NCBI GenBank assembly: GCA_963827235.1
Contig: CAWHAE010000009.1
Location: 1,056,001-1,120,000, forward strand
Length of the DNA: 64,000 nt
Direction of reading: 5' to 3'
From: an uncultured bacterium
Lineage (GTDB): Bacteria; Chloroflexota; UBA5177; JANWHV01
In this document: piece after piece, positions 1-64,000 of the stretch
Layout of the letters: every line of letters starts with the position of its first letter
Position numbering within the stretch: the first letter of the stretch is position 1
Position numbers and translations under genes: made by a program
The notes under the pieces: model-generated
What the model saw: the letters and a program-made list of their open reading frames with translations, nothing else
Told to the model about the DNA's origin: nothing
Databases searched by the model: none

Positions 1-202
1 TCTATGCAGTAAACAAGAGCAATGACTGGTCATAGCGAAATGATCATACGGTCCAGAACGGCGTTTGACGCGGCTTGGACCTATGGCAACGATAGTGGAA
101 AGCGTGAGAGGCGGATCTATTCTACGGAACAGAGCGTAGGTGTAGAATTGGTGCGAACTGAAAAGGCGCGAGGGAAACTACGGGAGCGAGAGGTAAGAGA
201 AG

Positions 203-1012
203 ATGACGGACCGGTCGAAGCAAGCGATCATGACCGTTTGCACGTTCCTGTCGTTGGTTTTAGCGTCTATGGCCACGGTACCGGTAGCCCAGGCGCGCGG
301 CCTCAGCCCGCGGACGCTGGTCGCGAGTGACTTTTTTGGCGCTACCGGCGCGACGTCCGTCTCCCTGAGCGGCGGGCAAGCGGAAACCATTGCAGCCGTA
401 CCATACCTCAGTTACCTGAGTTTTCTCTGTGGCAAACCGGGGAACGGCGGGGATGCGTCCATTTCTCTCAACGCCGCCACGCTGGTTGGCTACAATGCCC
501 TGTCATTCTCGCTGGGGATGAGCGATAAGACGTACGCGCACGGTTCGTCGGGCGAGTTGCAGGTTCAGCGAGACGGCCATGCATATGCTACGTACCACGT
601 CTCCTCCGGGGTACCAGCACGACACGTCATCGTGTTCTTCGGTGGACACAAAATCATCACCTTAGATGGACACTACGACACAGGGGGCGGCTCTGTCGAA
701 CTGCTGGTCGCGGTCCCGATGGCGATCGTGGTGGGCCCGGCACTGCCAATCCCACTCAGCCTCAACGCCCCCTACGTGGTAGCCGGCGGAACGCAGACTG
801 CCATCGTGGCGACTACAGCGGCATCGTACGTCACGCTGGTAATCACGTACGGCTCAGGCGCGCCTCTTGTCGTCGGGCCAAAGCTCATCGGACCTGACGG
901 GAAGTATACGTACACCTGGACCCTGCCTGCAGCTCAACGCGGCCGCGTGCGCGTAACCTTGATCGATGGCGCAGGGAAAGTCACGCAAAGCTCATTCACG
1001 ATAACCGGCTGA
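203..1012 (+). CDS. Secreted hypothetical protein (signal peptide, beta-rich, possibly NPCBM/Ig-like)
   Basis: 269-aa ORF with a hydrophobic N-terminus ending in an AQA cleavage motif and a beta-strand-rich body. Confidence 0.6.
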   Translation: MTDRSKQAIMTVCTFLSLVLASMATVPVAQARGLSPRTLVASDFFGATGATSVSLSGGQAETIAAVPYLSYLSFLCGKPGNGGDASISLNAATLVGYNALSFSLGMSDKTYAHGSSGELQVQRDGHAYATYHVSSGVPARHVIVFFGGHKIITLDGHYDTGGGSVELLVAVPMAIVVGPALPIPLSLNAPYVVAGGTQTAIVATTAASYVTLVITYGSGAPLVVGPKLIGPDGKYTYTWTLPAAQRGRVRVTLIDGAGKVTQSSFTITG

Positions 1013-1159
1013 GCAGGCCGCGGACTTACCAACACGAACGTGCCCAGCGACCGTAAACACGAAAGAGAGAACAACACGGCAACAAGTTGAGGGAAAGAAG
1101 CTCAACACGTGAGCGCACGCAAAGCCTAGAGAAGGACGAAAGCGAAAGTAGGTAGAAGA

Positions 1160-1747
1160 ATGACGCGCGGAAAAGGCTTACTCCTTGTCATCGTACTGGT
1201 GGCAGTCGGAGCGGCCATTGCCGTCTACAGCGCAAACAAGAGCGGAGGAACGCTGCCAGGTTCGTCCGCATCGCCGTTGAGCCTAGACTTTTGCAACGAC
1301 GCGCACCAAACGATGAGCTTAAGTCCGCGCTGCCAGTCCGATGACCACAGCCTGGACGGGAAGCTCCACGACTACGAGCTGAGCGTGACCGGGACGAATA
1401 CCGCAGGCTACGATCCGCAGGCCACCCTAACCTACGAGGTTGGCACGCAGCAGAGCGACGGATCGTACGCGTATCGGGCGCTGACGTGCGGTGGCGGCAG
1501 TCTGAGCAACCAACAACGGCTCAGCGCAAACGGCCTGAGCATGTACGACGCCTACTACGACAACTCGATAGTGGATGGCTATCATGCGACACCAGGCTGC
1601 GCGTTCTTTCCCGCGGATCCCAATAAGCCAGGATCTGAAGGAGGATCCTTTGCCGCACCAGGCAACTACCGCTTCCGAGTGTCCGTGGTCGATCCTGACG
1701 GCACTGTCATGCAGCAAGCCACGTACGATGTGAGTGTCGCAAGTTAG
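1160..1747 (+). CDS. Membrane-anchored/exported hypothetical protein
   Basis: N-terminal TM (LLLVIVLVAVGAAIAVY), paired Cys, Ig-like C-terminus (GNYRFRVSVVD). Confidence 0.6.
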   Translation: MTRGKGLLLVIVLVAVGAAIAVYSANKSGGTLPGSSASPLSLDFCNDAHQTMSLSPRCQSDDHSLDGKLHDYELSVTGTNTAGYDPQATLTYEVGTQQSDGSYAYRALTCGGGSLSNQQRLSANGLSMYDAYYDNSIVDGYHATPGCAFFPADPNKPGSEGGSFAAPGNYRFRVSVVDPDGTVMQQATYDVSVAS

Positions 1748-1934
1748 GTGCGGGGTCAGCGGCCGGAGAAACCACGAGCAAGAGGTACATAGAGGTACAA
1801 AGCAAGACAGGACCCGGCAGGCCACTCGAGAGCCAGCATTCAGGACGGTTCGGACCACCTGGTCTATGCCAGGTCTCCCGGGCGGGACGCATCAGCGATC
1901 ACAGGGCATTCGGATACCCACCGTCGGCAGGAGC

Positions 1935-3236
1935 CTAACCAACGATACCATCCGTACTTGCCAAAATGGTGCCGTAGGCACCAACAACCAGACACCGACG
2001 ATCGCCACGGCACGTAACACCCAGGAGCGGAACGCTAGTACCGGACGCTCTTCGAAGCCATGTGGTGCTCCCAGCCGCTGCGGCCAATATGATGCCGCCA
2101 TCACCAACGGCCAGACAAGCGCCACTGCTCGAGCAGGTAAGCGCGAGCACCTTGTCGTACGGGTCCGGCTGTGGATTACTGTGAGCAGTCCAGGTGGCAC
2201 CGCTGTCGCTGCTCGCCAGGAAGGTGCCGTCTTCTCCGACGGCTCGACACTCCTTGGTGGTTGGACAGACGATGCTACCCAGATAGCTCGTGGTACCCGA
2301 CGGCATGCTCTTCCAGTGAGCGCCGGCGTCCGTACTGATCAACACAGTGCCGGCATCGCCGGCGACCAAGCACCTGCTCGTTGTCGGGCACGCGATCCCC
2401 CCTAAGCCATGAGGAGTGCCCGAGGCCCGTTGACGCCAGTCTACGCCACCATCCGTACTGACGAGGATGACGCCTAGCTCGACGCCCAAGCCGACTTCTC
2501 CGTGACCGCCCCAGCCCACGGCGAGACAGTTCCTGGCACTCGTGCAGGTAACATCTTGAACAACACCCTGACCTCCCTCCGTCTCCCCTAACAGCCAGGG
2601 AAGCAGAATATGCTGCTCCCTCCACGTCACCCCGCCGTCTGAAGTGGCCAAGATGAGCGCGCGCATGCCGCGATTTCCGACAGCAATGCACGTGCGCGAC
2701 GTCGGACACGTGACGCCACGGAGGAGATCTCGAGAGTCGGAAAAGCGAACGACCCAGGTTCTTCCGGCATCCATACTGACGAGAGCTGTGCCGCCATAAC
2801 CGACGGCAACACACATGGACATCGTCGGGCAAGCCACGCTGTCCAAAGTCTCGGTCGTTCCCGAGGCCACGACAACCCAGGCTGAAGATGGCGGAGGCAC
2901 CGACGCCGGAGACAGTCCGGATCGTACTGCGATACCGATGACACCAGGATTTGGCGTCAACGCCCGGGCGGCCGCAGCCACAGATACACCGGTTGCGCGA
3001 TACATCAAGGCCGTAGTGTCGTGAGCAACGAAAGCGGCGCTAGAATCCACAGGGCCGCGACTCGCAGGAGACCCTATGGGGAACTGAGTGGTCAACGGCA
3101 AGGATGGTGTGACCCAAGCCGATCGTAGCGGGTAGGCGTGAGCATCGGCTCGGGGTTGAGCAGCTAGAGAATTAACCGTAGAAATTGCGAGCGTTGCGCA
3201 CGCCACCAGTGCGACAAACAATCGGATAGGCTTCAT
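1935..3236 (-). CDS. Secreted YCF48/BNR (Asp-box) repeat beta-propeller protein
   Basis: Signal peptide from MKPIRLF (start 3236); repeated LxxVxCPTxxxCxAVGxxGxxLxSxDGGxTW blades. Confidence 0.8.
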   Translation of the reverse strand: MKPIRLFVALVACATLAISTVNSLAAQPRADAHAYPLRSAWVTPSLPLTTQFPIGSPASRGPVDSSAAFVAHDTTALMYRATGVSVAAAARALTPNPGVIGIAVRSGLSPASVPPPSSAWVVVASGTTETLDSVACPTMSMCVAVGYGGTALVSMDAGRTWVVRFSDSRDLLRGVTCPTSRTCIAVGNRGMRALILATSDGGVTWREQHILLPWLLGETEGGQGVVQDVTCTSARNCLAVGWGGHGEVGLGVELGVILVSTDGGVDWRQRASGTPHGLGGIACPTTSRCLVAGDAGTVLISTDAGAHWKSMPSGTTSYLGSIVCPTTKECRAVGEDGTFLASSDSGATWTAHSNPQPDPYDKVLALTCSSSGACLAVGDGGIILAAAAGSTTWLRRASGTSVPLLGVTCRGDRRCLVVGAYGTILASTDGIVG

Positions 3237-3998
3237 CACTACTGCTCCGTTTCGCTTTGGTCTCCGAGCGATCAGCATTTCCCAAGCAACACACATCACA
3301 CGTATCATAGGCCAATTGGCCCACCTGTCAACGAACGCGGCCATGGATAAGAAGCAATGAGCCGAAGTGAAACACGAGCCCAAGTGGATGGGTGATCCGC
3401 GCGCGAACGCAAGCTTGAACGTCAGCGGAGGTCCCACCAAGCCCAACAGTCCCACAGGAGAAGGATAGCCTAGCCGAAAAGCACACGCCCTACCTGCAAT
3501 AACCGGGATAGCTAAACAACCAGCAGAGTCAGCACGCCATTGCATCATCCGCGCAGCCGCTGCACCAGCACGCTTTCACCGATATTGCACAGACAGTGAG
3601 ACTTGTTTCGCATTAGAGTGAAGCCTATACTAGTGGGTGAACCCGAAAGGACTGACCTTTATCAACCGTGCGACAACTGCGAACCAATCGCTGCTTAACC
3701 CAAGAGCACTTGGCAGCGCTAGCCGAACTAGCGGTGGCAACGATCCAAAACGCCGAAAGAGAGGGGCAGTACCGAGTCGGCGATTGTGCGCGACAGTGTT
3801 GATACGAAGGATAGTTATGAGGGATGGCAACGATCACGGGAGTGAAGATCGCACCGACGCGGACTGTGCTCACAGGGGGTCATTCGCGCGCTAACGCAAG
3901 GGCTTCGATGGGGTAGCCGAGCCATGTACATGCCGCTGGGCGTGAGGTACGCTCGTGGGCAATAGGCGCTTTAGTTCATTAGTCGTGGGAGACGTCGA

Positions 3999-4271
3999 AT
4001 GGCTCAAGTGATTGTAAGCCCGGAGGAGGTACGGCACTTTGCGCGCCAGTTCAAGACGTGCAACGCCCAGCTTCTAGACCTGACAACCAGACTGCGTGGG
4101 CAATTCAGCAACCTCGGAGAGACATGGCGCGACCAAGAGTATCAGCGCTTCGCGGTAGAGTTTGAACAAGCTTCGAGAATCCTGCAACAATTCATGCGCC
4201 AGGCCGATCAGTACATTCCCTATCTAGAACGAAAGGCGGCAGCGGCACAGGCCTTCCTGGACCAGCGGTAA
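3999..4271 (+). CDS. WXG100/ESAT-6-like type VII secretion substrate (W-x-D variant)
   Basis: 90 aa helical hairpin, MAQVIVSPEEVRHFA N-terminus, central ETWRDQEY, upstream of an FtsK ATPase. Confidence 0.85.
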   Translation: MAQVIVSPEEVRHFARQFKTCNAQLLDLTTRLRGQFSNLGETWRDQEYQRFAVEFEQASRILQQFMRQADQYIPYLERKAAAAQAFLDQR

Positions 4272-4276
4272 CGTCG

Positions 4277-5329
4277 ATGAACGAACAGATCAATGTCCGT
4301 TCTGTTGACACTTTGGAGCGGCTCCACGCCGAACTCAAGCGGTTCGCGCATGATGCACCGCTGCCGTTGCAGGCTGCCGCCGGAGAAATTCACCGCACCC
4401 TTGAATGGTTGGGAGAGCGACGAGGGTACTGGCAAGCCCGCGTGCAATTCTTCACGCTGGAGGTCGAGCGCGCCCGCCGTGCCTACGAGGCTTGTCTGCA
4501 GAGCGGCGCGCGCGACGCGCGCACAGGCCAGTACAGCCAGCCGGACTGCTCGCCACAGTACGAGGCAATGGAGAAGGCGCAGGCGCTTCTCCGCGAAGCT
4601 ACAACGGAGCTTGCCAAGGTCACAGCCGCACTGCGAACCGTACAGCAAGCGGTGGAAGCATACGAGAGACAGGCACGACGGCTAAGCGGCATGCTAGGCG
4701 CAGACGTGCCACGCGGCATCGCGATGCTGGGACGCAGTATTGAGCGTCTGCGGACATTCATCGCCTTGAGCGTACAGCACAACTGGTCAGTGGCCCATGG
4801 ATCGACCGTGATGCGAAGCGACGCAGCGCCGGGCGGCAATGTCTCCGACGCGGCTCAGACAGGCCCGCCGCGAATCGAAGCGATCGCGAGTCCAACAGTG
4901 CAAGCCGAACCGTGGGCCGAATACACGTTTCACGATGCAGGCTCGCGCACCCTGCTGGTTCTGGGGCACGTTGTCGGCGATAAGTGTTACATCCGAGCCC
5001 ACGATCTCGGGATAAAGGACGACGTGCCTCGTGACCGTCCATCAGTAGGCACGGGCGGATACGCGAACGTCGTGTTGGAACGCAACGAGCGCGGGGACGT
5101 GACAGGTGCACGGCTACAGGACATCATGGTCACTCCCAGCCATCGCCTCGGCGGCATCGGCAGCCAGTTACTGGAAGAAGCGGAACGGTTCGCCCGCGAC
5201 CAGCACGCTCCGGAATTGCATGGCGAGGCACCAGTCGAATCCAACGTACAGGAATGGTACGAGCGTCGTGGATACGCATCGAGATCGACGGACGGAATGC
5301 CACAGATCTTCAAGCAGTTGGCAGAATGA
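4277..5329 (+). CDS. Helical WXG/LXG-like N-terminus fused to C-terminal GNAT acetyltransferase (putative effector)
   Basis: Coiled-coil N-terminus; C-terminal GNAT motif A VTPSHRLGGIGSQLL and WYERRGY. Confidence 0.7.
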   Translation: MNEQINVRSVDTLERLHAELKRFAHDAPLPLQAAAGEIHRTLEWLGERRGYWQARVQFFTLEVERARRAYEACLQSGARDARTGQYSQPDCSPQYEAMEKAQALLREATTELAKVTAALRTVQQAVEAYERQARRLSGMLGADVPRGIAMLGRSIERLRTFIALSVQHNWSVAHGSTVMRSDAAPGGNVSDAAQTGPPRIEAIASPTVQAEPWAEYTFHDAGSRTLLVLGHVVGDKCYIRAHDLGIKDDVPRDRPSVGTGGYANVVLERNERGDVTGARLQDIMVTPSHRLGGIGSQLLEEAERFARDQHAPELHGEAPVESNVQEWYERRGYASRSTDGMPQIFKQLAE

Positions 5330-8300
5330 CCAACCGTGATGCGAAGGCCGCATCTGAAACCGCGGAAGGTGGGAGCCCAACTATGATCGAGCACGACGCG
5401 TTGCAGGAAGAAGCTGAAACCATCCGGCGGGCAGCAGCCATAGCATCGGAACACCGGAAGCTGGTCGGACAGTACAGCGCCGACGCGAGCGACGCAAAAC
5501 AGAGACTCGAACAGCAGCTCACGACGCAGCTCCAGGGCATAGAAGCCACATACAACGACTGCGTGTCGACCATCGGCGAGCTAGACAAAAGGTTCCCGGC
5601 CATTCAAGGTGATGCGGTTGCTGGCGGCTTGCTCTTGGGATTTGGCATGGAGGCAAGCACGAACGACCTTGCCACATGTGCGAAAAGGCTAAAGGACTCC
5701 AAGAGTCAACTGGATCAGGTAGATCCAACTTGGTCGATGTACGGTCCAGGCTATTTGCCAGCATGGGGACTGGGAGCAAGCGTCGTTACTGACGTGATAA
5801 TTGCCGCGATAGTGTCTGCAGCAGGTGGAGACGCCGGAACAGGGTTTGCCATCTGTTTCTGGTTCACCGTGGGATGGCTTAGTATCGCGCTCCTCGCAAA
5901 TCTAGGATCTACGACCGAGTTCAGCCACAATCGAGAATATAAGTCTGCGACCGAGTTCGGATTTCCTGCGGTGCGTTCCGTTAAGCGGGAGCTACACGCT
6001 GCCAGAGACAAATCGGTCAAAGTTGCAAGGAGCACGCATGAAAGGCTGCTCGGGGGTATTGACGCGAATCTGAAGAGCAAGTGCGACGCGCTGACGGAGG
6101 ATGCACGCCGGCAGTTGGGTGAAGAAACCGCGAGGTTGTCCAAGCTTGTTGGAGAACTAGGATACGCGGGATTAGCCTGGGACGACACAGGCTGGGAGGA
6201 CTACGCGCCCGGAGTGCGGAGCCCAAGCCACGTGCGAGTCGGCCGGGCTTCTACAGCGCTGGCGGGCGTCGAAATCATGGGCCCCGCCCTGGTAGGCATC
6301 GTACGGGAAGAAAACGTCTTGATCAGGGCAAGCGGAGCAGCCAAGGACCAAGCGGCTGGAGCGGTGCAGTCGATACTCCTTCGGCTTCTGGCAACGATTC
6401 CGCCGGGCATGGCAGAGTTCGTACTCCTGGACCCGGCGGGCCTCGGCCAGAACGTTGCCAAATTCGTGGCACTCGCTGACTACGATCGCGATCTCATTGC
6501 CAACAAAGCGTGGTCCGAACCCGAGCACATCGAGCGACAGCTCGCCGATCTTTGCGAGCACATGGAAAATGTCATTCAAGGGAAGCTCCAGGGCAAGTAC
6601 GAATCGATAGAGGAGTACAACGAGCAAGCGGGCGAGACGGCGCAGGCGTACCGCTTTCTCGTAGTGGTCGGCTTCCCCCAAAACTTCAGTGAAACAAGCG
6701 CAAGCCGCTTAGCCCGCGTCGCTCTCAACGGTCCCAAGTGCGGCGTGCACACCTTGATTGTCGTAGACACCGAACAGAAGATGCCTTATGGCTTCAATGG
6801 GGAAGATCTCGGCCGCAACGCATCGGTGATCGAGTGGGACGGATCTCGGTTTGTGTGGAAGCAGAAAGGCTTCGACACGTGGCAGCTAACCCTTGATGCC
6901 CCGCCTGACACAACCCGCTTCGACGAAATCTTGGCAGCGGTGGGTTCGCGGGTGAAAGATGCCAGGAGAGTCGAGGTGCCTTTCGATCGCATCGCCATTC
7001 CGAGCGACGCATGGTGGACTGGAGACAGTCGAACCGAGATAGCTGTGCCCATCGGCAAAGTGGGCGCGAGAAAGACTCAGCATCTTGTGTTCAACAGTCA
7101 GGATCAAGTGCACGCGCTAGTAGCTGGGCAGACCGGGTATGGCAAGTCGACGTTGTTCCATGTCATGATCACAAACCTCTGCTTGGCCTACAGCCCGCAG
7201 GAGCTAGAGCTTTATCTCGTCGATTTCAAGAAGGGCGTGGAGTTCAAGCCGTACGCCGAGCATCGCCTGCCGCACGCGCGAGTGATCGCCATTGACAGCG
7301 AGCGCGAGTTCGGCGTAAGCGTCCTTCGCGGCCTCGACACGGAGTTGAAGCGCAGAGGCGACGCCTTTCGCAGCACGGTTGAGCAGAATATCGCTGGATA
7401 TCGCAAGGCACATCCCGATCAAGCGTGCCCAAGGATCGTGCTGATCGTCGACGAATTCCAGGAATTCTTCACCGAGGACGATGCGATCGCCCGAGAGGCC
7501 GGCCTGTTGCTGGACCGGCTGGTGCGGCAAGGGCGCAATGTTGGGATCCACGTGATCCTGGGCTCGCAAACACTGACCAACGCTGGACAGCTTGCACACA
7601 GCACGATCAGCCAAATCGCCATTCGCATAGCTCTGCACTGCAGTGACAGCGATTCTCGGCTGATCCTCGCGGAAGACAACCCAGGAGCGCGTTTGCTCAA
7701 TCGTCCGGGCGAAGCCATCTACAACACAGGCAGCGGGCGCGTGGGGATGGAGGATCAGTTCCAAACCGTGTGGCTCAGCGCGGAATGTCGGGAACAGTAC
7801 CTAACGCGCATCGATGACCTTGCCCGCTGGCAACCCCGGCGCCCACAGCGGATTTTTGAAGGCAACGCTCCGGGCGAAATCGGCACCGACATGCTGCTGG
7901 CGCTGACACGAGGCGCGGAAAGCCAACAGGCTCAACAAAGAGGAGCAAGGATCTTGCTCGGCGAGGCTATCGCGGTTCAGGAACAGCCATCAACGGTTCG
8001 CTTCCGTCGCCAGGGGGGAGCAAACCTTCTGATAGTGAGCCAGCAGGAAGACACCGCACTGGCCATGATCACGCTGTCGCTCGTGGGCCTAGCTGTGCAA
8101 TTGCCGGCGTCAAGCGGCGACGGGGATTGGCATCGACCGGTGATGCTACTAGACTTCAGCAGTGGTGACGGTCCGAGCGCGGGACACTACAGCGACCTTG
8201 CCGGAACCCTGAACGGTCGAGTACGCCGGCTAGTACGCCGACAGGTGCCAGAATGGATTGATAAACTAGCGAACGAGGTGAAATGTCGCATCGATGCGGA

Positions 8301-8766
8301 GGATGAAGCAGCGTTGCCAGCACGCCCTGCAAACACCATGTTCCTCGTGGTGCACGGGTTGCAGCGGGCGCGAGACCTGCGGCAAGACGATGGCTACTCG
8401 CTTCCGGCATACGGCGCGGAACCGGCCGGCCCGAATACGGCGCAGCAGTTCGTAACAATCTTGCGAGACGGGCCGGATGTCGGCGTGCATACGATAATCT
8501 GGTGCGACAGCATGACCAACCTGACGCGCACTCTCGATCGACGAGCGCTACGGGAGTTCGGAACCAGAGTCGTGACGCAGATCAGCGCCGAAGACTCGGC
8601 GAACCTGATTGACTCACCGGTAGCGAGCAAGCTGGGCAGCTATCGTGCACTGCTGTACAACGAGGACGAAGGGACACTCGAAAAGTTTCATCCTTACGGG
8701 CTTCCTTCGAAAGAGTGGCTAGAAGACGTGTGCCAACAGCTGATGATGTCGACGGCAAGCAAGTGA
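5326..8766 (+). CDS. FtsK/SpoIIIE (EccC/EssC-like) membrane ATPase
   Basis: ATG overlaps the upstream TGA. Two TM helices; active domain GQTGYGKS, LVDFKKGVEF, IVDEFQE, GRNVGIH; flanking degenerate ATPase domains. Confidence 0.9.
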   Translation: MTNRDAKAASETAEGGSPTMIEHDALQEEAETIRRAAAIASEHRKLVGQYSADASDAKQRLEQQLTTQLQGIEATYNDCVSTIGELDKRFPAIQGDAVAGGLLLGFGMEASTNDLATCAKRLKDSKSQLDQVDPTWSMYGPGYLPAWGLGASVVTDVIIAAIVSAAGGDAGTGFAICFWFTVGWLSIALLANLGSTTEFSHNREYKSATEFGFPAVRSVKRELHAARDKSVKVARSTHERLLGGIDANLKSKCDALTEDARRQLGEETARLSKLVGELGYAGLAWDDTGWEDYAPGVRSPSHVRVGRASTALAGVEIMGPALVGIVREENVLIRASGAAKDQAAGAVQSILLRLLATIPPGMAEFVLLDPAGLGQNVAKFVALADYDRDLIANKAWSEPEHIERQLADLCEHMENVIQGKLQGKYESIEEYNEQAGETAQAYRFLVVVGFPQNFSETSASRLARVALNGPKCGVHTLIVVDTEQKMPYGFNGEDLGRNASVIEWDGSRFVWKQKGFDTWQLTLDAPPDTTRFDEILAAVGSRVKDARRVEVPFDRIAIPSDAWWTGDSRTEIAVPIGKVGARKTQHLVFNSQDQVHALVAGQTGYGKSTLFHVMITNLCLAYSPQELELYLVDFKKGVEFKPYAEHRLPHARVIAIDSEREFGVSVLRGLDTELKRRGDAFRSTVEQNIAGYRKAHPDQACPRIVLIVDEFQEFFTEDDAIAREAGLLLDRLVRQGRNVGIHVILGSQTLTNAGQLAHSTISQIAIRIALHCSDSDSRLILAEDNPGARLLNRPGEAIYNTGSGRVGMEDQFQTVWLSAECREQYLTRIDDLARWQPRRPQRIFEGNAPGEIGTDMLLALTRGAESQQAQQRGARILLGEAIAVQEQPSTVRFRRQGGANLLIVSQQEDTALAMITLSLVGLAVQLPASSGDGDWHRPVMLLDFSSGDGPSAGHYSDLAGTLNGRVRRLVRRQVPEWIDKLANEVKCRIDAEDEAALPARPANTMFLVVHGLQRARDLRQDDGYSLPAYGAEPAGPNTAQQFVTILRDGPDVGVHTIIWCDSMTNLTRTLDRRALREFGTRVVTQISAEDSANLIDSPVASKLGSYRALLYNEDEGTLEKFHPYGLPSKEWLEDVCQQLMMSTASK

Positions 8767-8805
8767 GTCCGCGCCAAGGCACTCAGGGAAAGGATGCGCT
8801 GACCA

Positions 8806-9021
8806 ATGGAGAGCCTGAGCCGAGCAGGCAGCGAACTAGACGCCATAGCCGGACGGTTGCAACGGCAATGGCATGAAGCAGAAGACGCGTGGCGAGACCC
8901 GGTCCAACGGGATTTCGAAAAGCGACACGTGGCCCCATTGTTCAGCCAGATTAGGGCGACAAGGGACGAACTGGATCAGGTGGCTCACGCGGTACAGCAA
9001 GCTCGAGCAACGGTTCGCTAA
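8806..9021 (+). CDS. Second small WXG100-like protein (W-x-D)
   Basis: 71 aa helical, DAWRDPVQRDFE motif, directly after the FtsK gene. Confidence 0.7.
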   Translation: MESLSRAGSELDAIAGRLQRQWHEAEDAWRDPVQRDFEKRHVAPLFSQIRATRDELDQVAHAVQQARATVR

Positions 9022-9301
9022 CGACACAAGCAGCACCTGCCGAGCGAGGCTTACTGTTTGCACAGATACATCGTATTGAGCCCATAGTTGAAGCACGTTA
9101 CTGCCCTCGAGAGTGAAGGCTCACCTGTGTCCGTGCGGCCGCCGGGCTCCAGGATACACGCAACTGCCACAGCAGCACGCCCCTCCGGGTGCGGAAGGGC
9201 GTCCCTTGTAAGGTGAGTTGCCGAATATCCACCAAGTGCTCGGTAGCAAACGCGCCCGCCATCTTCTCCTGGAATCCTGGCTCACAGCACCCCCTGTAGC
9301 G

Positions 9302-9595
9302 GCTGGCGCACGAGGGGGAGGGCATGCGGCGCTGCACGGCGGCACGTTTACGTCGCCCCTGCACTGCCACCGGCCCGACTTCACGGCCTCGCGCATCGAG
9401 TTTCAGGCCGAGCGGTTCGCGGGCGAGATGCTCTGTCCGGAAACGCTCGTACAAGCGCTCTGCCGCGAGCGTGGGGAGATCGGACCAGAAGAGATCGAGG
9501 AACTGGCCGACACCGTGCAGGCTCCCAACGAGTTCATCGGTTGGTGGGTCGCGTATTTGGCGAGAAGCGGTCGCGTCGTGTTGCCGGGACCATAG
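9302..9595 (+). pseudogene. ImmA/IrrE-family (DUF955) metallopeptidase remnant, copy 1
   Basis: EFQAERFAGEMLCP motif; HExxH (LAHEGGH) is recovered by removing 2 G from a G run at ~9314; N-terminus missing. Confidence 0.6.
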
Positions 9596-10838
9596 ACACT
9601 CGGTGCCGCCATCCATGACTCCACCGGGCACGCGCTTCCGCGACTATTGCCGGCACAAACTCGACACAGTACACGACGGGACTGACCGAATACCAATGCA
9701 GAGTAATAAGACGACTTCACCCGACACCAAAGCCACAGGGGGGCGCCTGCTGCTCGCTTCTCTCAATGTAAACGGCATCCGATCTGCAACGAGGCGCGGG
9801 TTTGCGAGTTGGATCCGCCAGGCTGCTCCAGACATCCTGTGTCTGCAAGAGATCCGCATAACCGAGCAGCAACTCCAAGCGGCGTTCGTACCTCCGTCGG
9901 GGTACCGACTCTATTGGAACCATTCCACGCGGCCCGGCTACAGCGGCACGGCGCTGCTCTCGCGTCCCAAGCCACAAGCAGTCAGGTTTGGACTCGACGA
10001 TCGCAGCGGCGACCCCGAGGGAAGAACCATCGTCGCAGAGTACCCGGGCTTCACGCTTATCAACTGCTACGTCCCGAACGGCAACAGCAGCGACGAACGG
10101 CTCGCGTTCAAGATGGCGTTTTACGAAGCATGCCTGGACCAATGCAGACGACTGTTGTCTGAGGGAAGGCATGTCATCCTCTGCGGCGACCTGAACACAG
10201 CGCACCGGGAGGTAGACCTGGCAGACCCATCTGCGAACGCGAGACGGTCGGGTTTCCTGCCGCAGGAACGCGAATGGATAGACAGGCTCATTCAGTCTGG
10301 CTTTGTGGACACATTTCGCCATTTCTACCCCGGCGTGTCGAAGCAATACACGTGGTGGCCCTATGGCAGAGAGCGAGATGCTGGTTGGAGGTTCGACTAT
10401 ATCTTCACCTCGATAGGCATAATCGATCGTGTGCGCGCGGCCTTCATTCTGCCTGAGGTGGCGTGCAGCGATCATTGCCCTATAGGGATCCAACTGCATG
10501 TTGAAGGCACTCCTAGTTCCGAGCCCGGTTCGACACTTGAAGCGCCAGACTTTCCGGACGACGAAGGCCGGTGTGGTCAACTAACGCTGTTCTGAGATGC
10601 TCACGTCGCCGCTGCACTGCCACCGGCTGGACTTCACAGCGGTGCGCGTCGAGTTCCAGGCCGAGCGGTACGCTGGGGAGCTGCTCTGCCCGGAGACGCT
10701 CGTACAAGCGCTCTGCCGCGAGCGCGGGGAGATCGGGCCCGAAGAGATCGAGGAACTAGCCTATGCGGTGCAAACTCCCAACGAGTTCATCGGCTGGTGG
10801 GTGGCGTACCTGGCCCGAAGCGGTCGCGTCGTGTTGCC
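9348..10838 (+). repeat. ~240-bp imperfect direct repeat (9348-9586 / 10600-10838) bracketing xth
   Basis: Colinear sequences, e.g. ACGCTCGTACAAGCGCTCTGCCGCGAGCG and CCCAACGAGTTCATCGG occur in both copies. Confidence 0.9.
9696..10595 (+). CDS. xth: Exodeoxyribonuclease III (AP endonuclease)
   Basis: SLNVNGIRS, DILCLQE, GYSGTA, EGR, YVPNG, CGDLNTAH, YTWW, GWRFDY, SDHCP motifs. Confidence 0.95.
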   Translation: MQSNKTTSPDTKATGGRLLLASLNVNGIRSATRRGFASWIRQAAPDILCLQEIRITEQQLQAAFVPPSGYRLYWNHSTRPGYSGTALLSRPKPQAVRFGLDDRSGDPEGRTIVAEYPGFTLINCYVPNGNSSDERLAFKMAFYEACLDQCRRLLSEGRHVILCGDLNTAHREVDLADPSANARRSGFLPQEREWIDRLIQSGFVDTFRHFYPGVSKQYTWWPYGRERDAGWRFDYIFTSIGIIDRVRAAFILPEVACSDHCPIGIQLHVEGTPSSEPGSTLEAPDFPDDEGRCGQLTLF

Positions 10839-10842
10839 CTGA
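10597..10842 (+). pseudogene. ImmA/IrrE-family C-terminal remnant, copy 2
   Basis: EFQAERYAGELLCP; close paralogue of copy 1, lacking the HExxH half. Confidence 0.55.
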
Positions 10843-11046
10843 AGAACAGGCGGACTTCAATCAATTGGGATCACAGCTGCCGATCCCTGATCTAGGCGAA
10901 CTCTTAGACAGCGAACATCCTGCCGTCATGTTTCTGTCACGGAATGCGCACACGCGAGCCTTAGGATGAGGATGCAGGCTGATCAAGCAGCAGACCATGC
11001 GCGGATCACGCGCGACGCCACACGGAAGCAGAAAGACGAAGACAAT

Positions 11047-12186
11047 ATGGAGCCAAACGAGGACACACCGACGCAGCCGCAGCTGCCCAACACGACGCAC
11101 CGCCCATCGAGAAGGCGACGGTGGCAGGTGGCCGGAGCCGCCGTGTTGATCGGCGGGCTCGCCGCCGGCACGTTCGCGCTCAATCAGGGTGGGCAAAGCT
11201 CCGTAGCCAACGCCAGCGCGAACGGTGGCGTTGTCGCATCGCAAGTCTCTAGCCAAGCCCAGACGACGCCGATGCCAGGCACGAACCAAGGGCCAGGCGG
11301 CAGGGGCGGCTTCGGCAACATGGGCGGGCACGGCTTCGGCCAGGGCGGCATGGGCGGCTTTGGGCCGGGCGACATGAGTGGACGGTTCGGGGCGAGTCTG
11401 ACCGTCACCAGCGTGAACACGAGCACGACCCCGAACACAATCGCGGCGACCGGCCGCGGCAACCAAACCATCACCATCACCGTCGCCAGCACCACGACGT
11501 ACACCATGGCCGGTGCACCGATCGCGCTCGCCGGCATTGACACCGGCGCTCAGATCTCCGTGCAAGGCAAAGGGACATCGCGTACGGCGATAGCCGCCAC
11601 CAGCGTCGAGGTCATCCTGCCCTCGGAGCGCGGCGTGGTGAGCGACGTGAGCGGCTCGACACTCACAGTAACCGGATTCGACGGGCGCGCGTATGTCGTG
11701 ACCGTGGGCACGAGCACGCGCTATCAGAAGGCCGGACAGAGTGCGGCGGTGTCCGATGTCGCGAACGGCACGGCGATCCAGGCTGAAGGCACGCTGAATT
11801 CCGACGGCTCTATGAGCGCGCTGCTGGTCACCATTCAGACACCGCGCCTGTCGGGACAGGTCACGGCCGTGTCCGGGACCAGCGGATCGTATTCCTTCAC
11901 CATAGCGGCACGTCAGGGAGCCGCGTCCCAGACCGTCACCACAACCTCGGGCACGCTCTTCGTCGATCTGTCGGGCGCTGCCGTACAACCTTCCAGCATC
12001 ACGACAGGAACGCGGATGACCGCCGAAGGTAGCCTGAGCGCCGACGGCAAGACCATGACAGCACTGCGCATCACGATCCTGCCGACCGGCAACGGTCCTC
12101 GCGGCCAATTCCACCGTGGCAACACAGCCGGCCCGGCTGCAACCGGAACCCCCGGCACTGCATCAGCAACGGGACCTGGAGTCTGA
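11047..12186 (+). CDS. DUF5666-repeat membrane-anchored protein
   Basis: TM helix, Gly-rich linker, three OB-like repeats (GVVSDVSGSTLTV...STRYQK...AEGTLNSDGS). Confidence 0.75.
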   Translation: MEPNEDTPTQPQLPNTTHRPSRRRRWQVAGAAVLIGGLAAGTFALNQGGQSSVANASANGGVVASQVSSQAQTTPMPGTNQGPGGRGGFGNMGGHGFGQGGMGGFGPGDMSGRFGASLTVTSVNTSTTPNTIAATGRGNQTITITVASTTTYTMAGAPIALAGIDTGAQISVQGKGTSRTAIAATSVEVILPSERGVVSDVSGSTLTVTGFDGRAYVVTVGTSTRYQKAGQSAAVSDVANGTAIQAEGTLNSDGSMSALLVTIQTPRLSGQVTAVSGTSGSYSFTIAARQGAASQTVTTTSGTLFVDLSGAAVQPSSITTGTRMTAEGSLSADGKTMTALRITILPTGNGPRGQFHRGNTAGPAATGTPGTASATGPGV

Positions 12187-12274
12187 TTGACGGGAATCGA
12201 ACGGAGCCTGTCCGGAGCGAGTTCTGAGCCCGTGGCGGCCTAGCCGAAGGGCACGGTTCGCCGCAATGGACCAA

Positions 12275-12318
12275 CACAGGAGAAGGCAGAGCGGATTTCC
12301 GCTCTGCCTTCTCCTGTG
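12275..12318. terminator. Perfect 20-bp hairpin, probable bidirectional terminator
   Basis: CACAGGAGAAGGCAGAGCGG-ATTT-CCGCTCTGCCTTCTCCTGTG between convergent genes. Confidence 0.8.
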
Positions 12319-12602
12319 CTTCGACGAATGACGGCATTTCCGCCGCTGCACGGACCATGCTGCAGAATCGTGCAGCAGTCAACCAACTAGTTCCGCAGCG
12401 ACAGTAACACCATCAAGTCGGCCGCTTTGTTCTAGTTCGTGGGTACGGGACAAGGACCCGCAACCTGCACGACGGGCGACTTGTCCGTCTTCGGATTGCG
12501 CAGCTGGCGATCGCGCGCGGCCATGACATCATCACGCGCGTACCAGCAGCGCTTGTCGCCTACGGATGCCACGGGGGCGAGTGTATCGGGCTGCCGGGCA
12601 AC

Positions 12603-15600
12603 CTACACACTACCGACACGCGGCATTATGCGAGAGACGCCGTCAGTCTTCTGAATGTGATAGCCATTCGGGAACGCCGTCTGAAAGTCTTCTTGGTGGG
12701 AAACTAATATCACCCGGTCGAGCACGCCTTCCAGGCTCTTGAGCTGCGCGATCATCTCCCTGCGGCCGTCCTCGTCCAGGCCGCCAAACCCCTCATCGAT
12801 CAGGACCGATCTGATGTCTCGGGAACCGCCGCCGGAATACTGGCCGATCGCCAATGCTAACGCGACAGCGACCCGAAACTGCTGACTACCCGAGATGCAG
12901 GACGCGTCCATGGGTTCTTGTCCCGACGACAGGTCGGTGACACGGAGTTCTAGTTCGTCGCCCACTGGTTGAACGGTGAGCGTCAACATACCGTCCGACA
13001 TGCTGCGAAGGTACTCGTTGGCAGCGTCCCCGATGACGAGCTGCGCTTCCTGGATGATCCAGGCCTGTAGATTGGACCGGCCAAAGTAGTTGGCTAAGAG
13101 CTTCAGGTCCGCCGCGCGCGCGCCCACTTTCCTGCACTGCGATTCCAACGCCGCCCGTCTGGCCAATGCCTCCGAAATGCTCGTAACCTTCGCGTTCGCC
13201 GCGCCGAGATTCGTGCTAGCCTCGTCCCTGGCAGACCGCGCGTCCGCCAGGCGGCTCTGCGCAGCTTCCACGGCAATGCGGTCGTCCTCCGGAATCGTCT
13301 CGATGCTCGCCAACAGCTGTTCCTGGCTGGCGCTCAGATCGCCGGCAACGCGCCTTGCCTCGTCCAGCCCTGCCTTCCGATCTGACGCGCCAACCAGTTC
13401 CTCCTCGCGCAAGAGCAAGAGATCGAGAGCCGCCGCTTCGGTCGGGGCCACGGCGAGCCAGTCGAGGTCGAGCGTCTTGCTCCACTCGTCAGCGGCGCTT
13501 TCGCTGGCCGCAGCGCGGTCCTCCGCCTGCGACGCCTGCGTCAGGTACTGTTCTCGGAAAGCCTTGCCATCCTTCGCCGCCAAAGCGCTGGCCGCCGCAT
13601 TGGGCTTGGCGGTATCCCACCTCTCCCACGCCTTCTGCTCGGGATCCTCAAGGGTCGCCCGGCGTTCGCAGGCTGCTTGGTAGGCGAGAAGCTGGGCTGG
13701 GAGATCCACCCCAGCATGAAGATTCTGCAATTCCTGAACGCGCTGGCAGGCCCGGCTCCGGTGCCCTTCGAACACATCTGATTGCGCCCGCAGGTTATCC
13801 AGCCTCTGGCGCTCTTCGCGCGCCGCCTCGAGCTGGCTGGCAAGACCCTGAGCGTCATCCACCGCGGCCTGGGAAGGATATGCCTCATCCTGCGCTCGGC
13901 TCCGGTACGGTTCGGGGAGCCCTGCGGCCAGAGTTCCACAAAGTCGGCAGGCCTCCTCGAGCCGCGTCTTGAGGTCGCGCGCGGAGTTCCCTAACTGAAC
14001 GAGCGTGGCTTCGCCGCGATCGCGTTCCGCGGCCTTGTCGTTCTTAGCACGTAGACACTCGGATTCCTTGTCATCGGCATCCCGCTTCGCCGTTCGAACT
14101 TCCTGCTCCTCAGCTTGGAAGCGGGCAAGGCGATCGCTGGCCTCCGCGATCTCCCGCGCGATATGCGCGGCATCGACGCGCTGGCCGCAGCGGCTGCACG
14201 TGCCTTCGGACGCTGCATCTTGCCGCGTGGTCAGTTCTGTCCCCGCCGCGTCTGCTCGTTGCTCCGCAACGGCGAGGTCTCGTGTTAGCCGAACGACCTC
14301 GTCCGCAGCGTTCTGGTGCGCGACATCAGCGTCCAGCGCCTGCCGCCGCAGGAGTTCCACGGCTTGCAGTTGCGCAGGGAACGCCACCTGCACTTCGCCA
14401 AGTTGCCGCTGCAACCCGCTGGCGAGCGCACGCTGATCCTTTAGAGATCTCAGGCTCGCAAGGGCGCGATCGGCGGCATCGCACAGCTGCTCGTATCGAA
14501 CGGACTCAGGCCGCTGCGACAGATCCGCGGACAAGCTGGCGATATCTCTGGTCGCTGAAGCGGCCGTAGTCTGCTCGTCGTCGAGTTCCCGGGCGGCGGC
14601 AGCGACGGGTGCGAGGTCCTCCGCCTCACGAGCGGCCTGGAGCCGGGCTCGTCTCGCCGAATCGTACTGCGATGCCGCGTCGCGCTCTGCCGCTTCGGCG
14701 AGCGATGCAGCCTCCTCCAAGGCATCGACGTCGATGCCATCGGCTTTCAGATGCCACGAGATCGCGGCCTCGCGCTCGTTCGATACCGTGCGCCTATACC
14801 CGACGATTCGAGTCAGTACCGGAACCGATTGGTTCAGCCGCTCGTACTCAGCGGCATTCCGCTCGATGTCGTCGGCCCGAGCAAGAAGAGCGGAAACCGG
14901 AACCAGCTTCGCGCGAACGGTCAGCAGCGCGTCACTGGCCCGCACGAAGGACTCGGCGTTCTTCAGAGAGCCCGCAGCCCGCTCGACGACGAGATTACAG
15001 TGGTCGAGAGCAATCTTCTGGTCCTCGGCGGCCTTGCGCGCGGCGTCGAGCGCTTCGCCGGTAGCCCCTGCGAGCGGCTCGAAATCTCGCTCTATGCCTT
15101 TGAGCTGCTGGTCGCTCGTTCTGGCGCGCTCCTTGGCCACAGTTTCCAGCACCTTGTACTCTTCGAGGTCCAGCAACTGCAGGAGAATGTCCTGGCGGTC
15201 GCGCGGCTTTGCCAAGATAAAGGCGTCGGCGCGACCTTGCTGCAGCAAGACGGACGCCGTGAAGGCCTTGCAGGTGAGGCCGATCTCGCGCTGCACCCAC
15301 TCCTTCAAAGCGTCTTCGTCCGCCGTGTGCGCGACGACCTCATACTCGGCAGCAGAGTCGCCCACGCGGCTGACGACGCGCCGCGCCAAACACGTCCGCT
15401 CGTAGGTAGACTCCCCGCGTCGATGGGCGCGACGGCTGACCGTTCGCTCCACCTGGTAGACGTTCGGGCCGACGGAGAACTCGAACACGACGCTCGCTCT
15501 GTCTTTTCCCTGGCTGATCACCTGTTCGTTGTGGTAGATGCCACCGCGATGCTCGCCGTAGAGCGCGAACACCATCGCTTCGAACACCGTCGACTTGCCG

Positions 15601-15707
15601 GACCCGTTCTTGCCCGTGATCGCCCAGAGCGCCTCACCCTCGAAGGCAAAAGCGGTCTTCTCGCGAAACGTGCGGAAGCCTTCCAGCTCAATGCGCAGCG
15701 GCAACAC
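12603..15707 (-). CDS. sbcC: SbcC/Rad50 SMC-family ATPase
   Basis: Walker A GKNGSGKST, Q-loop LLQQG, long coiled coil, zinc hook CSRCG, signature ISGSQQ, IDEGFGGLD. Confidence 0.95.
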   Translation of the reverse strand: MLPLRIELEGFRTFREKTAFAFEGEALWAITGKNGSGKSTVFEAMVFALYGEHRGGIYHNEQVISQGKDRASVVFEFSVGPNVYQVERTVSRRAHRRGESTYERTCLARRVVSRVGDSAAEYEVVAHTADEDALKEWVQREIGLTCKAFTASVLLQQGRADAFILAKPRDRQDILLQLLDLEEYKVLETVAKERARTSDQQLKGIERDFEPLAGATGEALDAARKAAEDQKIALDHCNLVVERAAGSLKNAESFVRASDALLTVRAKLVPVSALLARADDIERNAAEYERLNQSVPVLTRIVGYRRTVSNEREAAISWHLKADGIDVDALEEAASLAEAAERDAASQYDSARRARLQAAREAEDLAPVAAAARELDDEQTTAASATRDIASLSADLSQRPESVRYEQLCDAADRALASLRSLKDQRALASGLQRQLGEVQVAFPAQLQAVELLRRQALDADVAHQNAADEVVRLTRDLAVAEQRADAAGTELTTRQDAASEGTCSRCGQRVDAAHIAREIAEASDRLARFQAEEQEVRTAKRDADDKESECLRAKNDKAAERDRGEATLVQLGNSARDLKTRLEEACRLCGTLAAGLPEPYRSRAQDEAYPSQAAVDDAQGLASQLEAAREERQRLDNLRAQSDVFEGHRSRACQRVQELQNLHAGVDLPAQLLAYQAACERRATLEDPEQKAWERWDTAKPNAAASALAAKDGKAFREQYLTQASQAEDRAAASESAADEWSKTLDLDWLAVAPTEAAALDLLLLREEELVGASDRKAGLDEARRVAGDLSASQEQLLASIETIPEDDRIAVEAAQSRLADARSARDEASTNLGAANAKVTSISEALARRAALESQCRKVGARAADLKLLANYFGRSNLQAWIIQEAQLVIGDAANEYLRSMSDGMLTLTVQPVGDELELRVTDLSSGQEPMDASCISGSQQFRVAVALALAIGQYSGGGSRDIRSVLIDEGFGGLDEDGRREMIAQLKSLEGVLDRVILVSHQEDFQTAFPNGYHIQKTDGVSRIMPRVGSV

Positions 15708-16890
15708 GGTGCACCTCCTCGACGAGTTCGTCGGCCAACTCGATCAGTCGCCGCTTGTCCTGCTCAGGCCGATCCTCCAACTTCCGCTCCAGAAACGCTC
15801 GCACGGTAGTGCCGACGTCGCGCGGATTGCCGACGACGACGCCTGTCCCGCCCCCTTCTGCGAAGGCGCGAACTTCCTGGCGATAGCAGCGTGGAAAGAT
15901 CGCGTGCATGCTGCGCACCAAAGCCAGGGGGTTGTCCAAACCGGGCCGATACGAAATCTTGAGATGCACGAGCGCTTCGTTGTGGTCGCGGTAGCGCTCG
16001 ATCAACGCTTCCATGTTCGTTTCTGCGTCCGCCGAAACGGTGTAGATCGCCGTGGCCTGCAGAGGCAGCAAGACCGGCGCGCTCAACTCACCGGTCCTGG
16101 CTATCTCGACAAACGTGCACGACTTCTCGTCGTCGGCCTCGCCGACGTCGCATCGCTCGATGCTGCCGGCATAGCGCATTTCAGAACGATCGCCGACAGC
16201 CTGAGCCATGTGAATGTGCCCGAGCGCGACGTACGACCACGGCGGGATGTCCGCCGGTTCTATGGGAATGTCCTCGGCCTCGCTGAGACGGTTATGCGAC
16301 GACGTCTCGGCCGTGCGCACGTAGACGTGCGACACGAGCACCGAGGGCATCGAGCGGACGATCGCACGCTGCGCCGCGGCAATCCGGGCGGCGAACGCGC
16401 GGCCCAAGACCTGATTCCGCTCTGCCTTTGAGAGGCCGCGCGTGCTCTCGCCGGTCGGCATATAGCGATGCACGGCAGGATATGGGGCGCACACGAACTG
16501 CACTCCGAATCCGCCGGAAACATCCTGCAACACGATCGTCTGGGGCTGCGTGATGAAGCGCACCCGCTGCCGCGCCCGGTCGTCGGACATGCCCTGAAGC
16601 GTATCAACGAGGCGAAACAGATGTTCCCGATCGTGGTTGCCCGGGATGAAGAGAACCTGCATCCCCCGCTTCAACTGGGAGTCGAGCCGGCGGGCGACCT
16701 CACGAACCAGCTCCGCGAGGTCCTCCACGCCGCACTGCTCGATCACGTCGCCAGCCACGACCATGACGTCGACCCGATAATCCTCACAGTACTGCACGAC
16801 GCGTTCGAGAGAGCGAAGCTGATCGTCGCGGCGATCGATGGAGCCGAGCTTATCGCCCAAGTGCCAGTCCGCAGTGTGCAGCACTCTCAT
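15688..16890 (-). CDS. sbcD: SbcD/Mre11 metallophosphoesterase nuclease
   Basis: HTADWHLG, AGD, GNHD, GHIH, YAGS motifs; overlaps sbcC. Confidence 0.95.
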   Translation of the reverse strand: MRVLHTADWHLGDKLGSIDRRDDQLRSLERVVQYCEDYRVDVMVVAGDVIEQCGVEDLAELVREVARRLDSQLKRGMQVLFIPGNHDREHLFRLVDTLQGMSDDRARQRVRFITQPQTIVLQDVSGGFGVQFVCAPYPAVHRYMPTGESTRGLSKAERNQVLGRAFAARIAAAQRAIVRSMPSVLVSHVYVRTAETSSHNRLSEAEDIPIEPADIPPWSYVALGHIHMAQAVGDRSEMRYAGSIERCDVGEADDEKSCTFVEIARTGELSAPVLLPLQATAIYTVSADAETNMEALIERYRDHNEALVHLKISYRPGLDNPLALVRSMHAIFPRCYRQEVRAFAEGGGTGVVVGNPRDVGTTVRAFLERKLEDRPEQDKRRLIELADELVEEVHRVAAAH

Positions 16891-18659
16891 CGTTCGAATT
16901 CCTCCCGCCGATCGAAATCTCCGGCGTCAGCGGCAAGATCGGCTTCGGCTCTCCGCATCGCCCAGTACGGAAACGGCACGCGAACCTGCATGGGCTCGCG
17001 AAGGTTAACCTGGCACACCAGCTTCTCGTCCGCTTGCAGGTTCTGCGCACGCCGTTTGGCCGCCGCGCTCAGAAACCCCCACAGCGGCTGGCTCAACTCG
17101 AGCGAGCCCGTGCGGCCCAAAGCGCGAATGGACGAGTTTTCAATCACGCGCGGCGATACCTGGCTTGCCTGCTGCTGCGCGCCAAACAGCACGATGCCCT
17201 GGCTGCGCATTTCGGCCACGACCTTCTCGATCAGGCGCGTGATGGGATCGGAAGCGCCTTTCGGTGCCCATCTGTTCAACTCGTCGATGACGAGCACGTA
17301 GGCCAGGTTTGGAACGGCGTTGGTTCCCGTCCGAGCGATCATCACCTGCGAGAAAATGGCCGCCACGATGAACCGCTGAATAGCCTGGTCGCGCACGGAC
17401 GAGATGTCGACCACGATCGGGGCGGTGGTCTGGGCTGCCGTCACTCTCAACGGCCGGCCTTCGTTGCCGAAGCGCGAGAGGACGCCGTCGCCTTCCTGCA
17501 CGACGCGGCGAAGCCGGCGGTAGAACTTCCGCCAGGTGCCCGGAGCGTGATTGCGAACGAGGCGGTTGCCGTCCGGCAGCGCTATCTGTCCGGCGATCCA
17601 CTCAAGGAGTTCCTGAAAGTTGGCAGCCACATCGCGCCTGAGCGAGCGGCGGGACTCGTTGCCGACGAACTCCTCGTTGGTAATCGTGGCTTCGATGTCC
17701 ATGAGAATGCCGAGGAAGTTTTCGTCTTCCCGGTCTTCGTCGCCGAACAGGTATGGAAACAAACCCAACTCGATGACGTCGCCGAGGCTCCAGCTGTACC
17801 GCTCCGCGGGTCGGCCAATGGGGACCGCGACACCGGCGCGGCGCTGTTCGGGCGCTAAGAATCGCGCATCGGCAAACGCGGACGGGCTGCTGGCACCGAG
17901 TTCTCGCCAGACCGCGGCATCCCTCTCCGGTCGATAGCGCGTGTTCAAGTAGTCCAGCCACATCAGGTCGTAGCCTTTGACGTTGAGCACGATTGGCACC
18001 ACGCGCAGCGTATCTTGCGCGGATGGGTTTTCCCGGGCATAGGCGCGGGATTGTTCGAGCAGCTGAAAGAGCACCGACATGAGGAAGCTCGACTTGGTGG
18101 CCGCGCCGGCTACGCCGTTGACGTTGAGGTGCGCGCCGTTCGCGCCGAGCAGGTAGTCGAGGTCGATGTAGGCCGGGCCCGCGTTCGCGCTGCCGCCGTT
18201 CTCGAGCAACCCGATGGCGAGAGACTGCCCCATCTGCTCGACCCCGTACGCCAGGCGCGCTTCCCGCGGGCCGGACAGCCACACGAAGCTCTCTTCGCGG
18301 GGCGGAGACAGCACCGGCGGCTCGGCCCGAAGGATCTTGGCCTTGGCGTAGGTGACGCCTTGGCTGTCGAGCGACACGCGGGCGTTCGGGTCGCTTCCAA
18401 AGCGGTCTGCCTCTTCGAGAATGGTCCGCCGGCGGCTGCGCCGGTAGACCTCGTCGACGACGGCGTGGAACGTAGTCAGCCGGTCGTCGTACGTGCTCTG
18501 CGCGTAGACGATCTGCGTCTTCTCGACCAGCACGTCGTCGGCAACCCAGAAAGTGAATTCCTCGCTCGTCGCCTCGTCGCCTTCGGGCGAGGCAACCTTG
18601 CCGAGCAGGCGGACGGAACCCGGCTGCGGAACAGATGGCGGCGTCGACTCTTCGTCCAC
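16887..18659 (-). CDS. herA: HerA-family ATPase/helicase
   Basis: HAS-barrel-like N-terminus, divergent Walker A HLNVNGVAGAATKSS, IDELN, RSQGIVLFGAQQ; lies between nurA and sbcD. Confidence 0.85.
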   Translation of the reverse strand: MDEESTPPSVPQPGSVRLLGKVASPEGDEATSEEFTFWVADDVLVEKTQIVYAQSTYDDRLTTFHAVVDEVYRRSRRRTILEEADRFGSDPNARVSLDSQGVTYAKAKILRAEPPVLSPPREESFVWLSGPREARLAYGVEQMGQSLAIGLLENGGSANAGPAYIDLDYLLGANGAHLNVNGVAGAATKSSFLMSVLFQLLEQSRAYARENPSAQDTLRVVPIVLNVKGYDLMWLDYLNTRYRPERDAAVWRELGASSPSAFADARFLAPEQRRAGVAVPIGRPAERYSWSLGDVIELGLFPYLFGDEDREDENFLGILMDIEATITNEEFVGNESRRSLRRDVAANFQELLEWIAGQIALPDGNRLVRNHAPGTWRKFYRRLRRVVQEGDGVLSRFGNEGRPLRVTAAQTTAPIVVDISSVRDQAIQRFIVAAIFSQVMIARTGTNAVPNLAYVLVIDELNRWAPKGASDPITRLIEKVVAEMRSQGIVLFGAQQQASQVSPRVIENSSIRALGRTGSLELSQPLWGFLSAAAKRRAQNLQADEKLVCQVNLREPMQVRVPFPYWAMRRAEADLAADAGDFDRREEFER

Positions 18660-18672
18660 TATTCTTTCTCCT

Positions 18673-19740
18673 CTACACGAGTTCGGCTGCTATCGCGAAA
18701 CGGCCAATCGCGGCATCGAGGCTGGGACGGAGAGCGCGGAGGTGGTCCTCAACGCGCACGATCGGCTCGAGCGAGACCGGCATGCGTTGATACGAGCGGT
18801 CGCGGCAGCGCACGTCGTAGAGCCAGCCCGAGATCCGGTCGATCGCAGAGAAATCCTTGCCCAGCGAGTTTTCGAAGTACGCCTTGCTCACCGCGACGCG
18901 CACCACCCCCCAGCTGGGGGCGATGCCGGACTCGCCGTGCAGCCTGAGAAACCAACTGACGACGGGCTCGAACTCGTAGGGTTGCGGGCGCGTCTGGAGC
19001 ACGATGGCCGGGGTGCGCTCCCCCGAGCGAAGGGCATACACGAGGTTGATGCCGGCCTGGTGCAGGTGGTTGCGAATGCGCAGCAACCGCTTGACGACGG
19101 CCACGACGGGCACGTTCCAATCGCTCAGACCCTGCAAGCGATCCTCGAGAAGACCGTCCACGACCGTAGGCGTCTCCAAAGCGCTGAGCACGAGGCTCTG
19201 CTCCGCTTTGAGCATCTCGTCGCGCGCGCCGTCGTACGTGTGGGTGCGCGCCAACTCGAAGTCGGACGACATGGTACGTGCCTCCAGTTCGAGAAGGCGG
19301 ATGCCAAGCTCGCCGAGGCTATCGCGGATCTGATCGAGGTCGCTGCGCTTGACGCCTTTGCTGATTAAGGCCAGACACGTCTCCAAACGCACGTCCTGTT
19401 CGCGCCGGACAAAGGAAGACCCGACGAGTTCCAGCGCGGCAGCGCCGATGGCGGCCATGAGAAGAGGACGCTGCCTGCCCTGGCCATCCTCGAGCGCCCC
19501 AATGGTCCTCGCCACGATGCTGCCGTCCACAAAGCGACGCGGCGCTAGGGCATCCGGCGGCTGAGAGGGAATCGCGCGCCACCGATCGAGCGGAAGCTCG
19601 TAGTCGCGTTCGACTTCGCCCTCTTCGGGCGAGGCGTCGGTTTCCTCCATCTCATCGCCTGGAAACACGGGAAGAGTCGGGTAGTCGTCGAGGCGACGCG
19701 CTTTATAGCGTGCAAGCACGGCCGCGACTGCATTGGTCAC
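18673..19740 (-). CDS. nurA: NurA-family nuclease
   Basis: RFVDGS and VVDG acidic motifs, C-terminal EPIVRVEDHLR; GTG start after AAGGAGG. Confidence 0.75.
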   Translation of the reverse strand: MTNAVAAVLARYKARRLDDYPTLPVFPGDEMEETDASPEEGEVERDYELPLDRWRAIPSQPPDALAPRRFVDGSIVARTIGALEDGQGRQRPLLMAAIGAAALELVGSSFVRREQDVRLETCLALISKGVKRSDLDQIRDSLGELGIRLLELEARTMSSDFELARTHTYDGARDEMLKAEQSLVLSALETPTVVDGLLEDRLQGLSDWNVPVVAVVKRLLRIRNHLHQAGINLVYALRSGERTPAIVLQTRPQPYEFEPVVSWFLRLHGESGIAPSWGVVRVAVSKAYFENSLGKDFSAIDRISGWLYDVRCRDRSYQRMPVSLEPIVRVEDHLRALRPSLDAAIGRFAIAAELV

Positions 19741-19810
19741 TATTGCCCCTCCTTGTGGAAATACCGTTCCCACTGTACACTTCCAGTGAGTCCATGTCCA
19801 GTGCATTAGG

Positions 19811-19840
19811 TCTTTATAGGGAACTCGTTCGGTATAAAGA
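19811..19840. promoter_or_regulatory. Palindromic operator in the divergent promoter region
   Basis: TCTTTATA-GG-GAAC-TC-GTTC-GG-TATAAAGA. Confidence 0.65.
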
Positions 19841-19856
19841 ACACGCTGGAGCGAGA

Positions 19857-20243
19857 ATGTTCGGGATCGGGGCGCGAATTCGAGAACGGCGAATGGCTCA
19901 AGGGCTCAACCAAAGCCAACTAGCCCGAAAGGCAGGCATCGCAAAGAGCTACCTCAGCAGGCTGGAAACGACCGAGGGCATATCGCCTTCGGTGGCGCTG
20001 GTGCAGCAGATCGCAACGGCCCTGAACGCGAGCTTGGCGGATCTGCTCGGAACAGCCGAGGTGCGACCGGCGAAAGCAGGCTCGATCCCGCCTGCCCTCG
20101 CCCGAGCGAGGGTTCGCTATCGGTTCGCCGACGACGAAGTTGCGCTGCTGCAAGCGATCAGCTACCGAGGCAAGCGACCGGCAACGGAGGACGACTACTT
20201 CTTTCTGCTTCTCGCCATCAAGCACGCTGTAGGCACACCGTGA
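19857..20243 (+). CDS. XRE-family HTH repressor, DdrO-like
   Basis: XRE HTH (SQLARKAGIAKSYLSRLE) plus C-terminal ISYRGKRPATEDDY, resembling Deinococcus DdrO IELRGKRPRDKQDW. Confidence 0.8.
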   Translation: MFGIGARIRERRMAQGLNQSQLARKAGIAKSYLSRLETTEGISPSVALVQQIATALNASLADLLGTAEVRPAKAGSIPPALARARVRYRFADDEVALLQAISYRGKRPATEDDYFFLLLAIKHAVGTP

Positions 20244-20582
20244 TCGCCTAGCACGACTTCTGAATGGTTCGACCGCGCAACACCGGCAACAGGGAGAACC
20301 CGTGCTCAGCGCAATCCACGGGCTCACTGATAATCCTTGGGGACCATAGCAGGGCCGTAGTTCCCGATGAGCCCGAGAGCGCACACGCCAGAAGCAACAA
20401 GCGTGAAAAACGCCCAAGCGAGACAAAGGAGAGACCGAGAGATCCACCGATAGAATTGGCCAGTAGGGCCCTTCTCGAACCTACATTGGCTCGCTATACT
20501 CCCACACGGAACGTCATGCCTACGAACCGGCAAATACGCCACACAACCTACAGAATCAGGCGTAAGCCAGTAGGAGGGACAC

Positions 20583-22472
20583 GTGCGACTCTGCAAACTG
20601 ATCGTCGAAAACCTCCGTTGCTATCGGCACCGAAGCGAGATAACGATCGGCGACCTCACAGCGCTTATCGGGAAGAACGACGTCGGAAAGAGCACTATTC
20701 TCGAAGCGTTGGAACTGTTCTTCAACGGCGAACTGGTCAAGATAGATCAGCAGGATCCACACGTTCACAACCGCGACAAGCCCGTTCGCATCTCGTGCGT
20801 TTTCAGCAACTTTCCCTCTGAGATCGTTCTCGATACCAAAGCCCGCACGTCTCTGGCTGCCGAGCATCTGCTCAACGAGGACGGCCTGCTGGAAGTCGTG
20901 AAAACGTACGACTGTCGCGGGAAAACTATAAAACCAACGGTGGCAGTTTGGGCGTACCATCCGACCTGCAGCGCGGCCGCAGATCTCCTTCAGTTGAAGC
21001 ATGCAGATCTGCTAAAGCGCGCTCGTGACCTGAATGTAGACCTCGACAAGGCAGACCAACGATCCAATGTCGACGTGCGGACAGCGATCCGCGATCACCT
21101 GGATGACAGCCTAGGGTTGAAAGCCACTAGTGTGCCACTCGCATCAGAGGACGGCGCGAAAGTCTGGGACCAGTTGCAGCGAGCGCTGCCCACGTTTGCA
21201 CTGTTCCAATCAGACCGTCCCAGCAAGGACGACGATCCAGAAGTGCAAGATCCGATGAGATTGGCGATCGCTGAGGCAGTCGAATCGGTGCAGAGCGAAC
21301 TCGATGCGATTCGAGAAAAAGTGCGCGAGTGCGCGGTAGGAGTAGCTCGAAGAACGCTCGAGAAGCTGCGAGACCTAGACCCTACGCTTGCCCAGCAACT
21401 GAATCCCGTTTTCAAGGCACAACCGCGCTGGGACGGCTTCAAGCTAGCGCTAAACGGCGACGAAGACATCCCAATAAACAAGCGAGGAAGCGGCGTCCGG
21501 CGGCTCATCCTGCTCAGTTTCTTCCGCGCCCAGGCAGAGCAACGACAACTGAAGAACGACAACCCCAGCATAATCTATGCGATCGAGGAGCCAGAAAGCT
21601 CTCAACATCCGGCAAACCAGCAGCTACTCGTCCGAGCACTCATCGACCTCAGCGAAGGGAACCAGACTCAGGTTCTCCTCACCACGCACGTACCCGGTAT
21701 CGCCGCCATGCTGCCAACGGAAAGCATCCGGTTCGTGCACCGCAACGCCGACGGCCACCCGATTGTAGAAACGGGAAGCGACGAAACCATGAGGCGCGTT
21801 GCGGACGATCTTGGCGTATTGCCAGATAGTCGGGTGCGGGTCCTACTGTACGTGGAAGGGCCCAACGACATTGCCTTCCTGGGCCACATGGCAAGACTGC
21901 TGCGATCGTCCGATCCCAACGTCATCGACATCGATGCAGATCCACGGGTGGCGTTCGTTCCGACAGGCGGCAGCACGCTCGGGCATTGGGTAACCGGCCA
22001 CTATCTGGCCGAGTTGAAGCTCAAGGAGGTTCACATCTTCGATCGAGACGAGGCAACACCGCCCAAGTATCAGAAAGACGTAGACCGAATCAACCAAAGG
22101 GGCGACGGCTCGTGGGCGGGGCTAACGAGCAAGCGCGAAATGGAGAACTACTTGCACCCCGAGGCCATCGCTGCCGTACTCGGCGTCCACATCTCCTTTT
22201 CCGACACGAGCGATGTCCCAGCACTCGTGGCCGAAGCGGTACACGCTGCCAGCGGTTCGGCAGTGACACCGTGGGCGGATCTCGACGACGACAAGAAGAG
22301 CGAGAAGATAGGAAGAGCCAAGAAGCGCCTCAACCGCGACGTTGCACAGGCGATGACCCTAAAGCAACTCGCTGAAATCGACAAGAGCGGCGAGATACGA
22401 GGGTGGTTGACGCACGTGGCATCGGCGCTCGAAATCCAAAATACAGTGTCGGGCACCGTGCCAAAGTCATAA
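20583..22472 (+). CDS. OLD-family ATP-dependent endonuclease (ABC ATPase + TOPRIM)
   Basis: GKNDVGKST, RGSGVRR, IEEPESSQHP, TTH, TOPRIM YVEGPND, FDRD, EMENY; AGGAGG RBS. Confidence 0.9.
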   Translation: MRLCKLIVENLRCYRHRSEITIGDLTALIGKNDVGKSTILEALELFFNGELVKIDQQDPHVHNRDKPVRISCVFSNFPSEIVLDTKARTSLAAEHLLNEDGLLEVVKTYDCRGKTIKPTVAVWAYHPTCSAAADLLQLKHADLLKRARDLNVDLDKADQRSNVDVRTAIRDHLDDSLGLKATSVPLASEDGAKVWDQLQRALPTFALFQSDRPSKDDDPEVQDPMRLAIAEAVESVQSELDAIREKVRECAVGVARRTLEKLRDLDPTLAQQLNPVFKAQPRWDGFKLALNGDEDIPINKRGSGVRRLILLSFFRAQAEQRQLKNDNPSIIYAIEEPESSQHPANQQLLVRALIDLSEGNQTQVLLTTHVPGIAAMLPTESIRFVHRNADGHPIVETGSDETMRRVADDLGVLPDSRVRVLLYVEGPNDIAFLGHMARLLRSSDPNVIDIDADPRVAFVPTGGSTLGHWVTGHYLAELKLKEVHIFDRDEATPPKYQKDVDRINQRGDGSWAGLTSKREMENYLHPEAIAAVLGVHISFSDTSDVPALVAEAVHAASGSAVTPWADLDDDKKSEKIGRAKKRLNRDVAQAMTLKQLAEIDKSGEIRGWLTHVASALEIQNTVSGTVPKS

Positions 22473-22883
22473 GAGCACCGGAAGAGACACGTGCAGCCAC
22501 ACCAACGCCTCGTGGCCTCCGAGGCGAGGGACGGAACGGACGAAACGGATGCGAACCAATACTAGGGAAACGCACATAGTTTGAGCGATGAGCAGCAACG
22601 TTGAAAGAGCGGGAAGATGCGAAGAACATGGAGAGGGGTGGAGACGGCGATCGTGAGCCTAGCCCGCCTAAACGATGTCGAACGTCAAGGAAACCCTGTG
22701 GACATCAATCTTGACATCTTTCCTACCATTTATGCCTACTAGTCGACCCACCGCGACCGAACGAAGAAGTAGAATGGGGTTAGGGTGCGGTCCGTGCAAC
22801 GCCAATTGCGTACAATCGGTGGCGGCACGTCCAGACCACTCAAGCAAAAACGTCCCGACCGAGTCCGAATTGAGAAACGTTCA

Positions 22884-24191
22884 ATGAGCCAGATACGTCG
22901 TCAACCGCCACTAGACGCGCCGAGTTCGCCCCCACGGGGAATCGCCGCTCGGCAAGACGCGATGGGCTCGGGAAAAGGTATGGCCCCAGCCGTTAAATCC
23001 GCGATAGATGCAGACGACCCCATGCTGTCGACCGAGACTCGTTCGAACGGCGATGGCAGATCCCTTCAGTGGGTCGGCCGGCTAGGGAAAGCGCGGTGGG
23101 CGGATGGCAAGGGACCTAAAGTCATCGACCTTTGCGCCGGCTGCGGCGGTTTGACTCTAGGATTTCGTTCCGTGGGCTTTCAGGTCGTTGCCGCCGCGGA
23201 AATAGACTCAGTGGCTGCAATGGCACACCGAAAGAACTTCCCCAACGTGACGCTCTTCGGGCCCGGTAGCGAATCAACGGGTGAGGGCGACATCACAAAG
23301 CTCACAGGCGGACAACTGCTCGCTGCCACCGGGCTCGAACCCGGCCAATTGGACGTCCTAATCGGCGGCATTCCCTGCCAAGGCTTCTCCGAAATCGGGC
23401 GGCGACGCTGCGAAGACCCTCGCAACGTCCTGTACCAGCACTTCGTGCGGTTGGTCGGAGATCTCCGACCCAAGGCGTTCTTGATCGAGAACGTTCCAGC
23501 GATGACATGGATGCATGGCGGGAAACAGTTCGACGACCTGATCTCGTCTCTCGAGCGACTAGGGTACTCCGCAACGCAATCGCTCGTGAACGCTGCAACG
23601 TATGGCGTCCCGCAGATGCGAACGCGCCTACTCGTGGCAGGCACACTGACTGGACAGAAAATAACGTTCCCCCAGGGTCCGCGTGCGGTAGAACAGTACG
23701 TGACGGTAGACGACGCTATCGGCGATCTTCCGGATGACCTATCCCACCTCCCCTTCCGGGCCGCGCCAGCTCAGCCCTATCGAGCGTCCGCCACGTCCAC
23801 ATACGCGCGGTTGCTTCGCGGCGATGGGACTCTGGTAAATCGACTCACCCCTACCGAACATACGCCCGAGTTGCAAGCACGCTTAAGCGCGCTTCTGCCG
23901 GGAGGGATCGACCCACCGACCCGGCATCGCCGCCTCGATGCCTGCGGCCAAGCATGGACCATACGCGCAGGGGCACGCGCGCGAACGGCGTGCCGACCAA
24001 TCCATCCGACGCAACCACGCGTGATCAACGTGCGCGAGGCCGCCAGACTCCACTCAGTGCCAGACGAATTCTGGTTGCCGGAGGTGAAGTCCGGGGCACA
24101 CATGGTGATCGGGAACAGCGTAGCGCCGCTGATGGCCCATCATCTGGCAGACCTGCTGGCGCAACAAGCGTTCGCAGACGAGATGCCATGA
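22884..24191 (+). CDS. DNA (cytosine-5) methyltransferase (start uncertain)
   Basis: DLCAGCGG, GGIPCQGFS, ENV, GVPQMRTR, REAARL, GNSV motifs. Confidence 0.95.
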   Translation: MSQIRRQPPLDAPSSPPRGIAARQDAMGSGKGMAPAVKSAIDADDPMLSTETRSNGDGRSLQWVGRLGKARWADGKGPKVIDLCAGCGGLTLGFRSVGFQVVAAAEIDSVAAMAHRKNFPNVTLFGPGSESTGEGDITKLTGGQLLAATGLEPGQLDVLIGGIPCQGFSEIGRRRCEDPRNVLYQHFVRLVGDLRPKAFLIENVPAMTWMHGGKQFDDLISSLERLGYSATQSLVNAATYGVPQMRTRLLVAGTLTGQKITFPQGPRAVEQYVTVDDAIGDLPDDLSHLPFRAAPAQPYRASATSTYARLLRGDGTLVNRLTPTEHTPELQARLSALLPGGIDPPTRHRRLDACGQAWTIRAGARARTACRPIHPTQPRVINVREAARLHSVPDEFWLPEVKSGAHMVIGNSVAPLMAHHLADLLAQQAFADEMP

Positions 24192-24892
24192 GCGCTCCCA
24201 ACCACACCGAACCCACCATCGCTCGCGAACCGCACATCAGGGCGGTCGACGAACGATTGCGCGCAGCCTACGGAGTTTCCCGACTCGGGAACAAAGACGA
24301 TCCACTCGACGAGCTGTTCTTCATCATCTTGTCAGGTGCTACGACAGAAGCAACGTATTCCAAGACCTTCGACGCGCTGCGCGAACGCTTCCCCACCTGG
24401 AATGACGTGGCAAACGCGCGACAAGAAGAGATAGAAGTCGTGCTGCAACCGGCAGGTCTCTCGAAGAAGAAGGCAAGCGCTATCAAAGCAGTGTTGGCTG
24501 CGTTGGCAGCCAACAACGGCAGTCTCGACCTCAGCTTCCTCAACAACCAGACCGACGAAGACGCCTACGATTTCCTTCGAACGCTGCCCGGCGTAGGACC
24601 GAAGACGGCGCGCTGCGTGCTCGCGTACAGCACCCTCAACCGCGAGGCCTTTCCCGTCGACGCCCACGTCTCACGCGTGGTGCAACGACTGGGCTGGAGC
24701 GCGCACGACCGACTGACCGATCGAGTGCACGACGCTGTCCAAGCGACCATACCACCCGACGTGCGGCAGAGCCTGCACGTGAACCTCGTAATTCACGGGC
24801 GTACGACCTGCAAGCAGCGCCGACCTCGCTGCAGAACGTGCGTGCTGCGAGACCTCTGCCCGTCCGCAGTCGTGCCAGAGAAAGCCAGCTGA
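24188..24892 (+). CDS. Endonuclease III/HhH-GPD DNA glycosylase with 4Fe-4S cluster
   Basis: HhH LPGVGPKTA, FPVDAHV, C-terminal CKQRRPRCRTCVLRDLC; ATGA overlap with the MTase. Confidence 0.9.
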   Translation: MSAPNHTEPTIAREPHIRAVDERLRAAYGVSRLGNKDDPLDELFFIILSGATTEATYSKTFDALRERFPTWNDVANARQEEIEVVLQPAGLSKKKASAIKAVLAALAANNGSLDLSFLNNQTDEDAYDFLRTLPGVGPKTARCVLAYSTLNREAFPVDAHVSRVVQRLGWSAHDRLTDRVHDAVQATIPPDVRQSLHVNLVIHGRTTCKQRRPRCRTCVLRDLCPSAVVPEKAS

Positions 24893-24894
24893 TC

Positions 24895-26883
24895 ATGCAC
24901 CGAAACGACAACGTCCTCGAAATCCTACAGTTCAGCTACGAAAACGATCGCGCGACCGCCAAGTATGCGGGAGCAGCGCCAGCGTCGGATGCGTTTCTCG
25001 AAGGACTGTACGTCGACACGTTGCTCGATACGGCGCTGGCGAACGACATCCTAAACGACGAGTTCGATCTGGTGCTCATCACCGGCAACCCAGGAGACGG
25101 AAAGACGGCATTCCTGGATAGGCTGTTCCAGAAAGGCCGAACCACCGCCAACAGACCGATCGAAATCCTTCACGACGCAACGCAACCGAGCAAGGACGAC
25201 CGCACGGCGCTGGCTGAACGGGAACTCTCTTACTTTCTGGAGGATCTCACCGACGAACGATGGGATCCCAAGTCCGCCAAGCGTCGCGTGCGGGTGGTCG
25301 GCATCAATGAAGGCATGCTGGCGCGCACGCTCCGAAACCCCAAAGGCAAGTACGCGAAGCACCTGGCGAGCCTCCTGCAAAAGCCGCCGCTCAAGGGGAC
25401 GGGGGACTTTCGCTGCGCGACCGTGAACCTCAACGACAGAGCGTTGGTGCACTTGCCGCTCGGTTTGGGGACCAGCCTGCTCGCCAAACTGTTGCATCGC
25501 GTGACAGATCCCAGGTTGTGGGAGGCGCGAGAGAGCGGTCAGAGTTGCGCCGCGTGTCCGGCCGAAGCCACCTGCCCGTTGCTGGCCAACGCACGAGCTT
25601 TGCGTCTCTCGCGTCCCCGACGACAAATCGAGCTGCTGTTCGCCATCGCACAGTTTCAGCGTCATCGCCACATCTCGATCAGGGATGCGCTCGCAGCGCT
25701 TGCCTACCTGATCGTGGGGCACGAGGACATGTATCGAAGCGGAGAACGAGGCACGGGTATCCCTGTGCATCCCTGCGACTACATCCAACGCGCCGTCGAC
25801 GAAGAGCGCTGGGGACACCTGTACCGTCGGCTCTTCTATCACGCAGGCTTCTTCGACGGCGACGTCTTCGAAGGCTACTTCCCAGAGTTGGGAGAAGCCG
25901 ACGAGTACCAACACCGCCTCTACGGCTTCGCCAACGCCTTCATCGTGGAAGAGCTAAACGTCGCCGACCCAGTGACCGCCTCAAACGCACGACTCGACGC
26001 CATCGAACTGGACGTCGTGACCAACGCCAGCGGATTGCTCGAGAGTCCGCCAACGTGGATGTACGACGTATGCCCGCTCGAACGGGAATTCTTTAGCATC
26101 CTCAGCCAAAGACTGCAAAGGATCGACGAGAAGATCTTAGCCGGCACCGTCGAAGGCTCGGACTACGAAAAAGCACGCGAATCGTCGCTGGCGCTGGCCT
26201 ACGTCGCATCGCGGGCGGCAAAGCGGCGAGCGTTCTTCTTCGACCCGAGTCTTCCCGACCAAGACGCGACGCCCTATGCAAGCTTGGCGCAGTTCTTCGG
26301 GGTGCTGACCTACGTGACCGGCCAGTCCGACCCCACCGCCGAAGACCACTTCGACGAAGCGGTAGAGTCCACCATTCCAGGTGGAGTGATAGCGAGCGAG
26401 CGCCTGCCCGTCCCCGCATCGCCGATCGATAAGTTGGTAGTACGGCTGAGCGACGAGCGCGGCAGCGTAGGCGCTAGCATCGAGTTTCCCGTCGCCGACC
26501 TCAGCGCCGCACTCTTTTCGCCGACGCAAGAAGAGGCCAACATCGACAAGGACCACAACTACCAGCACACGGTAGCGCGACGCCGGTACGTGGAGTATTT
26601 TCCAACGTTCCTGGTGTATCGGCCGTTCAAGGGAGAAACTCAACATCTCATCGTCACGCTCGATCTGTACGAGTTGCTGTTCCGGCTGCGACGAGGCTAC
26701 AGCGAAGCCTTCGGCCATCAGCACCGCGTGCAGCAGCTTCGCATCTTCAAAGCCGCGCTCAGGGCGCGCGGTGCCTCCCGATTGAACTTGTTCGACGCCG
26801 AACAGAACGCGCTGCACGTGGTCGCGCAGGTCCAGCTAGGAGACGCGTCTGGGAAGCGCTCTGCAAGAGTGAGGTTCCAATGA
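24895..26883 (+). CDS. P-loop ATPase resembling the MAD6 C-terminal / DptF ATPase
   Basis: YVDTLLD...LVLITGNPGDGKTAF, GINEG, NLNDR, CxxC-x5-C...NA, HISIRD; similarity recalled, not searched. Confidence 0.7.
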   Translation: MHRNDNVLEILQFSYENDRATAKYAGAAPASDAFLEGLYVDTLLDTALANDILNDEFDLVLITGNPGDGKTAFLDRLFQKGRTTANRPIEILHDATQPSKDDRTALAERELSYFLEDLTDERWDPKSAKRRVRVVGINEGMLARTLRNPKGKYAKHLASLLQKPPLKGTGDFRCATVNLNDRALVHLPLGLGTSLLAKLLHRVTDPRLWEARESGQSCAACPAEATCPLLANARALRLSRPRRQIELLFAIAQFQRHRHISIRDALAALAYLIVGHEDMYRSGERGTGIPVHPCDYIQRAVDEERWGHLYRRLFYHAGFFDGDVFEGYFPELGEADEYQHRLYGFANAFIVEELNVADPVTASNARLDAIELDVVTNASGLLESPPTWMYDVCPLEREFFSILSQRLQRIDEKILAGTVEGSDYEKARESSLALAYVASRAAKRRAFFFDPSLPDQDATPYASLAQFFGVLTYVTGQSDPTAEDHFDEAVESTIPGGVIASERLPVPASPIDKLVVRLSDERGSVGASIEFPVADLSAALFSPTQEEANIDKDHNYQHTVARRRYVEYFPTFLVYRPFKGETQHLIVTLDLYELLFRLRRGYSEAFGHQHRVQQLRIFKAALRARGASRLNLFDAEQNALHVVAQVQLGDASGKRSARVRFQ

Positions 26884-28493
26884 CCCAAACAGCCAAGAGC
26901 GCAGACGACGTCATATGGGAGAAGATCTACCACAAGAGAGTCGACCGTCTGTTCCTGCCGCTCGGCATTCGCCAGAATAGGATCGAGGACATCTTTACCG
27001 ACTTTCTGGCCTCGCTTGTAGCCTACGCGCACGGGCGCGGGGCTGTCGGAACCAGCGACGACAAGGATCGGTTCGGCATCCTCGAGGCCGATCTGCGGCA
27101 AGGGGTGCGTCACGTGTCCATGCCCGAAGACGACTTCAAGCGATCGCTGGTATTCCGGTGGCTGCGCAGCGAATTGGTCCGCAACGAACGGTCGTCGAAC
27201 AGCGGACGGACGAGAAACGCCGGCCATTCCATCGTGCCGCTACACGTCGCGGTCGCAGAACGCTTCGGGCGGCCAGAAGGGGGCATTCCGAATTACGGCG
27301 AATGTCTGTGCGAAATGCTGACCGCAGGCCGTCCTGCAGGGCGAGAGGACGCCTTGCTCAAGAGCCTATGGGACTTCTTCAAGGAGAATGGGGGCGATCC
27401 GCTCGCGACGATCCTGGAGTTAGCCTTATCCTCCAACGAATCAACCGAGGAGACCCAACGGCCCTGGGCCTTGCCGGCGCGGTCCCTAGTCCGCTGTCCC
27501 CAACACGCACGCGCGTTCCAGCGAGACGTAGAACACGTGCTCCGGTTCGTGAATCACGTGTCGCGAAGCACCATGCTCGTGTGGCTCTACTCGCTGTTCG
27601 CCTTTCACCTCGCAACGTACTTCCTTCGCATGGCGAAGGCGGCGCAACGCTGTGCAACAAGCCTGGCCAAAACCATGGAGAGCGGGATCGTCGAGTACCA
27701 AGCGTGCCAGCTATGCGGCTTGACGCTCGCTAACGGTCGCGCAACCGGCTCGTGCTCCAACGAGGTGCAGATCGTCCTTGGCGAACGCAATCTCGATCAC
27801 GCGCGACTGATGAAACGATATCCGTACTACACAAGCCAACTGCCAATCGCCAAGTCGTACTTCGAGCAGCTCTACGACGATCGATCGCTGGCGGCCATGG
27901 ATGAAGCCGATGCGCTCGCGAGCACGTTCGAGCGAATTGCCGCAGAAGTCATCGCCAAGCCGAACGAGGTCAAGGGTTGGTTCGAGATGCTCGCTGGCGA
28001 ATACCCCGTGCACACCAGCACGTCCCCTCGTGGCGCGCAGGCGCGAAGTGCCTGGCGACTAGCGGAAGCCGACAAGCGCCAAGCACTCGAACTGCTGCAG
28101 CGCGGCCAAGCCACCGCGTTCGAAACCGTAGCCTTCCACCTAAATTTCAACGACATGTCGCGGGCTTCCAACAGCATCCAAGAATGGCAGTTCTATCAAA
28201 CGCTGGCACGCGATCCAGTGTACGGATTTGCCAGCGGGCGAGGCGAAGAACTCAACTACAAGCTCTCGGATGGACTGCTAGCAGCACTCGTGCACGCCCA
28301 CATCGTAGAGGTAAACGGCGAAGCCACGGTGCGAACGTTCGAGGAATCGCTGGAAAGCCGAGGCCTTAGGATCGACGATGGCTATCGCAGCGCGCTCATG
28401 GAAGCGCTCGTCAACGCGGGCACGATGGAAGCGATTGCCGACGCAGGCGATGCAAAGCGCCTGTCGGCCCTTTACGAATGGGACAAAGCGTGA
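26880..28493 (+). CDS. Hypothetical protein, MAD7/DptG-like middle subunit
   Basis: Coupled on both sides; C-terminal winged-helix-like end (YKLSDGLLAALV...ADAGDA); position between the ATPase and the giant gene. Confidence 0.55.
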   Translation: MTQTAKSADDVIWEKIYHKRVDRLFLPLGIRQNRIEDIFTDFLASLVAYAHGRGAVGTSDDKDRFGILEADLRQGVRHVSMPEDDFKRSLVFRWLRSELVRNERSSNSGRTRNAGHSIVPLHVAVAERFGRPEGGIPNYGECLCEMLTAGRPAGREDALLKSLWDFFKENGGDPLATILELALSSNESTEETQRPWALPARSLVRCPQHARAFQRDVEHVLRFVNHVSRSTMLVWLYSLFAFHLATYFLRMAKAAQRCATSLAKTMESGIVEYQACQLCGLTLANGRATGSCSNEVQIVLGERNLDHARLMKRYPYYTSQLPIAKSYFEQLYDDRSLAAMDEADALASTFERIAAEVIAKPNEVKGWFEMLAGEYPVHTSTSPRGAQARSAWRLAEADKRQALELLQRGQATAFETVAFHLNFNDMSRASNSIQEWQFYQTLARDPVYGFASGRGEELNYKLSDGLLAALVHAHIVEVNGEATVRTFEESLESRGLRIDDGYRSALMEALVNAGTMEAIADAGDAKRLSALYEWDKA

Positions 28494-31400
28494 TGACGCC
28501 CTTACCCAACATCCCGACGACGGCGAGCGCGGCGTTGGCGCGAGCGGCGTACGAATACTTCGCCGGACGCAAGGACGTGCGCACCAAACGCCTGCTCGTC
28601 CACCATTACCCGCGACGGATCCTGGAAAGCACGGCGGAGGCCTTCTACGGTCTAGCGGAGAAACGAGACGGCGGCCTTTTCATAGCAGACAAGCGAGTGA
28701 CGGTCGGATTGATACAGCCTCCCAACGAAACCGACTCGTTGAAGGCCTTTAGCGGGTGGCAATACGGCTGCTCGCCGGACTGGCCGGTGCGGGCTCGAGA
28801 CGTAGGTGGATTCCTGCTGTTGCTGTGCCCCCCGGATTGGTACGAATCGCTGCACGAATCGATCCGATCGAATTCTTTCATGGCCTTCGACCAGGGACAA
28901 AGCGCCGGAGCGCCCTCGGCCGTGGCAACCGCGATGATCGCTGCAGCTGGCTTGGACGAGCCAGAGGAAAATCTCCTCAAATCCATCGTCCGGGAACTAC
29001 TCGCGCGCGCGCAGCGACGGCGTCACGACGTGGGAATCGTCGACGTGCTCGAAGCCCTCGAACGTTACCTCGGCGAAGATGCCGTACCTAGCCCAGCCTC
29101 CCTGCGAGCGCTTGGGCTCGTGCCGGACGCCCGGTTGACCGCGGATCTCGATGAGCGTGAAGTGCGCAGGCTCGTTCGAGACAATCTGGACTACCAAGCG
29201 ACGCTAAGCGCGGAAATGGCGCGCTTACCCTCCAAATACCTACAGGAACGATTTCCCACGGAGGCCGAACGTCCAATAGCAGAGCGCTTGCGCGCGCACG
29301 TCGCGCAGTTCGACTACGACCTGCGCGTGGACGATCTCACGTGGCGCACCACCTGGCCACCCGACCTCACCCTCGGCCAATTGCTCGGCAAGACGGGAAC
29401 AGGGCCTCTGGGTCCGCGACCTAAAGCCACGGTGCGCGCGCTAACAGTCGATTCGGTGGCGCGATGGGAAGACGCCGAGGTCGTTGAAGCGAACGGAATC
29501 GACCTAACGTGGAAGGTTGCGGGGCCAGAAGAAGCTCGATCGGGCGAGGTAACGGCGTTCGTAGACGGCATTGAGATCGAAGACGCCACAGCCCAACTCA
29601 GCGACCAGTACGTGCAGATACCAAACATACCTCCCGGCCGGCACACGGTGGAGCTGCGTGCGTCCGACGACGACGAGCTGGAGGTACTCGGGCAAACGCG
29701 TTGCGAGGTATTCGTGGTCAAAGACGGCATCGTGCCGTTCTCCATACGGGGGCAACGGGCGATAGGCGATCGATTCGAGGTTCTTCCCGGAAGAGACGTC
29801 CAACTCGTATGGCGAAGCCCAGCGGACGACGGCATCGCGCAATGGGTGGTCAAGATCGAGTCGATCTCCGGCACCACCGAGGAAGTACGACTGAGCCGAA
29901 CCACCGAACAATATCGGGTCGACGGCGGCATTACCGAACCCACCGATTTCGAACTGAGCGGCGTCGACGTCGACGGACGGCGCGTATGCGGGGCGCTCCT
30001 TCAAGTGTCACCGGTCGCAGACGATGAGAGAAAGGCGATTAAGGCAGCCTCGGTTGCCCAAGGCCTCGTGGCCGCCGCCCGAAACCTGCGTGCGAAACGA
30101 GAGGTATGGGCTAGCGTGCGGACGAAGCCGCTGGACATCAAGATAGAAGAGGTGAGCGAAGTCGGCTACACCATACGATTCGTCGACGGCGACCAGGTGG
30201 TGTGGGAGCAGCGATGCAACGCGCCCAACTCCGAACTGCTCGACGGTATGGAACGCGGTTTCACTGCAAAGCCCGACCGGCCGTGGCTCCTCGCTGCACC
30301 GGCACGATGGACCACCCAACCCTGGCCATGCCACCCAAGCAAGCAACCAGAGATTGCGACGTGGGAAGGACAACTGCGCGCCAGCGCGCCAGGTCTCGAG
30401 GATTACCTCAGCGCCCGGCGGACGCTCTTCGAGAGGATGGGCGAACGGTCAAACGACCAGATGCCACCGATCAACACCCTGCCGCTCGCGGACTTCGAAA
30501 CTGAAATCGTAGCGTACGCAACGGCCTACCGCCGGGCGCTCGAAGCGCTGGTCAAAGATGGAAACGCATTCCAATCGTTCCACGCGCTGCTCTCGCTAGT
30601 GGACACGGTGGCTTTCGTCTCAAACGTATGGCGCGACCCCTACGCGGTGGCCGGAGACCGCGCCAACGTGGTGGCGCTCGCCGTCGCTCCAACGCACCCC
30701 CTACGACTGCTTTGGCTGCTACAACTGGAGTTAGCCGTGCGAGCGGTCGTTGCGGGAGGCGGCGGAGGAGACTTCAATCCGGACTCCTTCAGCGGCCTAT
30801 CCGGAATGAACTACCCTCCCTACCTCGTGGACTTCGACCGGCACTTCTACCGCAACGTCGGCGTGTCGCCCACCTACGGCTGGGCGCTCTACCTTCCCGA
30901 GGCGCAGACGGAGAGCGATACGTTCTTCTCTCCCGTCCTGCAGAAAGCGCTAGAGTTGCGCACCACGGGCGAAAACGTAGCCGTGAGCGCCGAACAAATA
31001 CGAAACGCGCTCGCGTACTACCACGAGGCATTTCCGTTTCGGGACGTCATTCGGTTCCACTACATAGGCGCTGGCTCCGGCGAGCGGATCGTCGAAGCGC
31101 TGACAGGTTGGGAAGACGGACCGCGTCGCGCAACCGGCGCGCGGAAAGCCGTAAGCCGCACGACCGCAGAGAGGATGCGGTTCGTCGTAAACTTGCTAGA
31201 CGTATACGAAGCGGAACGGCCGGCCGGTACCGGAAGAGCCTTTGAAGAATACGCTTCCCAAAGCTCGGACGAGGATCCACTGCTCGAGAACGCGCTGTTT
31301 GCCGTGCAAACCGTCGAGCGCAGCAGATTCGAACGGGTGGATGCGGAACTCCCGCAAATCCCGCGGCACCACATCGTCTTCGGCAGCGATTTCTTCGCCA

Positions 31401-34135
31401 CCCGCGGAGACACCCTCGCGGTCGAAGGCCACGCCTATCCTCTCGCCGCCTGGGGTCTGCGGAACCTGCCAACGAAAGCGATCGACGGGGGAGCTGACCA
31501 GCGCCTCTTCATCTCGGCCGTGGTGCCGAAACCCGCAGAAGCGCAGCAAGTTGACGGCGAACGACGGGAGCCAGCAACGAAACAAGCTCCAAGCGCAACG
31601 ACGGCCAGTCCACAGGACCGCCTTCGCGCGCTAGCAAACGCCGAAGACGAAATCCACAGGCTATCGTACGCCTTCCAAGTGATGTCCAGCATTTCATCCG
31701 AGCATCGAGTCTACCACCTAGACGTGGCTCGCATGCAGGTGATCGAACTGGACAGTCGGGCAGCAGGAGCGATCGACCGCATGCACCGCATCGCCGAGTG
31801 GGTCTACATCGTAGACGCCCACATCGATGTCGAGCTGTTCGATCGACCAGGGCCCGAGCACTACATTCTGGACTATCGTCCGACGATTGGCGCGACGGGA
31901 CCGCGAGCAGCGCGTCATAACTACGTAATCACCACGAGAGACAACACGCAGATCGTCTCCGTAGTCGAACGCTTCTTGAGCAATCAATACGCTGCCGTCT
32001 TTAGCGGCCAGGACGGGTGCGTAGCGCGCACGGCAGCGGAGCGACTCCTGAAAACCCTCAACCGAGTCTCCGGAAGGTCGATCCTGACAGCTTCTGGGGC
32101 GGTCGACCGCCGTGAAGGGGGTAGTCGGCATCGCGCTTGCCCGAGCCCTTTACCAACGACTGGGACTGTTGCAGCCCGTCCGCACGGGACGCTACGTACA
32201 GGCAGTCCGACTCCTCATCCCCGTAGACGATATTTCGATCTCTGGTGGGCAGATCGAGTCGGACTAGACGGTCAGGGTCGCGACGCCAACAAACAGCACG
32301 CCGATCTCCTCGACGCCGACATCGGAATCGTCGACGGCGTGGCGACCATCAAGTTGCAACTCATCGAGGTGAAGAACCTCTACGGAAGTTATTCGAGTGG
32401 CGGCTTGAGCGAGCCAGCCGAGCAAGTGCGCGCGATGCACCGAACGCTCGAAACCGTACTGTTCGGCCCCGACGGAAGCGGTCGGCGAGACGAGCCAATC
32501 AAGACACACGAGTTCGTTCAGATCCTGGATTTCTACCTACGCCGAAGCTTTATGCAAACCTTGGGTCAAGATTCTGAAGCCCTGAGCGACGCACGACTCT
32601 TCCGCATCGCGCTTCAAGAGGCAGCTGTGACCGGCAACCTGAACGTCGCGCTCGGCTATGGGTCGCCGCAGAGCGACTCGCCATCCGCTGGTGCGATCTT
32701 GCACTTCACGTCCGAGCCAGGCGTCCCGGCGTTTTCGCTCGATCGCAGCGCGTACTTCACGGTAGAGGGATCCCCTCCGGTGCGCTACCTGCACCTGGGC
32801 AGCTCAGACGTGGCGGCGTTGCTCTGCGAAACGAAGGATCTGGCCGAAGACGATCTGCGCGCAGCCATCAACGGCGTCCCGGCAAACGAGCGCGGGAACG
32901 AACCCGAAGGCTCGCCAAACGGCGAAGAACCACAGGCGTCCGGCGGGGCTGCCAAGCCTGTAGCGTCAACGGTAGGATTGTTCGCGGATCGGATTGCTGA
33001 AAGACCGACGAGCACCATCGAACAAACGGACCTCCAAAGCGACCGAACGACGCGGCACGAAGAACAACAATCCGCGAGCACCCACTCCGTCGACACAGCA
33101 GAACGGGCTGCACAAATGCTCGAAGCGATAAAAGAGCGCACTCCCTACGTCGAGCAGGCGACAGCCGCGTTCGCAGGCTTCATCGGCAACGAGGAAGCGA
33201 AACAACTCCTCATACCGATCCTCGTGCAAGGCCTTCGAGAAACAACGAGAGCGCTGTCGATGAGCATCCTATTCGACGGGCCGCCGAGCACGGGCAAGAC
33301 GGAGCTAGCACGGCGCATAGCCGGCGCGTTGAAGCTTCCGTTCCTCCAGACATCTGGAGCAGCGCTCGGCAGCATAGACGAACTCCTAACCTCGATGAGA
33401 AACCAGGCAGAGGCTAAAGGAAGCCGCCTACAAACGACCGGACACGTAGGCGGCAGGCCGGTACACAGGTTCCCGCCGATGTGCGTGTTCATCGACGAGG
33501 CGCACGAACTGAAGAACGTGGTCCAGCAAGCACTGCTGACGTTTCTGGAGCCGAAGGATCGCCGAGGTGGTGGGCCGAAAACGAAATACGTTGCCGACGT
33601 CAGCGAAGTCACGTTCGTCTTCGCCACCACGGACTTCGGCAGCCTGGATCGTGCGCTTCGAACGCGAATGCAAAGGATTACCCTAGCGGCCTACACCCAA
33701 GAAGAGGTCGAGCGCATCGTCATAGGGACGCATCCGAATTGGCCTGCGGCAGTCTACCACCGACTGGTGGTAGCCGGCAGAAGGGTTCCGCGCATCGCGC
33801 TCGAACGAGCGCAAACTCTACAGCGCCACCTGGAAACCTATCCGGATCAGAGCCCGGAGGACGCTTTGGATCGCCTCTTCTCGCTGTGGAAGATGGACAA
33901 GCAAGGAATCTCCGAAGAAGACCGAAACCTGCTCCAAGCCCTAGCGAAAGAAGGCCGTCCGCTGGGCATCAACTACCTCGCCAACCAACTCGGCTCGAGC
34001 GAAGCCGACATTACGGATCTGATAGAACCGTACCTCACAGGCCTTGGATTCGTGGAGCGCACCGGAAGCGGACGCGCGATCACGGCGGCCGGACAGCGGT
34101 ATCTAGCGAAAATGCGGCAGGACAAGCAACCATAG
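28493..34135 (+). CDS. Giant MAD8/DptH-like protein with PD-(D/E)xK nuclease and C-terminal RuvB-like AAA+ motor
   Basis: TGATG overlap. PTHPLRLLW, NRVSGR, ADLL...LIEVK; C-terminal GPPSTGKT, FIDEAHEL, PRIA, EPYL..G..ERTGSGRAIT. A local compensated frameshift lies at ~32087-32230. Confidence 0.75.
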   Translation: MTPLPNIPTTASAALARAAYEYFAGRKDVRTKRLLVHHYPRRILESTAEAFYGLAEKRDGGLFIADKRVTVGLIQPPNETDSLKAFSGWQYGCSPDWPVRARDVGGFLLLLCPPDWYESLHESIRSNSFMAFDQGQSAGAPSAVATAMIAAAGLDEPEENLLKSIVRELLARAQRRRHDVGIVDVLEALERYLGEDAVPSPASLRALGLVPDARLTADLDEREVRRLVRDNLDYQATLSAEMARLPSKYLQERFPTEAERPIAERLRAHVAQFDYDLRVDDLTWRTTWPPDLTLGQLLGKTGTGPLGPRPKATVRALTVDSVARWEDAEVVEANGIDLTWKVAGPEEARSGEVTAFVDGIEIEDATAQLSDQYVQIPNIPPGRHTVELRASDDDELEVLGQTRCEVFVVKDGIVPFSIRGQRAIGDRFEVLPGRDVQLVWRSPADDGIAQWVVKIESISGTTEEVRLSRTTEQYRVDGGITEPTDFELSGVDVDGRRVCGALLQVSPVADDERKAIKAASVAQGLVAAARNLRAKREVWASVRTKPLDIKIEEVSEVGYTIRFVDGDQVVWEQRCNAPNSELLDGMERGFTAKPDRPWLLAAPARWTTQPWPCHPSKQPEIATWEGQLRASAPGLEDYLSARRTLFERMGERSNDQMPPINTLPLADFETEIVAYATAYRRALEALVKDGNAFQSFHALLSLVDTVAFVSNVWRDPYAVAGDRANVVALAVAPTHPLRLLWLLQLELAVRAVVAGGGGGDFNPDSFSGLSGMNYPPYLVDFDRHFYRNVGVSPTYGWALYLPEAQTESDTFFSPVLQKALELRTTGENVAVSAEQIRNALAYYHEAFPFRDVIRFHYIGAGSGERIVEALTGWEDGPRRATGARKAVSRTTAERMRFVVNLLDVYEAERPAGTGRAFEEYASQSSDEDPLLENALFAVQTVERSRFERVDAELPQIPRHHIVFGSDFFATRGDTLAVEGHAYPLAAWGLRNLPTKAIDGGADQRLFISAVVPKPAEAQQVDGERREPATKQAPSATTASPQDRLRALANAEDEIHRLSYAFQVMSSISSEHRVYHLDVARMQVIELDSRAAGAIDRMHRIAEWVYIVDAHIDVELFDRPGPEHYILDYRPTIGATGPRAARHNYVITTRDNTQIVSVVERFLSNQYAAVFSGQDGCVARTAAERLLKTLNRVSGRSILTASGAVDRREGGSRHRACPSPLPTTGTVAARPHGTLRTGSPTPHPRRRYFDLWWADRVGLDGQGRDANKQHADLLDADIGIVDGVATIKLQLIEVKNLYGSYSSGGLSEPAEQVRAMHRTLETVLFGPDGSGRRDEPIKTHEFVQILDFYLRRSFMQTLGQDSEALSDARLFRIALQEAAVTGNLNVALGYGSPQSDSPSAGAILHFTSEPGVPAFSLDRSAYFTVEGSPPVRYLHLGSSDVAALLCETKDLAEDDLRAAINGVPANERGNEPEGSPNGEEPQASGGAAKPVASTVGLFADRIAERPTSTIEQTDLQSDRTTRHEEQQSASTHSVDTAERAAQMLEAIKERTPYVEQATAAFAGFIGNEEAKQLLIPILVQGLRETTRALSMSILFDGPPSTGKTELARRIAGALKLPFLQTSGAALGSIDELLTSMRNQAEAKGSRLQTTGHVGGRPVHRFPPMCVFIDEAHELKNVVQQALLTFLEPKDRRGGGPKTKYVADVSEVTFVFATTDFGSLDRALRTRMQRITLAAYTQEEVERIVIGTHPNWPAAVYHRLVVAGRRVPRIALERAQTLQRHLETYPDQSPEDALDRLFSLWKMDKQGISEEDRNLLQALAKEGRPLGINYLANQLGSSEADITDLIEPYLTGLGFVERTGSGRAITAAGQRYLAKMRQDKQP

Positions 34136-34217
34136 CGGCGAGCAGCAGCGCAAACGGGACGCACTTGCAGAGCCGGCGCGCGCCAACGAACGCACAAGCA
34201 CTCAGTGGAGTCAACAA

Positions 34218-34934
34218 ATGGACCCGCGCCACTCACCTTTAGAACCACTCAACGTTTGCATTTACTGTGGAGGCATTCCTGGCACACACGAGCACGTGCC
34301 CTCTGAGATTTTCCTGGACGAGCCGTACCCAGCCAACTTGATTACTCTTCCAGCGTGCGAGCCCTGCAACAACGGATTCTCCAAGGACGAGCTATACCTG
34401 GCATGCGTGCTCGAATGCGTCATCTGCGGAAGCACAGATCCATCCAAGGTTCGGCGTCCGAAGGTAAGAGAATCACTCGCTAACCAGCCACTGCTCTGCA
34501 AGTGCATCGAAAGATCGAGGATAGACAGCAACGACACTCCCAGATGGAGCGTCCAGCCGAAACGAGTAGCGCGGATCGTCGAAAAGCTAGCACGAGGCCA
34601 CGTAGCCGACGAGCTGTCTTGCACGGAGCTACATACAATACGACAAGATCCTATCAGGCTCAGATTTTCCCCTATTTCTATACTCAAGGATCCTTCCACG
34701 TTTTCGACTGCGACGCGGCATCGTAATCGGCCCACGCTTTGGCCGGAAGTAGGCACGAAAGCGCTAGAGCGTGCTGTAAGCGGGAGAGCCGATCACTTCA
34801 ACGTAGTAAACGAATGGGTGATCGTGCAGGCAGGCAGGTACCGGTACCTAGTAACCAAAACCGACAACCTGCACGTCCTCATGATGCTTAGCGAATACCT
34901 AGCGTGCGAAGTCGTCTGGCATGCAGAACAGTAG
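34218..34934 (+). CDS. HNH endonuclease-like protein
   Basis: CIYCG...EHVP...PACEPCNN zinc/HNH motif. Confidence 0.75.
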   Translation: MDPRHSPLEPLNVCIYCGGIPGTHEHVPSEIFLDEPYPANLITLPACEPCNNGFSKDELYLACVLECVICGSTDPSKVRRPKVRESLANQPLLCKCIERSRIDSNDTPRWSVQPKRVARIVEKLARGHVADELSCTELHTIRQDPIRLRFSPISILKDPSTFSTATRHRNRPTLWPEVGTKALERAVSGRADHFNVVNEWVIVQAGRYRYLVTKTDNLHVLMMLSEYLACEVVWHAEQ

Positions 34935-35032
34935 CAATAAGGGCGGACTAAACCGTTCGCATTGAGGTCTCTGCCACGTATTAGTCGCAACAGAGCGCAA
35001 GCGAGAGATTTGCGCGGTGCCGCGGCAGCGCT

Positions 35033-35086
35033 GCAAGCCGGCGCGTCGCGCCGCCGGCTCGCCAGCCGGTACGCTTGCCCGCAGCC
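35033..35086 (+). repeat. Palindromic ~54-bp element, copy A (left of CRISPR)
   Basis: GCAAGCCG..CGCGCCGCCGGCTCGCCAGCCGG..GCTTGCC; second copy at 36214-36267. Confidence 0.7.
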
Positions 35087-35200
35087 GCGTCCCCGAGCGC
35101 AGTACCAAGCAACTGATCGCCAAACCCGAACGAGTTGCAACGAATACTTAGGCGACCATTCATGCTGCAAGCACTCCTGAAGATGCACCAGAAAAGCAGT

Positions 35201-36090
35201 ATCGTCCCCACGTGCGTGGGGGTGAACCGCCATCGTGGCGCTGACCGAGGCTGCCGAGGCGATTGTCCCCACGTGCGTGGGGGTGAACCGGTGAGCAGGT
35301 TCTGCTGCGCCTGCGTGAGCCCATCGTCCCCACGTGCGTGGGGGTGAACCGTTGCCGCGCCCGGTCATCGGAGAGCTGCACCGATCGTTCCCACGTGCGT
35401 GGGGGTGAACCGCGGCAGGGCCTCACAGCCTGGCAGGCGACGGGATTGTCCCACGTGCGTGGGGGTGAACCGCTGCAGGTGGGGTAATTGACGGCCATGA
35501 TGGCATCGTCCCCACGTGCGTGGGGGTGAACCGGATACGCTCAAGACGGCGATGTACGAGCACGCCATCGTCCCCACGTGCGTGGGGGTGAACCGCTGGG
35601 CGCCAAGCGCCTGCTGCCGGAGAAGCTATCGTCCCCACGTGCGTGGGGGTGAACCGATGCAGACTCAAAATTCCATTTATACACACGCATCGTCCCCACG
35701 TGCGTGGGGGGGGGGGGAACCGATCGACAAGCTCGGTGACGCGGAGGAGAGCGCATCGTCCCCACGTGCGTGGGGGTGAACCGATCGGTGCCGCATACGG
35801 GGCGGTAAATGCGGGATCGTCCCCACGTGCGTGGGGGTGAACCGACGTACGTGCAGGGCATCAACACGGTCACCGGATCGTCCCCACGTGCGTGGGGGTG
35901 AACCAGCAGTACCAGTAGCCCCAGTGCCACAGGAACACATCGTCCCCACGTGCGTGGGGGTGAACCGAGATCGGGATCCTGGGCCGGGATGGGGATGAAA
36001 TCGTCCCCACGTGCGTGGGGGTGAACCGTCGAAGTACCGCTGGAGCATGAGAATCCTTCTGATCATCCCCATTGTGCCTGAGGGTAGCGT
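35201..36090 (+). CRISPR. Type I-E-like CRISPR array: 14 repeats plus a degenerate terminal repeat, 14 spacers; no cas genes in window
   Basis: 29-nt repeat ATCGTCCCCACGTGCGTGGGGGTGAACCG, 32-33-nt spacers, degenerate ATCATCCCCATTGTG... at 36062; leader inferred on the left. Confidence 0.97.
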
Positions 36091-36213
36091 GCCAAACTGT
36101 AGCGGCGAACTTACACAGAAAGTTGAGAAGCCAATCACGGACCGGCATGCTCCCAAAGCAGAGCCCAAGTGCAGGACTCCAAAGTCAGCACGGCCGGGTG
36201 CCACGACTCCACG

Positions 36214-36267
36214 GCAAGCCGACGCTACGCGCCGCCGGCTCGCCCGCCGGAAGCTTGCCGGGAAGCC
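36214..36267 (+). repeat. Palindromic ~54-bp element, copy B (right of CRISPR)
   Basis: GCAAGCCG..CGCGCCGCCGGCTCGCCCGCCGG..GCTTGCC. Confidence 0.7.
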
Positions 36268-36291
36268 CGCCACCCGGCACGACTATTCCCA

Positions 36292-36320
36292 TTGACCTTA
36301 GCGCGGGTACGGACTACGCT
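36292..36320 (+). promoter_or_regulatory. Sigma70-like promoter
   Basis: TTGACC-17 bp-TACGCT. Confidence 0.5.
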
Positions 36321-36326
36321 ACAGGC

Positions 36327-36436
36327 GTGACGTGTGCAAGAGGCATTTGAGCACGGATCTTGGCACCAGCACCCGCGGTGCGGCAGTCAGGTGTTCGCCC
36401 AGACGTGCATGAAGTCCGGCAACCAAGACCCGTCAC
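36327..36436 (+). ncRNA. Candidate structured ncRNA (~110 nt)
   Basis: Nested stems GTGACG/CGTCAC, GGATCTTGG/CCAAGACC, GTGC/GCAC, CACC/GGTG with GCACC/GGTGC, GCC-GAC/GTC-GGC; begins 7 nt after the -10 box. Confidence 0.4.
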
Positions 36437-36446
36437 ATCACCTAAG

Positions 36447-36468
36447 CTTCTACACAAACTTCTACACA
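36447..36468 (+). repeat. Tandem CTTCTACACA x2, possible integrase arm-type sites
   Basis: CTTCTACACA-AA-CTTCTACACA about 130 bp from the tRNA remnant. Confidence 0.45.
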
Positions 36469-36601
36469 GGCGCGGCGTCGCACGCGTTCCAGACCATTTC
36501 CAATCGTCCAGCGAGGCGCTTGCCCGAGCGCGCTACCCCGAGACAGGTTGGACCCAAGGGACGGGGAAGTCCAGCTGGCGAGCGCTCTCTGGCCATGTAC
36601 G

Positions 36602-36649
36602 GGGTCTTTGGAACCGGCATTCCCAGTTTCGAGTCCTGACACGCCAACC
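36602..36649 (+). pseudogene. Degenerate 3' half of tRNA-Gln(TTG), att-like remnant
   Basis: GGT-CTTTGGA-ACC anticodon arm, GCATT variable loop, TTCGAGT T-loop; no D arm or 5' acceptor strand. Confidence 0.6.
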
Positions 36650-37001
36650 CCGACTATCTCAACCTTGAGAGCAAAGCGACAGCACTTTCGCTCGTGCTAT
36701 TCCAGTGGTCGGACGACGTTCATACGGCCCACGAAGAGGCCGAGTGCTGGGCAGGTCTCAGGACTTGTTCTCCCCTTGCGCAACGTGAACTTGCAAGGCG
36801 GAGTTACGGTCTCCACCATGGAACGTCGACACTAGCACGGTCAAGAACGATCGGATGTTGGCGTAGGCTGATGATTAAATCCCGGCAGTATTGCAGCGAT
36901 GATGGTTAAAAACGGTGAGATCGGGGGTTGTGACCTCAAGAGAGGCAAGCGCAGACTGATGGTTACGGAGTGCGCAGAATTATGCCTAAACTGACAAGAT
37001 C

Positions 37002-37217
37002 GCGAGCGCGACCTACTGGATGGCGGTGGCGGACCCGCGGGTGATCGACACGATCGAGGTGGGGTTCGTGGGCGGGCAGATGAACCCGCAGCTGTTCATC
37101 CAGGACCAGCCGCTGTTCGGGAACAACTTCACCAACGACGTGATCACCTACAAGGTGCGGCACGAGTACGGCGGGGCGGTGGTCGACTACCGCGGGTTCT
37201 ACCTGGGGAACAACTGA
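37002..37217 (+). pseudogene. C-terminal fragment of a Mu gpT-like major capsid protein
   Basis: YWMAVADPRVIDTIEVGFVGG...YKVRHEYGGAVVDYRGFY; in-frame TAA at 36987-36989 removes the N-terminus. Confidence 0.8.
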
Positions 37218-37219
37218 CA

Positions 37220-37268
37220 GCCTGCGACTGCGGTCGCATGGCAGCAGATGGGGGACTGCGGTCCAGGG
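37220..37268 (+). repeat. Twin-hairpin intergenic element, copy 1
   Basis: TGCGAC-TGCG-GTCGCA ... GGAC-TGCG-GTCC right after the capsid stop. Confidence 0.85.
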
Positions 37269-37281
37269 AGTGGGGGTGAGG

Positions 37282-37794
37282 ATGCAGGAGCGAGAGCAGG
37301 AGGGGGCGCCGGCCTACTACTCGGCGGAGTACCCGGTGGCGCTCAACCAGCCGCCTGGGGTGCAGCCGAGCGGGTTGCCGAACCAGCCGGACGGCAGCAT
37401 GGATGTGGCGGACGATGCGCCGTACAGCGACGTGGTGGTCTCGGATGCCACGATTGGCGGGCCGCTGCTGGCGCAGAGTCCGCTCTACCAGCCGCCGCAG
37501 CCGCCGATCGACCAGGACGAGCTGCAGGGCATGAGCTTCGCGGGCAGGCTGCAGCCGCCGATCGGCTTTTCGGGAGGGACGTATGCGCTCAATACGGAGT
37601 TTGATGCGGGCTCTCCGACCGAGGTGCCGGACGCGGCGCTGCCTGGTCTGCGGGATGGAGCATACCGGGCTTCCACTCGACTGAAGAAGCAGGCGGACCA
37701 GGGCATCATGGACAACCTGCTGCGGCAGGGGGGCAGCTACTTGGAAGTGAATCAGGCGCCCTGGTGCGGCGACGACCGGCCTGCAGGCCGATGA
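37282..37794 (+). CDS. Phage-module hypothetical protein (Pro/acidic-rich)
   Basis: ORF with the module's codon bias, in operon. Confidence 0.55.
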   Translation: MQEREQEGAPAYYSAEYPVALNQPPGVQPSGLPNQPDGSMDVADDAPYSDVVVSDATIGGPLLAQSPLYQPPQPPIDQDELQGMSFAGRLQPPIGFSGGTYALNTEFDAGSPTEVPDAALPGLRDGAYRASTRLKKQADQGIMDNLLRQGGSYLEVNQAPWCGDDRPAGR

Positions 37795-37810
37795 AAGGAC
37801 AGGGAGGGAG

Positions 37811-38320
37811 ATGAGGGGTAGGGTCTTCTCGGTGCTGGCGGTGGTCATCGCCGTGCTGCTCTTCGTGCCGCGGGCGCTGGGGGCGGCGGGCAATGCGGTC
37901 TACCAGCAGACGTCGCCCAGCGCGGATGGGGAGGCGCAGCACAACGCCAATCGCACGGGACTGCAGGGCATGCAGCCGCCGGGGTTTGCCCATGCGCGGA
38001 GCATCGCGCCGGTGGATGGCGAGGAGCGGCCGAGCTTGAACGGGACGCCGACGATCAGCGACACGTACAACCCGCGCGACCAGGGAACGGACTGGCCGGC
38101 GGATGCCTTCACGGCGCTGGTGGTCGGGCATCAGAGTCCGGAGCCGATCTCGCGGCCGGCGCTGCACAGCTATGCCGGCGACGGGAACATGGAGGCGGCC
38201 AGCGTGTTCCCGCCCTTCAGCCGGCAGGAGGACCGCTTCGACCTGGGCGCCTATACGGGCGCGGTGGGTCCGGCGGGCGGCAGCACGCCCGAGGCGCATC
38301 CCGAGATCACGGCGCCCTGA
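37811..38320 (+). CDS. Phage-module hypothetical protein with N-terminal signal/TM
   Basis: GGAGGGAG RBS, hydrophobic N-terminus. Confidence 0.55.
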   Translation: MRGRVFSVLAVVIAVLLFVPRALGAAGNAVYQQTSPSADGEAQHNANRTGLQGMQPPGFAHARSIAPVDGEERPSLNGTPTISDTYNPRDQGTDWPADAFTALVVGHQSPEPISRPALHSYAGDGNMEAASVFPPFSRQEDRFDLGAYTGAVGPAGGSTPEAHPEITAP

Positions 38321-38404
38321 CCACCGCACCCTGACATACCTTTTGTGCGGCGGTAGTTCTGGGGGCCGCGTTGGGACGGGACGGCGCGGCCCCACCATTG
38401 AGGA

Positions 38405-38453
38405 GCCTGCGGTTGCGATCGCATGGCAGCGCATGGGGGACTGCGGTCCCGGG
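38405..38453 (+). repeat. Twin-hairpin intergenic element, copy 2 (compensatory changes)
   Basis: TGCGGT-TGCG-ATCGCA ... GGGAC-TGCG-GTCCC. Confidence 0.85.
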
Positions 38454-38472
38454 GTGAGGAGGGAGGTGCCGG

Positions 38473-40326
38473 GTGGCGCGGGCGTTTCTGGCCTACTACA
38501 GCGACTGCGTGCTGAGCGCGAGCGGGGTAGCGGTGAGCGGGGCCACGGTGGCGCTCTACGCCGCGTCGTCGTTTGCCGCCGGGGTGCTGCCGACGGGCGG
38601 GACGGGGCTGCCGGCGGCGACGGCGAGCACGACCACGGACATCAACGGCAAGTTCGCCCTGGCCGTGCCGCCGGACGACTACCACCAGCTGGTGACCTCC
38701 ACGCCCTACGGCGGCGGCACGGTCTATGCCTGGAGCTACTTCGTGCCGGTGTGCTCGGCGGAGATGGTGCGGCGGGGGGTGGCGGGGGCACGGGCGGCGG
38801 GGCTGCCGCGGGCGCTGGCCCGGCTGGCGGCGGGCGCCAACGTGACCATCTTCTGCTGTGGCGACGACGTGACGGTGGGATACAACGCCACGGGGACGGT
38901 GACGGGCGGCTGGGTGGGGCTGCTGGCGGCGCGCTGGCCGCGCAGTATCCCACGGCCACGGTGGTGCGGCAGGACCCGCAGCAGCTACGGCACGACCAGC
39001 GACGGGGCGATTCCCGGGCTGGAACCCGACCACGGTGCAGACGGGGACGGGGACGCAGACGCTCACCGTGGTCAACGCGGGGGTGAAGGGCGACACGGTG
39101 CTGCGCATGCTGCGCCGCTTCGCCAACCTGACCACGAGCTGGCCGGCGGCGGACGTGGTGGTCGCGGCCTTCGGGCTGTGGGAGTCGACGACCGGGGCGA
39201 CGCAGCAGTACGTCGACGCGCGGCGGACTTCCAGGCGCAGCTGGAGGCGCTGGTGAACATCACCCGCAGCTTCACGCAGGCGGAGGTGCTGCTGTGCACG
39301 CCGCACTGTCAACGCCGAACGCGAGCAACCTGGACGACTACGCGAACGCGGTGCGCGCGGTGGCGGCGCGGGTGCGCACGGACATGGCGGACATCCGGCA
39401 GCTGTGGCTGGACCGCTACGTCTCCGGCGGGGCCAACGGCGGCTACGACCCCTGGCTGAACGTCGTCGGTGAGCACGACGCTGCCGACGGACGCGGGGCA
39501 CGCGGCGATGGCGGGGGAGATGGCCAGGCACTTCCAGGTGCCGCTGCTGGTGCCGTTCGAGGGCTCGGGCTTCGGGGCGGGGAAGGTGTGGGAGCTGGTG
39601 CGGGTGCCCTACATCGAGCACGCAGGTGGCGATGGTGGGCACGGGCTGGGCGGCGCACTGCGGGCTGGCAGGGGGCGACGTCTGAACATGGCGGGGGGCA
39701 CGGAGTACGTGACCAGCCATGCCGGGGACACGGTGACCATCCAGGGGCGCTTCGTGGACGTGGCGCTGCTGGCCGGCGCTTCTCGGACTGCGGGCAGGTG
39801 GGGGTGCAGGTGGACGGGGGCGGCTCGACCACCTATCGACCTCTACCGGGCCTATCCGGCGAGCACGAGCGACCTGGGCGACGCCAACGGGGCCTCGGCG
39901 CCGCAGGATCGGGTGCTGGTGGCGCACGGGCTGACGCGACGCGGTGCACACGGTGGTGATCACCTGTCTGGGGACGAAGAACGCGGGCAGCTCGCGGCTA
40001 CAACTTGCGCTTCGAGGGCTTGGAGCTGGGGCGGTGGCGGCGGCAGGGCTACGAGGTGGAGGCGAACGAGGCGCAGCAGCGGGTGCAGCGGGGCGTGAGC
40101 AACGTGACGTTCAGCAGCCGGCCGTCGTCCACGGCGGCGGTGACGTTCGGCGTGGCGTTCACCGGGTCAGCTGATCAACCCGACGGTGGCGGCCTGCAGT
40201 CACGACGCCAACTACTACTGCACGGTCTCGGGGATGAGCAACACGGGGTTCACGCTGACGGCGGTGCGGCGGGACGGCACGAGCTACACGGGCACGGTAG
40301 TGTGCGACTGGATCGCGGTGGGGTAG
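38473..40326 (+). pseudogene. Frameshifted SGNH/GDSL-like domain plus tail-fibre-like C-terminus
   Basis: IFCCGDDVTVG, VVNAGVKGDT, PTDAGHAAMA and terminal DWIAVG* spread over several frames. Confidence 0.6.
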
Positions 40327-40328
40327 CG

Positions 40329-40377
40329 GCCTGCGACTGCGGTCGCATGGAAGCAGGTGGGGGACTGCGGTCCCAGG
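40329..40377 (+). repeat. Twin-hairpin intergenic element, copy 3
   Basis: TGCGAC-TGCG-GTCGCA ... GGGAC-TGCG-GTCCC right after TAG 40326. Confidence 0.85.
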
Positions 40378-40411
40378 TGGACGCGGGACGGGTGAGCGGG
40401 GAGGTGAGGGG

Positions 40412-40669
40412 ATGCAGTCGGGGCGCGGGATACCTGGCGGGGCATCGCGGGCGACGCACCGGTCGAGGCAGTCACTCTACGTGCTGCGCGACGAGCTCGA
40501 CTGCAGCGGGTGCGAGTTCGGGCGGCTGAACCGGGAGCGCATCACCTGGATGGCGGAGGCGGTGGAGAAGGTGGACAAGAAGCTCAACTACGTGCTGGCG
40601 GCGGCGGGTCTGCAGCTCTTCGGCTTCCTGCTGACCGTGGTCGGCGTGCTCGTCTACCGGGTGCATTGA
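40412..40669 (+). CDS. Small coiled-coil + TM protein (holin/hemolysin-like)
   Basis: VEKVDKKLNY followed by a C-terminal TM helix. Confidence 0.5.
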   Translation: MQSGRGIPGGASRATHRSRQSLYVLRDELDCSGCEFGRLNRERITWMAEAVEKVDKKLNYVLAAAGLQLFGFLLTVVGVLVYRVH

Positions 40670-40670
40670 C

Positions 40671-41113
40671 GTGACCCTGACGCCGCTCTCTCCGGCGAAG
40701 CTGGCGCACATGGCGGCCAATCGGGCGATCATGCGGCAGGGGCGGATGGTGGGCGTGGCGGCGGTCTACCGCACGGCCTATGGCGGCTATCAGGCCGTCT
40801 CCCTGCAAATCACCCTGAAGCAGGTGGACAGCGCCGACCCGCTGGTGCGCGACCAGACGGAGAAGATGGTCAACGAGTACCTGGCGGAGGTGCCGCTGAG
40901 CGACGCGGACGGGCGGCCGCTGGACCCGCGGGCGATCGCCTACCTGGCGCTGACCGGGGGAGCGACGGATGACGCCAGCGTGGCGGCGGCCTGGAAGCTG
41001 GAGATCACGAGCTACCGGCGGGTGGGCTTCGGCGCCGTGCCCTCGGAGCCGGCGACGTGCAGGACGGGCCGGTCGGCGACCGCTGGCTGTTGGAGCTGAG
41101 GAGGATGCGCTAG
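40671..41113 (+). CDS. Phage hypothetical protein (head-closure-like position; frameshift near 3' end)
   Basis: ORF 40671-41099 with alternative-frame end RWLLELRRMR*. Confidence 0.45.
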
Positions 41114-42216
41114 ATGCCGCTGGTGATTCCAGCGCCGTGGCGGGACTGCCCTACGCGGCGCCGTGCCTGAGCGATGCCCTGCTGCGGCTGCGGCAGGACA
41201 TCTTCGACCAGGCGGGTCCGAGTCCGCGCTGGCAGGACAGCGACCTGACGCGGGCCATCGACCGGGCGCTGGACCAGTACAGCTTCGTCTTCCCCTGGAC
41301 GCAGACGGCGTTGGTCAACGCGAACGGGGGCTCGCGGCTGCTGGCGGTGCCCACGGTGGTGGACCCGAACGGGGTGGCGGGCGCCTCGGGGACGGGACCG
41401 GCATGGTGGGTGGAGAGCTGCGAGTATCCGACCGGGCAGTTCCCGCACATGACCGTTCCCTTCGTGGAGCTGACGCAGCCGTGCCTGGGCGTGCCGGCGG
41501 CTCCCTCTGCCGTCGTGGTGGCCGCGGCGGGGCTGCTGAACGGCAGCTACAAGTACGTGGTGACCTTCAAGGGCATCGCCGGGGAGACGTGGTCAGCGCC
41601 GGCGTCGGCGGCGGTCGCGCCGGCCAATCAGCAGGCGAGCGTGACGCTGCCGCTGGGTCCGGACGCCCTACTGTCTGGGGCGGAACGTCTACCGCACGGC
41701 GGCGGGCGGCTCGAGCCTACTACCTGGCGGCGACGATGGCGGACAACACGACCACGGTGTTCACCGACAACGTGGCGGATGGGTCGCTCGGCGTGCCGGC
41801 GCCGGCAGCCGACAGCACCCTGAACGTGCCGCTGGTGGAGATGCAGCTGTCGACTGCCGAGCTGCCGGATCCGGCAAGTCCCGGCACGGCACAGTTGACC
41901 TATGCCTCCAAGCACGTGCTGGCCGCCAACGGGACCACGGTGCCCGAGCAGCATCACGACGTGGTGTTGCTCGGGGCCGCGGCCTACGCCTGCCTGGCCT
42001 TCCAGGTGGGGACGAACGACCTGTTCGACTACCAGGACGGGGTGATGCGGGACCAGGTGCACGAGGCGAAGACGCCGGAGCACTGGCTGGCGGTGGGGAA
42101 CAACCTGCTCAAGCAGTTCACGGGGCGGCTGCGAGGACGTGAAGCACCAGCGGGACGCGTGCTACGCGGCGGTGAGCCAGTGGGGCGCGGTGGCCAGAAG
42201 GTGGAGCTGGATCTGA
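41114..42216 (+). pseudogene. Head-tail adaptor-like protein, frameshifted
   Basis: LRLRQDIFD...RWQDSDLTRAIDRAL and TVPEQHHDVVLLGAAAYA in different frames. Confidence 0.6.
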
Positions 42217-42237
42217 TGGCGCCCGGGAGACGGGGTA

Positions 42238-42310
42238 CCTGCGACTGCGGGTCGCATGGCAGCAGATGGGGGACTGCGGTCCCAGGCGGTGGGGGGACTG
42301 CGGTCCCAGG
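42238..42310 (+). repeat. Hairpin intergenic element, copy 4 (second hairpin duplicated)
   Basis: TGCGAC-TGCGG-GTCGCA followed by GGGGACTGCGGTCCCAGGCGG twice. Confidence 0.85.
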
Positions 42311-42326
42311 CGGCGGGGAGGCATAG

Positions 42327-42738
42327 GTGGCGACGCAGGGAGTGGACTGCCAGGTCATTCTCGACAACGTGGGCTACATGCTGGCGCCGAGCGGGCACCT
42401 GATGCGGCGGCCGCGGCTGCGCAAGGCGACGGTGGCGAAGGGCGGGGCGGAGCGGTACGTGGACGCGGGCCCGGGCAAGCGGGAGTGGCACCTGGAGATC
42501 CTGGCCCTGACGCAGCTGACGGACTACGGCGGGCAACTGCTGGCGCAGCAGGGGAAGGCGATCCGGGAGGCGCTGCGGGCGAGCTACGAGAAGGTGAGCG
42601 GACGTGATGGGCTTCACGGACGTGGACGGGACGTTGTATACGGTGCATTTCGACAGCTACGAGGAGCACGTGGTCGACCCGCGCACGCAGGTGACGGGGG
42701 TGAGCTACCACTGCGCCATCGTGCTCACTGAAGCGTAG
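42327..42738 (+). CDS. Phage hypothetical (tail-associated), frameshift near 42600
   Basis: GGAGG RBS; MATQGVDCQVILD...; continuation ends IVLTEA*. Confidence 0.5.
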
Positions 42739-42749
42739 GGAGGGCAGGC

Positions 42750-45098
42750 GTGGCCGGCAACGTGCAGAACTACCCGCGCATCGCCGACGTCTACGGCTTC
42801 TCCAATAGCGGCCAGGTGGCCGCCTGCTCGCGCTACGCCCTGGTCATCTCCGGGCCTGCCGCGACATCGGCCGTGGCCGCCCTGAAGGCTGCCAATCCGG
42901 CGGTGAAGGCGTTCGTCTACTTCGAGAGCGGCAGCGTGGACGTGCCCGGCTTCGACGGCCTGAGCATCTACCCGCCCTGGTTCATGTGCCTGGCGGGCAC
43001 CACGCTCTCGTCCGGCATCGACGCCGTGACCACGTCGATTCCGGTGGCCAACGGCACGCCGATCGGCACGTACTTCGCGACCAACCCGGACATCCTGGTC
43101 GACTCCGAGAGCATGCACGTCACCGCGGTCAACGGCAATACGCTCACCGTCACGCGGGGCTACAACTCGACGGCGGCCGCGCACGGCAGCGGCGCCATGG
43201 TGCGCGCGCACGCCACGGCCTGGAGCGGCTCGTGGATGATGAACGTGACGCCGTACTGCCCGACCGACGGCAACGGCCGCAAGTGGACGGACTACCTGGC
43301 CGCGACGGCGGTGAGCCAGGCGGTCTCGCCCTGGGACGGCGTGTTCTTCGACAGCGTGGGCAGCAGCGGCTGGCCGAGCCTGAACGGCGGCACGCTGGAC
43401 GCGAACAACGACAACGTGGCGGACGGCGGGCTGGGTCCATCGGGCACGGGCTGGCTGGACGGGGAGACCGCGCTGCTGGCGGCGGTGCGCGCGGCTGCCG
43501 CTGCCCTGCCCATCATCGGCAACGGCAGCGACTACAGCCAGCTCACCGGGCAGGAGCTGGAGGCGTTTCCGACCCGTCAGGGCGGCGCCGTGCCGGCGCT
43601 GGTGGCCTACCTGGCCGGCGCCGGTCCCGCGGGTGTTGAGCCCTTCACCATCGTCAACCCGGACACGAGCGACACGGGCACGCAGAGCCTGCAGAGCATG
43701 CGCTACAACCTGGGCATCGCCCTGCTGGGCAACGGCTACTTCGCCTACGACTACGGCGACCAGGCGCACGGGCAGACGTGGTGGTACGACGAGTACGACA
43801 ACGGGGCGGGCAGCAGTCTGGCCTCCAGCATGACGGCCGCGCAGACGACGGCGACGCTGGTGGCCGGCACGGGGAGCAAGTTCCACGTGGGTGACGTGGT
43901 GTTCGCGCCGGCCGACTGGACCACCTACGCGAACAACGACGAGCAGATGTACGTCAGCGCGGTGGTGGGCGACACCTTGACCGTGACGCGCGGCTACAAC
44001 GGCACGACGGGCGCCGCGCACACGGTGCCGTGCAAGGTGATGACGGCGGCACAGGTCGCGGCGGGACTCGGGTGGCTGGGCCAGCCGGCGGGCCCGGCGT
44101 ACAGCCTGACGGCGTTGGGGGCGAGTCTGCTGGCGAACGGCGACTTCGAGGCGGCGCCGCTGAGCAGCACCTGGACCTGGGAAGTGGATACCGGGGCCGG
44201 CACGCTGGCGCAGGACGGCACCACGGCGGAGCACGGCGGCAACTCCGCCAGGATGACGATTAGCACGCTGCCGGGTAGCCCGGGCGACATCAGCCTGTGG
44301 CAGGCGGGGTTCAGCCTGGCCGTGACCACGTACACGCTGACGTTCTGGGCCAGGGCAAGCAGACCGGGCATGGTGGTCGGTGCCGGCGTCTCGCTCAACC
44401 AGTCGCCGTGGACGAGTTACGCCTTCCAGACCTTCGCGCTGACCACGACCTGGCAGCAGTACTGGCTGACCTTCGCGATGACCGGCAGCGCCACGCCCTG
44501 CGCGCTCACCTTCAGCCCGGCGCGCGCCGGCGTGCTGGGCAGCGTGTGGCTGGATAACGTCGTGCTGGGAGTTGGCGACGTCAACCTGTGGCGGCGGGAC
44601 TTCGACGGCGGGGTGGTGCTGGTGAACGCCACGGCGGCGGCGCAGAGTCCGGGGGTGGGAGCGGGCTACCGGCGCATAGCGGGCACGCAGGACGCGGTGA
44701 CGAACAGCGGGGCGGCGGTGAGCGCGGTAAGCATCCCGGCGGGCGATGCCGTGGTGCTGGTGGATGGGCTGGGGAAGGGGGCGAGGATGGGCGCGGGGTT
44801 TATCAACGCGGACGGCAGCGAAGTGGTGGGGGAGTCGTTCAAGAGCGCGATCATCAACACGGCGACCACGACGATGGTGAAGAGCGGGCCGGGTCGGCTG
44901 GGCTACCTGAACATCCTGGGGGGCACGCTGGGGGCGATCACGGTCTACGACAACACGGTGGCGAGCGGGACGCTGCTGCTGTCGCAGTTCACGCCCACGG
45001 CGGGTGTGCCTATCTGCCTGTGCCTGGAGTTGGCGTTCAGCACGGGGCTGACCATCGTGACGGCGGCGGCGACCGTGGTGCAGGTGAGCTACAGCTAG
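42750..45098 (+). CDS. Putative glycoside hydrolase (GHL15-like) with CBM4/9-like module; virion-associated candidate
   Basis: WDGVFFD, RYNLGIALLGNGYFAYD, WWYDEYD, LGQP, WRRDFDGGVVLVN; LLANGDFE...YTLTFWARA...VWLDNV CBM. Confidence 0.65.
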   Translation: MAGNVQNYPRIADVYGFSNSGQVAACSRYALVISGPAATSAVAALKAANPAVKAFVYFESGSVDVPGFDGLSIYPPWFMCLAGTTLSSGIDAVTTSIPVANGTPIGTYFATNPDILVDSESMHVTAVNGNTLTVTRGYNSTAAAHGSGAMVRAHATAWSGSWMMNVTPYCPTDGNGRKWTDYLAATAVSQAVSPWDGVFFDSVGSSGWPSLNGGTLDANNDNVADGGLGPSGTGWLDGETALLAAVRAAAAALPIIGNGSDYSQLTGQELEAFPTRQGGAVPALVAYLAGAGPAGVEPFTIVNPDTSDTGTQSLQSMRYNLGIALLGNGYFAYDYGDQAHGQTWWYDEYDNGAGSSLASSMTAAQTTATLVAGTGSKFHVGDVVFAPADWTTYANNDEQMYVSAVVGDTLTVTRGYNGTTGAAHTVPCKVMTAAQVAAGLGWLGQPAGPAYSLTALGASLLANGDFEAAPLSSTWTWEVDTGAGTLAQDGTTAEHGGNSARMTISTLPGSPGDISLWQAGFSLAVTTYTLTFWARASRPGMVVGAGVSLNQSPWTSYAFQTFALTTTWQQYWLTFAMTGSATPCALTFSPARAGVLGSVWLDNVVLGVGDVNLWRRDFDGGVVLVNATAAAQSPGVGAGYRRIAGTQDAVTNSGAAVSAVSIPAGDAVVLVDGLGKGARMGAGFINADGSEVVGESFKSAIINTATTTMVKSGPGRLGYLNILGGTLGAITVYDNTVASGTLLLSQFTPTAGVPICLCLELAFSTGLTIVTAAATVVQVSYS

Positions 45099-45099
45099 C

Positions 45100-47077
45100 A
45101 TGAGGAGCTTGCCGGCCGCCGTGCTGAGCGCGGCACAGTCGTTTGGGGCGCCGCCGGACCTGAAGCTGGAGTTGGCGGACAGCGCGCCGCACTTCGCGAC
45201 CCTGAGCAGTGGAGGCAGCGCGGCCTCGCAGAGCGCGGGGTGCGTGGCGGCGGACGGGTCGCTGGTGCTGGCCTACCTGGGCGCCGCCGGGCTTTCGGTG
45301 CTGCGGGTGACGGACCCCTCGCAGGCGGGCAACTGGACGGGCTGGACGCTGCTGACCGCGGACGCGCGGGTGAACGCCGGCTGCTGCTTCGTGGTCTCGG
45401 GCGGCACGGTGCGGCTGCTCTACCAGAAGACGTCCACCACGCAGGTGTGCGGCACGGACTCCACGACCAACGGGGTGAGCTGGGGCGGCATCACCGTGCA
45501 GTTCGACCCGGGGCATGCCTGCTGGGGCATTGCCGCGGACAGCGACCTGACCACGGTGCTGATTGCCTACGACCCGGGGACGGGATTGGGGCGGCTGGCG
45601 GCGTGGAAGTACACGACGAGTTGGGCGGGGGTCGACTGGACGAACGGGGACTGGAGCCTGGTGGACGGCATCGCCTGCGTGCGCAACACGAACGGCAGCT
45701 ACAGCGTGGTGATCGCGGGGCAGCAGACGAGCAGCCTGCCCAGCTCGGTGTGGAGTTGCACCTATCTCTACGGGGGCAGCCCGGCCTGGAGCGTGTGGAG
45801 CACGATACGGGCGTTCACCGTCTCGGCGGGCATCTACCTCTCCTACCCGCACCTGAGCCAGTGGGGCGGGCTCTACCGGCTGACCTACGTGGAGCAGGAC
45901 ACGGGCTCGGTGGACGGCATGGCCGTATGCCCGGCTGCTGCGCTCGACCAGCATCGACTTCGTGCACTGGACGGCGCCCACGGCGACCCTGGTCAGCGTG
46001 AGCCGGGGCGGCGTGTGGCTGCAGCACAGTCTGGGGCAGGTGCTGGCGGGGGTGGAGGCGGTGAGCTTCGCGCCGGCCTACAGCGCGAGCACGGGCTATC
46101 GGGACATGACGGCGGACTTGCTGCGTCTGGAGGTGGTGGAGGCGGAGGGGAAGCCGGCCACCCTGACCGCGACCCTGGACAACAGCACGGGGCAATACAG
46201 TGGGTTGGCGGCGCTGAAAGTGCGCTCGCAGGTGCTGCTCAGTCAGGGTTACGTGGGAGTGGGATTGGCGCCCACGCACCTGTTCTACGTGCAGGGGTGG
46301 CGGTTCACGCGGGCCGTGGACACCAGCGAAGTGACGGTGACGGCGCTGGACGCGGCGGAGCGGCTGCGCTACGAGAGCGCCATGCCGCAGAGCTACGCCA
46401 ACCGACAGATCGGGGGCATCACGAGCGACCTGGCGGCGTTGGCGGGCATGGAGCAGGCGGTGGTCTATGACGCCTCCTTCACGCCGGGGCAGGGCATCGA
46501 CGCCTTCCAGGTGACGGCGGGGAGCACCTACCTGGCGGCGCTGGAGCGGCTGCTGCCGGTGTTTGCGGGGGGCTGGCGGGTGCAGGTGGGCAGCGGCAGC
46601 GGGGTGGCCTTTGCCGTGCTGGACTGGCTGAACGTGATCGGCAAGAGCGCGCTGCAGACGGTGGTGTGGACGTACACCGCGGAGCCCGAGCGCTTGACGG
46701 TGGGCGTGGACGGGGACAGAGCCAATCGCGTGGCGGTGCGCGGTCCGAGCAAGGTGGCGACGGCGGTGGGGGAAGCGTGGGACGGCAGCGACCTGGCGAA
46801 CACGGGGCGGGAGCGGTACGCGCTGGCGGTGGAGCAGCTGGCGACCACGAGCGGCACGGCGGGGCAGGTGGCGGGATTGGCGCTGGCGCGGGAGCAGCGG
46901 CTGGCCAGGAGCATGGAGGTGGCCGTGGGGCCGAACCCGGCGCTGGAGCTACTGGACGCCATCGCCGTGACGGACAGCATCCTGCCCACGAGCCAGGGGC
47001 GCATCACGGCGCTGACGCTGAGTGTCGAGCCCCGCAGCGGGCAGTGGGACTTGGTGTTGACCTGTGAAGGGCTGTGA
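45100..47077 (+). pseudogene. Large tail/baseplate-hub-like protein, frameshifted near 45930
   Basis: Two overlapping ORFs 45100-46470 and 45962-47077; LTATLDN, NPALELLDAIAV motifs typical of tail hubs. Confidence 0.6.
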
Positions 47078-47162
47078 GTCGTAGGTGCACTCATGCCGGG
47101 CGTGTGACGGTCCGAGAACCGGCGAGCGGGAACCGGCGTTGACCTCTGAAAGTCTGTGAGAT

Positions 47163-47726
47163 ATGAACGACAAAGCACTCGCGAATGCGTTGGGATTGCA
47201 GAGCAGCTACGGCTTTCACGTGGAGGAACCGCCGCGGCCGCCTGCCGCCAAGCTGATACGGCAGGGGCTGGCCCAGCGCTGGTACCCGTGTATCGAAGAG
47301 GACAATACCTACACGGGCTGTCTGGGCGAGGACTGCCCGCTCGAAGTCTGCTGGACGGACACGCCGTCGACCAGCTACGCGGTTGCGCTGCGGCGACATT
47401 TCCGGGCGGCGGCCGCCGACTATGTACCCGGGGCGCAATGCCTGCAGTGCCGCCACGTGCAGCAAATCGCCGTGGAGGTCATCGATGGCCGGCGCGGCGT
47501 GATCAGCCTGCCGATGCTGCGCTGCGTCAAGCAGTGCTGGCAGAATCCGATCAGCGCTTCCGCCTTCGTGCGCCGACGCATCCCGCCCGAGGAGGGTCAC
47601 GACCTGGCTGATTGCCCGCTCTTCGACCCGGCGCGCGCGCCTATCGACATCGTTGAGCAGCATCGCTTGCAGCTCAACGATCGCGTGCGGGCACGGCGAT
47701 CCGCCAGAGCAGCCAGTGGAGACTAG
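47163..47726 (+). CDS. Cys-rich hypothetical protein
   Basis: 187-aa ORF, CLQC and further Cys. Confidence 0.5.
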   Translation: MNDKALANALGLQSSYGFHVEEPPRPPAAKLIRQGLAQRWYPCIEEDNTYTGCLGEDCPLEVCWTDTPSTSYAVALRRHFRAAAADYVPGAQCLQCRHVQQIAVEVIDGRRGVISLPMLRCVKQCWQNPISASAFVRRRIPPEEGHDLADCPLFDPARAPIDIVEQHRLQLNDRVRARRSARAASGD

Positions 47727-47727
47727 C

Positions 47728-48225
47728 ATGGCTCAGTACCCTGCCCCCGGAGGAATACGGGTATCCTCGACCGCGGAGCGGACCGTGCAGACGGCCTGCC
47801 CAGAGGAGTGGGAGGAATCACGGCATCCTTCCGGCAAGACTGGAAGGAGGAGAGACGCGACATTCGAGCAGCCGAAGCTGCTGCACCCGGAGGCAGCATC
47901 CGGGGCAGACGGGGCGGACCTATCCGGCCGGAGCGCGTACGCGGATATGCTGCAGCACGACGAGCGGAGCATCTTCGAGCGCGTTCGTCATGAGCGCGGC
48001 CTGGAGCACGAGATTGCCCTGCTGCGGCTGCACATCTGTCTCCTGCTGCAGGACAGCGAGAACCGCACCAGTCCGGCCACGATCGGGCTGATCACGCGAG
48101 CCATCGATCTGCTGATCAAGGCTCTGCGCGCGCAGGGTATCGGCGTCGACGCGGAGCACAGTGCGCTCGAACGGGAGCTGGAACGGGCGGCGGCGGAAAT
48201 CCAGCAGCGCGGGAGAGAATCCTAG
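47728..48225 (+). CDS. Hypothetical protein, possible terminase small subunit
   Basis: GLEHEIALLRLHI helical motif upstream of the terminase fragment. Confidence 0.45.
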   Translation: MAQYPAPGGIRVSSTAERTVQTACPEEWEESRHPSGKTGRRRDATFEQPKLLHPEAASGADGADLSGRSAYADMLQHDERSIFERVRHERGLEHEIALLRLHICLLLQDSENRTSPATIGLITRAIDLLIKALRAQGIGVDAEHSALERELERAAAEIQQRGRES

Positions 48226-48432
48226 CTCGTCTCCCTCGGAAAAAGCAGCCAAATGGGAGTATAAACACAGCCAAAAAGACGATGTCAACCCCCGTTCATA
48301 TTGGTTATAGTACGCATGCTGAGTGAGCGTTCTTACGCGACATGGCCCTGAGCATTGCGCCGAGCACACCGTGCACACGGCGCCGACGAGCCGGCAGGAC
48401 ACCCTCGACACGCGCGAGGGAGGAGGAATGAC

Positions 48433-48630
48433 ATGATTACAGAGCTCTGGCTTAGGGCGGCACAGCGCCTGCAGCAGTACCTGGCCAAGCGGTTTGCCGA
48501 TGAAAACGGCCAGGGACTGGTGGAATATGCCTTGATCCTTGGCTTTGTCGCCATCATGGTCGTGGTTTCGCTGAAGTTTCTGCAACCGGCAATCAGCACG
48601 CAGCTCAACAACGTCGGCAACGGCATCTAG
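48433..48630 (+). CDS. Flp/Fap type IVb pilin
   Basis: DENGQGLVEYALIL prepilin cleavage/Flp motif, AGGAGG RBS. Confidence 0.9.
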   Translation: MITELWLRAAQRLQQYLAKRFADENGQGLVEYALILGFVAIMVVVSLKFLQPAISTQLNNVGNGI

Positions 48631-48810
48631 CGCCACGCCTGGCGGCTCGTCGCCACGTCGAACACACTCGCACCGCAGCACCTCGGGATATGCCGGGGTG
48701 CTGCTCTTTCTCGCCCGCTCTCCGCGCACGTACCCAGGCCGCGCAGGCCGGGCCGCTCATTTCTTTTAGGACTGATGCCAATCCGCCGCGCACCACAGAG
48801 GAGAACCGGC

Positions 48811-49005
48811 GTGTCCGTATCGCTACAGTCAACCGTTAGGTTCCTGATGGAGGACGTCACGCGCTTCAGCGAGGCCGTGGTAAAGAGGCCCTTACGTCCG
48901 TACCAGGCAGAGATTGCCCGCGCCGTGGCCATGGCGGCGCTTGCTCACCACGGGGACACACTTACCGTGATGATGGCAAGACAGATGGGTAAGAACGAAA
49001 TATAG
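48811..49005 (+). pseudogene. N-terminal fragment of terminase large subunit
   Basis: LRPYQ Q-motif and Walker A MARQMGKNE, then an immediate TAG. Confidence 0.75.
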
Positions 49006-49472
49006 ATGTGTGGAGAGTGTAAGCATATAGCACGCGAAGAGTTGTCCGCAGGGCGCACGGTAGCTAGGTGAGTGGGGGGGGGTTGGGTATATGGGGCTGC
49101 TTACGTGCGTCTGGGGGGGCGTGGCCGGCGTGCTCGGTGGCGTCGGACGTTGCCCATGCTGCCCAGGTGACGGAGCACACGTCGACCTGGCATGCGTACC
49201 TCAGGTATGCGAAGTCAGGGCTGTGGACAGCCTCAACGTTGAGGGGTGGCCCGGCTAGCGTCGCCGGCTGCGTGAACGTCACGCGCTCGCGCAGCCAGCC
49301 AACGCTCCCGTGTGCGGGGCGGGACGCCGCGCTGGCAGTCGGACGTCCACACCACGACTCTAAGGCACCGCCGCAATCTTGTCAGATGCCTGATGGAAGG
49401 TCTTTTGGGGCCATTCGGCCCATGACGGCGCCCGGCTATTTTGGAACGCATAAGCAATGGAACATTGCGCTC

Positions 49473-49965
49473 TCAGGCGGCCCGGATCTGCCCTAGCTCG
49501 AGGTGCGTTATCAGACGGTCGAGCTCGTCATCGGACAGGGCCGCAAGCTCGGTCGGCGTTAGGGTCACCTGCACCTGTGGCGCGACGACTGGGATATCCA
49601 AGCCCCAGAGCCGGCTGCGCCGCTCGCTGATGCGCAGCGCACGGTCGATGGCGCGCAACTTGCGATTCGGGGTCGTCCGACTGGAGGTCGGCCTGCAACT
49701 TGAGCAAATAGTTGTCGAGACGTGTATCTTCAAGCGCGCGCCGCAGGGCGGTCTCCTGGTTTGTCAGTTTGGCCAGTTCGCCGAGGGCCGTCTTGTCGTC
49801 GCGGAACACGGTTCCTAGGCCGGTGCCCAGCGACTCGGCGATGTCGCGGTAGCTGACGCCGGCGGCGCGATACTTGAGCACTTGGAGCCGGCGATAGGCG
49901 GCGCGCTCCGGCTGCCCGGCTGGCTGGTTCTTCGGCTGTCGATCGCTGATTCTCGAGTCATCCAT
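49473..49965 (-). CDS. HTH terminase small subunit-like protein (frameshift ~49670)
   Basis: RRLQVLKYRAAGVSYRDIAESLG HTH, RLD, and AIDRALRISERRSRLWGLDIP in the next frame; GAGGAGG RBS. Confidence 0.7.
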
Positions 49966-50002
49966 GGTAATCCTCCTCTGATCGGTCTACTAACCAACGC
50001 CT

Positions 50003-50043
50003 GCCGCCCGTCCGGAAGTTTGCCCAGCGCCCGGACGGGCGGC
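50003..50043. terminator. 13-bp GC stem-loop
   Basis: GCCGCCCGTCCGG-N15-CCGGACGGGCGGC between two minus-strand genes. Confidence 0.45.
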
Positions 50044-50055
50044 GGTGTCTAGCCG

Positions 50056-50829
50056 TCAACGGCGCCGCGGCGGCTGCTGGCTGGCCCAGTCGACGGCAGC
50101 CAGCGCGCGTAGTTGCTGATCCTGCGACGTTACCGGCCGTGGTGCTACCGCTGGCGCTTCGCCGTGCACAGGACCATGGCCCAGGGCCCTTCGCTCAGCC
50201 TCGACGAACAGCGCGAGCTCGTGCTGCAGCGCCCGGGCCGGCCATGGCGCAAATCGTTGGTCCGCCCAATGCACCACCTCAGCCACGGTCGCGGCGCTGT
50301 CCAGGCAGGGGGCCTGCTCGCGCGCCAGGAGTTGCAACCAACACCTGTCCACGTTCTGGCCCGCAGGCTGAGCCAGCAACCAGTTTCCAAAGGGCTGCCC
50401 GCCGGCGTCCTTGAGCGCGTCGGCCAATTCTGCACGCGCCCTTTCGACGCGGCCTAGCGACGCGCGGCGCTTCTCCTCGGCTTCGGCGCGTGCCTGCTGT
50501 TCGGCGGCCGCCTTCGCCTGCCGGTCCTGTTCGTCGAGCGCAGACAGCGCCTGGTCGCACTCCTCGCGCAGCCGGACAAGCGCTCCGTCCTCCGTGGCGA
50601 GGGCCGTCAGCTTGATCCGCAGATCCGCCAGGCGGTCGTCTCCAGGTGTCGGCATGCCGGCCGCAGCCAGCAACTGCCGATCGGCGCCGGCCTGCTGAGC
50701 TTCGGCGATCTCGTGCTCGAGGCGCTCGCGCTCCCCACGCAGAGTGATCAGGCGGCGATGGGCAGCGGCATTCTGTTGGGCCAACCCGGCGCGATCGGTG
50801 GGTGCGGTGATCGATGTACTTGTGCTCAT
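50056..50829 (-). CDS. Coiled-coil hypothetical protein
   Basis: 257-aa Ala/Glu/Arg-rich ORF overlapping the upstream stop. Confidence 0.55.
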   Translation of the reverse strand: MSTSTSITAPTDRAGLAQQNAAAHRRLITLRGERERLEHEIAEAQQAGADRQLLAAAGMPTPGDDRLADLRIKLTALATEDGALVRLREECDQALSALDEQDRQAKAAAEQQARAEAEEKRRASLGRVERARAELADALKDAGGQPFGNWLLAQPAGQNVDRCWLQLLAREQAPCLDSAATVAEVVHWADQRFAPWPARALQHELALFVEAERRALGHGPVHGEAPAVAPRPVTSQDQQLRALAAVDWASQQPPRRR

Positions 50830-51119
50830 GGAATCGCGAATCCTTTCGACTTAAGCGTTTCCCAGAGGCGGTTGGCCTCACTCCCGAAGAAAGTAACCTG
50901 ATGGTCGCCGTGCGGGCCCGCATCGCCGAGCACCAACGTGACCCTGGTCTGCTGAAAGTGGCGAAGCCCGCCTACAGCCTCCTCCACGCTGCGGAAGGCC
51001 TTCCGAATCCTCCCGATGGCCAGTAGCCGGTCGCCGATCTGGATGCAACCCTCGTGCGGGCCGGCGGCGTCAACTAGCGGCCCGAGGCGCTCGACGATCG
51101 TGGCGTTTCTCCTTTGCAT
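50826..51119 (-). CDS. Hypothetical protein
   Basis: AAGGAG RBS before MQRRNAT; coupled to the downstream gene. Confidence 0.45.
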   Translation of the reverse strand: MQRRNATIVERLGPLVDAAGPHEGCIQIGDRLLAIGRIRKAFRSVEEAVGGLRHFQQTRVTLVLGDAGPHGDHQVTFFGSEANRLWETLKSKGFAIP

Positions 51120-51560
51120 CTCCTTAGCTCCAACGGATAGGTGCCCTCGGGCTGCGGATGACAGGCAGCCCGAGGGCTGAAAGCCGGCCGCGCGCTGGTA
51201 TGAGCAGCGCCGGCCGGCGAAGATTGCTGGATGCACTGCCGCCTGTGCGACGCGAGGTCGCGCGCTCGCAACCCGCTTCGATGGCCCCACGCTGGCTGTG
51301 GCGGCAGACCGGGTAGGATTGTCTCATCGGGGTTCCCCCTCATAGCTCCTACATGCCCTGATAGGGGGCCCGGAGCCGGTGCTGGAGGGACGCCAGCTCC
51401 GGGCCGGAAGATGGCCGGGTGACAAGGAGAGCACCGCCCGGCCGGGAAGTGGTCAAGTCCTGCTGGATGATGGTGCTCTCTCAGCACCATGAGCCGTTCC
51501 ACAGGGCTCAAGCAGAGCCACGGACAATCCGGGGCTGACGACACGGCTGCTGCCGGCATT

Positions 51561-51655
51561 ACTGCCATACTGCCACCCTTACGGGTGGTGGCAGTGGCAG
51601 TCAGTAAATTGCCCACTGCCATGGCAGCGTTTGGCAGTAACGTGGCAGTGGCAGT
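51561..51655. repeat. Iteron-like TGGCAG(T)/ACTGCCA cluster, putative replication origin
   Basis: Nine copies in both orientations within 95 bp at the end of the helicase gene. Confidence 0.65.
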
Positions 51656-51661
51656 ACACAT

Positions 51662-53172
51662 CTAGAAATCGTTCTCCGCTTCGTCCAGTTGTTGTCGCTC
51701 GTGGGCAGACCACGGGCGAACCGCGCGTCTTCGATCGACTATGCCCGGGCTCCAAGCCTTGGGACCTTTCGGTGCTGCCTTGTAGCGCTGGCGGTTGCCA
51801 CTGGCCTCCGCGACAATCAGATCGAGGTCTAGCAGGGTCTTGCGTGACCTGTAGAATGTGCGCTCGCTGATGTCCAGGGCTGCGCATGCCTTCTGCCATG
51901 CCGTGGCGGAGACACTCCCGGGCCCGAGCGTCTCTAGCTCTGCCAGCACTGCGCGCACTGTGTCTGTCAGTGGGCCCGAGTTCGCCAGGTTCAGTAGCTC
52001 CCAGTTCAAACACAAGTGACGTAACAGCCGGGCCGTCTAGATTTACGACTTTGCCCTGGACGCGAATCGGTTCGAATTCGCCTGCGTCCTTTTGTTTCAC
52101 GCAGGTGATAGTCGCAGCCAGATCGCCGCACTTCTCAATGCCGATAATGGTGTCCAGCGCGCCTTCGAGTGCGCAACTGCCGCGGACGCCGCCACTCTTC
52201 GCCGAGTGGTGCAACACCAGTACGCAGCCGCCGGTCGTAGTACGTATGCGGTCCATAGCGGCCACGAGCAGGCCCATGTCCTGGGCGCTGTTCTCATCGA
52301 ACCCTACGTAACACCGGGCCAGCGTGTCCACAACCACCAAGGCCGGCATCTCAGACATGTCGCTTGAGGGTGCTGATCAGAGTGTCGAGCTGCTCTGTCT
52401 TGCACACTTGCACCGCACGAGGGATGATCTCAAGCTCGTCAGGGAGAGCGACTTCATGTTGCTTCGCCCATGCTTGGAGGCGCAGGACACACCCGTCGCC
52501 GCCCTCGGACAGGATGTAGAGCACCCGCCCCTTTCGCGTCCTCCTCCCGAAGAAGTGGCGTCCGCATGTGACGCACAGGGCCAGATGAATGGCAACGAAC
52601 GTTTTGTACTCGCCCGGTGGAGCGACGATCGCGCTGGTTGTGCAGTCCTGCAGGAGCCCTTCCACTAGAAACGTTGGCCGTGGTCGTTCGACGTAGGCGG
52701 TCGCGGAATAACGCTGAAAGGTCTGCGGCTTCGACTCCGGCCCCAGCTGATCAGGATTGGGCATGGCGTCGAGTACCCATGCGGGTAGTCGACCACGCCG
52801 ATCATGTGGGCAAATGCATCTGCCCGGCAGGCCGTCCTGGCTGGGCGCAATGCCGCCGCACGCCGAACAGCGAACACTATCGGGGATGTCCTGCGTATTC
52901 TCGGGCAGCAATAAGCGCTTGGGAAGGGCGCCCACGATACGGCGGCCGAACGCATCGTGCTCGCATACGCAAAACGACAGCGAACCGTCTGGCACGGGAG
53001 CCTCGCCCCCGCATCGTGGGCAGTATGCGAGCTCGTTGGCGTCGAGAGGCGCGTCTCTCGCGTCGCCCAGGCCTGTGCTGTCGTTAGGTGCTAGAACAAG
53101 CGCCGCCAACGCCGGCCCCGATCTGCTCGGCTGTCGCGTTGCCTGCGACGGTTGTGTCGTCCTCACGCGCAC
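51662..53172 (-). CDS. AAA_25/RepA-type replicative helicase with C-terminal wHTH (two frameshifts)
   Basis: APPGEYKTF, VLYILSEG, VVVDTLAR, DENS, LHHSAK, RGS, KQKD; ISERTFYR HTH. Confidence 0.85.
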
Positions 53173-53292
53173 GCTCTGCCTGGCGCTGTTTCAGCGCTAG
53201 GAATGCACGCCATACCACGTCGGAGATGGCTTGCAGAGCCTCGGCCGTATCGACCGCGATGTCACATCCTGAGTGAGGAAGTGGCGCGGCCA

Positions 53293-53472
53293 TCAGACTG
53301 CTGCTGCGTGGGGGCCCGCGGCCAGCCTCTCAATAGCCTCCCTCGGGATCCGCCAAGTTCTACCGATCTTGGTCGCTGGCAGCCTACCCGTCCGGATCCA
53401 GAAGATAATCGTGGACTGGGGGGCGTCAAGTAATTTCGATGCGGTTTCGACACGTACCGTAAGCGCAGACAT
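53293..53472 (-). CDS. Excisionase-like HTH_17 DNA-binding protein
   Basis: WIRTGRLPATKIGRTWRIPRE; AGGAGG RBS. Confidence 0.85.
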   Translation of the reverse strand: MSALTVRVETASKLLDAPQSTIIFWIRTGRLPATKIGRTWRIPREAIERLAAGPHAAAV

Positions 53473-53571
53473 CGCCGGTGCTTCCACTTCGCCTCCTATA
53501 GCTGAGTGACTCGATGCAACTGTCCCTACTGCTATGGAAGCACAGTACGGCGCGGGGCGACGTAACCCCAA

Positions 53572-54498
53572 TCAGCGGGGATTGGTTTCCTGCTCGTCAC
53601 CTGAAAACATGCACTCACAGGGCAACTGGAGGGGACACCTCGGCATGAGCCATTGAACGGCTTTGATATCGTTCTCGATCGCCTTCTCGATAGCTTGCCG
53701 GGAGGGCGGATCTCCGGGCCATATCTTTGCGGCCTTCTGGCTTAGGGGAGTGTTTTCTGGCTCGAAACCAATAGCGTAGGCCAGTTGGGCGGGTGTGGAG
53801 TTGGGCTTCTGCTTCAGCCACCACTTCCAGAGCGCTGCCACTTGCGACTGTTTGGTATAGTTCGCCGCGCCCCTATTACCGCCGCGGGATCGTTTCCCCG
53901 GCGTGGGGCGCAACAGCGGAGCAATGCGGTCATCGAAGACACGATTGATCGTGGCACGGAGTTGGGCCTTGGCGAACTCGCGGTTCAATCCGTAGGGGAT
54001 TCGGAACTGCAGCAGGATGGCGTCGACGGGGTCTTTAAGCTCGCTGCTTCTTGCCTCGCTCCAACAGTCGGATCCGTAGCACACGGTGGCCGGCACGCAC
54101 GGCCCAGAGTCGGATGGGGGGTTGGGTTGCACCACGCGTGCCTCGCGCACGAGCACATCCACAGCGGCACGCCACGTGCCCTCGATCACGGCGCGCCTGA
54201 AGGCCCGCAGCAACAGTGACATTGGCACACGACACGGGTTGTCCACCATGCCTGCGTAGCGGCGCCAGAGCGCTCGCTCGATGGCGTCCAGAGCAGTAGC
54301 ACGCTGCTCTCCCCCTTGTGCCGCAGCAGCCTCCAGATGGTCGTGGCACTGCTTCAGATCGCACTGAAGCGACCTCAGCCTGCCGAGAGCGCTCGCCATT
54401 GCCTTGATATTGCCTCGACGGCCCTGTTCATCGGCTGTGAATGATCGGAACCCGTCGTTTTCCCACTGCTCATCAGGTACACTCTTTTCAGCCATCAC
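53572..54498 (-). CDS. Hypothetical protein
   Basis: 308-aa ORF in the element operon. Confidence 0.5.
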   Translation of the reverse strand: MMAEKSVPDEQWENDGFRSFTADEQGRRGNIKAMASALGRLRSLQCDLKQCHDHLEAAAAQGGEQRATALDAIERALWRRYAGMVDNPCRVPMSLLLRAFRRAVIEGTWRAAVDVLVREARVVQPNPPSDSGPCVPATVCYGSDCWSEARSSELKDPVDAILLQFRIPYGLNREFAKAQLRATINRVFDDRIAPLLRPTPGKRSRGGNRGAANYTKQSQVAALWKWWLKQKPNSTPAQLAYAIGFEPENTPLSQKAAKIWPGDPPSRQAIEKAIENDIKAVQWLMPRCPLQLPCECMFSGDEQETNPR

Positions 54499-54604
54499 TT
54501 GAGCCCTCCAGCGGCTCGCGATGCGTCAGCTTTCGTGGACAGGTCGCCGACGAGCTACTCGGCGATTGCCTGGAAGTCTGGATCTGGCTTTCGGCGCCGC
54601 GCGC

Positions 54605-55045
54605 TCACGGTTCCTCGTCGCACACCACGAACCGCGCGGGGGCTCCCGGCCCGACCGTCTGCAAGTTGCGCACGAGACCGATCCTCGTCAATGCCGCCAA
54701 ACGCCGGCTTGCCAGACCGCGGTCGATACCCAACGCGCTCGCCACGGTGCCCAAGGTGACGCCAGGTTCACCCTCGGCGGGCTGCAGGCGCTTGACGGCA
54801 TCGAGCACCTCACGCTGCCGCTGCGTCACGCCGCCGGCGCGGCCCCCACGCGGCTTCCCGCGAGCACCCAGCGACCCCTGATACTCCGCGACCCACGCGG
54901 GTGTGGACAGCCATTCCAGGCCAGGACGGACAGCTCGGAGCCTCCCGGACTTAGCGGCTCTGAGCAAGGTCGTTGTCGACGCGTAGCCAAATTCTCTTGC
55001 CAGCTGTCGAACTGAGCACAAATTCGAGATCCCCGGTTCCGCCAT
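54605..55045 (-). CDS. Excisionase-like HTH fused to winged-helix domain
   Basis: SVRQLAREFG...AAKSGRLRA...WL; TQRQREVLD...VASALGI...RRLAAL...GLV. Confidence 0.65.
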   Translation of the reverse strand: MAEPGISNLCSVRQLAREFGYASTTTLLRAAKSGRLRAVRPGLEWLSTPAWVAEYQGSLGARGKPRGGRAGGVTQRQREVLDAVKRLQPAEGEPGVTLGTVASALGIDRGLASRRLAALTRIGLVRNLQTVGPGAPARFVVCDEEP

Positions 55046-55631
55046 TGCCCCTCCCGCCGGACATGCCGCCGGCCACGGCGCCAACTCTCGCACGAGTGCC
55101 CCACTGACCCGTAGCTGGCAGGCCGGACCGGCGGGGCGGTAAGGGGCAAGTCCCCAATGACTACCTATGCGCGTCGCGAATCAAACGTCCCCAGTTGCAG
55201 TGATCGACACTGAGCCGGCCCTTATACACGTCCACCAGTGCGAGGTGACGGTTGCCGCAATAGTCGCATGTCCGGCGTATTGGCCGTTCGCTGGCCTTGA
55301 GCTGGCGATAGTGGCCGTCGCGCCAGAAGACGAGCTCTGCGGGAACACCGGGAGGTGCCGCCGCCACTTCGAGTCCACCTCCGGGCCTGTATACTGGCGG
55401 CTACGTGCAAGTGCCGAAAGGGCCCGGCACGCGTCAGCCAGGATGTGCTCAACGTCCGCGTCTGCCGCGTACGACCGCGCTATGTTGGCCAACTCGTCGG
55501 AAAGCGCATGGGGCAGCGCATCCGGCCTGCCGTCTGTTACGAACGAAACTGCTGTCGCCATTCTTCTATTCTTATCCTCGTGTGAGCGGTAAGGCTCGGC
55601 TAGGTCCAGCCTCCCAGGCCGTATTCCGTAT

Positions 55632-56102
55632 TCAGCGATCGCAAAATGCTTCGTGAAGAAAATCAGCGAGCAACATGCCGCACGTTGGGCGGGCATCGGC
55701 AGACTTCGGGGCAAGGGTCGGCGCCGAGGAGGGCTGCGTCTCAGGCTCAGGCTGATCCGCGTGCGCAATACCGAGGTCGAGCACCGGCGGCGTGGCAAAC
55801 ATACCGTGTCGCACGGCCAAGGCAGTGACGGCTTCATGCTTGAAAACGCGACCACGCAGGCTGGTCGGGCAGTCGCAGACGAGGTGAAGGCATGCGCGGG
55901 CTCCCGTGCCCGAGAACGCCACGGTGTAGCCGCCATCGAGCCAGCGGCCGCCTTCTACGGTCGCGGTGCCGTACACGGCAGGATTGTCGGTCTTGAACGC
56001 CACAAGCCGCTCATCCGCAGCGCGAACGAGGGCCCTCAGCAGGGCGACCTGCCTGCCGGTGAGCACCGGGCTGTGGGGTTTGAGGCTGTCAAGTGATATC
56101 AT
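55632..56102 (-). CDS. Hypothetical protein with degenerate SWIM zinc finger
   Basis: CDCP...FKH; AAGGAGG RBS; downstream of a consensus promoter. Confidence 0.55.
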   Translation of the reverse strand: MISLDSLKPHSPVLTGRQVALLRALVRAADERLVAFKTDNPAVYGTATVEGGRWLDGGYTVAFSGTGARACLHLVCDCPTSLRGRVFKHEAVTALAVRHGMFATPPVLDLGIAHADQPEPETQPSSAPTLAPKSADARPTCGMLLADFLHEAFCDR

Positions 56103-56206
56103 GGCGGTGAACCTCCTTAAAGGGTTCGTGAGCGGCTCCCTGACTTTTGCGGGTGGGGGAGCCGTTCGGCGTTTCTCAGAGAGGACCGGTGTCCTCATCT
56201 ACATAT

Positions 56207-56235
56207 ATTATAGGTCGACTGACCGATAATGTCAA
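56207..56235 (-). promoter_or_regulatory. Perfect-consensus sigma70 promoter
   Basis: Minus strand TTGACA-17 bp-TATAAT. Confidence 0.8.
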
Positions 56236-56587
56236 CGGGTGGCCGGGATACTGCGGCGCAACTGTCGACCCGGCTTGGTGCTCTCCTCAATCATGCGACT
56301 GGGCCCCGCTGCGCCCGAGCCACCCCCAACGGAGATAGAAAGCCCAGTATCGCCACGCTTGACTAGGGACCATGGCAACTAGCGCGGCCCGCGCCCCGGC
56401 CGGGTGCTGGCCTGTGTGGCAAAATGGGCATAAGCCTAGCCGCTCCTGGGCGCTCAGCACAGCGTTGCACGTGGTGCTACTATGGGAATCGGTCCTGTGC
56501 GAGGGAACACCCATCGTCGCATCGAGCCCTGGTCGTAGACCGTCTCTCTCGCGGGCACGTGCTCGCGTGTGTGATAAGGGGTGCACC

Positions 56588-57659
56588 ATGTTCTGCGGTC
56601 AATGCGGGCTTCACGTCGATCCGGAATATCGGTTCTGTCGTCACTGCGGTGTCCAACGTCGCCCCCGACCAGCCGTACCGGTCGAAACCCAAACTACCCC
56701 CGCGGCGTCGACCACGACCCAGGTAGCTACCGCGGCGCCGCCGCAGGCCGGAGCGGCTGCAGCGGTCGCCACGCCACGCTTGACGTCGTCGTTCGCCCGG
56801 AGGTTGCATCTACGGGCTGGGATGGCGGCACAAGATGCTCTCGAGCGGCATCGCGGTGCTCTACTCCTCGTTGGCGCCGGGCTAGCCGCCCGTCGAGGGC
56901 CTTGCTGTCAACCCGCCGGCAACTCTGTGGTATCGACGAAGGTCGCCGAGGCCGTGGTTGCGCCGGCCAGGCCCGCTCCTGCCAGGACTGGGGCCGCCGG
57001 GCTGGCCCGTGCCGCTGGTGGTGTCGTCATTCAGGGCTGGCTGCGAGCCTGACTCATGTCTCGCCTACAGCCGGTGCACGTCCATCTGCGCCCACAGACC
57101 CGCCCACGAGACGCCCGTCCCTACCAACACTCCCAAACCCGCGTGCACGTCAGGGCCAACGGCGCCGCTTTCAGCAGCGCCGTGGGATGCGACTGCAGCG
57201 ACCTTCCAAGACGCAGGCCGCCAGGGCTCTGACCAGCCGGACGACACGAGCGGCGACCCGATCTCCTGGGCCTGCAGTGTCGCCAAGTTCCTGGGAAACG
57301 ACCCGACTGGAAGGGGACACAGCCGGGTGGGAACAAGTTGGCTGCTTGGTGTATCCGGCGCGTACACGGGTGGTACTGGCGATGGCGAAGCGCTTCTGCT
57401 CGTGAACCCGTTCATAGATCCGAGCGCCATGGATTCTGGCGATGACCTCGCGGTGCGTGGAACGGTGGGCTACCCCTACCGGCTACGAACGCGTTTGGAG
57501 GCACGATCATGGTGCCCCCGATTCGGGTCGTGTCACTGGTTGACAAAGGGCACGATTCCAACGCGGGCTAGCGCGCAGCCCGGAGCGGCTCAGGAAGGTC
57601 GTCCGCGCGCTGTCACCCAAATCAGGCCGCACGTAGGGCGCCGCAGCCGCCGCGATTAG
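56588..57659 (+). pseudogene. Zinc-ribbon membrane protein, frameshifted
   Basis: MFCGQCG...RFCRHCG, Pro/Thr linkers, OB-like C-terminal part in another frame. Confidence 0.5.
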
Positions 57660-60600
57660 CCGGTCAGACTGACGTAGTTCCTCTGCTGCACCGACAGGTT
57701 GTCGAGCACGGCCGTGGTGAGCACGCGGCTGTCCATCTGCAGCGTGAGCTGAATGGGCGCCGTTGCGCTGCTCGAGCCACCAGGATAGCCCAGCGATCCG
57801 CCCGGATAGCTGGTCGGCCGCATGGACGTGTTGGCCACGCTGTTGGCCATGGCGGTCATGGTGCTGCGCAGCCCGCCCTGCTGCCTGTCGATACCCAGGA
57901 TGAGTCCCTGCACCACGTCCTGGCCCATGTAGACCATCACACGCGCCGGGGATGCCCACTTCAAGTACCCCCAGGTATTGACTTGATCAGCCCACGATCG
58001 CTGATCTTCTTCTTCAGCGTGTCCACATGTTCTGATACCGTTGAGCAACCCCTGCATGACATCCGCACCAAACGTGTACAGAAGATTCAGTGCTCCCTTG
58101 GTACCGCCCAGCACGTTCAGCAGGTCGGTCGTCAGGTGCTTGAGGACGGCACTGCCCGTGACGGCACTCTCCATGGAGCTGGCCCAGCCGGTAACCATGT
58201 TCGCGCCGTAGCTGCCCAGCACCTTGAGGGCGCCTGCCGCGTTGCCCATGGCATTCAGCACGTCCGTGGTCAGACTGTTAAAGGTCGTCTTGACCTCCGC
58301 GGCGGCGCTGTCATAGAGGCCCTTCACGAGATTGACGCCCGAGTCCTTGATGCCGCCCAGCCCCGCCCAGTTCACCTTTTCCAGCGCACCGGCCAACGTC
58401 CCGGTAAGCCCAGACACATTGATCGCGCCGAGACCACCAGTGCTGTACCACCGAACAAACTACCCATCAGATTCTTGATGAACTTGTCCGCGCTGAATGC
58501 GGCCGGGCTGAGAGCATTAAACACATCCGCGATTTTGCCTAGAGCAACGGACCGGCTGACGTGAACCAGCCAGCGAAGTCGAACAACTTGCCAAACAGAT
58601 GGGCCGGAAACTTCACGATCGGAATGTTGACGTTGTCGAATGACTTGCCGATCGCCGTGGCGATGCTGCTAATATGCTCGGTAATCCACGACGCTACATC
58701 GAAGAGCTTGCTCAGCGACTGGAAGCCACGCCTACAGCGGTGCCAGGCAGATGGATTGCAAACTGCCAACGTCCAGTGCCAGGCTCTTGATCGGTATCTC
58801 CTTCAGCTTTCCAACGGCCCCAGTCACCGCTTTCCAGAGGCCAGTCAGGTCGATGCTGGGCCACTTGATAGCTTTCCATGCATCAGCCACCGCTTTCGCG
58901 AGGCCACTCAGGTCGACGTTGCCCCACCCGCTACCCGAAGTCACCGCTTTCCAGAAGCCACTCATAAGCCACCCACGTCGACGCTGGGCCACTTGATAGC
59001 TTTCCAGGCATCAACGAACCAGCCACCGAGTGTCTCAGCGCCGCCGGCAACCGTGGCCTTGAGACCGTCCCACAGGTCGCCCAGCGCCTTGATCGCCTGC
59101 GGAAGGCTGAAGGTGATGCCCAGGTGAATCGGCCCGATGTCCGTGCCCAACGTGAGCCACGGGCCGCTGCTAAAGGTGCTCTTCGGCGGGGCGTACTGCG
59201 CGAAGTAGGTCCAGAACTTCTGCGCGTACACGGTGGCCTGCGCCTCGATGTTGATCGGGATACTGACGTTGTTCGTGCCGCCCGTCACCGTGGTCTGGCC
59301 CCCGCTTCCACCCTGGCCGCCCGTGCCGCCTTTGCCCCCGGTGCCACCGCCGCCCCCGGCGTAGCTGTTGTTCGTGGTGTTGTAGGAGTTGATGACCGGC
59401 GCGAAGGTCATACCGCCAAAGGTCTGCTTGAAGTTCTCGGTCACGCTCTTGACCGAGTTGGTGACCGTGCTGATCGCCTCATTGATCGTCTGGCTCACCG
59501 AGTTGGAAACGTTCTGTACGTTCGTCGTGTCCGTCTTGAAGGTCAGCGTCACGGCGTGGTCGTCATAGTAGCGTTGCAGGTTGGCGATCCCGCCCGAGGT
59601 GTAGTTGTACGCGTTGGCGATGGTCACCTTGACGCGTGGTCGTCGAAGTACCGCTGCAGGTGGTCTGCACCCCGCCGGCGTAGTTGTACGCGATGGAGAT
59701 GGTCGCTTGACCGCATGGTCGTCGTAGTAGCGCTGCAGGTTGCTGACACCACCTGATTGGAAGTTGTAGCTGTTGGCGATAGTGGCCTTGACGGAGTGGT
59801 CGTCGAAGTACTTCTGCAGATTCTGCGTGCCGCCGGCGTTGAAGCTGTAGGTATCTGCGATGCGCAGCGTGAATGCATGACTGTCGAAGGACTTCTGCGC
59901 GTTGGTGATGACCGACGACAGGTCCAGGCGCGGCGCGATGGTGATGGTGACCGTCGGTGTTGCCACGCCGATGTTCGTCATGCCGCCTCCACCGCCAGCG
60001 CCGCCGCCACCTCTGGCCGGATCAGTGGAAGAATCGCCGGAATGGTGACCGTCGTCGGCGTGGGCAGGATATCCTTGAGCGTGTTAGCCATGACCAGCTT
60101 GACGGGCTGGCTCAGGCTCGGCAGCTTCTCCTTGGCCAGTTCCTTGAGCGCGGTGAGCAGCTTGTTGGCCGCCGTCGTCGCCGCGTTGAGACTGGGGATC
60201 AGCTTGTCGACGATCTCGGTCGTGTATGTCTTGGTCGCCGTGGTGACCTGGTTCTGCACCTGCGTCATGGTCTGCTGCAGGTTGACATGTGTCACCTGCA
60301 CGGGCCGCAGGTAGCGGTCCATGGTATCGCCGAGCAGGCGGAAGAAGGCCAGCATGTCGGTGATGGCGCGATTGGCGCCGGTCACGCTCGTGCCCACGGC
60401 CGCGAAGCCGCCGGTCACCACGCCGCCCGCGATGGCGCTGGAGATGGTCGCCATCTGGCTGCGCAGGTTGGCCATGCGGTCGGTCATGCCCAGCGCAGGC
60501 CGGCCATGATCTCCGTGCCGATGTCATGCATCACGCCGGACGGGGAGCTGATGCGCAGCCCGCTCTTATGCGCCTGGACCACCGCATCGGTCACCTTGGT

Positions 60601-64000: not shown

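Follow-up and report, generated by a model that had tools for sequence, protein, structure and literature searches.

Five genes on the plus strand of a 64,000-nucleotide stretch of bacterial DNA (referred to here as the window) probably form, judged by analogy with related systems, one horizontally acquired defense operon of the MADS/DndFGH type that uses 5-methylcytosine (5mC) as the self mark. They encode a C5 cytosine DNA methyltransferase (MTase), an EndoIII-type DNA glycosylase (Nth), and three proteins designated F', G', and H', the last of which is a giant protein with a C-terminal RuvB-like AAA+ module. The operon is a variant within the MADS/DndFGH superfamily and not a categorically new system. 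A preliminary description of this DNA had proposed a candidate undescribed system, which was correct insofar as no description was found in the full-text literature searched, with the qualification that the operon falls inside this superfamily.

Inspection of the junctions between the five genes (22884 to 34135) demonstrated that they are joined by overlaps or by a 2-bp gap. The MTase and Nth genes share an ATGA overlap at 24188; the stop codon of Nth at 24890 to 24892 is followed by “tc” and then by the ATG of F' at 24895; F' and G' are connected by another ATGA at 26880, and G' and H' by a TGATG at 28491 to 28495. All four junctions are exactly as given in the preliminary description, which had regarded the genes as chained into one translational unit. 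Its gene identities (C5 MTase, HhH-GPD glycosylase, ATPase, 537-aa protein, and a giant of about 1,880 aa) were borne out by family searches and motifs. The same holds for its outline of the operon as a kinase-less relative of the MAD6-MAD7-MAD8 triad, and via this triad of the FGH modules of Dnd and Ssp, which is devoid of dnd genes, possesses a C5 instead of an N6 methylase and an added glycosylase, and carries RuvB in place of HerA/FtsK; the evidence for each of these features is given below. A scan for promoters and terminators yielded nothing beyond the expectation from shuffled sequences. The 238-aa ORF downstream of H' had zero Pfam or PADLOC matches, and an Atlas search gave unnamed clusters only. 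The features are listed in Table 1.

Table 1. Genes of the operon, domains and motifs of H', and neighboring ORFs in the window
Feature	Position	Strand	Basis
XRE-family HTH regulator ORF, possible controller	19710..20243	+	Cro/C1-type HTH in translation
OLD-family/AriA-like ABC ATPase with C-terminal extension, 629 aa	20583..22472	+	Pfam AAA_15, 9.1e-70
C5 cytosine DNA methyltransferase, 435 aa, presumed self-marking enzyme	22884..24191	+	PF00145, 2.5e-57
EndoIII-type HhH-GPD 4Fe-4S DNA glycosylase/lyase (Nth), 234 aa	24188..24892	+	PF00730, 4.7e-13
F', kinase-less MAD6/DndF/SspF-type P-loop protein, 662 aa	24895..26883	+	PADLOC SspF; blastp against MAD6
G', MAD7-like, presumed DNA-binding subunit, 537 aa	26880..28493	+	NCBIfam antiphage_MADS7
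H', MAD8/DndH-like giant with C-terminal RuvB-like AAA+ module, 1880 aa	28493..34135	+	hhalign against MAD8 alignment
H', tandem beta-sandwich (FN3-like) domains	29423..30022	+	AlphaFold model, Foldseek
H', about 48 codons out of frame compared to the family, compensated +1/-1 indel pair	32087..32230	+	Alignment A1
H', putative PD-(D/E)xK core motifs (HAD ... EVK), intact	32297..32377	+	Alignments A4 and A5
H', RuvB-like AAA+ module with its large, small, and winged-helix domains, preceded by a linker of poor conservation	33155..34132	+	Pfam, NCBIfam, PDB
ORF, 238 aa, no assigned family	34218..34934	+	ORF

MADS is the “methylation-associated defense system” encoded by mad1 to mad8 (Maestri et al. 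2024, as cited in PMC13662399). The triad F'G'H' agrees with its core of MAD6, MAD7, and MAD8 in homology and gene order, and the giants are homologous from the N terminus through the nuclease region. F' (P0003) contains the Walker A motif GNPGDGKT as well as GINEG and NLND. It aligned by blastp with the C-terminal half of MAD6 only (residues 783 to 1031, E = 2e-20) and contained no Pkinase or other kinase family match in Pfam, PADLOC, and NCBIfam, so that the Ser/Thr kinase half found on MAD6 is missing. Its PADLOC matches to SspF (3.5e-12) and DndF (1.6e-7) were confined to the N-terminal 240 residues, and the match to TIGR03238 was marginal (E = 0.025; 13.5 bits with a cutoff of 50). G' (P0004) matched the NCBIfam MAD7 profile NF047733 with residues 38 to 484 on profile positions 26 to 462 of 529 (E = 2.1e-14), and the score of 53.5 bits, far below the curated cutoff of 410, characterizes it as a homolog and not as an equivalog. 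No Pfam match, no PADLOC family at E ≤ 10, and no match in the plasmid collection were found for G', and MAD7 was not found in any of the four genomes of the same genus that were searched.

H' had no match to the NCBIfam MADS8 model or to the PADLOC models mad8, DndH, and SspH; the PADLOC matches of this protein (P0005) were limited to the AAA+ models IetA, DolB, and TRIP13. A word search for relatives yielded only 6 non-self sequences, the family profile retrieved only RuvB and other AAA+ proteins from the PDB by sequence, and only ruvB genes were matched in the plasmid collection. When an alignment of the window H' with its 6 homologs (A1) was compared by hhalign with an alignment of ten MAD8 proteins (A2), residues 4 to 1429 of H' were found to be homologous to MAD8 (probability 100%, E = 3.3e-42, 1192 columns). 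The operon differs from MADS in that it contains a C5 methylase instead of an N6 methylase for m6A plus specificity subunit, possesses the additional EndoIII glycosylase, and has a RuvB tail on H' in contrast to the HerA/FtsK tail of MAD8; all scores of the operon are far below the NCBIfam MADS cutoffs. A link to methylation is again common to both. OLD-family and XRE genes are also located near the operon and may parallel mad3/4 and mad1; the OLD protein is a single fused one here, where MADS has the pair of MAD3 and MAD4 (OLD-like ATPase plus Toprim).

The relationship extends to the DndFGH/DptFGH and SspFGH systems, with which the operon shares the same three-gene logic. In DndFGH (PMC10853773, as far as the text was available), F is a P-loop protein with an Asn-type Walker B motif, G a DNA binder, and H a giant that combines beta-sandwiches and a nuclease with a ring translocase at the C terminus. 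The boundary to MADS is not sharp, in that the triad of a MADS reference locus (G111) itself matches the SspF, SspG, and DndH models and its MAD8 has HerA/CedD-type matches. Beyond the weak matches of F' to SspF and DndF, however, G' and H' match no Dnd or Ssp model, the motor of H' is an AAA+ RuvB, and the operon is not accompanied by dnd or ssp modification genes. In the genome of origin, which is 95.9% complete, the one phosphorothioation gene that was sought, dndC (TIGR03183), had no match. Six clades of captured HerA/FtsK have been described, and the word “RuvB” occurs 0 times in the available text of that paper (PMC10853773). No paper was found in the literature search that joined RuvB with DndH, DptH, SspH, or MAD8 in the sense of defense. 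Two reviews aside, none of the full texts searched combined a cytosine methyltransferase and a glycosylase with DndFGH, DptFGH, SspFGH, or MAD8.

The C terminus of H' (residues 1564 to 1876) contains a complete set of the domains RuvB_N (E = 3e-9), AAA (6.6e-14), and RuvB_C (1.6e-15) in Pfam, with Walker A and Walker B motifs. The module matched RuvB in the PDB (1in4, E = 1.8e-26) across chain residues 25 to 325, and NCBIfam RuvB NF000868 with 1.2e-33 and 116 bits, the cutoff being 282. It shares the three domains and both Walker motifs with cellular RuvB but is the C-terminal module of an 1880-aa nuclease with about 27 to 31% identity instead of a stand-alone protein of about 330 aa, and neither RuvA nor RuvC is encoded at the operon locus. 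A search of 1.84 billion proteins revealed RuvB tails in 7 of the 61 matching representatives. All RuvB-tailed giants were located in a single clade of 15 rows with a support of 97, and the FtsK-tailed giant P0011 was nested within this clade. On this sequence evidence, giants with a RuvB tail form a genuine clade, albeit a rare one. A first scan of reference genomes for close relatives found none, and a second scan with a broader profile identified 80 MAD8-like loci with only 22 to 32% identity. RuvB tails and Nth genes were absent from all 80 loci; a C5 methylase was present in 1, an N6 MTase in 24, and a kinase in 66 of them. A scan of metagenome contigs produced two AAA+ matches only (L001, L002), which were discarded as unrelated to the core of the giant. 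In the RuvB-tailed clade, a RuvB-type AAA+ translocase would have displaced the non-homologous HerA/FtsK pump, which is the direction of the swap that we infer.

Because RuvB and EndoIII both belong to families with classical roles in repair, the operon might alternatively serve DNA repair or the maintenance of a mobile element, with RuvB and Nth acting in recombination and base excision repair. This is highly improbable. The RuvB module forms one protein with a MAD8-type core, and the genome encodes its housekeeping RuvB (27% identical to the module of H') as well as a second, ordinary Nth elsewhere, the latter on the same contig. Moreover, the operon is part of a low-GC island (0.58 to 0.65 at positions 1 to 38000 of the window compared to about 0.70 beyond), which also harbors OLD-, SbcC-, and FtsK-type defense-like genes. 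No tRNA genes were found in the window. The XRE ORF upstream of the operon, which matched PADLOC capH (2.3e-13), HTH_VI (2.2e-11), and a control protein of R-M systems (3.8e-6), is a possible controller of the operon. The OLD/AriA-like gene is separated from the MTase gene by a gap of 411 nt, and its product matched AriA (2.1e-57), Old (5.5e-26), GajA (3e-22), and mad3 (4.4e-16) in PADLOC; it may be either a separate neighboring defense gene or an analog of MAD3/4.

The AlphaFold model of H' (pLDDT 77.2) contains all-beta segments at model residues 311 to 510. When the 1200-residue model was compared to the PDB by Foldseek, FN3 arrays were the best matches (E = 5e-8), and these beta-sandwich arrays swamped the list, masking any TRD or methylase-like domains as described for DndH. 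The motif NYPPY (N-x-P-P-Y/F) at residues 778 to 782 was considered a possible vestige of motif IV of methylases and dropped, as it is located about 40 residues behind a conserved PTHPLR loop. Assignment of the nuclease region to the PD-(D/E)xK family is putative and based on the homology to MAD8/DndH and on the motifs: all 13 sequences of alignment A5 share the D and the E-x-K, and in A4, where MAD8 proteins are included, these residues vary little or not at all. The model of this region had a pLDDT of 56.5 and gave nothing below E = 0.06 in Foldseek.

Just upstream of the D...ExK motif, the window H' contains a stretch of about 48 codons that departs from 6 of 6 homologs, the only such region within alignment A1. 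An offset of the frame by +1 across this stretch restores the family consensus, which is conserved here even in MAD8 proteins, and the pLDDT is below 50. This compensated frameshift had been overlooked in the preliminary description. The scrambled residues may impair or inactivate the window's own copy of H'. It is conceivable, with a probability well short of even, that this copy is a relic in decay or already disarmed, within a family that still restricts, with the N-terminal elements of the nuclease destroyed and self-toxicity perhaps eased as a consequence; the misframed codons, the match of the alternative frame to the consensus, and the low pLDDT fit this interpretation. On the other hand, the frame is restored so that the D...ExK motif and the RuvB module are still translated, no further disruption was seen across the 11-kb operon, and the pair of indels could result from assembly errors.

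The MTase contains motifs I (DLCAGCGG), IV (PCQ, in GIPCQGFS), and VI (ENV, in ENVP) and matched PADLOC MTase_II with 8.2e-91, in agreement with its Pfam assignment as a C5 enzyme; N6_Mtase had no match among the window ORFs scanned. The glycosylase, encoded between MTase and F', carries the catalytic Lys in GVGPKT, the Asp in VDAHV, and a C-x6-C-x2-C-x5-C cluster. Its NCBIfam matches to a DR2438-type glycosylase (3.6e-39) and to nth (8.4e-28) were both below the cutoff, the score for the Nth equivalog TIGR01083 being 97.3 bits with a cutoff of 211.7. PADLOC matches were a “Type II nicking endonuclease” (9.7e-9) and OGG (2.8e-8).

By analogy to Vsr and Mig.MthI, which serve other 5mC methylases, the glycosylase is most likely the companion of the methylase rather than a part of the restriction machinery, and would excise T from the T:G mismatches left by deamination of 5mC or handle related lesions. 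All three are small repair enzymes encoded beside or fused to a C5 methylase, and Mig.MthI belongs to the same HhH superfamily. The analogy is weakened in that Mig.MthI is monofunctional and lacks the catalytic Lys of EndoIII, which is retained in the operon glycosylase. The latter is in contrast to Vsr and Mig.MthI probably bifunctional, and its tie to a MADS-type triad is absent from those systems. Mig.MthI has been described as an HhH T/G glycosylase countering 5mC deamination (PMC2714593, in the text available).

Alternatively, the glycosylase may be an antiviral effector or a sensor that excises or recognizes modified bases in phages able to escape methylation-based restriction; it would then provide a second line of defense. 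Glycosylases of the HhH superfamily act repeatedly in defense (10.1101/2025.10.29.685425, as far as the text was available), END nucleases use EndoIII-like domains to sense hypermodified DNA according to the accessible part of PMC12191111, and the PADLOC match to OGG would agree with such a role. We nevertheless regard it as unlikely: the enzyme retains the canonical EndoIII active site and the 4Fe-4S cluster, shares about 40% identity with ordinary Nth proteins throughout the phylum, and is found fused to or beside C5 methylases in three contexts, which is a better fit to methylase-linked housekeeping.

Evaluation of the connection between methylase, glycosylase, and triad made use of the sizes of the metagenomic contigs. 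A giant (P0010), an Nth (P0013, 65% identity), and an MTase (P0134, 53% identity) were each encoded on a JGI contig of 19502 bp. Another giant (P0008) and an Nth (P0022) were both on contigs of 11670 bp, and the FtsK-tailed giant P0011 and an MTase (P0137) both on contigs of 13152 bp. These equal sizes suggest that, in three metagenomic contigs, the giant is accompanied by methylase and/or glycosylase. The contigs of 3 of the 6 giant homologs gave no size match, and each of them is too short for the whole operon. Among the best 120 of 1461 Nth matches, none was on a contig of 13152 bp, and the best 120 of 477 MTase matches included none on a contig of 11670 bp. An Nth (P0033) and an MTase (P0141) were also both encoded on contigs of 2784 bp. 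An independent parallel with an unrelated triad of the Dnd/Ssp type exists in locus G017, where an XRE gene is followed by a DndF/DndG/SspH-like triad, a convergent gene for a 651-aa Nth::C5-MTase fusion, and an integrase gene; in G051, the same Nth subfamily adjoins a C5 MTase and a GHKL ATPase without a triad. Nth and C5 methylase recur beside two different triad lineages.

The operon may instead be a juxtaposition of two separate systems: a solitary 5mC methylase together with a partner that repairs deamination, and F'G'H' as a stand-alone machine against invaders, which would be blind to 5mC and triggered otherwise, for example, by phage nucleotides or proteins. According to Rakesh et al. 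(PMC10853773, available text), DndFGH often acts uncoupled from the modification module and may be stand-alone. Close homologs of MTase and Nth on many other contigs and the triad-less arrangement in G051 also point in this direction. Yet all five genes are translationally coupled, methylase and/or glycosylase are on contigs equal in size to those of three giant homologs, the second triad lineage adjoins an Nth::MTase fusion, and MADS, the closest relative of the operon, depends on methylation (PMC13662399, as far as accessible). Two independent systems are an improbable arrangement.

In the preferred reading of a single 5mC-based operon, the C5 methyltransferase would methylate a motif in the host DNA. 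F' as a nucleotide-binding P-loop sensor, G' as a MAD7/DndG-like DNA binder, and H' would assemble on DNA and read the absence of the mark, whereupon the PD-(D/E)xK domain of H' would cut or nick the unmarked DNA while the C-terminal ring motor would pump double-stranded DNA. Formation of the complex, reading of 5mC, the nuclease fold, and the substrate of the glycosylase are what we infer from the related systems. The glycosylase might even be an integral component, for instance, by generating a nick or abasic site that loads the tethered RuvB onto unmarked DNA, so that the RuvB-tailed triads linked to C5 methylase and EndoIII would represent a separate subtype of MADS/DndFGH based on 5mC; this is a speculative proposal that we consider doubtful. 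If it were true, this whole class of giant restriction machines would run on interchangeable engines, in that the ring translocase could have any fold, whether AAA+ or HerA/FtsK.

The mechanism of restriction by MADS and DndFGH is still poorly understood. Replacement of a HerA/FtsK pump by a RuvB ring, and apparently back to FtsK in one lineage, means that the requirement may simply be a ring-shaped translocase for double-stranded DNA. Coupling of the triad to 5mC instead of m6A or phosphorothioate makes the self mark of this class of machines look interchangeable as well. That two triad lineages have an EndoIII-type enzyme beside their C5 methylase or fused with it suggests either a safeguard of the Vsr kind or an additional effector. 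A compact, kinase-less version with five genes would be simpler for biochemistry than the eight-gene MADS.

The five plus-strand genes listed in the table below, which the preliminary description had read as chained at ATGA, a 2-bp gap, ATGA and TGATG, were confirmed by the ORF listing, the translation and the junction sequences. The C5 DNA methyltransferase (Pfam DNA_methylase, 2.5e-57) contained motifs I, IV (PCQ) and VI, and the Nth-type (EndoIII-type) glycosylase (HhH-GPD, 4.7e-13) the EndoIII Lys (GVGPKT), the Asp (VDAHV) and a C-x6-C-x2-C-x5-C cluster. The MAD6/DndF-type protein F' had weak P-loop matches only in Pfam, and its GNPGDGKT, Asn-type Walker B (GINEG) and ND motifs are features given for DndF in a section of Rakesh et al. 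(PMC10853773). The MAD7-like G' had no Pfam match, and the sole Pfam matches of the giant H' were RuvB_N, AAA and RuvB_C at residues 1564-1876.

Features of the window and of two related loci (window coordinates unless a locus is named)
Feature	Position	Strand	Size	Remark
GNAT-domain protein; FtsK/SpoIIIE-family protein	4277-8766	+	350 aa; 1170 aa	overlapping; PF01580 1.1e-27
Four-gene operon	12603-19806	-		divergent from XRE gene
First unassigned protein	in 12603-19806	-	377 aa	no Pfam family
Second unassigned protein	in 12603-19806	-	590 aa	no Pfam family; weak mad8/HerA matches 2e-5
Calcineurin-like phosphoesterase	in 12603-19806	-	400 aa	SbcD-like
SbcC/Rad50-like ATPase	in 12603-19806	-	1034 aa	PADLOC mad3 4e-25, LmuB 2e-24
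"OLD" gene	20583-22472	+		end-to-end match to PARIS AriA model, 2.1e-57, 1-372 of 373
C5 methyltransferase	22884-24191	+	435 aa
Nth-type glycosylase	24188-24892	+	234 aa
F'	24895-26883	+	662 aa
G'	26880-28493	+	537 aa
H'	28493-34135	+	1880 aa
N-x-P-P-[YF] motif of H'	30809-30823			residues 778-782; NYPPY, NVPPF in MAD8 consensus
D...ExK motif of H'	32297-32377
HhH-GPD (EndoIII-type, N-terminal)::C5 methylase fusion	L063 (G017:C14:186000-205900) 14886-16841	-	651 aa
Kinase-less MADS-like locus	L070 (CBETWD010000016.1) 1790-13828		F 604, G 535, MTase 659, unnamed 484, H 1706 aa	N6 methylase and 484-aa gene between G and H

Of the triad F'G'H', F' weakly matched SspF (3.5e-12) and DndF (1.6e-7) in PADLOC, and no PADLOC defence model matched G' or the core of the giant, even at E<=10. 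G' matched the NCBIfam MAD7 model over nearly its full length (E 2.1e-14, 53.5 bits with a cut-off of 410) and is a distant MAD7 relative; among 401 genomes of the same phylum, 35 matched this model, 18 of them above the cut-off. In the reference MADS triad of genome G111, the 1326-aa MAD6 (NF047741, 4e-149) combined a kinase half with an SspF-like half (3e-32) and was accompanied by a 570-aa MAD7 and a 1716-aa MAD8 with DndH (2e-33) and mad8 (7.6e-23) matches and a HerA/CedD-type tail. Since these proteins match SspF- and DndH-type models, MAD6-8 and Dnd/Ssp FGH form one superfamily, as had been assumed. In local blastp, eight MAD6 proteins matched F' outside their kinase half (best 2e-20), and giant residues 583-1369 aligned with MAD8s (best 3e-12). 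A profile-profile comparison of the giant family (7 sequences) with ten MAD8s gave a probability of 100% and an E value of 3.3e-42 over 1192 aligned columns; the match covered query residues 4-1429 and therefore ended ahead of the C-terminal motor. The AlphaFold model of giant residues 6-1205 (pLDDT 77.2) showed an alpha/beta N-terminal part followed by beta-sandwiches, in tandem at 311-510, and mixed domains, and Foldseek confirmed the FN3-like sandwiches alone. Two all-beta domains belong to the DndH architecture in the portion of PMC10853773 that describes it. DndC was not found in the window's own genome.

By analogy with MADS and DndFGH, the methylase would put a mark on self DNA, F'G'H' would survey DNA, and H' would cleave DNA lacking the mark as its RuvB ring pumps it along. 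MADS depends on methylation and requires the MAD7/MAD8 module, according to a passage of PMC13662399. H' is a putative nuclease because D...E-x-K is invariant in 13 of the 13 aligned sequences and kept in MAD8s; a structural check of this region did not confirm a nuclease fold. The N-x-P-P-[YF] motif, kept in both the giant family and the MAD8s, resembles methylase motif IV plus one residue. The window's giant differs from all six non-self homologues at residues 1204-1251 only. The +1 frame of positions 32040-32330 gives the family consensus for exactly this stretch, which indicates that one base was gained near 32087-32095 and one lost near 32225-32231, a compensated pair that keeps the ORF open. 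MAD8s, too, conserve the scrambled stretch, which is located just upstream of the D...ExK motif, and neither indel site, judged from the sequence, is in a long homopolymer. The pair may represent either two assembly errors or a damaged nuclease domain in this copy.

Co-location of the homologous genes was judged from equal sizes of their metagenomic contigs, which is indirect. By this measure, the methylase/Nth pair was matched to a giant in full at 19502 bp (JGI, one contig each), with giant P0010, Nth P0013 (65% identity, the best non-self match of 1461) and methylase P0134 (53%). The match was partial at 11670 bp (same source, two contigs each), with giant P0008 and Nth P0022 (59%) and no methylase among the 120 matches listed, and at 13152 bp, with the FtsK-tailed giant P0011 and methylase P0137 (51%) and no Nth among the 120 matches listed. 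The contigs of the remaining three homologues (7653, 8619 and 8470 bp) are too short to span giant, G' and F' together (~9.1 kb). Genome G017, from another family, has a parallel arrangement in which an XRE gene is accompanied by a triad resembling DndF (2.6e-7), DndG/mad7 (9e-6 and 9e-5) and SspH/DndH (1e-52 and 1.9e-18), the last of these a giant whose tail is FtsK; the glycosylase-methylase fusion there adjoins an integrase and is convergent with this triad. The Nth subfamily is not confined to triads: a 58% identical copy in genome G051 is next to genes for a C5 methylase and for a GHKL ATPase, and Nth P0033 and methylase P0141 are each on a contig of 2784 bp. Other Nth matches listed for the phylum sample had identities of about 33-44%, and one such copy is in the window's genome as well. 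Taken together, these cases indicate that the glycosylase goes with the C5 methylase, as a neighbour, an overlapping gene or a fusion partner, and that FGH-type triads recruited the pair on two or more occasions.

By analogy, the glycosylase would most likely repair T:G mismatches resulting from 5mC deamination, the role that Vsr also has. The same function is given for Mig.MthI in a passage of PMC2714593. Alternatively, though less likely than mismatch repair, it might be an antiviral effector or sensor, since HhH glycosylases with antiviral activity (10.1101/2025.10.29.685425) and EndoIII-like domains that sense hypermodified DNA (PMC12191111) have recently been described.

The operon is in a stretch with a GC content of 0.58-0.65 over 1-38000, vs about 0.70 beyond, which contains further defence-like genes. 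At about 38 kb, GC rises from about 0.60 to about 0.71 (1-38000 vs 38000-48000), followed by strong positive GC skew; the low-GC island extends past the window start, and no tRNA gene as an island border was found in the window. No MAD7-like gene turned up in any of the genomes from the same genus (4 of 4, 83-92% complete). The divergent four-gene operon looks like a candidate uncharacterised SbcCD-type defence system. About 255 extra residues of the "OLD" gene match the GajA/OLD C-terminal region, which may make it a single-gene system of a fused AriA-AriB type instead of an operon member. The FtsK domain of the 1170-aa protein is similar to the tail of the giant in G017 (tblastn, 6e-11); with its GNAT partner it may be a further "HerA/FtsK capture" type element of the same island.

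With a profile built from the whole RuvB clade, 80 MAD8-like loci (22-32% identity) were retrieved from GTDB reference genomes. Features were counted by tblastn (E<=1e-6); flanks were at most 10 kb on either side and divergent genes may escape such a search, so the counts give what was found rather than true absence: RuvB tail 0/80, Nth 0/80, C5 methylase 1/80 (locus L112), MAD6 kinase half 66/80, N6 methylase of the G065 type 24/80, and an F core without kinase match 5/80. The gene order of MADS-like systems is evidently fluid, since locus L070 has an N6 methylase and a 484-aa gene between G and H. In the full-text literature searched, which did not include the original MADS paper and supplements, neither a RuvB-tailed MAD8/DndH nor a triad linked to a C5 methylase and EndoIII was described.

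The suggestion that RuvB stands in place of a HerA/FtsK-type C-terminal ATPase was borne out by Pfam, by NCBIfam RuvB (1.2e-33), by a match of the C-terminal 330 residues to whole RuvB chains (PDB 1in4, E 1.8e-26, chain residues 25-325) and by the presence of Walker A and Walker B. The module shares only 27% identity with the RuvB encoded elsewhere in the genome and about 30% with other bacterial RuvBs and is therefore no recent duplicate of the host gene. In a word-index search of 5.8 billion proteins, the giant's core had six non-self relatives in all, four with RuvB tails (47-53% identity), one with FtsK_SpoIIIE (P0011) and one truncated (P0012). Exhaustive phmmer against 1.84 billion cluster representatives gave 61 proteins at E<=0.001, 11 of them at E<=1e-30. 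Local blastp against four reference tails assigned the 58 new representatives to RuvB (6), the G111-type HerA (10), the G017-type FtsK (2) or none of the four (40). In the RuvB-tailed proteins (P0252-P0258), the module was 41-49% identical to that of the window, whereas the cores were only 28-32% identical, which suggests a stronger constraint on the motor or a faster-evolving sensing core.

The FastTree tree, with a midpoint root only, comprised 26 core sequences: all 15 close and sister group members, 7 of the 46 other representatives, picked because their tail was recognised, and 4 genome-derived sequences. Every RuvB-tailed protein was in one clade (support 97), and P0011 and P0012 were nested within the window's subclade (support 100). 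The simplest reading is a single RuvB capture at the clade base, with FtsK swapped in later. "Repeated capture" of HerA/FtsK domains is reported for DndH in PMC10853773, a paper with 0 occurrences of "RuvB". A capture of RuvB would extend this repeated capture known for DndH.
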